Below, one piece after another: positions 1-57,142 of a stretch of 57,142 bases of DNA. Below the pieces are notes generated by a model. It was not told the origin of the DNA, ran no database searches, and was given only the letters and a program-made list of their open reading frames with translations. Every line of letters starts with the position of its first letter. The first letter of the stretch is position 1. The stretch covers positions 1-57,142 of the forward strand of contig JAUCBJ010002865.1 in NCBI GenBank assembly GCA_032718475.1, read 5' to 3'. A program made the translations under genes and the position numbers. The stretch comes from Nemertoderma westbladi (Eukaryota > Animalia > Xenacoelomorpha).

Positions 1-2097
1 AATCTAAATGTAGGTTTTTTCGTAGTAAATTAAGGAAAGGTACATTTGGCCCGCCGTCCATTAACCTAGATTGTAAACAGTTGAGTAATGTTGAATGTTT
101 TAAATACTTAGGGCATATTATTTCCAGCGATTTTTCTGACGATTGTGATATATTTGGCACAAACTAGACTTTTTTATGCTAGAGCCAATTCCTTGATTAG
201 ACGCTTCAGTAACTGTTCTGATAAAGTTAAGAAAGTACTGTTTAACAGTTACTGTTCGTCAATCTATTGTTGTGCGTTGTGGTCTGACGTATATTTTTTA
301 TAGTCAAGTTTTAACAAACTTCACACTGCCATTAATAAATCTGTCCGGTCGTTATTTAATATTAAATTATACAATAAGGAGACCGACGAGATTAATAGTG
401 CAAGTCAAATGTTGGTAAATTTTAATATCCGCTCTCTTAAAGAGATTTTTAGAATATCACTTTTTAGTTTGCATACTCGTGTAAATTTGTCATCTAATTC
501 TATTTTAATATGTGTACGTAACACTTGCCGACCATTGTTTACAATGTACGATACTTTTAATATGTGTACGTAACACTTGCCGACCATTGTCTAAAATGTA
601 CGATACTTTTAATATGTGTACGTAACACTTGCCGACCATTGTCTACAATGTACGATACTTTTAATATGTGTACGTAACACTTGCCGACCATTGTCTAAAA
701 TGTACGATACTTTTAATATCTGTACGTAACACTTGCCGACCATTGTCTACAATGTACGATACTTTTAATATGTGTACGTAACACTTGCCGACCATTGTCT
801 ACAATGTACGATACTTTTATTATGTGTACGTAACACTTGCCGACCATTGTCTAAAATGTACGATACTTTTAATATGTGTACGTAACACTTGCCGACCATT
901 GTCTACAATGTACGATACTTTTAATATGTGTACGTAACACTTGCCGACCATTGTCTAAAATGTACGATACTTTTAATATGTGTACGTAACACTTGCCGAC
1001 CATTGTCTACAATGTACGATACTTTTAATATGTGTACGTAACACTTGCCGACCATTGTCTAAAATGTACGATACTTTTAATATGTGTACGTAACACTTGC
1101 CGACCATTGTCTACAATGTACGATACTTTTAATATGTGTACGTAACACTTGCCGACCATTGTCTAAAATGTACGATACTTTTAATATGTGTACGTAACAC
1201 TTGCCGACCATTGTCTACAATGTACGATACTTTTAATATGTGTACGTAACACTTGCCGACCATTGTCTACAATGTACGATACTTTTAATATGTGTACGTA
1301 ACACTTGCCGACCATTGTCTACAATGTACGATACTTTTAATATGTGTACGTAACACTTGCCGACCATTGTCTACAATGTACGATACTTTTAATATGTGTA
1401 CGTAACACTTGCCGACCATTGTCTAAAATGTACGATACTTTTAATATGTGTACGTAACACTTGCCGACCATTGTCTACAATGTACGATACTTTTAATATG
1501 TGTACGTAACACTTGCCGACCATTGTCTACAATGTACGATACTTTTAATATGTGTACGTAACACTTGCCGACCATTGTCTACAATGTACGATACTTTTAA
1601 TATGTGTACGTAACACTTGCCGACCATTGTCTACAATATACGATACTTTTAATATGTGTACGTAACACTTGCCGACCATTGTTTACAATGTACGATACTT
1701 TTAATATGTGTACGTAACACTTGCCGACCATTGTCTACAATATACGATACTTTTAATATGTGTACGTAACACTTGCCGACCATTGTTTACAATGTACGAT
1801 ACTTTTAATATGTGTACGTAACACTTGCCGACCATTGTCTACAATGTACGATACTTTTAATATGTGTACGTAACACTTGCCGACCATTGTCTACAATGTA
1901 CGATACTTTTAAGCGGTGGTGTTACTCACGTGCAACTTGACGCTTTTTATTTCACCTATGTTTCATTTTTTAGACCCATTTTACTAATTGTGCAGAAATT
2001 CCCTACCATTAGTGTTTTTATAGATATGGCACTGATATTTAATGTATATAATATGAATATTTGATGCTGAAATAAATAAAATAATAATAATAATAAT
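1..2097 (+). mobile_element. 3' end of a decayed non-LTR retrotransposon (LINE ORF2 C-terminus, 3' UTR, (TAA)n tail), interrupted by a 52-bp tandem array
   Basis: Manual translation gives FKYLGHIISSD...FYARANSLIRRFSNCSDKVKKVLFNSYCSSIYCCALW...SASQM, typical of the region after the RT core; frameshifts are present. The element ends in AATAAA plus (TAA)n at about 2071-2097. Confidence 0.75.
503..1912. repeat. 52-bp tandem array, about 27 copies (AATATGTGTACGTAACACTTGCCGACCATTGTCTACAATGTACGATACTTTT)
   Basis: 52-bp period read directly (e.g. 611 to 663); no spacers. Confidence 0.97.
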
Positions 2098-2104
2098 ATA
2101 TTAT

Positions 2105-2330
2105 ACACCTGTTTCGTAATTTTTTTTATCCGACATTTTAATTAGTCTTAACCAGAATTTTATGGCTGCAAAAACATGTTTCACTTTAAGCGGTGTCACG
2201 CCCGTTTCACCATAAACCATAAAATTTGGCGTGCTAGATTTGACACCGATAATCCTTTTCAAATAACCTAGATGTACTCTTTCAATGTCTGTGGCTTTGT
2301 GGAATGCCCATATTTCAGAACCATAACTAA
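2105..2330 (-). mobile_element. LINE fragment (RTE-X-like ORF2 C-terminal part), downstream half, split by the hAT insertion
   Basis: Minus strand reads SYGSEIWAFHKATDIERVHLGYLKRIIGVKSSTPNFMVYGETGVTPLKVKHVFAAIKFWLRL, the continuation of ...FQSLIIPVL at 6346-6534. Confidence 0.75.
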
Positions 2331-2798
2331 TAGGGTGGGCCGATTTTCAGTTTTGGTCGAATTTTTATTTTTCTACCAACAAAAAAGTTGCCTTTCCATC
2401 CGAAATCAACAAAATAATTATTTTTAGTGTGAAAAAATGAAAATTACCCCCTGCACCAAAGGCCTAAATTTACAATTAGTCAGAAATATATAATTTTTTA
2501 CAGTAATTGTAATAATGCCATTTACTGCATAGATGTTTTGTCTTCTTGATAAACCTATTCTACCATGATGAAAATGATTTTAACAATCTGGTATTTATTT
2601 CAATAATATAATTTAACCCCTGCACTAATTCACTGAAAGAAGGCAATTATTACTGTATTACTTTAATTTTACAACATATAATGCTCTAATTGTAGTATAA
2701 TTAACACACAAACAACAGCAAAAATTCAAAAAACGGAAATTATCCATTAAAAAGTAACAGATCATAAACAAAGAAATTATTAACAACGATTACAAATA

Positions 2799-5534
2799 CT
2801 ATTTCATTTTTATTTTAAGTGCAAAATGTTTTTTAGAGCCAAATTGAGGCATTTCCTCCCTGCTACGTAATTCAGAACTAATATATCCATGTTGGCGCTT
2901 GAATCCACATACTTTCTTGGAAGCCTTTGACACACTATTAACTATCCTTTCCACCCCTTGCGAATGACATGGATACTCCCAAGTTATGGGTCCGCATTCT
3001 ATCATCTCATTCAATTGATATATTGGAATGTTTGAAACAAGAGGTGGTTGAAACATGTCAGCATTACATTTCAATAATTCGTTCAAATTTGATTCATGAC
3101 ATGTACAGTAATTTTTGGCTTCAGAAATAATCTGCATTTCGGCATTGGCTTGGCTGTGAGTTTTTTTAACCGGATATCTCGAATAATTTGAAAGGCCTCC
3201 TGTCTAACAGCAATATCTTCATCAGACAACATTCGCAACAACACATTTTCAGAATGAGCGTAATAAGCACCTTTTTGAAGAACCGGAAATACAATTTTCT
3301 TTTCTTCTTCATTAAGGCAATTGTTACATAGTTTCAAAAATTCACAAAATAGTAGAGCCCCATTATGTAGCTGCCATTTACATCTGATCATGAACCAGAA
3401 CGCTGCGTATATATGAACTATAAAATGTGTCAGTCTTTGTAATACAAACGAGGGTTCAGAGGTTGAAATATATAACCGCAATACCCGCGCAGCTGTAGTA
3501 AGCCACCTGGAATGCGAAATGGGTCCCGGCATTTTATTAGCCAGAGTTGGAGGACATTGACCTGATAGAACAGCTTCACAGATCTGGTATAAATACTTCT
3601 GGTCGTTTGAAAAATTATTTGCTACATCAGAGGGCACAGATGGAAACTTATTATTCGCAATGGTCTGAAAACTAACAACAGGCTTAATGTGACATTCATC
3701 TAGTAGCTTTCCTACATTTCCGGAGAACGAGTTAGACCCAGTAGTTTGACCATCTAATTGTTTTATTAAATGTTGTAACGGCAATTCATTTATATGTAAC
3801 AAACATATAGCATGATGGACCGGCCGATTATATTTACTCTCTAGGAGGGCAAATATTCCTCCACCCTTCCATCCTGTATTTGTGTTAGTGCTATCTGCTC
3901 CAACTGAAAAATAGGAAAAAAATATTATTTTTAATATAAATAAGTAAATGATAATTATAATAAAAATAGTTACAATACAATACTAAAACTGTAACAACTG
4001 AAATAATAATTAAAATGTTTAAATTTATTTTACAGTAATTATATCATTACTTACTATTTATATTTTAATATAATAAAGTAAAAAACAGTAAATGAGTAAA
4101 GTTTTAATCGGCCATTAGGCCAGGGATTACACACAAAAAGTCTCCAGTTTCCAGTGCGGCCCCCCAGAACTCTACTCCCCAGCGAGATACAAATTCAATG
4201 CAACCACTACTCCAAGGTGGACCTCACAATTAATATTTATTATATTTTTAATATAAGTCTGTCAAACATACCTTTTTTAATTTACATGAATTTGTTCAAA
4301 TTTATTTGTATTACTTATTATATTTTTATTTTTGTTAATTTCATGAATATTAGCATATTTAACTAACCAACAACAAGTTGATCATTGTTCAAATTTATTT
4401 GTATTACTTATTATATTTTTATTTTTGTTAATTTCATGAATATTAGCATATTTAACTAACCAACAACAAGTTGATCAGTTTGAATTCCTTGTGAATCGAA
4501 AAATTCGGCGATAGCATCAACAATATCAGTAGCTGTAGCAGTAGTTGGAGAAACGTGTCCAATATATTTGGTACCAGGTTCTTGTACTAGAGTATAATGA
4601 TCCTGCTTTATTATCCTGTGGTTTTCTAATGTCTTGTCGATCTTTCCGTCAAAATATAGTCCAGTCAATGGTTCCTTTTCTTCAGAATCTAAAATAGATC
4701 CCTGGATTTTTCTCTTGTGCGTCTTAATTTGTTTTTATCAACAACACTAGATATTCCCATATCATGAAGTACAGCTGAGCTAATAGCAGCTGCAGCTCTA
4801 TCGCTGACACCGAATCTGTCTGCAACTTTCCCAACATTAGGAAGAGAAACTGTGGAATATGTCGAACTTATTGATGTTTCACTATAGCCTGGAGGATGAA
4901 ACTCTTCTTCATTATCTCTGATTGAACATGACTCGCTATTGGTATCTGATTCCACACCCTGGCTCACATTGAAAACTATGGATTCAGAATTTCCTTGTTG
5001 AAGTTTCTGGTTTCGTTTAAGTTTCTCTGTGGTGATAATATCAACAGGTCCAATTACCATTTTACGATCAGATCGTTGATCTTCTAAAAATTCCCATTCT
5101 CGTAGTGGAATTTTTAGAGGCAAGGGGCAGGTACACGAACTTCTAGATAAACATCTACAAGCAGCTATATCGAATAAGCTATGCAACTTACGATAATATG
5201 CCTCAGTTTTCAAATGAAAGTCTGGTTTCTCCCTGCGATTCTTTGGGACATGGTTCAATGCTTTGCTCTCGTCAAACAGTTTACGAATTCGACCAGTTAA
5301 GTTTGTTGCTGAATAAACTGATGGAATAGTGGCTTTAGTCCATATTGACAATAGTGTATCAACCGTACTACGAAAATCTTCATTGGTATTTTGCATTCCC
5401 ATCGGTCGTTTCTCAACTAAGAACATTAGATGTTGCATCACATCTAATCCGGTTGGTAAAGTAGTAGCTTTCAATATCTCCAACTCCTTTGAATAACAAA
5501 AAAAATCATATCGAATTCGAGTTGAACGAGCCAT
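2799..5534 (-). pseudogene. hAT transposase, two exons (intron 3904-4460), two apparent frameshifts (about 4690 and about 3110)
   Basis: Motifs LYFDGKID, spliced VGADSTNTNTGWKGG, CLLHINELPLQHL, HSRWLTTAARVLRLY, YYAHSENVLL and PCHSQGVER. A phase-1 GT..AG intron rejoins the frame. Confidence 0.85.
4292..4477. repeat. 93-bp direct tandem duplication spanning the transposase 5' splice site
   Basis: 4292-4384 equals 4385-4477; each copy has 17 nt of exon end plus 76 nt of intron on the minus strand. Confidence 0.9.
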
Positions 5535-6341
5535 GAGAAATTTAAATAATAAGTAATGCAGTAAATGTCAGTCAGAAAAACATGAGGAAAGATTACACTA
5601 AATCAACAATTAATTACTTATAATTTTATTAAATCTGAATTTCTTTATAGGCTGCATCAAACTTGAATCACTACTAACATAAACAAAGATAAACAAAAAA
5701 AACAACACCAGCTGTCCTGTCAGTCAAAACAAATAACAATCATGTCCATGTGTCCCATTTGCAGGTACTGATCTGGATGTGCTGATTGTCTCTAACCGTT
5801 AATCCACAACAATCTAGTCTGCCTGTGGTCCTTACTTTAACCACTAAATACCAATACTAAATACCCGTACCGGTACTGCAGTACTGAAATTCAACAATAC
5901 TAGTCCACATAATAAAACATAATCAAACTGTTTGAATTTCCCCCCATTTTTTAATATTTTATATTGGGGAAATCTAATGTGATTAGTTTCCATTTTAACT
6001 AAAATAATCAAATTTAATTAAAAAATACTTATTATTGATTATGTGTGTGGGTCTTAATATCCTGCATGGTATCGAATACATCGTTTTTAATGCAATTCCC
6101 ATACCATTACTTAATAAAGAACATAATACCAATATGTTGTAATTCGAATTATGAAAACTAAAGTAAAATAATAATAATAATTTTTTTGGTTAATTGTAAA
6201 TTTTCAGGCTCTTGGTGCAGGGGGGCAATTTTCATTTTTTCACACTAAAAATAATTATTATGTTGATTTCGGATGGAAAGGCAACTTTTTTGTTGGTAGA
6301 CAAATAAAAATTCGACAAAAACTGAAAAACGGCCCACCCTA

Positions 6342-6595
6342 ATAACTAAAGTACCGGTATAATTAAAGACTGAAATAGGTTATATCTAAGGTCAAACCCA
6401 ATATATGGAAATTCTAACAAATACTTATTGACAGGAAATAGGGCCTTGCTTCCCTTGTCGGCCAAAAGTTTTTGCGCTGGCGTGAATGAACCCATACATG
6501 AGATCTTAATACCCAAGTAGGTGTAGTGTGGCACGGTCTCGTGCTCATTCCCTTTGTATGTCCATTTTTCAGTTTACTGGTGTTAACTTGATGAA
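6342..6595 (-). mobile_element. LINE fragment (RTE-X-like), upstream half
   Basis: ORF 6346-6534 HYTYLGIKIS...FQSLIIPVL has the YLG motif and leads into the YGSEIW segment on the other side of the hAT. Confidence 0.75.
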
Positions 6596-6677
6596 AGATC
6601 AATGACCCAAGAATGAACTTCCTTCATGCATCAAATGGGTCCAACCTTAGGATCAAGGTAACTAGTACCACAGGCAA

Positions 6678-7211
6678 ATGGCCATAACCTACCCTTTGGC
6701 ACAAGTGACTCTTATTATTCTCAATTTTCGCTTTTATTTCTCCCACTGCATTAATCGTACTATAAGGTATATGGTACGTATATATATATATATATATATC
6801 GCACTATAAGGTAAGGTCTATAATTAAAGACATTTTCTACAAAAAAAACTATAGAGAACTACTGTAATCAGTACTCTTTTATTTTGAAGGTGTATGTATA
6901 CACTAAATCAATTCGTTGTCACAGTGATGTGTGTGTATATTTTTGATGCCTTAAGATAATTAGAAATATCATTTTAGTGTATTTGTCTAAAAATCATCAT
7001 GGCACTAATGTTGACTTGTGCCGTGCTTAAGATTTTCTGCAATATCTCAAGAACTATTCGCTCTACTGTTGTTTTGATAGTGTCTACCCCAACTAAATAG
7101 GTCATTGCGGTTCTAATGAGCATAATATTAATGAAGTAGGAGAAATAAAAGTTGTCCCTCGCGAAAATTTAGTATAAGAGACACTTGCGCCAAAGGGTAG
7201 GTTCTGGCCAT
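6678..7211. mobile_element. Non-autonomous TIR element (MITE-like), about 530 bp
   Basis: About 80-bp imperfect inverted repeats: ATGGCCATAACCTACCCTTTGGCACAAGTG... and ...CACTTGCGCCAAAGGGTAGGTTCTGGCCAT. TSD not identified. Confidence 0.7.
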
Positions 7212-7229
7212 GTTCCATGGCACAACTGC

Positions 7230-7738
7230 CTCCTGAAGTCGAGGAAATCCTGCCAAGTACCTAAGAGATCTAGACTTTGCTGATGACTTAAGAGTACTTT
7301 CAGAATCACTAGAGGGTGCACAACAGCTCCTCGGCTCATTAGAACAGGCTGCTTCTAGTGTTGGTCTTTTTATTAACACCAAAAAGACCAAAATTATTAC
7401 AGTAAACTTTGAAAGTCCTCAGTAAGTCTCTGACCGGTTGAGCATAAGCTCAAAGGATGGTATGCTTGAGCATGTGGACGACTTTTGTTACCTGGGATCA
7501 TGGATGCGGAAGTCAGGTGAGGACCTTCGAATACGTAAGGGAAAGGCATGGGCAGCCTTGAATAGGCTTTCCAGGATTTGGAATTCACAGAGAATTAATC
7601 GGAAACTTAAGGTCCGATTATTTAGAGCAGCAGTAGTTCCAGTACTCCTCTATGGGAGTCCATGCTGGGCTCTAACTGCTGAGGACACCAAATCTCTGGA
7701 TGGCACATTCACAAGAATGCTACGCCGGGTTCATTGTT
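7230..7738 (+). mobile_element. RTE-like LINE internal fragment (copy 1, truncated at both ends, contains stops)
   Basis: Near-identical to about 9276-9783; DLDFADD and YLGSW motifs. Confidence 0.9.
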
Positions 7739-9039
7739 TTTCATAAGTGCAACGTCCTGGGATGTCTTCCCTTCTATACACTGATATATTATCTGGTCAA
7801 TTTATTGTTTTAATATTTTTAATATTGTGAGCGAATAATAATAATAATAATAATACTTATTTACTTCACTAACTTTCACTTATAAAAAATAATATTATAT
7901 ACATTCGACATCCCGAGCTAAATCCAATCACTTCTCCCAAATTGTACTTAGAATGATGGACATTACCTATACATAATATTGTTTGATGTATTGTTAATGT
8001 TTTTACAGAAGTATCGAACTCAGAAAATCAACGATGGGGAAGGAGTCTGGAAAAACACAGATGTTGTTATTTTTTATTCGCTAGCTTCCAACATCCACTG
8101 ACTGTAATCTCATGAATTCCTCCTTCCTCTAAAGGGTTTTCTATCATCAATTCCACACTATTCCACTCTTTCCATTGTATGATCTATATAATAAGAAAAT
8201 AAGTGTAAATTACAAATTACAATGTCTGTGTGCATCAACTGTTTAATTCAAAACTCTAGTTGGCGGGAAATTTAAATTTGTGGTGGAGCTGGTGCAGACT
8301 CACTAAAGTTGAAACCTAGACGCAACACGCAACAACTTATTGTTTGCTTATGTTGATTTTACTTTTACTTAGAAATATTACTTACCATTTTAATCTAAAA
8401 CACACATTTCAATGTCCTTTCAAACATTTTAATCGGTTTAGGCTGTTAGGTGTTAGGTTCCGGAAGGAAAAGTTCCAGCAGTTACCAGAAGACAGGAAGA
8501 TGTAACCAGGGTAACCAGAAGAAGAAGATACCAGAAAAGTTACCAATGATTTAGAACATCATCACCGTTCTGCCGTTAGGTTTCAGGCTTCTTCACTGCT
8601 TCACTGTTCCCGTTAGGCTGTTAGAAATATGGGGAGAATTACCATTGCAAATTCTTAACTAAATTGCATTGGAATTATTAATTAAACAAGTAATTTATTC
8701 ACACCAACCAACATGGCGTTACGTTACTGTTAACTGCTAATAAATTGACTTCTCCCATACATAAACCACACAAACTGTACCGGTCAGCCGGTACATACAA
8801 TATCCCGTATTTATTTATGCCCCTACTAAAGTGTAATGGACATTCAGCCAGCCATAACTGCATACGCATACCGCACCCGTACTTACTGTAGAAACTTTAC
8901 TTACATCTGTACAATACTGCAATACAAGACGTGCAAGAAACGATAATAACGTACGGTAACTAAGCATTTAGCATTTAGGCCTACTGTAGAAAAGACTTTC
9001 GCCACACAGTTCAGTAGTAGGCTTACCTACTTTCATACT

Positions 9040-10140
9040 TTCATTATACTGTATGGGATTCCTGATGAAATTATTGCAGCAATCAGATCAGTATACGATG
9101 GTTCAGCAACATTTGTGTCTACTGTTGACGGTGACACAGAACCATTTGAAGTATGGGGCGTCCTCCAAGGAGACACACTTGCACCATTCTTGTTCATTAT
9201 TGTGGTTGACTATGTTCTACGCATGTCCTTAGATCATCATAATGATGATGGGGTGATGATAACTCCACCTACTGGCTCCAGAAGTCGAGGAAATCCTGCC
9301 AAGTACCTAACTGATCTAGACTTTGCTGATGACTTAGGAGTACTCTCAGAATCCTTAGAGGGAGCCCAACGGCTCCTCAGCTCATTAGAACATGCTGCTT
9401 CTAGTGTTGGTCTTTTTATTAACTCCAGAAAGACCAAAATTTTGACAGTTAACTTTGAAAGTTCTCAGCAAGTCTCTGATCGGATGAGCATAAGCTCAAA
9501 GGATGGTATGCTTGAGCATGTGGACGACTTCTGTTACCTGGGATCATGGATCCGGAAGTCAGGTGAGGACCTTCGAATACGTAAGGGAAAGGCATGGGCA
9601 GCCTTGAATAGGCTTTCCAGGATTTGGAAGTCACCGAGAATTAATCGGAAACTCAAGGTCCGATTATTTAGAGCAGCAGTAGTTCCAGTACTCCTCTACG
9701 GGAGTCCATGCTGGGCTCTAACTGCTGAGGACACCAAATCTCTGGATGGCACATTCACAAGAATGCTACGCCGGGTTCATTGTCAGATTGTGTCAAGTAC
9801 AATGCACACATCTCCAACCAGACACTATATAACATTGGAGGGGTCTCATTGGTTCCCCCAAGCTTGACACTAGAACAAAATCGCCTCCGCTTTGCAGGAC
9901 ATTGCTTTCGCCGTGAGGACCAGCCAGTGCATAATCTTGTACTTTGGCAGCCTCATGGAGTGAATAAGCATGGTGGATAGCCCATGACTTTCTTGAGATG
10001 CATCTTAAAGGACACTGGCCTTGAAGATGCGGATGATCTAGCAAATGTCATGGGTGATAGGGAGTTGTGGCGGTGCAATTTTGTTGACAAGCCGGCACAG
10101 CATTCTTAAAAATGCAGCTGCAATGCAGCATGCCGATCCT
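9040..10140 (+). mobile_element. 5'-truncated RTE-like LINE (copy 2)
   Basis: RT motifs GVLQGDTLAPFLF, DLDFADD, YLGSW, LLYGS.CW.LT, LDGTFTRMLR; 3' end GCCGATCC(TAG)n; TSD AGTAGTAGGCTTAC at 9013-9026 and 10141-10154. Confidence 0.92.
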
Positions 10141-10363
10141 AGTAGTAGGCTTACATACTGTATACAGTAGAGATCCTCCAATTATACCACACACCATTGT
10201 CCATTGCAATCTCGAGTATGGTATGATGTATAATATGTGTACTGTACGGTATAGTATAGGCCCTAATATAGTAGGTTTCTTAGTTCAGTAGTGTTTATAT
10301 TATTCTACACATGACAGTACGTTCTCGTTCGTACCCTTCTGGTGGTTTCTCATACATCATATT

Positions 10364-11764
10364 ATGGAAATGTTTGCGCAAATTGCGACCAAATTACGTT
10401 TACATAAAAGTCTTCCCCGAATTATAAACCATCGTATTTACTCATCGTCTTCCACCAGTAAACCGCCTCGAATCTGCGTTGTCGGTAGCGGACCAGCCGG
10501 GTTCTACACAACCCAATACATACTGAAGAACCACAACACCGCCATGGTCGATATATACGACCGACTACCGGTGCCGTTTGGTCTAGTCCGTTACGGGGTA
10601 GCTCCCGACCACCAGGAAGTAAAAAACGTAATGAATTCATTCGTAACGACCGCGACTAATCCGCGTTGTACGTTTATCGGGAATGTAAACATCGGGAGGG
10701 ATCTAACTGTACCGGAACTACTGACTATGTACGAAGGGGTTGTACTGACGTACGGTGCTGCGGGTGACAGACAGTTAGGCGTACCGGGGGAGGGACTCCC
10801 GGGGGTGCATTCAGCTCGACAGCTAGTTGGTTGGTACAACGGAGACCCCGAGTCGTCGAACTTCTCGCCGCAACTCGATTCCGACACAGCTGTTATTGTA
10901 GGTGTGGGTAACGTGGCTATAGATATCGCTAGGATTCTTTTATCTCCGATTAACTTACTCCAACATACAGACATACCCGATACCGTTCTAGAACGTTTGA
11001 AAACCCGGAGAATTAATAAGGTGATCTGCTTGGCGCGTCGAGGTCCGTTAGAAATTGCAGCGACGATAAAAGAATTGAGAGAAATAATAAACCTCCCTTT
11101 CTGCCGAACTGTTTTGGATAAAAATATATTTCTTCCTCTTAAAGAAGTTTTGGGATCAATTGAAAGACCTCGTAAACGATTAATTCAGTTGCTAATAGAA
11201 ACGGCTTTGGATTCGTCATCTAAAGAAAATATTAATTCCCAATTCGAGATTAAATTCTTTCGGAATCCTGTAGAGATTGTCTCTAATGATTCCGGTTCTG
11301 TTTCCGGTATAAAAGTTTATAATAGTTCGTCTTCTAACGAGGAATTTATTCCGACTAGTTTGGTTATAAAGAGTATTGGATACCGTAGCGAGCCGTTGGA
11401 GGGCGTGCCTTTCGACGAGGTGTCTGGGGTCATCCCGAACCAACTGGGGAGGGTGGGGGGTCGGATGTACTGCAGTGGGTGGGTGAAACGGGGTCCCAAG
11501 GGGGTCATACTAAACACAATGGCCGATAGTTATGAAACTGGGAAGGCCGTGGTAGAGGATTTATTGGGGGGAGTGTTGGGGGAAGGGCGGGGCGGGGCTG
11601 AGAAGGCACTAAGGGATAGGGGATTGAATCCCGTGCGCTTCACGGATTGGTCGAGAATAGATGAACACGAACAGTCGGTAGGGAAGGAGAAAGGCAAACC
11701 CAGGGAGAAATTAACTTCGGTAGATTTAATGTTGGATGTGGCGTTAAAATCTCCTGTAAAATAA
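10364..11764 (+). CDS. FDXR: Mitochondrial NADPH:adrenodoxin (ferredoxin) reductase, intronless
   Basis: 466-aa ORF with basic/Ser-rich presequence, FAD motif VVGSGPAGFY, PVPFGLVRYGVAPDHQEVKNV, NADP motif GVGNVAIDIARIL, GWVKRGPKGVI and KPREK. Confidence 0.95.
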   Translation: MEMFAQIATKLRLHKSLPRIINHRIYSSSSTSKPPRICVVGSGPAGFYTTQYILKNHNTAMVDIYDRLPVPFGLVRYGVAPDHQEVKNVMNSFVTTATNPRCTFIGNVNIGRDLTVPELLTMYEGVVLTYGAAGDRQLGVPGEGLPGVHSARQLVGWYNGDPESSNFSPQLDSDTAVIVGVGNVAIDIARILLSPINLLQHTDIPDTVLERLKTRRINKVICLARRGPLEIAATIKELREIINLPFCRTVLDKNIFLPLKEVLGSIERPRKRLIQLLIETALDSSSKENINSQFEIKFFRNPVEIVSNDSGSVSGIKVYNSSSSNEEFIPTSLVIKSIGYRSEPLEGVPFDEVSGVIPNQLGRVGGRMYCSGWVKRGPKGVILNTMADSYETGKAVVEDLLGGVLGEGRGGAEKALRDRGLNPVRFTDWSRIDEHEQSVGKEKGKPREKLTSVDLMLDVALKSPVK

Positions 11765-14138
11765 AAAGTAATTAATTAATTATTTTCTCAACTAATCGCT
11801 GGTTGTTTGTCGGGTTTGTTTATTTATCGTTTGACATACTTTACAATAACTTTGGATACAATTAAATTATATTACAAATTAAATTTGTATGAAATTAAAA
11901 CTAAATTAAGTTAAATTTAAATGATAAACACGTTTATGATAATTAAACGCTCAGTTTTGTATGCAAATAATTTATTGTTGTATTAGCCGATAACTACAAT
12001 ATGTTGCAATAATTACAGGCAGCTGAATACATTATAATTAGTAGATTTATTTATTTATTTCTTATGATATAATTGATTAAACAAATAACGGATGATGGAG
12101 GGATGGTGTGGTTGTAACTGCTTTAATTGAATTTTTATAACATTTTCTAACCTTATTTTGTATAGCGTACGTACATTTTGTATTAAAATTTAACCACAAT
12201 TGTATTATTTCAATTTCTAATTATTACAGTATGTCCCCCGGCCCGTGTTATAGGCCACCGCCACACCATCAGATAGGACGGGGGGGGGGGGGGGGCTTTC
12301 GACGCAATCAAACCTCATCCCTCTCCAGGATAAAATCGACGCAAATAACGCTGAATACGTTTTAAAATAGAAATGTATCCTGTTCTATTGACTTTCGTTT
12401 ATTGTTTTGGTTGGAATAACGTGCCGCAGTAACCTGCTCCTAACATTGAGGCGGGATGAGTTACGTTAGCGGCTATAGGTAGACAGCAGCTACCGGATGC
12501 ATTCACTGTAGGCCCTATATATAAATATTTACTATTTTACTCCAATTTCGTCACAATTTATAAATCCTGATTATTATAATTAATTAAGAACTGAATGAAC
12601 ACAAATCGATTCCTTAAATATTTATGTTCCTCAAGAAACTACAAGGAATACGATTGGTGAAGTCCCAAGGAGGATTCACCTCAACCGCCGTATCATTTAT
12701 TTAGAACGACAGATATTTGGGACCGCAGGGTAAGATGAACCCCGGTAGGTTAGGTAGTAACAATTTATACGGACACAACCAGCTAATCATAGCTACACCG
12801 CTATTTCAACCGTAGCGTGACTGTCGCCTAATGTTGTAGGCTATTTAATAATCAAAGGGATCTAGAAATTTTGATTGGGGGGAGGGGGGGGGGGTCCTTC
12901 CATATTATTTTTCTTTGCCGCTATTTTATAACAGAGGGGGCGGCGGGGGCCTGACTGATTTACCCGAAACTTTATGATGGTAAAGGCATTTAATTAAGTG
13001 AAAATGCATTAAGTAGACATTCAACTTATTGATCTACCGCGCCACGTGCTGCGCGAAGACGCCACGAACGTGTATAATAAATTATTGCTAACTAATTTAG
13101 TATAGAACAAAATATTTGTACTAGAAAAGCCAGCAACCTGGCCATAAGAAGACCGTCCATACCGCATTGAACATCTTTGCTTACATTACAGTCTAAGAGA
13201 GAGAGAGTAATCCCAGTCCCTACATGTCATTATTAACCTATAGAACATTTGAACGGCCCTGTGCTTATAATTCTATCAGCAAGCCTACCACCTAACATAG
13301 CAGTGAGTAACCTTATTCAGGATTCACTAGGAAGAGCTATTCAGCTGGCGGGGTGATTCATTACAAACTAACAGTTGATGTTTGCTTACTGCCTGGGTTA
13401 GAGTGAGAGAGTAATAAACACAACCTTACTGAAACTTAGCAAGTAATATACTTCTCTGCAGTTTGGGCCTATCCAATATCCATTCCATAGTTAGTAGTAG
13501 TAGTAGCCTAGCATTACTAGCCACTCATCTTGTGTTTCTATGGCAATTTTCGTGTTTATGGGGCTATTTTTCGAAACTGATTTTTCCACATCCTGGGGTT
13601 GAGCTGCGTCGATTGATATAACTTTCATTGCCGGACGCGTTATAGCTTCGCGAGGAGTTTACATGATATACATACATACATACATAGAAACATACATACA
13701 GAATACTTTTACAGTAATAAGCCCTAATGTTCTTATAATAAATATTGTTAACATTACATATTAAAATTCTAAAAATTAATTACTAAAGTTGAAGTGTAAT
13801 AGGAACCCATCCAATATTCCAATCATTAATGCACAATTAATTGAGCACAAATAGCTGTTTATGTCGACAATTTCCTACGTATTTAATCTCATTATTTATG
13901 TGGATCCCATTTGTTTTACTTTAAAATAAATTCCTTAATATATTTTTTACGATTCGCCTATCCCATTTATAAGAAAACTTTCGAGGTCTGTTTCTTTGAG
14001 GAAGGAGAATGAAGAAATCTTAAATATAATTAATTATATTTATTTGATAAAATATTGATAATTAATAAATATGAGATTAAACTGTAGGAAATCTTTCGAG
14101 TAATTTTTATTACCAATTTTGATAATTCTACTATTATT

Positions 14139-15761
14139 TTAGTGTCCTCCCATTCCCACTGGAATGTTGTTGGTGAATGCGCGAAACGCGAGTAAGTTCG
14201 AGGAGCGCAATGTTAAGGTCACGGGGTGATTCGCTTCTATATAAAATACCGAACCTTTAGAGAATTCGGAAGACATCTGATGCTCTGATGCGATCCTGTC
14301 TCGGTACATATTCCCAGACGAAGTCGCCTTACCTGGCATCGATATAGACCAATGGCCATCATCTTTGACGTCCGTGTAACTCAACGGGGCTCTGGATCGC
14401 GCTGTCATTGAGTTCGCGGGTAGAGCTGACGCCGACGTCACGAAGTCTGAAGAACTAGACGCGGATTCTTTGTGGAACGATCCAGACATTGACGACTTAC
14501 CTGGCATCGACAAGGTCCACCTGCCGTTGTTTGTACTGGACATCGAAGCGAGTCGAGGAGATGATGGTGGTGAAACAGCTCTGTGCGTCGGAGATGTCGA
14601 TCGTTTAGGAGATTCTGAGCGTCTGTCTCCCATCAATAACGACCTACTAGCGCGCTTACCAGATGGTACCGACACCGTTCCACTCCCCTGTACAACCAAT
14701 AGAATGCTAGCGCTATCCATAGCCGTTAATTTCAGCGTTTCCTTCTCGGTCCTGGCGATTTTCAATACAGCGAAATCGTTAACCGGAGGTCGATAGTAGG
14801 ATAGGCCTTTACCTTCTTGTTTAGGTACGAGTTTATGGGTTCCCGGCACGAAGTCAAGCATGCCGAGGAGAGTGTCGATGTCTTTGAGTTTGGGGGTGAG
14901 ACCGGCGCGTATAACGTTATCCGAGTTGGCCATGCATTCGATACAGTCACCGTATAGGTAGGAGTGAGGGACATTGGGGCCGAGGTAGAGAGATTCACCC
15001 GGGAGCAGTTCGGTGTGGTTGAGGAAGAACATCGCGAAACAGCCGACATCCCCGGGGAACTGCTCGTAGAGACGGAAGAACAGCCCCAACTCGGGGAAGG
15101 ACTTCGGGTTCGATGTGAATAAACTGTGAACTTCTTTCAGTTTGCTTTCTATCGTATCTTGAGTAGTTCGCATTAGTCGCGTAAAGGCCCGTTTTATGGT
15201 GGCCGCTTGACGTCGAATCGGGGCTTTACACGTGGCTTCGAGTTCGGCAACGAGAGCCGCACCGATTATGTCAGCTAGAGGATCGATTCGTCTCACAGAG
15301 TGCCATATCTCGAATACCGTCTTAAAGCCGCAGAGGGCGCCGAACTTGGTAAGGGCGATACAGAGCTCAGGTTTGTGGTTGGTGTCCTTGTAGATGTTGG
15401 GGCGAGAGCGGTGCAGTTCGATCGCTAGTTGTTTGTTCGGGTGAGCTTGTATGGACAGGCTGGAATCCACTGACAGCACCTTAAACAGGAACGGTAGATT
15501 ACTGCCGAACTTTGTTTGAACAGACATCCCGAGTCCGACGGGGTTGTACTTAATGTGGTCGCGGAGAGGAGCCACAACTCCGTTCGCGTAGACCACCATA
15601 GAGGGTCCGTTGGTATGGCAACCCATCCATAGCTCGGCGTATCGTTCGCTCGGGCTCACTTGGACTCCGGGAGCTGCTATCGGGAGTAAATGAGCCACCT
15701 CGCTGCATCGACCTTGCTTCCCCCAGTGGTACTTCTGTATCGCGCAAATTAGTTTAAACAT
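14139..15761 (-). CDS. MPI: Mannose-6-phosphate isomerase (type I PMI) with a roughly 125-140-aa Ser-rich insert near the C-terminus
   Basis: Motifs YHWGK, YAELWMGCH, LPFLFKVLSV, LSIQAHP, YKDTNHKPE, PHSYLYGDCIECMANSDNVIRAGLTPK; the C-terminal KGSVFYIEAN follows the insert. Confidence 0.95.
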   Translation of the reverse strand: MFKLICAIQKYHWGKQGRCSEVAHLLPIAAPGVQVSPSERYAELWMGCHTNGPSMVVYANGVVAPLRDHIKYNPVGLGMSVQTKFGSNLPFLFKVLSVDSSLSIQAHPNKQLAIELHRSRPNIYKDTNHKPELCIALTKFGALCGFKTVFEIWHSVRRIDPLADIIGAALVAELEATCKAPIRRQAATIKRAFTRLMRTTQDTIESKLKEVHSLFTSNPKSFPELGLFFRLYEQFPGDVGCFAMFFLNHTELLPGESLYLGPNVPHSYLYGDCIECMANSDNVIRAGLTPKLKDIDTLLGMLDFVPGTHKLVPKQEGKGLSYYRPPVNDFAVLKIARTEKETLKLTAMDSASILLVVQGSGTVSVPSGKRASRSLLMGDRRSESPKRSTSPTHRAVSPPSSPRLASMSSTNNGRWTLSMPGKSSMSGSFHKESASSSSDFVTSASALPANSMTARSRAPLSYTDVKDDGHWSISMPGKATSSGNMYRDRIASEHQMSSEFSKGSVFYIEANHPVTLTLRSSNLLAFRAFTNNIPVGMGGH

Positions 15762-16025
15762 AATGGCTGAACAAATATTAGTTTGAGTTAATTAGTTAAT
15801 TATAAACGGAATGCAGCTAATTTATTGTACAGCATTGTGAGCCGCATGCTTACTACTATTGCTTGTAATGTATACAAACAAACCGCCATTAATTATTCTA
15901 CTACCTAATTTGTTGCTTGTTGGTGAAATAAATTATTGTTCTAGAACATGATCACGATCAGTACTACTATAGTACGTTATTACAGCATATTGGCGGGATA
16001 TTTTGATATTGCTGAATTCTCGAAC

Positions 16026-16569
16026 GGTATTAGTATAGAATCTATGCCAAAATTTAAAAGAATTTGATTTATTAGATTAGTGATTATCGGATTTTATCAT
16101 GAGGTTTTTTGTTCTTTAACAAATATTTGACCCTCTGATAGTTAGCTAGTGAAAAAAATCATAATTAAAAATAAAAATAACAATTTTACCAACTTTTTCT
16201 TGTGAAAATGTCTTTTATAATGACGTTTTTTGTTCTAGAACAAATATTTGGCCATCTGACAAATACATGGTACCTAGTAATTTTGATTTTGTGTTAACTA
16301 GTACTTTTTATTAGCTAGTAAAAAAAATTAAAAATCTAATTTAATCCTCAAATATATTTGTCAATAAGAATAAGAAATAAATACGCATTTAAATAAGAAA
16401 TATTTCATTAAGTAATTTTAAATGTATTTATTTATGTAACCTTAGCAACAAAGATATATAATTCTAGAATAAAATTGATAATACAAAAAAGCCATACAAC
16501 ATGTCAAAAATCTTTTAATCTAAAACAAAAAAAAATCCCAAATTTTGGCGTAGATACTATACTAATGCC
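16026..16569. mobile_element. MITE with 30-bp TIRs and 9-bp TSD (Mutator-like), upstream of MPI
   Basis: Left GGTATTAGTATAGAATCTATGCCAAAATTT; right reverse complement GGCATTAGTATAGTATCTACGCCAAAATTT; TTCTCGAAC at 16017-16025 and 16570-16578. Confidence 0.85.
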
Positions 16570-17477
16570 TTCTCGAACATAAGTCGATATTTTATTGGCA
16601 ACAATTCCGCCCGTCCGTCTCCCCATGTTCAGATTTTTTTACTAGCTATTTTTAAGCAGTTTTTGAGAATGTTTTAGAACATATCCCGCGGCAAAAAATA
16701 TATTTTTTTTTATGGTAGCTAGCTAGTATTTTTTGTCTAGCTTGTGTTTGGAAAAAAAATACTCGCCATTTTTAGGCGCAGTTTTATTATTTTTTTTTCA
16801 AAAAATAAAAGCTGCAGTATCTAATGAAACATGACATTCTAGAATATTTTGTAAAAACATTAAATATGTATCGAAATTTTGAATGCAATATCATCATTGA
16901 ATTAATAAAAAATAAATTTCCACTTTTTAAAAATGTTCTAGAACAAAATATAACTTGTTCTAGATCATAATTTAAAAAAACTATTATGAAATGTTCTAGA
17001 ACACTTTTATACAAACACTAAGAGGTAACACCTAGCAAACTTGTAGATTTAGGTATAAAATTAAATTGGGGGGGGGGGGGGGGGGGGGGGGGGGTTACGG
17101 TAGCTAGCGTTTTATTATTAGCTAGAATTTTTTGAACTTATAAAATTTTTATTTTGTTATTGGTGTTATAGAACAATTAATAGTTCTAGAACAGATTAGT
17201 GATATAATTTATTAAGAAAGAGTGTTTTTCGTTCAGTTTTTTTTAACTAGCTAGTAACGTACGGTATATTTTGAAATTATAAAAAATATTTTGTAAAACA
17301 AGCCACTGAGGTGCACTGAGGTGCACTGAGGTATCCTATCCATTTTGGTAACAATTAGAATTCGGAATATTTTATATTTCGTATTCGTAACACTTTGTAA
17401 ATCCAGCTATAATTTAAGGATAATATTTCGGCTATTTAACCCAACAACAATAGAGGCTTGTTAACCACCCAACATAC

Positions 17478-17694
17478 GGGTCAGAGTAAAACTCGGATCC
17501 GGGTTCTACATTTAACATTGTCCCTACGGAAGTCGATTTTTTTTACATTTTTATAACTCCCAAAAATAAAACTATATATAACCTGTTCTATTGACTTTAG
17601 TTTATTGTTTTGGTTAAAATAACGTGCCACTGTAACCTACTCCTTTCCCTTAATTGATAATTTTGGAATCCGGATCCGCGTTTTACACCCACCC
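17478..17694. mobile_element. Small MITE with about 29-bp TIRs and a near-perfect 9-bp TSD
   Basis: Left GGGTCAGAGTAAAACTCGGATCCGGGTTC; right reverse complement GGGTGGGTGTAAAACGCGGATCCGGATTC; flanks CCAACATAC and CCAACATAT. About 63 internal bp (17582-17644) recur at about 12379-12441. Confidence 0.75.
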
Positions 17695-18347
17695 CCAACA
17701 TATAGCCATTCGCAACATTAAGATATAATCAGTTTTAAATATTATAAATACCTACTAAAATAGCTCCATAAATACACTAGCTTAGCTACTATAACTAATA
17801 ATGTTCTAGAACAGAAAAAAATTTAGTAGACAATATCAAATTGTTAACATGTTCTAGAACATAAAACGCCATGAAACACAATACCCATAAAAATATATAA
17901 AAATTCTCACGAATTAGCTGTATACATGATCTACTATACTATAATTGATCTATAACATGAGAAAAAATACATTCTAGAATTTATTGAAAAATGGTGACTA
18001 TAGTTTTAAATAAATGCAGAAAAATTATTTTTTTTTGTATTTTTAAAAACACTAGCTACCAAAAAAATTTACTAGCTACCACTAAATCGAATGTCAGCAA
18101 ACCATACTCAAAGAAAAAAATTTTCAAAAAAATGCCGTGGATGTATCTAATTGATTTTAATCAGAATTGGTCAAAAAGGGTCACCCAAGCAATACCAGTG
18201 CCCCTCCATATTACTGCCAGAAGTTCAAATAATTGTTCCAGAACAAAAAACCTCATGGTAAAAGCCATTTTCATATGAAAGAATTCGTCAAAAAATGGGT
18301 ATTAGGTACCCAAGGTGTAGTAACAAGGCCTACTGTACTGTACAGTA

Positions 18348-19993
18348 CACTACAGTATGTGTACCCACGTGCATTACTACAGTATGTGTACCCACGTGCA
18401 TTACTACAGTATGTGTACCCACGGGCCTACAGTATGTGTACCCACGTGCATTACTACAGTATGTGTACCCACGGGCACTACTACAGTATGTGTACCCACG
18501 GGCACTACTACAGTATGTGTACCCACGGGCACTACTACAGTATGTGTACCCACGGGCACTACTACAGTATGTGTACCTACGGGCACTACTACAGTATGTG
18601 TACCCACGTGCATTACTACAGTATGTGTACCCACGTGCATTACTACAGTATGTGTACCCACGGGCCTACAGTATGTGTACCCACGTGCATTACTACAGTA
18701 TGTGTACCCACGGGCACTACTACAGTATGTGTACCCACGGGCACTACTACAGTATGTGTACCCACGGGCACTACTACAGTATGTGTACCCACGTGCATTA
18801 CTACAGTATGTGTACCCACGGGCACTACTACAGTATGTGTATCCACGGGCACTACTACAGTATGTGTACCCACGGGCACTACTACAGTATGTGTACCTAC
18901 GGGCACTACTACAGTATGTGTACCCACGTGCATTACTACAGTATGTGTACCCACGGGCACTACTACAGTATGTGTACCCACGGGCACTACTACAGTATGT
19001 GTACCCACGGGCACTACTACAGTATGTGTACCCACGGGCACTACTACAGTATGTGTACCCACGGGCACTACTACAGTATGTGTACCCACGGGCACTACTA
19101 CAGTATGTGTACCCACGGGCACTACTACAGTATGTGTACCCACGTGCATTACTACAGTATGTGTACCCACGGGCACTACTACAGTATGTGTACCCACGGG
19201 CACTACTACAGTATGTGTACCCACGGGCACTACTACAGTATGTGTACCCACGGGCACTACTACAGTATGTGTACTCACGGGCACTACTACAGTATGTGTA
19301 CCCACGGGCACTACTACAGTATGTGCACCCACGGGCACTAGTACAGTATGTGTACCCACGGGCACTAGTACAGTATGTGTACCCACGGGCACTACTACAG
19401 TATGTGTACCCACGGGCACTACTACAGTATGTGTACCCACGGGCACTACTACAGTATGTGTACCCACGGGCACTACTACAGTATGTGTACCCACGGGCAC
19501 TACTACAGTATGTGTACCCACGGGCACTACTACAGTATGTGTACCCACGGGCACTAGTACAGTATGTGTACCCACGGGCACTACTACAGTATGTGTACCC
19601 ACGGGCACTACTACAGTATGTGTACCCACGGGCACTACTACAGTATGTGTACCCACGGGCACTACTACAGTATGTGTACCCACGGGCACTACTACAGTAT
19701 GTGTACCCACGGGCACTACTACAGTATGTGTACCCACGGGCACTACAACAGTATGTGTACCCACGGGCACTACTACAGTATGTGTACCCACGGGCACTAC
19801 TACAGTATGTGTACCCACGGGCACTACTACAGTATGTGTACCCACGGGCACTACTACAGTATGTGTACCCACGGGCACTACTACAGTATGTGTACCCACG
19901 GGCACTACTACAGTATGTGTACCCACGGGCACTACTACAGTATGTGTACCCACGGGCACTACTACAGTATGTGTACCCACGGGCACTACTACT
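18348..19993. repeat. 27-bp tandem array, about 61 copies (CACTACTACAGTATGTGTACCCACGGG)
   Basis: Direct periodicity; 9-aa repeats in the ORF track in several frames. Confidence 0.97.
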
Positions 19994-20764
19994 ACTTAGT
20001 TACAGTTACTGTCCCAGAAATCAATCTCCCTTAGCAACAGAAATTAATAAAAAAAATACAACTAAATACCAAAACTGTTATAATCTCCATCAAGTAATTA
20101 TAGTAATTCTATAATCTAGCAGTTAATTTAATTATTTTAACAACAATATCGTAGTTGATAGTTTATGGAAACCGAAGTTAGGAGAAAAATTATTGATACT
20201 TAATTACGTTGTAAAGGAAACAACAATAACTAAAGCAGAGCGAGAGCGAGAGCATGTGGATATTATAGTGGAAGACAGTAAGTAAAACGTCAGTGGAACA
20301 CCAATGGGATGTAAGTACAACGTCATCACCCATTAATAGAGCAATTGGATTGGTTAATCAATGGGCTTGACAGCCTATAATATAAGGGACTTATTGTGTT
20401 GGCAATGTCGACTTAAAGTGGTTGTAACACCTGACGTAATTACTAGTAAAATGATGATACAGGTTGTCAGTTTAATTGTATGGTTAATTATACATTATAT
20501 TTGGGTGAAGAAAAACGATACTTGTAATAAATTGCACATTATATATATTGCATAAAGATAATAATAATAATAGGGCCAGTGGTAAGTAAATCATTACAAA
20601 GTCAAGCAATAGTGATAGAGATTTATAATTTCACCCTGACAAACAAATTCGAAATACCGATAGTTAATTAACAAGTAGCTGAACTCTAATGCACTTTACT
20701 TAGGTAGTATGTAAATAAATCATAGGCCTATAATATACAAAACAAACAACTCAAAGAACATCAA

Positions 20765-21712
20765 CTATTTCTTAGTAAAGAAACTAGTAATGGATTTCAT
20801 TCCACTGGTATCGACTTTAGCCAACCGCTTTTGAGCGATTGTCATTTTACCGGCAGTACCTGGTTGTTTTCCTTGGTTAGACAATCCTTTACTGTAATCA
20901 TCTAGCGGACCTACAACCCCATCATCATCAACATCCTTCACTACAACAGACGCCTTAGTATCAGCTACAACTTCCACCTTCACCTCTGGGAGACACAACC
21001 GTTGCTTCAGACTGTAACTAAGACTCGGAGTTACGTACTGAGACACAAGTTCCCACGCGCAAAGTTTATAATCTTCATCCGTAACATTTTCCGCCTTAAA
21101 ATATCCATCGGCTGTCGCCCCACCTGACACATTAACCCCTTCGCTCTTCAGAGCCTCTACCACACGGGCGACCTTACCTTCCAACCACGACAAAGTTTTA
21201 TCCACGTTATATCGGAAGTATGTCTCGTTATCGACAATCCTTCGGTCACAAATTCCCTCCAATCTGTCCCGAACCCCCGGCTTATCGATAAGTTTATTTA
21301 TATGTTGGTATTTTGTGGCCACCGCCTGGTCTAATTTCATAAATACATTGGAGCAATGTTGGTCTAAGTAGGGAAGTAATAGGAATAGTTCGTCGATTGG
21401 TGTTCCGACGTAGTAGTTGCCGTTGCGGACAACAGAATCGCCAATGAACCACGAGCTCGGGGAGGTGTCAACTTCCAGGAGCTCGATGGTCGAATCGACA
21501 TCGAGGAGGAATAAACGCGGGTTGTTTGTAGCCGGGCAAGGGAGTTGGGTAGGGGTGAGGTGTACTGGAGGGTGGGGGACAGTGGGAGAGTCTGGTGGGG
21601 AGTCAGAGGTGTTGAGAGGCGCACCTGTACGAGGGTTCGCCTTATAAGCGAAGCCATAAGTACCGGTACCGGTAGTTAAGGAAGGAAGGATTAGAACTCG
21701 GCTGGGCGACAT
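20765..21712 (-). CDS. RNASEH2B: Ribonuclease H2 subunit B, intronless
   Basis: 315-aa ORF with SSWFIGDSVVRNG, TPIDELFLLLPYL, YFRYNVDKTLSWL and a C-terminal PCNA PIP box (LAKVDTSGMKSITSFF) characteristic of RNase H2B. Confidence 0.9.
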   Translation of the reverse strand: MSPSRVLILPSLTTGTGTYGFAYKANPRTGAPLNTSDSPPDSPTVPHPPVHLTPTQLPCPATNNPRLFLLDVDSTIELLEVDTSPSSWFIGDSVVRNGNYYVGTPIDELFLLLPYLDQHCSNVFMKLDQAVATKYQHINKLIDKPGVRDRLEGICDRRIVDNETYFRYNVDKTLSWLEGKVARVVEALKSEGVNVSGGATADGYFKAENVTDEDYKLCAWELVSQYVTPSLSYSLKQRLCLPEVKVEVVADTKASVVVKDVDDDGVVGPLDDYSKGLSNQGKQPGTAGKMTIAQKRLAKVDTSGMKSITSFFTKK

Positions 21713-22198
21713 TATTTAGGCCTATATCTGTATATATCAGTACAGCAGTAGGCCTAGGCCTATCCTATTCCTATAGGCTGATAGGCCTATGTACCGTACC
21801 TACTTGTATGGTATCGGCAGAACGGCTGAACGGTACTAGGACAGTTACACGTCAGTCAGTCAGTACAGTATGCAGTAGGTCTAGTCCTGTTCCTGTATGG
21901 AATCCATCGAAAAAGTGCGCCGGATAGGCAGGCCTAGCTGCCTAGCGCGCCGATCAATTTTTATGCGCGCCACGCGCCGATGCAATTACGAAGTAAACCG
22001 CGTGCCAATAAAATTTTTAAGCGCGCCGCGCGTTGACACAATTTTGAAGCGCGCCGCGCCAATGTAATTTAAATTTTGAAGGAGTGTAACCAAACAGCAA
22101 AACAAGCCTGCCAGCTGCTGCACTGCCAGTACAGCAGTATTTCTGTACTCTGGTACCGGTAGGCCTACTGCAGTACTGCAGTAAGTTGAAAGAATTTT

Positions 22199-23100
22199 GA
22201 CGGATTCCGCAATTACACTACAGCAGCAGTGTTACTTTCCCATTCCGCCTGCCTCGGATTCCGCAATTACACTGCAGCAGCAGTGTTACTTTCCCATTCC
22301 GCATGCCACGGATTCCGCAATTACTCTGCAGCATCAGTGTTACTTTCCCATGCTGCATGCTGAATGCCACGGATTCCGCAATTACTCTGCAGCAGCTGTG
22401 TTACTTTCCCATTCCGCATGCCACGGATTCCGCAATTACTCTGCAGCAGCAGTGTTCCTTTCCCATGCTACATGCTGAATGCCACGGATTCCGCAATTAC
22501 TCTGCAGCATCAGTGTTCCTTTCCCATGCTGCATGCTGAATGCCACGGATTCCGCAATTACTCTGCAGCAGCTGTGTTACTTTCCCATTCCGCATGCCAC
22601 GGATTCCGCAATTACTCTGCAGCAGCAGTGTTCCTTTCCCATGCTACATGCTGCATGCCACGGATTCCGCAATTACTCTGCAGCATTAGTGTTCCTTTCC
22701 CATGCTGCATGCCACGGATTCCGCAATTACTCTGCAGCATCAGTGTTCCTTTCCCATTCTGCATGGCACGGATTCTACACTTACTCTGCAGCAGCAGTGT
22801 TCCTTTCCCATGCTGCATGCTGAATGCCACGGATTCCGCAATTACTCTGCAGCAGCTGTGTTACTTTCCCATGCTACATGCTGCATGCCACGGATTCCGC
22901 AATTACTCTGCAGCATTAGTGTTCCTTTCCCATGCTGCATGCCACGGATTCCGCAATTACTCTGCAGCAGCTGTGTTACTTTCCCATGCTACATGCTGCA
23001 TGCCACGGATTCCGCAATTACTCTGCAGCATTAGTGTTCCTTTCCCATGCTGCATGCCACGGATTCCACAATTAGTCTGCAGTATCAGTGTTCCTTTCCA
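22199..23100. repeat. 54/62-bp tandem array, about 16 copies (core TGCCACGGATTCCGCAATTACTCTGCAGCA)
   Basis: Direct periodicity with 8-bp length variants. Confidence 0.93.
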
Positions 23101-23153
23101 CATACAAGCAAGTCAATAAATGCCTCGGAAACAATTCCTTATTTGCTACAAAT

Positions 23154-23776
23154 CCCTGGGATCATGGATCCGGAAGTCAAGTGAGGACCTTCGAATACGT
23201 AAGGGAAAGGCATGGGCAGCCTTGAATAGGCTTTCCAGGATTTGGAAGTCACCGAAAATTAATCGGAAACTTAAGGTACGATTATTTAGAGCAGCAGTAG
23301 TTCCAGTACTCCTCTATGGGAGTCCATGCTGGGCTCTAACTGCTGCGGACACCAAATCTTTGGATGGCACATTCACAAGAATGCTACGCCGGGTTCATTG
23401 TGTCACGTACAATGCACACATCTCCAACCAGACACTATATAACATTGGAGGTATCTCATTGGTTCCCCCAAGCTTGACACTAGACCAAAGCCGCCCTCGC
23501 TTTGCATGACATTGCTTTCGCCGTGAGGACCAGCCAGTGCATAATCTTGTGCTTTGGCGGCCTCATGGAGTGAATAAGCATGGTGGACACCCCATGACTT
23601 TCTTGAGACGCATCTTAATGGACACTGTTCTTGAAGATGCGGATGATCTAGCAAATATCATGGGTGATAGGGAGTTGTGGCGGTGCAATTTTGTCAACAA
23701 GCCGGCACAGCATTCTTAATATATATGTAATATATATTTATAATGCAGCTGCAATGCAGCATGCCGATCCTTGTAG
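23154..23776 (+). mobile_element. 5'-truncated RTE-like LINE (copy 3)
   Basis: Same sequence as the 3' part of copy 2; 14-bp TSD TATTTGCTACAAAT at 23140-23153 and 23777-23790. Confidence 0.92.
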
Positions 23777-24242
23777 TATTTGCTACAAATAAAACTCATT
23801 ACAAATAAACTCTTCTCCTAGCAATATAACATCGTGTCAATAAAAATTATTAATTTTATTTCTTGTGAAAAAAGTGGAACTTATTTCACTATTCTCGAGG
23901 TATTTTATAAACCGAGTAAGTATTTTTGTCATGTAATACGTAATTTTATTCTTCAATTGTTAATTTTTGTTGCTTAATTCTTTAATAAAGACAGAACGAA
24001 ATAGTGTTAAAATTTGTTTACTTATCTAACATATTTTAGAGCATTAATAAATATCTGAAAATCTTGCTGCAAAATAATTTTTGAGCTCCTAACTGAGTGT
24101 CTGAGTGAAACTCATCAAATATATCAAATCTCAAATATATCAGCGGAGAATACAATTATCTGATACTTATATGCATTGCGCCCCATAAAAGGGAATGCCA
24201 TTAAGTTGACGAAATTCTATTTCTCAGCGCACTAACAAAAAT

Positions 24243-24549
24243 GCACTCATCGCCACTCGATCCCGGGTGCTCCGTTACCGCACTCATCGCCACTCGATCC
24301 CGGGTGCTCCGTTACCGCACTCATCGCCACTCGATCCCGGGTGCTCCGTTACCGCACTCATCGCCACTCGATCCCGGGTGCTCCGTTACCGCACTCATCG
24401 CCACTCGATCCCGGGTGCTCCGTTACCGCACTCATCGCCACTCGATCCCGGGTGCTCCGTTACCGCACTCATCGCCACTCGATCACGGGTGCTCCGTTAC
24501 CCGTTGAGCACTCATCGCCACTCGATCCCGGGTGCTCCGTTACCCGTTG
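24243..24549. repeat. 37-bp GC-rich tandem array, about 8 copies (GCACTCATCGCCACTCGATCCCGGGTGCTCCGTTACC)
   Basis: Head-to-tail copies without spacers. Confidence 0.95.
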
Positions 24550-25004
24550 ACACAAAAGAGTTTCAAGCCAAACACATTTCTTCGCTCGCCAACCCTAAAA
24601 TGTATTAATAATTGATTAGTTTACGTGACATGAGCAATGAATAGCTAATGAACCATCAATGTGAAGCAACAATTATATGAATAATTACTGCGGGGTAGAA
24701 TTGACGTCAAATATGAATATGATTAAAAGAAAAGTTCAGCGCGAGTTTTTCGTCCAGTTCTGAGACTAATTAATTCAATTCAGCTCTTTAATTTTGTGTG
24801 ATAACGCTTTAGGGGAGTGGCTTATTAGGCGACAAAACGTTGAAATCGTTAAAAGTGATAAAATGATGTTGTGTGTACCTAGGGAAATGTCAAAAATCCA
24901 ATTATCCATGAAACCTGACCAAATTAACTCTACTTGGTCGGACAATTATTGATGGACGATTCAGAATTATATGATATTTTACGAATATTGAGAATATAAA
25001 TTTT

Positions 25005-28000
25005 GCCAATCCAGATATCAAATGGAATCATTGTGGCGCCAAACCAGATATCAAATGGAATCATTGTGGCGCCAAACCAGATATCAAATGGAATCATTGT
25101 GGCGCCAAACCAGATATCAAATGGAATCATTGTGGCGCCAAACCAGATATGAAATGGAATCATTGTGGCGCCAAACCAGATATCATATGGAATCATTGTG
25201 GCGCCAAACCAGATATCAAATGGAATCATTGTGGCGCCAAACCAGATATCAAATGGAATCATTGTGGCGCCAAACCAGATATCAAATGGAATCATTGTGG
25301 CACCAAACCAGATATCAAATGGAATCATTGTGGCGCCAAACCAGATATCAAATGGAATCATTGTGGCGCCAAACCAGATATCAAATGGAATCATTGTGGC
25401 GCCAAACCAGATATCAAATGGAATCATTGTGGCGCCAAACCAGATATGAAATGGAATCATTGTGGCGCCAAACCAGATATCATATGGAATCATTGTGGCG
25501 CCAAACCAGATATCAAATGGAATCATTGTGGGGGCCAAACCAGATATCAAATGGAATCGTTGTGGCGCCAAACCAGATATCAAATGGAATCCTTGTGGCG
25601 CCAAACCAGTTATCAAATGGAATCATTGTGGGGGCCAAACCAGATATCAAATGGAATCATTGTGGCGCCAAACCAGATATCAAATGGAATCATTGTGGCG
25701 CCAAACCAGATATCAAATGGAATCATTGTGGCGCCAAACCAGATATGAAATGGAATCATTGTGGCGCCAAACCAGATATCATATGGAATCATTGTGGCGC
25801 CAAACCAGATATCAAATGGAATCATTGTGGCGCCAAACCAGATATCAAATGGAATCATTGTGGCGCCAAACCAGATATCAAATGGAATCATTGTGGCACC
25901 AAACCAGATATCAAATGGAATCATTGTGGCGCCAAACCAGATATCAAATGGAATCATTGTGGCGCCAAACCAGATATCAAATGGAATCATTGTGGCGCCA
26001 AACCAGATATCAAATGGAATCATTGTGGCGCCAAACCAGATATCAAATGGAATAATTGTGGCGCCAAACCAGATATCAAATGGAATCATTGTGGCGCCAA
26101 ACCAGGTATCAAATGGAATCATTGTGGCGCCAAACCAGATATCAAATGGAATCATTGTGGGGGCCAAACCAGATATCAAATGGAATCGTTGTGGCGCCAA
26201 ACCAGATATCAAATGGAATCCTTGTGGCGCCAAACCAGATATCAAATGGAATCATTGTGGGGGCCAAACCAGATATCAAATGGAATCCTTGTGGCGCCAA
26301 ACCAGATATCAAATGGAATCATTGTGGCGCCAAACCAGATATCAAATGGAATCATTGTGGCGCCAAACCAGATATCAAATGGAATCATTGTGGCGCCAAA
26401 CCAGATATCAAATGGAATCATTGTGGCGCCAAACCAGATATCAAATGGAATCATTGTGGCGCCAAACCAGGTATCAAATGGAATCCTTGTGGCGCCAAAC
26501 CAGATATCAAATGGAATCATTGTGGCGCCAAACCAGATATCAAATGGAATCATTGTGGCGCCAAACCAGATATAAAATGGAATCATTGTGGCGCCAAACC
26601 AGGTATCAAATGGAATCCTTGTGGCGCCAAACCAGATATCAAATGGAATCATTGTGGCGCCAAACCAGATATCAAATGGAATCATTGTGGCGCCAAACCA
26701 GATATCAAATGGAATCGTTGTGGCGCCAAACCAGATATCAAATGGAATCCTTGTGGCGCCAAACCAGTTATCAAATGGAATCATTGTGGGGGCCAAACCA
26801 GATATCAAATGGAATCATTGTGGCGCCAAACCAGATATCAAATGGAATCATTGTGGCGCAATACCAGATATCAAATGGAATCATTGTGGGGGCCAAACCA
26901 GATATCAAATGGAATCGTTGTGGCGCCAAACCAGATATCAAATGGAATCCTTGTGGCGCCAAACCAGATATCAAATGGAATCATTGTGGGGGCCAAACCA
27001 GATATCAAATGGAATCCTTGTGGCGCCAAACCAGATATCAAATGGAATCATTGTGGCGCCAAACCAGATATCAAATGGAATCATTGTGGCGCCAAACCAG
27101 ATATCAAATGGAATCATTGTGGCGCCAAACCAGATATCAAATGGAATCATTGTGGCGCCAAACCAGATATCATATGGAATCATTGTGGCGCCAAACCAGA
27201 TATCAAATGGAATCATTGTGGCGCCAAACCAGGTATCAAATGGAATCCTTGTGGCGCCAAACCAGATATCAAATGGAATCATTGTGGCGCCAAACCAGAT
27301 ATCATATGGAATCATTGTGGCGCCAAACCAGATATAAAATGGAATCATTGTGGCGCCAAACCAGATATCAAATGGAATCATTGTGGCGCCAAACCAGATA
27401 TCAAATGGAATCATTGTGGCGCCAAACCAGGTATCAAATGGAATCATTGTGGCGCCAAACCAGATATCAAATGGAATCATTGTGGCGCCAAACCAGATAT
27501 CAAATGGAATCCTTGTGGCGCCAAACCAGATATCAAATTGAATCATTGTGGCGCCAAACCAGATATCAAATGGAATCATTGTGGCGCCAAACCAGATATC
27601 AAATGGAATCATTGTGGCGCCAAACCAGGTATCAAATGGAATCCTTGTGGCGCCAAACCAGATATCAAATGGAATCATTGTGGCGCCAAACCAGATATCA
27701 AATGGAATCATTGTGGCGCCAAACCAGATATAAAATGGAATCATTGTGGCGCCAAACCAGATATCAAATGGAATCATTGTGGCGCCAAACCAGATATCAT
27801 ATGGAATCATTGTGGCGCCAAAGCAGATATCAAATGGAATCATTGTGGCGCAATACCAGATATCAAATGGAATCATTGTGGCGCCAAACCAGATATAAAA
27901 TGGAATCATTGTGGCGCCAAACCAGATATCAAATGGAATCATTGTGGCGCCAAACCAGATATCAAATGGAATCATTGTGGCGCCAAAGCAGATATCAAAT

Positions 28001-28332
28001 GGAATCATTGGGGCGCCAAACCAGATATCAAATGGAATCATTGTGGCGCCAAAGCAGATATCAAATGGAATCATTGTGGCGCAATACCAGATATCAAATG
28101 GAATCATTGTGGCGCCAAACCAGATATCAAATGGAATCATTGTGGCGCCAAACCAGATATCAAATGGAATCCTTGTGGCGCCAAACCAGATATCAAATGG
28201 AATCATTGTGGCGCCAAAGCAGATATCAAATGGAATCATTGTGGCGCCAATCCAGATATCAAATGGAATCATTGTGGCGCCAAACCAGATATCAAATGGA
28301 ATCATTGTGGCGCCAAACCAGATATCAAATGG
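25005..28332. repeat. 33-bp tandem array, about 100 copies (CCAAACCAGATATCAAATGGAATCATTGTGGCG)
   Basis: Direct periodicity; occasional 34-bp GGGGG variants shift the reading frame. Confidence 0.97.
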
Positions 28333-28794
28333 ACAACTGTTGGTACACGGCTGGCACCGTGGTTCAGTTTTCTGGTTTTGTTAGTTTAATCGACAACTGC
28401 TGTAAACGTCCCAAATAATATACAAAACCTAGTAAACCTAGTTACATTACAATTGAGCTTAGCCTGAGTTGATGACAGTATTATAACGAGGACAATAGGC
28501 CCTAGATACGAGATATAATAATGATGTACTGCTTGACTAACTGTACTAACTTGTACTAACTGACTGAATAGAAATAGAACAATAATAATATAATTAATGT
28601 ACGTAACTCCAGTTGACAATAAGTAGTGAAATGTTGTTCAGCTGTCAAAGTGTAGTCTGTGTGTCTGTCACACTGGCACCAGCTACGACGGAGATGCTGT
28701 TATAATATAATGAACTATTCAAACATTCATAATATAAAAGGAGGAAAACCAGAAAGATACTCAGAGTTGTTTATATGTTTTAACATCCATATAA

Positions 28795-28954
28795 TGTATA
28801 AATTATTAAGCAAATTAAACAGGACTTAGGATGATCCAACTCTATAGAAAATGGAGCGGAAAAAATGATTTTTCGTTGATAATTTTTTCCTCCATTTCTT
28901 GCTATAGATTTGGATCATCCAAAGTCCTGTTTCAACTACTTAATAATTGATACA
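28795..28954. repeat. About 160-bp imperfect palindrome (hairpin or mini-MITE)
   Basis: AATTATTAAG..AAACAGGACTTAGGATGATCCAACTCTATAG pairs with CTATAGATTTGGATCATCCAAAGTCCTGTTT..CTTAATAATT. Confidence 0.85.
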
Positions 28955-29533
28955 CAAGAGTTTTTTCCCAATTGGACGAAATGAAACATACAGATTACAT
29001 TATTACTGCTGTTCCACGGTTTATGTAATAAATTAGTAGCAGAGGCCCATCCAACAGCAATGTTTTGGGATCACCTTATCGACTTTATATCGGGTCGGCT
29101 TGGTTGGGAATGTCATCACTGCACATTCATTCTACTTTTCCTTATGATATTATCCAATCAAAATGTTTTTAGGTTCAGTCAACTGCTGCTCATCTAACAG
29201 TGTAACAGCATCTCAGATGGAAACAACCCTGTAGTTGATTGGTTATTCAGATGGTTCACTTTAAATGTTGAGAAGGTTTTTAGTTAATTTATTTTATGTA
29301 TTTTAGCTATACAGGTAACAACGGGAATCATTTTATTTCAATCGAATTCCCTCCGATTCGTATTATAATTATAGATTATGTCAACTATCATTACAATTTG
29401 ACTCAAGATTAATTTAATATGAAAGAACTTTATAAATATCTTTATTATAATCAAGAGAAATACTGAAATATAACTATAAAATTATTAGTTCAATAGGAAT
29501 CAACATTACATTAAATAAATTCAGTTTACTAAA

Positions 29534-32500
29534 GTATCAGTATATGTCCCAGCTGGCTCGTCCTACTGTATCAGTAGATGTCCCAGCTGGCTCGTCCTAC
29601 TGTATCAGTAGATGTCCGAGCTGGCTCGTCCTACTGTATCAGTAGATGTCCCAGCTGGCTCGTCCTACTGTATCAGTAGATGTCCCAGCTGGCTCGTCCT
29701 ACTGTATCAGTAGATGTCCCAGCTGGCTCGTCCTACTGTATCAGTAGATGTCCCAGCTGGCTCGTCCTACTGTATCAGTAGATGTCCCAGCTGGCTCGTC
29801 CTACTGTATCAGTAGATGTCCCAGCTGGCTCGTCCTACTGTATCAGTAGATGTCCCAGCTCGCTCGTCCTACAGTATTAGTAGATGTCCCAGCTGGCTCG
29901 TCCTACTATATCAGTAGATGTCCCAGCTCGCTCGTCCTACTGTATAAGTAGATGTCCCAGCTGGCTCGTCCTACTGTATCAGTAGATGTCCCAGCTGGCT
30001 CGTCCTACTGTATCAGTAGATGTCCCAGCTGGCTCGTCCTACTGTATCAGTAGATGTCCCAGCTCGCTCGTCCTACTGTATCAGTAGATGTCCCAGCTCG
30101 CTCGTCCTACAGTATTAGTAGATGTCCCAGCTGGCTCGTCCTACTATATCAGTAGATGTCCCAGCTCGCTCGTCCTACTGTATAAGTAGATGTCCCAGCT
30201 GGCTCGTCCTACTGTATCAGTAGATGTCCCAGCTGGATCGTCCTACTGTATCAGTATATGTCCCAGCTGGCTCGTCCTACTGTATCAGTAGATGTCCCAG
30301 CTGGCTCGTCCTACTGTATCAGTAGATGTCCCAGCTGGATCGTCCTACTGTATAAGTAGATGTCCCAGCTGGCTCGTCCTACTGTATCAGTAGATGTCCC
30401 AGCTGGCTCGTCCTACTGTATCAGTAGATGTCCCAGCTGGCTCGTCCTACTGTATCAGTAGATGTCCCAGCTGGCTCGTCCTACTGTATCAGTAGATGTC
30501 CCAGTTCGCTCGTCCTACTGTATCAGTAGATGTTCCAGCTGGCTCGTCCTACTGTATAAGTAGATGTCCCAGCTGGCTCGTCCTACTGTATCAGTAGATG
30601 CCCCAGCTGGATCGTCCTACTGTATCAGTAGATGTCCCAGCTGGGTCGTCCTACTGTATCAGTAGATGTCCCAGCTGGGTCGTCCTACTGTATAAGTAGA
30701 TGTCCCAGCTGGCTCGTCCTACTGTATCAGTAGATGTCCCAGCTGGCTCGTCCTACTGTATCAGTAGATGCCCCAGCTGGATCGTCCTACTGTATCAGTA
30801 GATGTCCCAGCTGGGTCGTCCTACTGTATAAGTAGATGTCCCAGCTGGCTCGTCCTACTGTATCAGTAGATGTCCCAGCTCGCTCGTCCTACTGTATCAG
30901 TAGATGTCCCAGCTGGCTCGTCCTACTGTATCAGTAGATGTCCCAGCTGGCTCGTCCTACTGTATCAGTAGATGTCCCAGCTGGATCGTCCTACTGTATA
31001 AGTAGATGTCCCAGCTGGCTCGTCCTACTGTATCAGTAGATGTCCCAGCTGGCTCGTCCTACTGTATCAGTAGATGTCCCAGCTGGCTCGTCCTACTGTA
31101 TCAGTAGATGTCCCAGCTCGCTCGTCCTACTGTATCAGTAGATGTCCCAGCTCGCTCGTCCTACAGTATTAGTAGATGTCCCAGCTGGCTCGTCCTACTA
31201 TATCAGTAGATGTCCCAGCTCGCTCGTCCTACTGTATAAGTAGATGTCCCAGCTGGCTCGTCCTACTGTATCAGTAGATGTCCCAGCTGGATCGTCCTAC
31301 TGTATAAGTAGATGTCCCAGCTGGCTCGTCCTACTGTATCAGTAGATGTCCCAGCTGGCTCGTCCTACTGTATCAGTAGATGTCCCAGCTGGCTCGTCCT
31401 ACTGTATCAGTAGATGTCCCAGCTGGCTCGTCCTACTGTATCAGTAGATGTCCCGGCTGGCTCGTCCTACTGTATTAGTAGTATCAGTAGATGTCCCAGC
31501 TGGCTCGTCCTACTGTATCAGTAGATGTACCGGCTGGCTCGTCCTACTGTATTAGTAGTATCAGTAGATGTCCCAGCTGGCTCGTCCTACAGTATCAGTA
31601 TATGTCCCAGCTGGCTCGTCCTACTATATCAGTAGATGTCCCAGCTGGCTCGTCCTACTGTATCAGTAGATGTCCCAGCTGGCTCGTCCTACTGTATCAG
31701 TAGATGTCCCAGCTGGCTCGTCCTACTGTATCAGTAGATGTCCCAGCTCGCTCGTCCTCCTGTATCAGTAGATGTTCCAGCTGGCTCGTCCTACTGTATC
31801 AGTAGATGTCCCAACTGGCTCGTCCTACTGTATAAGTAGATGTCCCAGCTGGCTCGTCCTACTGTATCAGTAGATGTCCCAGATCGCTCGTCCTCCTGTA
31901 TCAGTAGATGTTCCAGCTGGCTCGTCCTACTGTATCAGTAGATGTCCCAACTGGCTCGTCCTACTGTATCAGTAGATGTCCCGGCTGGCTCGTCCTACTG
32001 TATCAGTAGATGTTCCAGCTGGCTCGTCCTACTGTATCAGTAGATGTCCCAACTGGCTCGTCCTACTGTATCAGTAGATGTCCCGGCTGGCTCGTCCTAC
32101 TGTATCAGTAGATGTCCCAACTGGCTCGTCCTACTGTATCAGTAGATGTTCCAGCTGGCTCGTCCTACTGTATCAGTAGATGTCCCAACTGGCTCGTCCT
32201 ACTGTATCAGTAGATGTCCCGGCTGGCTCGTCCTACTGTATCAGTAGATGTTCCAGCTGGCTCGTCCTACTGTATCAGTAGATGTCCCAACTGGCTCGTC
32301 CTACTGTATCAGTAGATGTCCCGGCTGGCTCGTCCTACTGTATCAGTAGATGTCCCAGCTGGCTCGTCCTACTGTATCAGTAGATGTCCCAGCTGGCTCG
32401 TCCTACTGTATCAGTAAATGTCCCAGCTGGCTCGTCCTACTGTATCAGTAGATGTCCCAGCTGGCTCGACCTACTGTATCAGTAGATGTCCCAGCTGGGT

Positions 32501-35500
32501 CGTCCTACTGTATCAGTAGATGCCCCAGCTGGATCGTCCTACTGTATCAGTAGATGTCCCAGCTGGGTCGTCCTACTGTATCAGTAGATGTCCCAGCTGG
32601 GTCGTCCTACTGTATAAGTAGATGTCCCAGCTGGCTCGTCCTACTGTATCAGTAGATGTCCCAGCTGGCTCGTCCTACTGTATCAGTAGATGCCCCAGCT
32701 GGATCGTCCTACTGTATCAGTAGATGTCCCAGCTGGGTCGTCCTACTGTATAAGTAGATGTCCCAGCTGGCTCGTCCTACTGTATCAGTAGATGTCCCAG
32801 CTCGCTCGTCCTACTGTATCAGTAGATGTCCCAGCTCGCTCGTCCTACAGTATTAGTAGATGTCCCAGCTGGCTCGTCCTACTATATCAGTAGATGTCCC
32901 AGCTCGCTCGTCCTACTGTATAAGTAGATGTCCCAGCTGGCTCGTCCTACTGTATCAGTAGATGTCCCAGCTGGCTCGTCCTACTGTATCAGTAGATGTC
33001 CCAGCTGGCTCGTCCTACTGTATAAGTAGATGTCCCAGCTGGCTCGTCCTACTGTATCAGTAGATGTCCCAGCTCGCTCGTCCTACTGTATAAGTAGATG
33101 TCCCAGCTGGCTCGTCCTACTGTATCAGTAGATGTCCCAGCTGGCTCGTCCTACTGTATCAGTAGATGTCCCAGCTGGCTCGTCCTACTGTATAAGTAGA
33201 TGTCCCAGCTGGCTCGTCCTACTGTATCAGTAGATGTCCCAGCTCGCTCGTCCTACTGTATAAGTAGATGTCCCAGCTGGCTCGTCCTACTGTATCAGTA
33301 GATGTCCCAACTGGCTCGTCCTACTGTATAAGTAGATGTCCCAGCTGGCTCGTCCTACTGTATCAGTAGATGTCCCAGCTCGCTCGTCCTACAGTATCAG
33401 TAGATGTCCCAGCTGGCTCGTCCTACTGTATCAGTAGATGTCCCAGCTCGCTCGTCCTACAGTATCAGTAGATGTCCCAGCTGGCTCGTCCTACTATATC
33501 AGTAGATGTCCCAGCTCGCTCGTCCTACTGTATAAGTAGATGTCCCAGCTCGCTCGTCCTACAGTATCAGTAGATTTCCCGGCTGGCTCGTCCTACTGTA
33601 TTAGTAGTATCAGTAGATGTCCCAGCTGGGTCGTCCTACTGTATCAGTAGATGTCCCAGCTCGCTCGTCCTACTGTATCAGTAGATGTCCCAGCTGGCTC
33701 GTCCTACTGTATCAGTAGATGTCCCAGCTCGCTCGTCCTACTGTATCAGTAGATGTCCCAGCTGGCTCGTCCTACTGTATCAGTAGATGTCCCAGCTGGG
33801 TCGTCCTACTGTATCAGTAGATGTCCCAGCTCGCTCGTCCTACTGTATTAGTAGTATCAGTAGATGTCCCAGCTGGCTCGTCCTACTGTATCAGTAGATG
33901 TCCCGGCTGGCTCGTCCTACTGTATCAGTATATGTCCCAGATCGCTCGTCCTACTGTATCAGTAGATGTCCCAGCTAGCTCGTCCTACTGTATCAGTAGA
34001 TGCCCCGGCTCGCTCGTCCTACTGTATCAGTAGATGTCCCAGCTGGCTCGTCCTACTGTATCAGTAGATGTCCCAGCTGGCTCGTCCTACTGTATAAGTA
34101 GATGTCCCAGCTGGCTCGTCCTACTGTATCAGTAGATGTCCCAGCTGGCTCGTCCTACTGTATAAGTAGATGTCCCAGCTGGCTCGTCCTACTGTATCAG
34201 TAGATGTCCCAGCTGGCTCGTCCTACTGTATAAGTAGATGTCCCAGCTGGATCGTCCTACTGTATCAGTAGATGTCCCAGCTGGCTCGTCCTACTGTATC
34301 AGTAGATGTCCCAGCTCGCTCGTCCTACTGTATCAGTAGATGTCCCAGCTGGCTCGTCCTACTGTATCAGTAGATGTCCCAGCTGGCTCGTCCTACTGTA
34401 TCAGTAGATGTCCCAGCTCGCTCGTCCTACTGTATCAGTAGATGTCCCAGCTCTCTCGTCCTACTGTATCAGTAGATGTCCCAGCTGGCTCGTCCTACTG
34501 TATCAGTAGATGTCCCAGCTGGCTCGTCCTACTGTATCAGTAGATGTCCCAGCTGGCTCGTCCTACTGTATCAGTAGATGTCCCAGCTGGCTCGTCCTAC
34601 TGTATAAGTAGATGTCCCAGCTGGCTCGTCCTACTGTATCAGTAGATGTCCCAGCTGGATCGTCCTACTGTATCAGTAGATGTCCCAGCTCGCTCGTCCT
34701 ACTGTATCAGTATATGTCCCAGCTGGCTCGTCCTACTGTATAAGTGATGTCCCAGCTGGATCGTCCTACTGTATCAGTAGATGTCCCAGCTCGCTCGTCC
34801 TACTGTATCAGTAGATGTCCCAGATCACTCGTCCTACTGTATCAGTAGATGTCCCAGCTGGCTCGTCCTACTGTATCAGTAGATGTCCCAGCTCGCTTGT
34901 CCTACTGTATAAGTAGATGTCCCAGCTGGCTCGTCCTACTGTATCAGTAGATGTCCCGGCTGGCTCGTCCTACTGTATTAGTAGTATCAGTAGATGTCCC
35001 AGCTCGCTCGTCCTACTGTATCAGTAGATGTCCCAGCTGGGTCGTCCTACTGTATTAGTAGATGTCCCAGCTGGCTCGTCCTACTGTATCAGTAGATGTC
35101 CCAGCTAGCTCGTCCTACTGTATCAGTAGATGCCCCGGCTCGCTCGTCCTACTGTATAAGTAGATGTCCCAGCTGGCTCGTCCTACTGTATCAGTAGATG
35201 TCCCAGCTGGATCGTCCTACTGTATCAGTAGATGTCCCAGCTCGCTTGTCCTACTGTATAAGTAGATGTCCCAGCTGGCTCGTCCTACTGTATCAGTAGA
35301 TGTCCCGGCTGGCTCGTCCTACTGTATTAGTAGTATCAGTAGATGTCCCAGCTCGCTCGTCCTACTGTATCAGTAGATGTCCCAGCTGGCTCGTCCTACT
35401 GTATCAGTAGATGTCCCAGCTCGCTTGTCCTACTGTATAAGTAGATGTCCCAGCTGGCTCGTCCTACTGTATCAGTAGATGTCCCGGCTGGCTCGTCCTA

Positions 35501-37630
35501 CTGTATTAGTAGTATCAGTAGATGTCCCAGCTCGCTCGTCCTACTGTATCAGTAGATGTCCCAGCTGGGTCGTCCTACTGTATCAGTAGATGTCCCAGCT
35601 CGCTTGTCCTACTGTATAAGTAGATGTCCCAGCTGGCTCGTCCTACTGTATCAGTAGATGTCCCGGCTGGCTCGTCCTACTGTAGTAGTAGTATCAGTAG
35701 ATGTCCCAGCTCGCTCGTCCTACTGTATCAGTAGATGTCCCAGCTGGGTCGTCCTACTGTATTAGTAGATGTCCCAGCTGGCTCGTCCTACTGTATCAGT
35801 AGATGTCCCAGCTAGCTCGTCCTACTGTATCAGTAGATGCCCCGGCTCGCTCGTCCTACTGTATAAAGTAGATGTCCCAGCTGGCTCGTCCTACTGTATC
35901 AGTAGATGTCCCAGCTGGATCGTCCTACTGTATCAGTAGATGTCCCAGCTGGCTCGTCCTACTGTATTAGTAGTATCAGTAGATGTCCCAGCTGGCTCGT
36001 CCTACTGTATCAGTCAGTAGATGTCCCAGCTGGCTCGTCCTACTGTATCAGTAGATGTCCCAGCTGGCTCGTCCTACTGTATCAGTAGATATCCCAGCTG
36101 GCTCGTCCTACTGTATCAGTAGATGTCCCGGCTGGGTCGTCCTACTGTATTAGTAGTATCAGTAGATGTCCCAGCTCGCTCGTCCTACTGTATCAGTAGA
36201 TGTCCCAGCTGGGTCGTCCTACTGTATCAGTAGATGTCCCGGTTGGCTCGTCCTACTGTATTAGTAGTATCAGTAGATGTCCCAGCTGGCTCGTCCTACT
36301 GTATCAGTCAGTAGATGTCCCAGCTGGCTCGTCCTACTGCATTAGTAGTATCAGTAGATGTCCCAGATCGCTCGTCCTACTGTATCAGTAGATGTCCCAG
36401 CTGGCTAGTCCTACTGTATCAGTAGATATCCCAGCTGGCTCGTCCTACTGTATCAGTAGATGTCCCGGCTGGCTCGTCCTACTGTATTAGTAGATATCCC
36501 AGCTGGCTCGTCCTACTGTATCAGTAGATGTCCCGGCTGGCTCGTCCTACTGTAGTAGTAGTATCAGTAGATGTCCCAGCTCGCTCGTCCTACTGTATCA
36601 GTAGATGATGTCCCAGCTGGGTCGTCCTACTGTATCAGTAGATGTCCCGGTTGGCTCGTCCTACTGTATTAGTAGTATCAGTAGATGTCCCAGCTGGCTC
36701 GTCCTACTGTATCAGTAGATGCCCCAGCTGGCTCGTCCTACTGTATCAGTAGATGTCCCAGCTGGCTCGTCCTACTGTATCAGTAGATGTCCCGGCTGGC
36801 TCGTCCTACTGTATTAGTAGTATCAGTAGATGTCCCAGCTGGCTCGTCCTACTGTATCAGTAGATGTACCGGCTGGCTCGTCCTCCTGTATTAGTAGTAT
36901 CAGTAGATGTCCCAGCTGGGTCGTCCTACTGTATCAGTGGATGTCCCAGCTGGCTCGTCCTACAGTATCAGAAGATATCCCAGCTGGCTCGTCCTACTGT
37001 ATTAGTAGTATCAGTAGATGTCCCAGCTGGGTCGTCCTACTGTATCAGTAGATGTCCCAGCTGGCTCGTCCTACTGTATCAGTAGATGTCCCAGCTGGCT
37101 CGTCCTACAGTATCAGTAGATGTCCCAGCTCGCTCGTCCTACTGTATCAGTAGATGTCCCAACTGGCTCGTCCTACTGTATAAGTAGATGTCCCAGCCAG
37201 CTTGTCCTACAGTATCCGTAGATGTCCCGGCTGGCTCGTCCTACTGTATTAGTAGTATCAGTAGATGTCCCAGCTGGCTCGTCCTACTGTATCAGTAGAT
37301 GTCCCGGCTGGCTCGTCCTACTGCATTAGTAGTATCAGTAGATGTCCCAGATGGCTCGTCCTACAGTATCAGTAGATGTCCCAGTTAGCTCGTCCTACTG
37401 TATCAGTAGATGTCCCAGCTGGCTCGTCCTACTGTATCAGTAGATGTCCCAGCTGGCTCGTCCTACTGTATCAGTAGATGTCCCAGCTGGCTCGTCCTAC
37501 AGTATCAGTGTCGCAGCTGGCTCATCCTACTGTATCAGTAGATGTCCCATCTGGCTCGTCCTACTGTATTAGTAGTATCAGTAGATGTCCCAGCTCGCAC
37601 GTCCTACTGTATTAGTAGATCAGTAGATGT
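29534..37630. repeat. 34-bp tandem array, about 235 copies (TGTATCAGTAGATGTCCCAGCTGGCTCGTCCTAC)
   Basis: Direct periodicity; 43-bp variants (extra 9 bp) become more frequent toward the right end. Confidence 0.97.
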
Positions 37631-37959
37631 AGAAGATGTTATCACCTTCAGCAAGGTCAGCTGACCTTGTACCCAGCTTACAATGTTTCAAAACTTATAT
37701 TTTTCTCATTAAATTCATATTTTTTAACATCTTATATGTTCGTAATAAATTATATCTTGTAAATAAGTGAGATCGCTGTTCAATTGGAGTTTGAAATAAT
37801 CAGTTTCCCTCATTGAATTTTAAACATTTGAACTTCTTTTAAACTTCAAAACTTTATTTCTAGAATTCATAATTGTTGAAAAATAAGTCAGTTAATAAAG
37901 TTATCTGTTTATGTTGTGTATTATATGTTTAAATCAATTAAAATTGAAGAGATTACTAA

Positions 37960-38059
37960 ATGAAAATGTATATAAATCTCATAGTTACTGCAATAATAGT
38001 GATGAATTCAGTAAGAGTTATTATTACTGACAATGGAACAGAAATAGTACCTGATCCTA
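37960..38059 (+). CDS. Predicted first coding exon (signal peptide) of the Cys-loop receptor subunit gene
   Basis: ATG..MKMYINLIVTAIIVMNSVRVIITDNGTEIVPDP plus 1 nt, then GTAAGT at 38060. Phase 1 joins in frame to the exon at 45605; the N-terminus is hydrophobic. Confidence 0.6.
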
Positions 38060-38621
38060 GTAAGTACCCTTTAATAATGTGATTTCTTTTGCTTTTTTTG
38101 GTAGAACTATTGTTATTGGTTGATTTAAGTTTAAATTAGTTAAATGAAATATTTGTGCTATTAATTTTGCTCGCGGCTTAACCGAGAGCATCTTACATAA
38201 ATACTTAAATGGAGTATTTAATTGGCCTTTAATTTGGATTAAGTTAGTTTATTGACCCCCCTACCTCTACTATTGGTTATTTTGAGTGAAAACGTGCTAA
38301 TTACTAATTTTGTGACATAATACCTTAATCAATAAACATATATCTCTATTATTTACGTATATAAACAAGTAATCTAATAATCAGTCAACAAACAATATTA
38401 TTGAAAAGGAAAGATAAATCAGTCGTGTTACTGTAATATCGCCATTCCATGCCATGGTACTTTCAATGGTTGTGTATCACAAACTGTTAATAGATAACAT
38501 ACAATGATACAGTGAACAGATTGCACCAATTGAATTATTACCTAATCTGAGTTCTCACATCCATTCTATTATGGATAGTAATATTTATTGACGGTTGTCA
38601 CCGGTTATTACCTGCTATTGT

Positions 38622-39895
38622 ATTAACAGTTATCCAATTTGTGCAGTCTATCCAACCACCAGTTATCCTATTTTTGCACAGGCTATCCAACAGTTATCCT
38701 ATTTTTGCACAGGCTATCCGTCAGTTATCCTATTTTTGCACAGCTATCCAACAGTTATCCAATTTTTGCACAGGCTATCCAACAGTTATCCTATTTTTGC
38801 ACAGGCTATCCGACAGTTATCCTATTTTTGCACAGCTATCCAACAGTTATCCAATTTTTGCACAGGCTATCCAACAGTTATCCAATTTTTGCACAGGCTA
38901 TCCAACAGTTATCCAATTTTGCACAGGCTATCCAACAGTTATCCAATTTTTGCACAGGCTATCCAACAGTTATCCAATTTTTGCACAGGCTATCCAACAG
39001 TTATCCAATTTTGCACAGGCTATCCACCAGTTATCCTATTTTTGCACAGGCTATCCAACAGTTATCCTATTTTTGCACAGGCTATCCGTCAGTTATCCTA
39101 TTTTTGCACAGCTATCCAACAGTTATCCAATTTTTGCACAGGCTATCCAACAGTTATCCTATTTTTGCACAGCTATCCAACAGTTATCCAATTTTTGCAC
39201 AGGCTATCCAACAGTTATCCAATTTTTGCACAGGCTATCCAACAGTTATCCAATTTTTGCACAGGCTATCCAACAGTTATCCAATTTTTGCACAGGCTAT
39301 CCAACAGTTATCCAATTTTTGCACAGGCTATCCAACAGTTATCCAATTTTTGCACAGGCTATACAACAGTTATCCAATTTTTGCACAGGCTATCCAACAG
39401 TTATCCTATTTTTGCACAGGCTATCCAACAGTTATCCAATTTTTGCACAGGCTATCCAACAGTTATCCAATTTTTGCACAGGCTATCCAACAGTTATCCT
39501 ATTTTGCACAGGCTATCCAACAGTTATCCAATTTTTGCACAGGCAATCCAACAGTTATCCTATTTTTGCACAGGCTATCCAACAGTTACCCTATTTTTGC
39601 ACAGGCTATCCAACAGTTATCCTATTTTTGCACAGGCTATCCAACAGTTATCCTATTTTTGCACAGGCTATCCAACAGTTATCCAATTTTTGCACAGGCT
39701 ATCCGACAGTTATCCAATTTTTGCACAGGCAATCCAACAGTTATCCTATTTTTGCACAGGCTATCCAACAGTTATCCAATTTTTGCACAGGCTATCCAAC
39801 AGTTATCCAATTTTGCACAGCTAACAGTTATCCTATTTTTGCACAGGCTATCCAACAGTTATCCTATTTTTGCACAGGCTACAGTTATCCAATTT
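38622..39895 (+). repeat. 31-bp tandem array, about 41 copies (GCACAGGCTATCCAACAGTTATCCAATTTTT)
   Basis: Period 31 (39181 to 39212). Confidence 0.96.
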
Positions 39896-40282
39896 CAAGG
39901 CTGTCTGGGATTATATTTTTACATTTAATAAGGGCAGCAGGCCTCCTTGGAATAAATTTATAGTTGTACCGGTACCACATACTGATATCTGGATTCAGGA
40001 TATTATGCATCCTTTGTTATAGTATTGTCTTTAAGGGCTGACCGATTATACCGGAGGCCTAGTAATAGTATTTTATTGACATTTAAATGGTACAGGAAAC
40101 AAGTCACTTAAATTCAAAAACAACACAGAAATACACCAAATAATAATATGTCCAGCTGACCAATCGATAATAATCTACTGTATCTCGATATACATACAGT
40201 AAATCAGTACAAAAAATATAATATAATATACATGATATACATATACATACATACATACATACATACATATACATATACATAA

Positions 40283-41302
40283 TTGACGGTGACACAGAAC
40301 CATTTGAAGTGTTATGGGGCGTCCTCCAAGGAGACACACTTGCACCATTCTTGTTCATTATTGTGGTTGACTATGTTCTACGCATGTCCTTAGATCATCA
40401 TAATGATGATGGGGTGATGATAACTCCACCTACTGGCTCCAGAAGTCGAGGAAATCCTGCCAAGTACCTAACTGATCTAGACTTTGCTGATGACTTAGGA
40501 GTACTCTCAGAATCATTAGAGGGAGCCCAGCGGCTCCTCAGCTCATTAGAACATGCTGCTTCTAGTGTTGGTCTTTTTATTAACTCCAGAAAGACCAAAA
40601 TTCTGACAGTTAACTTTGAAAGTCCTCAGCAAGTCTCTGATCGGATGAGCATAAGCTCAAAGGATGGTATGCTTGAGCATATGGACGACTTCTGTTACCT
40701 GGGATCATGGATCCGGAAGTCAGGTGAGGACCTTCGAATACGTAAGGGAAAGGCATGGGCAGCCTTGAATAGGCTTTCCAGGATTTGGAAGTCACCTAGA
40801 ATTAATCGGAAACTTAAGGTCCGATTATTTAGAGCAGCAGTAGTTCCAGTACTCCTCTACGGGAGTCCATGCTGGGCTCTAACTGCTGAGGACACCAAAT
40901 CTCTGGATGGCACATTCACAAGAATGCTACGCCGGGTACATTGTGTCAAGTACAATGCACACATCTCCAACCAGACACTATATACTGTAACATTGGAGGT
41001 GTCTCATTGGTTCCCCCAAGCTTGACACTAGAACAAAATCGCCTCCGCTTTGCAGGACATTGCTTTCGCCGTGAGGACCAGCCAGTGCATAATCTTGTAC
41101 TTTGGCAGCGTCATGGAGTGAATAAGCATGGTGGACAGCCCATGACTTTCTTGAGACGCATCTTAAAGGACACTGGCCTTAAAGATGCGGATGATCTAGC
41201 AAATGTCATGGGTGATAGGGAGTTGTGGCGGTGCAATTTTGTTGACAAGCCGGCACAGCATTCCTAAAAATGCAGCTGCAATGCAGCATGCCGATCCTAG
41301 TA
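40283..41302 (+). mobile_element. 5'-truncated RTE-like LINE (copy 4) flanked by a 262-bp direct duplication
   Basis: Same family as copy 2; 39972-40233 appears identical to 41303-41564; TACA-type microsatellite at the 5' junction. Confidence 0.93.
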
Positions 41303-42181
41303 GTACCACATACTGATATCTGGATTCAGGATATTATGCATCCTTTGTTATAGTATTGTCTTTAAGGGCTGACCGATTATACCGGAGGCCTAGTAATAGT
41401 ATTTTATTGACATTTAAATGGTACAGGAAACAAGTCACTTAAATTCAAAAACAACACAGAAATACACCAAATAATAATATGTCCAGCTGACCAATCGATA
41501 ATAATCTACTGTATCTCGATATACATACAGTAAATCAGTACAAAAAATATAATATAATATACATAATAACAATAGCACAAACAAAGACAAAAAATATGTA
41601 ACAAGCAAATTTACTTACAAATCAGATCTAAACTAATATTTAGGCGAAAGGGAGGGGGGGGGGGGGGTGGTTAAGTCAACTTAACCAAGGGTTAAGGTTC
41701 GTAGGTAATTACGACTCTATACTCACATACGTAGGTAATTAAGAGTCCGCTCACATACACTGCAAGCCTACCCGAGTGTGTTTGTAGGTCGTTAAACAAA
41801 CGCGAGATACATGAAAAATTATAAGACCCGGAAAGTCAAGTCTATTTTGTTTCCGATTAGGCTTGTAATTATAATTTTGAATTCCGAATTGTAAGTTGTT
41901 AGCCTACCTGCGCCTGTGGCTGTGTTGAGCATGCTGCATGTGTTTAGTCAGTTCTACTAGTTCATCCTAAACTTAACCAATTAGGACTGTTACAGCTCCT
42001 CGTCAGGTGTGCGGTAGGCCTACCGGTATAATCGGTCACCCCAAAGAGACAATATTATAACAAAGGCTGCCTATCCTGATATCAGTACTTGGTACCGGTA
42101 CAACTATAATATTATTTCAAGGACATCTCCTGCCCTTTAATAAATCTAAAAATGAAGTCCAATACAGTTAAATAGATTTTC

Positions 42182-42584
42182 GATAACTGTATCCTGTGCA
42201 AAAATAGGGTAACTGTTGGATAGCCTGTGCAAAAATAGGGTAACTGTTGGATAGCCTGTGCAAAAATAGGGTAACTGTTGGATAGCCTGTGCAAAAATTT
42301 GATAACTGTTGGATAGCCTGTGCAAAAATTGGATAACTGTTGGATAGCCTGTGCAAAAATTGGATAACTGTTGGATAGCTGTGCAAAAATAGGATAACTG
42401 TCGGATAGCCTGTGCAAAAATAGGATAACTGTTGGATAGCCTGTGCAAAAATAGGATAACTGTTGGATAGCCTGTGCAAAAATTGGATAACTGTTGGATA
42501 GCTGTGCAAAAATAGGGTAACTGTTGGATAGCCTGTGCAAAAATAGAGTAACTGTTGGATAGCCTGTGCAAAAATTGGATAGCT
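42182..42584 (-). repeat. Inverted copy of the 31-bp array, about 13 copies
   Basis: GATAACTGTTGGATAGCCTGTGCAAAAA is the reverse complement of the 38622-39895 unit. Confidence 0.95.
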
Positions 42585-43085
42585 CTTAATAGCTGGTAAT
42601 AACCCGCCCAACATGTGAAGATTACCAGGATTTCACTTCTCGGTCGACGTTTTATTGGAATTTTTTATATGAAGATTTTTTCTTTTTTTGAATTTATCTT
42701 TATTAAGTGTTTTATAGCGCTTATTTCTATGCATCGATGGCTTAGAACGAGTTGGGGTTCCTTTGTATGGGACAGCATAAATTATTATTTTGTCATTTCT
42801 TGCAGTGCAATACGCATCTTGGAGAATGAGATAAATTAGTAGGAAGCAAGTATATATCCCTGAATATCAGATGTTATCATTACAAGTGAAGCTAATTCAT
42901 TCATCTTGTGAATGATTCCATTATTTAATAATAAACCTAAATCTTTTGAGTTTTTAGAATAAATTACTTTTTTAAAGGCAGAGTATAGCAGCTTTACGTA
43001 ACAGTTATTATTGTCTCTGATATATAATCGTAACTACACTGTTACTGTTCCGTCGAAATTAAATTTGTTCCACAACGTAATCTTA

Positions 43086-45565
43086 TAAGTCCAATATTAC
43101 ACTATACTGTATAAAGTTATGCCCAGTACAGTAAGTCCAAGATTATACTATACTGTATAAAGTTATGCCCAGTACAGTAAGTTCAAGATTACACTATACT
43201 GTATAAAGTTATGCCCAGTACAGTAAGTCCAAGATTACACTATACTGTATAAAGTTATACCCAGTAATGTTAGTCCAAGATTACACTATACTGTATAACG
43301 TTATGCCCAGTACAGTAAGTCCAAGATTATACTATACTGTATAAAGTTATGCCCAGTACAGTAAGTCCAAGATTACACTATACTGTATAAAGATATGCCC
43401 AGTACAGTAAGTCCAAGATTACACTATACTGTATAAAGTTATGCCCAGTACAGTAAGTCCAAGATTACACTATACTGTATAAAGTTATGCCCAGTACAGT
43501 AAGTCCAAGATTACACTATAGTGTATAAAGTTATGCCCAGTACTGTTAGTCCAAGATTACACTATACTGTATAAAGATATGCCCAGTACAGTAAGTTCAA
43601 TATTACACTATACTGTATAAAGTTATGCCCAGTACAGTAAGTCCAAGATTACACTATACTGTATAAAGTTATGCCCAGTACAGTAAGTCCAAGATTACAC
43701 TATACTGTATAAAGTTATGCCCAGTACAGTAAGTCCAAGATTACACTATACTGTATAAAGTTATGCCAAGTACAGTAAGTCCAAGGTTACACTATACTGT
43801 ATAAAGTTATGCCCAGTACAGTAAGTCCAACATTACACTATACTGTATAAAGTTATGCCCAGTACAGTAAGTCCAAGATTACACTATAGTGTATAAAGTT
43901 ATGCCCAGTACTGTTAGTCCAAGATTACACTATACTGTATAAAGTTATGCCCAGGACAGTAAGTCCAAGGTTACACTATACTGTATAAAGTTATGCCCAG
44001 TACAGTAAGTTCAAGATTACACTATACTGTATAAAGTTATGCCCAGTACAGTAAGTCCAAGATTACACTATACTGTATAAAGTTATACCCAGTAATGTTA
44101 GTCCAAGATTACACTATACTGTATAACGTTATGCCCAGTACAGTAAGTCCAAGATTATACTATACTGTATAAAGTTATGCCCAGTACAGTAAGTCCAAGA
44201 TTACACTATACTGTATAAAGATATGCCCAGTACAGTAAGTCCAAGATTACACTATACTGTATAAAGTTATGCCCAGTACAGTAAGTCCAAGATTACACTA
44301 TACTGTATAAAGTTATGCCCAGTACAGTAAGTCCAAGATTACACTATAGTGTATAAAGTTATGCCCAGTACTGTTAGTCCAAGATTACACTATACTGTAT
44401 AAAGATATGCCCAGTACAGTAAGTTCAATATTACACTATACTGTATAAAGTTATGCCCAGTACAGTAAGTCCAAGATTACACTATACTGTATAAAGTTAT
44501 GCCCAGTACAGTAAGTCCAAGATTACACTATACTGTATAAAGTTATGCCCAGTACAGTAAGTCCAAGATTACACTATACTGTATAAAGTTATGCCAAGTA
44601 CAGTAAGTCCAAGGTTACACTATACTGTATAAAGTTATGCCCAGTACAGTAAGTCCAACATTACACTATACTGTATAAAGTTATGCCCAGTACAGTAAGT
44701 CCAAGATTACACTATAGTGTATAAAGTTATGCCCAGTACTGTTAGTCCAAGATTACACTATACTGTATAAAGTTATGCCCAGGACAGTAAGTCCAAGGTT
44801 ACACTATACTGTATAAAGTTATGCTCAGTACAGTAAGTCCAACATTACACTATACTGTATAAAGTTATGCCCAGTACAGTAAGTCCAAGATTACACTATA
44901 GTGTATAAAGTTATGCCCAGTACTGTTAGTCCAAGATTACACTATACTGTATAAAGTTATGCCCAGTACAGTAAGTCCAAGGTTACACTATACTGTATAA
45001 AGTTATGCCCAGTACAGTAAGTCCAACATTACACTATACTGTATAAAGTTATGCCCAGTACAGTAAGTCCAACATTACACTATACTGTATAAAGTTATGC
45101 CCAGTACAGTAAGTCCAAGATTACACTATAGTGTATAAAGTTATGCCCAGTACTGTTAGTCCAAGATTACACTATACTGTATAAAGTTATGCCAAGTACA
45201 GTAAGTCCAAGATTACACTATACTGTATAAAGATATGCCCAGTACAGTAAGTCCAAGATTACACTATACTGTATAAAGTTATGCCCAGTACAGTAAGTCC
45301 AAGATTACACTACACTGTATAAAGTTATGCCCAGTACAGTAAGTCCAAGATTACACTATACTGTATAAAGTTATGCCCAGTACAGTAAGTCCAAGATTAC
45401 ACTATACTGTATAAAGTTATGCCCAGTACAGTAAGTCAAAGATTACACTATACTGTATAAAGTTATGCCCAGTACAGTAAGTCCAAGATTACACTATACT
45501 GTATAAAGTTATGCCCAGTACAGTAAGTCCAAGATTACACTATACTGTATAAAGTTATGCCCAGT
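43086..45565. repeat. 46-bp tandem array, about 54 copies (GTAAGTCCAAGATTACACTATACTGTATAAAGTTATGCCCAGTACA)
   Basis: Direct periodicity; an 18-unit (828-bp) block is duplicated; the array ends 39 bp before the exon. Confidence 0.97.
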
Positions 45566-45604
45566 CTTACAATCTAGCCCTGCCTTGATTATTATGTTTA
45601 ATAG

Positions 45605-45738
45605 ATAAAGATTTGGGTCGTCTCTACGAGAAATTGTTTCAGGGCGGGAGATACAATCCCAGAATCAGACCGGTAGTTGACCAGAACAATCCCGTCAATG
45701 TTGTCATTGACATGTCTCTGAGGATGGTACTAGATGTT
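45605..45738 (+). CDS. Coding exon 2 of a Cys-loop ligand-gated ion channel subunit (nicotinic acetylcholine receptor-like); rest of gene beyond the window
   Basis: tttaatAG|AT KDLGRLYEKLFQGGRYNPRIRPVVDQNNPVNVVIDMSLRMVLDV|GTAAGT matches the pattern RL...L...YN..IRPV......V.V...L....DV, with the phase-0 intron after DV seen in nAChR genes. Confidence 0.85.
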
Positions 45739-48700
45739 GTAAGTGATTGTATATGACTTACGGATGGTACTAGATGTTGTAAGTGATTGTATATGACTTA
45801 CGGATGGTACTAGATGTTGTAAGTGATTGTATATGACTTACGGATGGTACTAGATGTTGTAAGTGATTGTATATGACTTACGGATGGTACTAGATGTTGT
45901 AAGTGATTGTATATGACTTACGGATGGTACTAGATGTTGTAAGTGATTGTATATGACTTACGGATGGTACTAGATGTTGTAAGTGATTGTATATGACTTA
46001 CGGATGGTACTAGATGTTGTAAGTGATTGTATATGACTTACGGATGGTACTAGATGTTGTAAGTGATTGTATATGACTTACGGATGGTACTAGATGTTGT
46101 AAGTGATTGTATATGACTTACGGATGGTACTAGATGTTGTAAGTGATTGTATATGACTTACGGATGGTACTAGATGTTGTAAGTGATTGTATATGACTTA
46201 CGGATGGTACTAGATGTTGTAAGTGATTGTATATGACTTACGGATGGTACTAGATGTTGTAAGTGATTGTATATGACTTACGGATGGTACTAGATGTTGT
46301 AAGTGATTGTATGACATACGGATGGTACTAGATGTTGTAAGTGATTGTATATGACTTACGGATGGTACTAGATGTTGTAAGTGATTGTATATGACTTACG
46401 GATGGTACTAGATGTTGTAAGTGATTGTATATGACTTACGGATGGTACTAGATGTTGTAAGTGATTGTATATGACTTACGGATGGTACTAGATGTTGTAA
46501 GTGATTGTATGACTTACGGATGGTACTAGATGTTGTAAGTGATTGTATGACTTACGGATGGTACTAGATGTTGTAAGTGATTGTATATGACTTACGGATG
46601 GTACTTGATGTTGTAAGTGATTGTATATGACTTACGGATGGTACTTGATGTTGTAAGTGATTGTATATGACTTACGGATGGTACTAGATGTTGTAAGTGA
46701 TTGTATGACTTACGGATGGTACTAGATGTTGTAAGTGATTGTATATGACTTACGGATGGTACTTGATGTTGTAAGTGATTGTATATGACTTACGGATGGT
46801 ACTAGATGTTGTAAGTGATTGTATGACTTACGGATGGTACTAGATGTTGTAAGTGATTGTATATGACTTACGGATGGTACTAGATGTTGTAAGTGATTGT
46901 ATAACTTACGGATGGTACTAGATGTTGTAAGTGATTGTATGACTTACGGATGGTACTAGATGTTGTAAGTGATTGTATATGACTTACGGATGGTACTAGA
47001 TGTTGTAAGTGATTGTATATGACTTACGGATGGTACTAGATGTTGTAAGTGATTGTATAACTTACGGATGGTACTAGATGTTGTAAGTGATTGTATATGA
47101 CTTACGGATGGTACTAGATGTTGTAAGTGATTGTATATGACTTACGGATGGTACTAGATGTTGTAAGTGATTGTATATGACTTACGGATGGTACTAGATG
47201 TTGTAAGTGATTGTATAACTTACGGATGGTACTAGATGTTGTAAGTGATTGTATATGACTTACGGATGGTACTAGATGTTGTAAGTGATTGTATGACTTA
47301 CGGATGGTACTAGATGTTGTAAGTGATTGTATATGACTTACGGATGGTACTAGATGTTGTAAGTGATTGTATATGACTTACGGATGGTACTAGATGTTGT
47401 AAGTGATTGTATATGACTTACGGATGGTACTAGATGTTGTAAGTGATTGTATATGACTTACGGATGGTACTAGATGTTGTAAGTGATTGTATGACTTACG
47501 GATGGTACTAGATGTTGTAAGTGATTGTATGACTTACGGATGGTACTAGATGTTGTAAGTGATTGTATATGACTTACGGATGGTACTTGATGTTGTAAGT
47601 GATTGTATATGACTTACGGATGGTACTTGATGTTGTAAGTGATTGTATATGACTTACGGATGGTACTAGATGTTGTAAGTGATTGTATGACTTACGGATG
47701 GTACTAGATGTTGTAAGTGATTGTATATGACTTACGGATGGTACTTGATGTTGTAAGTGATTGTATATGACTTACGGATGGTACTAGATGTTGTAAGTGA
47801 TTGTATGACTTACGGATGGTACTAGATGTTGTAAGTGATTGTATATGACTTACGGATGGTACTAGATGTTGTAAGTGATTGTATATGACTTACGGATGGT
47901 ACTAGATGTTGTAAGTGATTGTATATGACTTACGGATGGTACTAGATGTTGTAAGTGATTGTATAACTTACGGATGGTACTAGATGTTGTAAGTGATTGT
48001 ATATGACTTACGGATGGTACTAGATGTTGTAAGTGATTGTATATGACTTACGGATGGTACTAGATGTTGTAAGTGATTGTATATGACTTACGGATGGTAC
48101 TAGATGTTGTAAGTGATTGTATAACTTACGGATGGTACTAGATGTTGTAAGTGATTGTATATGACTTACGGATGGTACTAGATGTTGTAAGTGATTGTAT
48201 ATGACTTACGGATGGTACTAGATGTTGTAAGTGATTGTATAACTTACGGATGGTACTAGATGTTGTAAGTGATTGTATATGACTTACGGATGGTACTAGA
48301 TGTTGTAAGTGATTGTATATGACTTACGGATGGTACTAGATGTTGTAAGTGATTGTATGACTTACGGATGGTACTAGATGTTGTAAGTGATTGTATGACT
48401 TACGGATGGTACTAGATGTTGTAAGTGATTGTATATGACTTACGGATGGTACTAGATGTTGTAAGTGATTGTATGACTTACGGATGGTACTAGATGTTGT
48501 AAGTGATTGTATATGACTTACGGATGGTACTAGATGTTGTAAGTGATTGTATGACTTACGGATGGTACTAGATGTTGTAAGTGATTGTATGACTTACGGA
48601 TGGTACTAGATGTTGTAAGTGATTGTATGACTTACGGATGGTACTAGATGTTGTAAGTGATTGTATGACTTACGGATGGTACTAGATGTTGTAAGTGATT

Positions 48701-51700
48701 GTATGACTTACGGATGGTACTAGATGTTGTAAGTGATTGTATGACTTACGGATGGTACTAGATGTTGTAAGTGATTGTATGACTTACGGATGGTACTAGA
48801 TGTTGTAAGTGATTGTATGACTTACGGATGGTACTAGATGTTGTAAGTGATTGTATGACTTACGGATGGTACTAGATGTTGTAAGTGATTGTATGACTTA
48901 CGGATGGTACTAGATGTTGTAAGTGATTGTATGACTTACGGATGGTACTAGATGTTGTAAGTGATTGTATGACTTACGGATGGTACTAGATGTTGTAAGT
49001 GATTGTATGACTTACGGATGGTACTAGATGTTGTAAGTGATTGTATGACTTACGGATGGTACTAGATGTTGTAAGTGATTGTATGACTTACGGATGGTAC
49101 TAGATGTTGTAAGTGATTGTATATGACTTACGGATGGTACTAGATGTTGTAAGTGATTGTATATGACTTACGGATGGTACTAGATGTTGTAAGTGATTGT
49201 ATGACTTACGGATGGTACTAGATGTTGTAAGTGATTGTATGACTTACGGATGGTACTAGATGTTGTAAGTGATTGTATATGACTTACGGATGGTACTAGA
49301 TGTTGTAAGTGATTGTATGACTTACGGATGGTACTAGATGTTGTAAGTGATTGTATGACTTACGGATGGTACTAGATGTTGTAAGTGATTGTATGACTTA
49401 CGGATGGTACTAGATGTTGTAAGTGATTGTATGACTTACGGATGGTACTAGATGTTGTAAGTGATTGTATGACTTACGGATGGTACTAGATGTTGTAAGT
49501 GATTGTATGACTTACGGATGGTACTAGATGTTGTAAGTGATTGTATGACTTACGGATGGTACTAGATGTTGTAAGTGATTGTATGACTTACGGATGGTAC
49601 TAGATGTTGTAAGTGATTGTATGACTTACGGATGGTACTAGATGTTGTAAGTGATTGTATGACTTACGGATGGTACTAGATGTTGTAAGTGATTGTATGA
49701 CTTACGGATGGTACTAGATGTTGTAAGTGATTGTATGACTTACGGATGGTACTAGATGTTGTAAGTGATTGTATATGACTTACGGATGGTACTAGATGTT
49801 GTAAGTGATTGTATGACTTACGGATGGTACTAGATGTTGTAAGTGATTGTATATGACTTACGGATGGTACTAGATGTTGTAAGTGATTGTATATGACTTA
49901 CGGATGGTACTAGATGTTGTAAGTGATTGTATGACTTACGGATGGTACTAGATGTTGTAAGTGATTGTATATGACTTACGGATGGTACTAGATGTTGTAA
50001 GTGATTGTATGACTTACGGATGGTACTAGATGTTGTAAGTGATTGTATGACTTACGGATGGTACTAGATGTTGTAAGTGATTGTATGACTTACGGATGGT
50101 ACTAGATGTTGTAAGTGATTGTATGACTTACGGATGGTACTAGATGTTGTAAGTGATTGTATATGACTTACGGATGGTACTAGATGTTGTAAGTGATTGT
50201 ATGACTTACGGATGGTACTAGATGTTGTAAGTGATTGTATGACTTACGGATGGTACTAGATGTTGTAAGTGATTGTATGACTTACGGATGGTACTAGATG
50301 TTGTAAGTGATTGTATGACTTACGGATGGTACTAGATGTTGTAAGTGATTGTATGACTTACGGATGGTACTAGATGTTGTAAGTGATTGTATGACTTACG
50401 GATGGTACTAGATGTTGTAAGTGATTGTATGACTTACGGATGGTACTAGATGTTGTAAGTGATTGTATGACTTACGGATGGTACTAGATGTTGTAAGTGA
50501 TTGTATGACTTACGGATGGTACTAGATGTTGTAAGTGATTGTATATGACTTACGGATGGTACTAGATGTTGTAAGTGATTGTATGACTTACGGATGGTAC
50601 TAGATGTTGTAAGTGATTGTATATGACTTACGGATGGTACTAGATGTTGTAAGTGATTGTATGACTTACGGATGGTACTAGATGTTGTAAGTGATTGTAT
50701 GACTTACGGATGGTACTAGATGTTGTAAGTGATTGTATATGACTTACGGATGGTACTAGATGTTGTAAGTGATTGTATGACTTACGGATGGTACTAGATG
50801 TTGTAAGTGATTGTATATGACTTACGGATGGTACTAGATGTTGTAAGTGATTGTATGACTTACGGATGGTACTAGATGTTGTAAGTGATTGTATGACTTA
50901 CGGATGGTACTAGATGTTGTAAGTGATTGTATATGACTTACGGATGGTACTAGATGTTGTAAGTGATTGTATGACTTACGGATGGTACTAGATGTTGTAA
51001 GTGATTGTATGACTTACGGATGGTACTAGATGTTGTAAGTGATTGTATGACTTACGGATGGTACTAGATGTTGTAAGTGATTGTATGACTTACGGATGGT
51101 ACTAGATGTTGTAAGTGATTGTATGACTTACGGATGGTACTAGATGTTGTAAGTGATTGTATGACTTACGGATGGTACTAGATGTTGTAAGTGATTGTAT
51201 GACTTACGGATGGTACTAGATGTTGTAAGTGATTGTATGACTTACGGATGGTACTAGATGTTGTAAGTGATTGTATATGACTTACGGATGGTACTAGATG
51301 TTGTAAGTGATTGTATGACTTACGGATGGTACTAGATGTTGTAAGTGATTGTATGACTTACGGATGGTACTAGATGTTGTAAGTGATTGTATGACTTACG
51401 GATGGTACTAGATGTTGTAAGTGATTGTATGACTTACGGATGGTACTAGATGTTGTAAGTGATTGTATGACTTACGGATGGTACTAGATGTTGTAAGTGA
51501 TTGTATGACTTACGGATGGTACTAGATGTTGTAAGTGATTGTATGACTTACGGATGGTACTAGATGTTGTAAGTGATTGTATGACTTACGGATGGTACTA
51601 GATGTTGTAAGTGATTGTATGACTTACGGATGGTACTAGATGTTGTAAGTGATTGTATGACTTACGGATGGTACTAGATGTTGTAAGTGATTGTATGACT

Positions 51701-54700
51701 TACGGATGGTACTAGATGTTGTAAGTGATTGTATATGACTTACGGATGGTACTAGATGTTGTAAGTGATTGTATGACTTACGGATGGTACTAGATGTTGT
51801 AAGTGATTGTATGACTTACGGATGGTACTAGATGTTGTAAGTGATTGTATGACTTACGGATGGTACTAGATGTTGTAAGTGATTGTATGACTTACGGATG
51901 GTACTAGATGTTGTAAGTGATTGTATATGACTTACGGATGGTACTAGATGTTGTAAGTGATTGTATGACTTACGGATGGTACTAGATGTTGTAAGTGATT
52001 GTATGACTTACGGATGGTACTAGATGTTGTAAGTGATTGTATGACTTACGGATGGTACTAGATGTTGTAAGTGATTGTATGACTTACGGATGGTACTAGA
52101 TGTTGTAAGTGATTGTATGACTTACGGATGGTACTAGATGTTGTAAGTGATTGTATGACTTACGGATGGTACTAGATGTTGTAAGTGATTGTATGACTTA
52201 CGGATGGTACTAGATGTTGTAAGTGATTGTATGACTTACGGATGGTACTAGATGTTGTAAGTGATTGTATGACTTACGGATGGTACTAGATGTTGTAAGT
52301 GATTGTATGACTTACGGATGGTACTAGATGTTGTAAGTGATTGTATGACTTACGGATGGTACTAGATGTTGTAAGTGATTGTATGACTTACGGATGGTAC
52401 TAGATGTTGTAAGTGATTGTATGACTTACGGATGGTACTAGATGTTGTAAGTGATTGTATGACTTACGGATGGTACTAGATGTTGTAAGTGATTGTATGA
52501 CTTACGGATGGTACTAGATGTTGTAAGTGATTGTATGACTTACGGATGGTACTAGATGTTGTAAGTGATTGTATGACTTACGGATGGTACTAGATGTTGT
52601 AAGTGATTGTATGACTTACGGATGGTACTAGATGTTGTAAGTGATTGTATGACTTACGGATGGTACTAGATGTTGTAAGTGATTGTATGACTTACGGATG
52701 GTACTAGATGTTGTAAGTGATTGTATGACTTACGGATGGTACTAGATGTTGTAAGTGATTGTATGACTTACGGATGGTACTAGATGTTGTAAGTGATTGT
52801 ATGACTTACGGATGGTACTAGATGTTGTAAGTGATTGTATGACTTACGGATGGTACTAGATGTTGTAAGTGATTGTATGACTTACGGATGGTACTAGATG
52901 TTGTAAGTGATTGTATGACTTACGGATGGTACTAGATGTTGTAAGTGATTGTATGACTTACGGATGGTACTAGATGTTGTAAGTGATTGTATGACTTACG
53001 GATGGTACTAGATGTTGTAAGTGATTGTATGACTTACGGATGGTACTAGATGTTGTAAGTGATTGTATGACTTACGGATGGTACTAGATGTTGTAAGTGA
53101 TTGTATGACTTACGGATGGTACTAGATGTTGTAAGTGATTGTATGACTTACGGATGGTACTAGATGTTGTAAGTGATTGTATGACTTACGGATGGTACTA
53201 GATGTTGTAAGTGATTGTATGACTTACGGATGGTACTAGATGTTGTAAGTGATTGTATGACTTACGGATGGTACTAGATGTTGTAAGTGATTGTATGACT
53301 TACGGATGGTACTAGATGTTGTAAGTGATTGTATGACTTACGGATGGTACTAGATGTTGTAAGTGATTGTATGACTTACGGATGGTACTAGATGTTGTAA
53401 GTGATTGTATGACTTACGGATGGTACTAGATGTTGTAAGTGATTGTATGACTTACGGATGGTACTAGATGTTGTAAGTGATTGTATGACTTACGGATGGT
53501 ACTAGATGTTGTAAGTGATTGTATGACTTACGGATGGTACTAGATGTTGTAAGTGATTGTATGACTTACGGATGGTACTAGATGTTGTAAGTGATTGTAT
53601 GACTTACGGATGGTACTAGATGTTGTAAGTGATTGTATGACTTACGGATGGTACTAGATGTTGTAAGTGATTGTATGACTTACGGATGGTACTAGATGTT
53701 GTAAGTGATTGTATGACTTACGGATGGTACTAGATGTTGTAAGTGATTGTATGACTTACGGATGGTACTAGATGTTGTAAGTGATTGTATGACTTACGGA
53801 TGGTACTAGATGTTGTAAGTGATTGTATGACTTACGGATGGTACTAGATGTTGTAAGTGATTGTATGACTTACGGATGGTACTAGATGTTGTAAGTGATT
53901 GTATGACTTACGGATGGTACTAGATGTTGTAAGTGATTGTATGACTTACGGATGGTACTAGATGTTGTAAGTGATTGTATGACTTACGGATGGTACTAGA
54001 TGTTGTAAGTGATTGTATGACTTACGGATGGTACTAGATGTTGTAAGTGATTGTATGACTTACGGATGGTACTAGATGTTGTAAGTGATTGTATGACTTA
54101 CGGATGGTACTAGATGTTGTAAGTGATTGTATGACTTACGGATGGTACTAGATGTTGTAAGTGATTGTATGACTTACGGATGGTACTAGATGTTGTAAGT
54201 GATTGTATGACTTACGGATGGTACTAGATGTTGTAAGTGATTGTATGACTTACGGATGGTACTAGATGTTGTAAGTGATTGTATGACTTACGGATGGTAC
54301 TAGATGTTGTAAGTGATTGTATGACTTACGGATGGTACTAGATGTTGTAAGTGATTGTATGACTTACGGATGGTACTAGATGTTGTAAGTGATTGTATGA
54401 CTTACGGATGGTACTAGATGTTGTAAGTGATTGTATGACTTACGGATGGTACTAGATGTTGTAAGTGATTGTATGACTTACGGATGGTACTAGATGTTGT
54501 AAGTGATTGTATATGACTTACGGATGGTACTAGATGTTGTAAGTGATTGTATGACTTACGGATGGTACTAGATGTTGTAAGTGATTGTATGACTTACGGA
54601 TGGTACTAGATGTTGTAAGTGATTGTATGACTTACGGATGGTACTAGATGTTGTAAGTGATTGTATGACTTACGGATGGTACTAGATGTTGTAAGTGATT

Positions 54701-57142
54701 GTATGACTTACGGATGGTACTAGATGTTGTAAGTGATTGTATGACTTACGGATGGTACTAGATGTTGTAAGTGATTGTATGACTTACGGATGGTACTAGA
54801 TGTTGTAAGTGATTGTATGACTTACGGATGGTACTAGATGTTGTAAGTGATTGTATGACTTACGGATGGTACTAGATGTTGTAAGTGATTGTATGACTTA
54901 CGGATGGTACTAGATGTTGTAAGTGATTGTATGACTTACGGATGGTACTAGATGTTGTAAGTGATTGTATGACTTACGGATGGTACTAGATGTTGTAAGT
55001 GATTGTATGACTTACGGATGGTACTAGATGTTGTAAGTGATTGTATGACTTACGGATGGTACTAGATGTTGTAAGTGATTGTATGACTTACGGATGGTAC
55101 TAGATGTTGTAAGTGATTGTATGACTTACGGATGGTACTAGATGTTGTAAGTGATTGTATGACTTACGGATGGTACTAGATGTTGTAAGTGATTGTATGA
55201 CTTACGGATGGTACTAGATGTTGTAAGTGATTGTATGACTTACGGATGGTACTAGATGTTGTAAGTGATTGTATGACTTACGGATGGTACTAGATGTTGT
55301 AAGTGATTGTATGACTTACGGATGGTACTAGATGTTGTAAGTGATTGTATGACTTACGGATGGTACTAGATGTTGTAAGTGATTGTATATGACTTACGGA
55401 TGGTACTAGATGTTGTAAGTGATTGTATGACTTACGGATGGTACTAGATGTTGTAAGTGATTGTATGACTTACGGATGGTACTAGATGTTGTAAGTGATT
55501 GTATGACTTACGGATGGTACTAGATGTTGTAAGTGATTGTATGACTTACGGATGGTACTAGATGTTGTAAGTGATTGTATGACTTACGGATGGTACTAGA
55601 TGTTGTAAGTGATTGTATGACTTACGGATGGTACTAGATGTTGTAAGTGATTGTATGACTTACGGATGGTACTAGATGTTGTAAGTGATTGTATGACTTA
55701 CGGATGGTACTAGATGTTGTAAGTGATTGTATGACTTACGGATGGTACTAGATGTTGTAAGTGATTGTATGACTTACGGATGGTACTAGATGTTGTAAGT
55801 GATTGTATGACTTACGGATGGTACTAGATGTTGTAAGTGATTGTATATGACTTACGGATGGTACTAGATGTTGTAAGTGATTGTATGACTTACGGATGGT
55901 ACTAGATGTTGTAAGTGATTGTATGACTTACGGATGGTACTAGATGTTGTAAGTGATTGTATGACTTACGGATGGTACTAGATGTTGTAAGTGATTGTAT
56001 GACTTACGGATGGTACTAGATGTTGTAAGTGATTGTATGACTTACGGATGGTACTAGATGTTGTAAGTGATTGTATGACTTACGGATGGTACTAGATGTT
56101 GTAAGTGATTGTATGACTTACGGATGGTACTAGATGTTGTAAGTGATTGTATGACTTACGGATGGTACTAGATGTTGTAAGTGATTGTATGACTTACGGA
56201 TGGTACTAGATGTTGTAAGTGATTGTATGACTTACGGATGGTACTAGATGTTGTAAGTGATTGTATGACTTACGGATGGTACTAGATGTTGTAAGTGATT
56301 GTATGACTTACGGATGGTACTAGATGTTGTAAGTGATTGTATGACTTACGGATGGTACTAGATGTTGTAAGTGATTGTATATGACTTACGGATGGTACTA
56401 GATGTTGTAAGTGATTGTATGACTTACGGATGGTACTAGATGTTGTAAGTGATTGTATGACTTACGGATGGTACTAGATGTTGTAAGTGATTGTATGACT
56501 TACGGATGGTACTAGATGTTGTAAGTGATTGTATGACTTACGGATGGTACTAGATGTTGTAAGTGATTGTATGACTTACGGATGGTACTAGATGTTGTAA
56601 GTGATTGTATGACTTACGGATGGTACTAGATGTTGTAAGTGATTGTATATGACTTACGGATGGTACTAGATGTTGTAAGTGATTGTATGACTTACGGATG
56701 GTACTAGATGTTGTAAGTGATTGTATGACTTACGGATGGTACTAGATGTTGTAAGTGATTGTATGACTTACGGATGGTACTAGATGTTGTAAGTGATTGT
56801 ATGACTTACGGATGGTACTAGATGTTGTAAGTGATTGTATATGACTTACGGATGGTACTAGATGTTGTAAGTGATTGTATGACTTACGGATGGTACTAGA
56901 TGTTGTAAGTGATTGTATGACTTACGGATGGTACTAGATGTTGTAAGTGATTGTATGACTTACGGATGGTACTAGATGTTGTAAGTGATTGTATGACTTA
57001 CGGATGGTACTAGATGTTGTAAGTGATTGTATGACTTACGGATGGTACTAGATGTTGTAAGTGATTGTATGACTTACGGATGGTACTAGATGTTGTAAGT
57101 GATTGTATGACTTACGGATGGTACTAGATGTTGTAAGTGATT
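45722..57142 (+). repeat. 40/38-bp tandem array, about 295 copies, running off the window; unit is the exon-2 end plus splice donor (GGATGGTACTAGATGTT|GTAAGTGATTGT(AT)ATGACTTAC)
   Basis: The first unit overlaps the last 17 nt of the exon; 40-mers lie near the exon and 38-mers dominate distally. Confidence 0.97.

Follow-up and report, generated by a model that had tools for sequence, protein, structure and literature searches.

Tandem repeats that carry splice donors have been described before. The VNTR in intron 18 of human ABCA7 comprises 12 to about 427 units, each starting with a donor, and spans up to 10,678 bp (PMC5954066, PMC13747324). According to the available text of the respective study, an isoform that retains one unit carries a premature stop, is an NMD target and is unchanged by array length, and skipping of exon 19, i.e., the next exon, changes with array length (PMC5954066). 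The 37-bp VNTR in human F7 intron 7 was studied with 50 constructs in three cell lines, and only the most upstream intact donor was used; a masking secondary structure was sought by the authors and, in the accessible part of their report, none was found (PMC1557585). The same source cites CBS intron 13, the interferon-inducible 6-16, LMNB2 and PDGF beside F7. Amphioxus 'mirage' minisatellites (Adh3 and the globins BflGb6 and BflGb9) are, as their description partly available to us puts it, tandem donor or acceptor boundaries that show concerted evolution and leave splicing undisturbed (PMC3087553).

Here, we compare these systems with a junction minisatellite in a DNA stretch of 57,142 bp (the window). 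The array lies at 45722..57142 on the + strand and is cut by the window end; a tandem-repeat scan reports a period of 38, 296.7 copies and 98% matches. The first-pass annotation had counted about 295 identical GTT/GTAAGT donors. Their identity is confirmed, and the figure is corrected to 297 between 45722 and the window end, which is a minimum since the window ends inside the array. A second correction concerns the first-pass statement that the array forms the intron, whose 3' part lies beyond the window. Dissection of the units bears out their proposed make-up, i.e., the last 17 nt of exon 2 followed by 21 or 23 intron nt (38 or 40 bp), and this composition supports the derivation of the unit from an exon-intron junction. 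The 296 complete units fall into five types, namely A (38 bp, 216 units), B (40 bp, 67), C (40 bp, 6), D (38 bp, 6) and E (38 bp, one unit).

Judged by sequence, what is repeated in tandem is the junction between exon 2 and intron 2 of a nicotinic-type Cys-loop receptor gene. Exon 2 (45605..45738, + strand, 134 nt, phase 1 in and phase 0 out) is assigned based on PF02931, alpha7 and the CHRNA7 exon sizes. Its 45-aa peptide matches positions 3-40 of PF02931, the Cys-loop ligand-binding domain, with an E-value of 1.7e-5 and 24.8 bits, which falls under the whole-protein cut-off of 26, as expected of a fragment. This profile match agrees with the receptor identity proposed in the first-pass annotation. 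The matches of the peptide in the PDB are nicotinic subunits in 20/20 cases, each of them weak; the best are to alpha7 residues 28-65 (E 0.16-0.2). Because of an in-frame stop at 45586-45588, the conserved N-terminal helix is retained only with the AG at 45603-45604 as acceptor. The exon has an open frame, keeps the conserved YNP-RP motif and is flanked by canonical splice sites of correct phase. That is, its assignment as a nicotinic-type Cys-loop receptor exon is supported, with 45 residues as the certain part. When longer proteins were sought with the exon 2 peptide, no score was obtained for any of 11 candidates (a weak blank), and an exact 30-nt scan of metagenome contigs gave no match.

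The first donor (GTAAGT, 45739..45744, + strand) is placed by the alpha7 alignment and the CHRNA7 exon sizes. As given in the available text on the human gene, codon 65 is the last of CHRNA7 exon 1 (55 coding nt) and exon 2 (140 nt) taken together (PMC4486519). This is also the end of the alpha7 match, so the donor sits at a conserved intron position. By homology, the intron follows the beta-1 valine in phase 0, as had been stated for nAChR genes in general, and the boundary spanned by the first unit appears to be the true exon-intron boundary. Translation beyond donor 1 yields VSDCI and a stop. The respective in-frame TGA of the first unit (45754..45756, + strand) is part of the mRNA whenever any later donor is used, in line with the earlier reading that later donors are unproductive. 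Within the array, open stretches on the + strand reach 22 codons at most.

A candidate signal-peptide exon is located at 37960..38059 (+ strand, coding part), where an ATG, a hydrophobic signal-peptide-like stretch and a phase-1 GTAAGT donor are found. No other phase-1 candidate precedes exon 2 on the + strand; this one lies about 7.5 kb away and joins exon 2 in frame and without a stop (78 aa). In a weak null model, such candidates arise 0.3 times per shuffle of 25.7 kb, with at least one in 25% of 200 shuffles. Given this assignment, intron 1 would span 38060..45604 (+ strand, 7545 bp) and contain two inverted 31-bp arrays, a reverse-transcriptase fragment and a 46-bp tandem array. The latter (43086..45565, + strand, about 54 copies) contains 45 GTAAGT hexamers, and 39 nt separate its end from the acceptor of exon 2. 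Its reading as a copy of the exon 1 junction was rejected; the likeness is the GTAAGT hexamer and nothing more. With candidate exon 1 included, the arrangement would resemble CHRNA7, where the available text gives a phase-1-ending signal-peptide exon followed by an exon of about 140 nt that ends in phase 0 at the same valine (PMC4486519), whereas the host gene is known here from 45 certain residues.

Arrays are common throughout the window. Ten of them cover 31,174 of 57,142 bp (55%), and a chance origin of the junction array is therefore expected. By simple arithmetic, with nine independent array seeds, each about 38 bp long, among 25,721 bp of unique sequence, a splice junction has a chance of about 1.3% to lie inside a seed; a whole-genome scan of such DNA should therefore meet many junction arrays. 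At the edges of the other nine arrays, none of 62 open frames matches any Pfam family of a host gene and one matches a retroelement domain. The window also contains three housekeeping genes, which are single open frames. This feature may point to an acoelomorph, whereas the available text of PMC10565955 gives 3-6 exons per gene. Among the 120 matches listed, MPI reaches a best identity of 48%; RNase H2 subunit B shows 36% (1 match among 2432 candidates).

The array itself has been turned over and homogenised. A 14-unit variant pattern of units 16-29 recurs in units 41-54 (46320..47853, + strand; coordinates from summed unit lengths), a pattern length reached in 0/1000 shuffles of the first 66 units. 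The 40-bp units prevail near the exon and the 38-bp units farther out. This gradient, the block copy and the five unit types together show the turnover. Uniform stretches are present as well (49/50 units identical in units 201-250), and the most frequent unit variant differs by 2 nt within a TA run.

Each unit design also contains ACTTAC, i.e., the exact reverse complement of the donor hexamer (45756..45761, + strand, in the first unit; found in 295 units overall), which is predicted to close a hairpin over the donor. Such an exact anti-donor arises in 0.17-0.19% of 200,000 unit shuffles, and 0/17 GTAAGT sites in the window's unique DNA have one within 34 nt downstream. The unit hairpin is predicted at -6.5 to -7.6 kcal/mol compared to a computed -5.6 for the short duplex formed with the 5' end of U1. 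Both common length variants of the unit map to the hairpin loop. Donor 1 is predicted to be paired (unpaired probability 0.003-0.06), and it lacks an exonic AG, as does the candidate exon 1 donor. When units are shuffled, the donor hexamer is hidden as well or better in 61/300 (38-bp unit), 124/300 (40-bp) and 86/300 (46-bp) cases. The predicted hairpin covers all donors alike, donor 1 included, and hence cannot choose donor 1. Accordingly, a hairpin favouring donor 1 was rejected; folding of the nascent RNA leaves donor 1 less open than donor 2. Also rejected was a general growth of the window's arrays from hairpins, as folding-energy shuffles give p <0.05 in 2/8 distinct arrays; a 6-bp stem is present in 22% of 634 unique 40-mers. 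Micro-exons of 5 nt inside the units are considered unlikely because no pyrimidine tract precedes the AG of the unit. An Rfam search of the window gave 0 matches.

We consider it probable that the array is a selectively neutral minisatellite and that the spliceosome uses only the first of at least 297 identical donors, with a minor leak to decay. A 40-bp stretch across the junction would have been duplicated once and then expanded by slippage or unequal exchange like the window's other arrays. The expansion may have been tolerated because exon 2 and the first donor were left intact. Donor 1 would win since it is transcribed before the others and only 134 nt separate it from the exon acceptor, as in F7; by analogy with mammals and lancelets, its use in the present gene is likely. 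Occasional use of donor 2 or 3 would produce stop-containing mRNA subject to nonsense-mediated decay, as in ABCA7, CBS and 6-16. The unit hairpin would ride along as a passenger or be a relic of the first duplication and not act as a selector. The first-pass annotation had treated the choice of one donor among identical competitors as a new puzzle. This view is not supported given the F7 tests, in which, as far as the text available goes, the most upstream intact donor is used (PMC1557585). Several points weigh against neutrality and first-donor use. The F7-type tests took in 5-25 donors compared to about 300 here that share 17 nt of exon context; neutrality cannot be taken for granted in a large array, because ABCA7 array length alters splicing of the next exon; and the exact anti-donor is as rare by chance as reported above.

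The last two points could be accommodated if the array controlled how much receptor subunit is made; tuning through decoy U1 binding or NMD had been proposed in the first-pass annotation. Owing to its length, its decoy donors or the hairpins over its donors, a large fraction of transcripts would then be spliced at later donors (and decay) or would lack exon 2 (134 nt, a frameshift) or exon 3. The retention of the anti-donor in 295 units, the length variants placed in the hairpin loop, a hairpin about as stable as the U1 duplex and the second array with donor-like hexamers just upstream of exon 2 would fit such a role. We nevertheless regard it as quite unlikely: predicted donor accessibility is not below that of shuffled units, the array has only about four variant events, which is not enough to demonstrate selection, second-donor use in ABCA7 is independent of length, and arrays occur throughout the window. 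A stronger version would be a self-silencing donor satellite. Here, ACUUAC as a mimic of the U1 5' end would mask each donor within about 23 nt of transcription, such that only donor 1, aided by the exon acceptor, is captured in time, masking would permit hundreds of copies, and length would tune the amount of receptor subunit. MAPT exon 10 is the type case of a splice site regulated by a donor-covering stem-loop. For the present array we give this version little credence.

Loss of the gene has to be weighed as well, i.e., the gene could be dead or dying, with an array that grew after function was lost or that caused the loss. The blank searches for later exons, a transcript and a full-length protein point in this direction, though weakly, and so do an inferred intron 1 full of repeats and a donor 1 that lacks an exonic AG and is predicted to be paired. 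However, the missing AG is shared by the candidate exon 1 donor and may be normal for the organism. Together with the open frame, the conserved motif and the canonical, correctly phased splice sites of exon 2 and the in-frame join to candidate exon 1, this makes a dead gene unlikely. Finally, the array could be real but inflated in length by assembly or consensus error, for which the long runs of identical units and the TA-run variant, a typical sequencing-error site, would be signs. Since the rare variants recur in the same order in the 14-unit block and the unit types shift gradually along the array, both of which fit real turnover, we find such inflation very unlikely.

With about 300 donors whose exonic and intronic surroundings are identical, in an animal distant from mammals, the array that we read as neutral is a near-extreme natural test. 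First-donor priority was shown for 5-25 donors in F7-type genes, and the present array could test it at the scale of about 300. If the anti-donor is needed, it would explain why some donor repeats expand and others cannot; if not, the array is an ordinary, if large, representative of an established repeat type.

The arrangement is already known from human and lancelet genes, of which the present array is a large example. The first-pass annotation had left open whether junction-derived arrays are described in this lineage; human ABCA7, in the available text, has hundreds of donor-starting units over 10 kb (PMC5954066). Both arrays consist of tandem donor-starting units directly after an exon, and retention of one unit brings a stop in both. 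The ABCA7 unit, as far as described there, has 25 bp, starts at GT and shows many sequence variants, whereas here each unit includes 17 exon nt, the donors share their entire context and five types account for 296 units. On the lancelet side, a profile search of 1.84 billion representatives gave 4 matches. Two of the three examined are unrelated repeat proteins and one is the Branchiostoma lanceolatum CHRNB2 model CAH1252497.1, in which the start of the same receptor exon is found four times in tandem. We read this repeat, based on the predicted protein, as an acceptor-side mirage; the present array is on the donor side. Amphioxus is no close relative of the window's organism (46% identity between the MPI of Branchiostoma and that of the window). 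The mirages resemble the present array as invertebrate tandem copies of splice boundaries, and the globin mirages, by their partly available description, have 3-6 units compared to at least 297 here. A literature search, which covered mostly papers outside subscription journals, yielded no report of a donor repeat whose units include an anti-donor. Similar in unit design is F7, where according to the accessible text the first unit likewise spans the boundary and identical intronic donors follow (37-bp compared to 38/40-bp units), with 5-26 copies and 4 exon nt per unit in contrast to at least 297 copies and 17 exon nt. In the F7 repeat, its authors sought a masking structure and found none, whereas the exact anti-donor in every unit's design, met in about 0.2% of shuffles, is what is new in the present array.

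The junction array starts inside exon 2 of the receptor gene (45605-45738, + strand) and runs from 45722 to the window end; Tandem Repeats Finder reports a period of 38, 296.7 copies and 98% matches. Splitting it into units gives 297 GTT/GTAAGT donors; the 296 units that are complete can be assigned to five types, i.e., A (38 bp, n=216), B (40 bp, n=67), C (40 bp, n=6), D (38 bp, n=6) and E (38 bp, n=1). Each unit joins the last 17 nt of the exon to the first 21 or 23 nt of the intron, as the first-pass annotation had described. Its figure of about 295 identical donors holds with regard to identity, while the count is a lower bound only, given that the array reaches the window end. Translation beyond the authentic donor (donor 1, 45739-45744) yields five codons followed by a stop. 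Use of any later donor would retain unit 1, so that protein can only result from donor 1, in agreement with the in-frame stop noted before.

The assignment of the exon to a Cys-loop receptor is supported by the HMM search. The 45 residues of frame 45604-45738 match positions 3-40 of PF02931 (E 1.7e-5) with 24.8 bits, which is under the whole-protein cut-off of 26. The peptide has 20 PDB matches, all of them weak and all to nicotinic subunits (E 0.16-0.84); the one to alpha7 is aligned over residues 28-65. The exon comprises 134 nt (phase 1 in, phase 0 out) and its acceptor is fixed at 45604 by an in-frame stop 18 nt upstream. Human CHRNA7 exons 1 and 2 hold 55 and 140 coding nt (PMC4486519), such that codon 65 is the last one of CHRNA7 exon 2. 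This codon specifies the valine that corresponds to the one closing exon 2 here, and the annotated statement that nAChR genes carry an intron at this position is thus supported.

When scanning the + strand for signal-peptide exons, a lone phase-1 match was obtained, i.e., candidate exon 1 (37960-38059, +). It has a GTAAGT donor, and splicing it to exon 2 would preserve the frame and introduce no stop. When the unique DNA was shuffled 200 times, 25% of the shuffles contained a comparable candidate, and our confidence in this assignment is modest. Candidate exon 1 also contains a phase-0 donor-like site (38011) that is in phase with an acceptor-like AG inside exon 2 (45641-45642); joining 38011 to 45643 is predicted to remove the first helix of the ligand-binding domain.

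As to how the array arose, conserved residues are encoded by the 17 exon nt of the unit, from which we infer that the junction was the source of the unit and not its insertion site. A 14-unit pattern of rare variants occurs twice (starting at units 16 and 41), a match length reached by 0/1000 shuffles of the first 66 units. Units 1-14 are all of type B, which accounts for 32 of units 1-50 vs. 1 of units 201-250. Pattern and type gradient fit a growth by block duplication. The same history argues against a purely artefactual array, and we consider an inflated array length quite improbable.

The units furthermore contain 295 copies of ACTTAC (the anti-donor), located 9-11 nt past the donor hexamer. 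This exact reverse complement of GTAAGT, identical to the 5' end of U1, was spotted after the fact and is not part of the first-pass annotation. It arises in 0.17-0.19% of 200,000 unit shuffles and follows none of the 17 GTAAGT sites in the window's unique DNA. According to folding predictions, each donor is covered by a hairpin. The energies of two units (z -3.3) and three units (z -3.5) are each matched by 1/200 shuffles, while the single-unit (z -1.7) and exon-end (z -1.2) windows are not significant. The functional control is negative: 61/300 and 124/300 shuffled units hide the donor equally well or better. In nascent-RNA folding, openness at +10 nt is 0.21 for donor 1 vs. 0.62 for donor 2, and about 0 for both from +23. 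That is, the predicted hairpin also covers donor 1, which is less open than donor 2. Selection of donor 1 can thus not be attributed to this structure, which may be a passenger or else a fold-back scar left by the initial duplication. A self-silencing donor satellite, with units masking their own donors, is very unlikely. Tuning by array length or hairpin is doubtful overall; a pseudogene seems slightly less so, though still unlikely.

We favour, with reasonable though not high confidence, a neutral junction-spanning minisatellite with use of the first donor. Most likely, a single duplication spanning the junction would have started the array, which would then have expanded in the manner of its neighbours, tolerated because exon and first donor remained intact. 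By analogy with F7-type genes, donor 1 would dominate with a slight leak to donors 2-3, the products of which would be cleared by decay.

Ten arrays cover 31,174/57,142 bp of the window. At the borders of the other nine, we examined 63 open frames, of which one is exon 2 itself, one encodes a retroelement domain and 61 are without any match; in the window, arrays therefore do not as a rule derive from junctions. With unique DNA amounting to 25,721 bp and nine independent seeds, each about 38 bp long, we calculate a chance of about 1.3% that a given splice junction falls within a seed. A genome-wide reading will hence find junction-overlapping arrays by chance.

Exon 2 is located between two arrays of donor-like sites, since its acceptor is preceded, at a distance of 39 nt, by the end of a 46-bp array (43086-45565) containing 45 GTAAGT hexamers. 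These hexamers are predicted to be paired, yet not beyond shuffles (86/300). Within inferred intron 1, a 31-bp satellite in opposite orientations (38625-39881, 42193-42581; arms of 313 nt, 94% complementary) brackets a 4-kb block like a foldback-type element. The block holds a reverse-transcriptase fragment; a direct repeat, roughly 250-290 bp long, lies on both sides of this fragment (near 39970 and 41305, by eye). Four non-LTR retroelement fragments of one family are found at about 7250-7740, 9040-10140, 23155-23770 and 40290-41300; the scanned copies contain RVT_1 and DUF6451. Three housekeeping neighbours each consist of a single open frame, in contrast to the receptor gene, which retains ancestral introns full of repeats. 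The neighbours in question are a presumably ferredoxin-reductase-like gene (10343-11764, +; named from weak Pfam matches), mannose-6-phosphate isomerase (14139-15773, -) and RNase H2 subunit B (20765-21715, -). The isomerase frame encodes 544 aa, about 120-140 above most relatives, and shows a perfect CAG/GTAAGT near codon 425 (14500, -); the surplus may stem from reading through an intron or be a genuine tail. No close relative was found in the databases, with best identities of 48% for the isomerase (among the matches listed) and 36% for RNase H2 subunit B.

Finally, we compared the array with known systems. The observation is real and was accurately described, and its repeat type is already known. 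F7 has a 37-bp repeat laid out as here, whose downstream donors are all functional on testing, yet splicing employs solely the intact donor located furthest upstream, and distant donors are outcompeted by exon skipping (PMC1557585). As cited in the same paper, two extra proximal donors are used in 6-16 and CBS, and none in LMNB2 and PDGF (PMC1557585). The repeat of ABCA7 intron 18 starts with the donor GT and reaches up to about 427 units or 10,678 bp (PMC5954066; PMC13747324), such that the scale observed here has a precedent. Its isoform retaining one unit is an NMD target and not length-dependent, while exon 19 skipping varies with repeat length (PMC5954066). The 'mirages' of amphioxus, i.e., boundary minisatellites, are an invertebrate form that leaves splicing undisturbed (PMC3087553). 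Among 1.84 billion representatives searched, the top match to the exon peptide is the Branchiostoma lanceolatum CHRNB2 model CAH1252497.1, which carries four tandem copies of the start of the receptor exon corresponding to exon 2. Judged from the protein alone, it looks like an acceptor-side mirage. The model itself resembles a mis-predicted read-through of four tandem intron 1/exon 2 boundary copies. Our open-access literature search returned no paper on a donor repeat with a built-in anti-donor. What sets the array apart from the known systems is the combination of about 300 copies, a fully identical donor context and the anti-donor.
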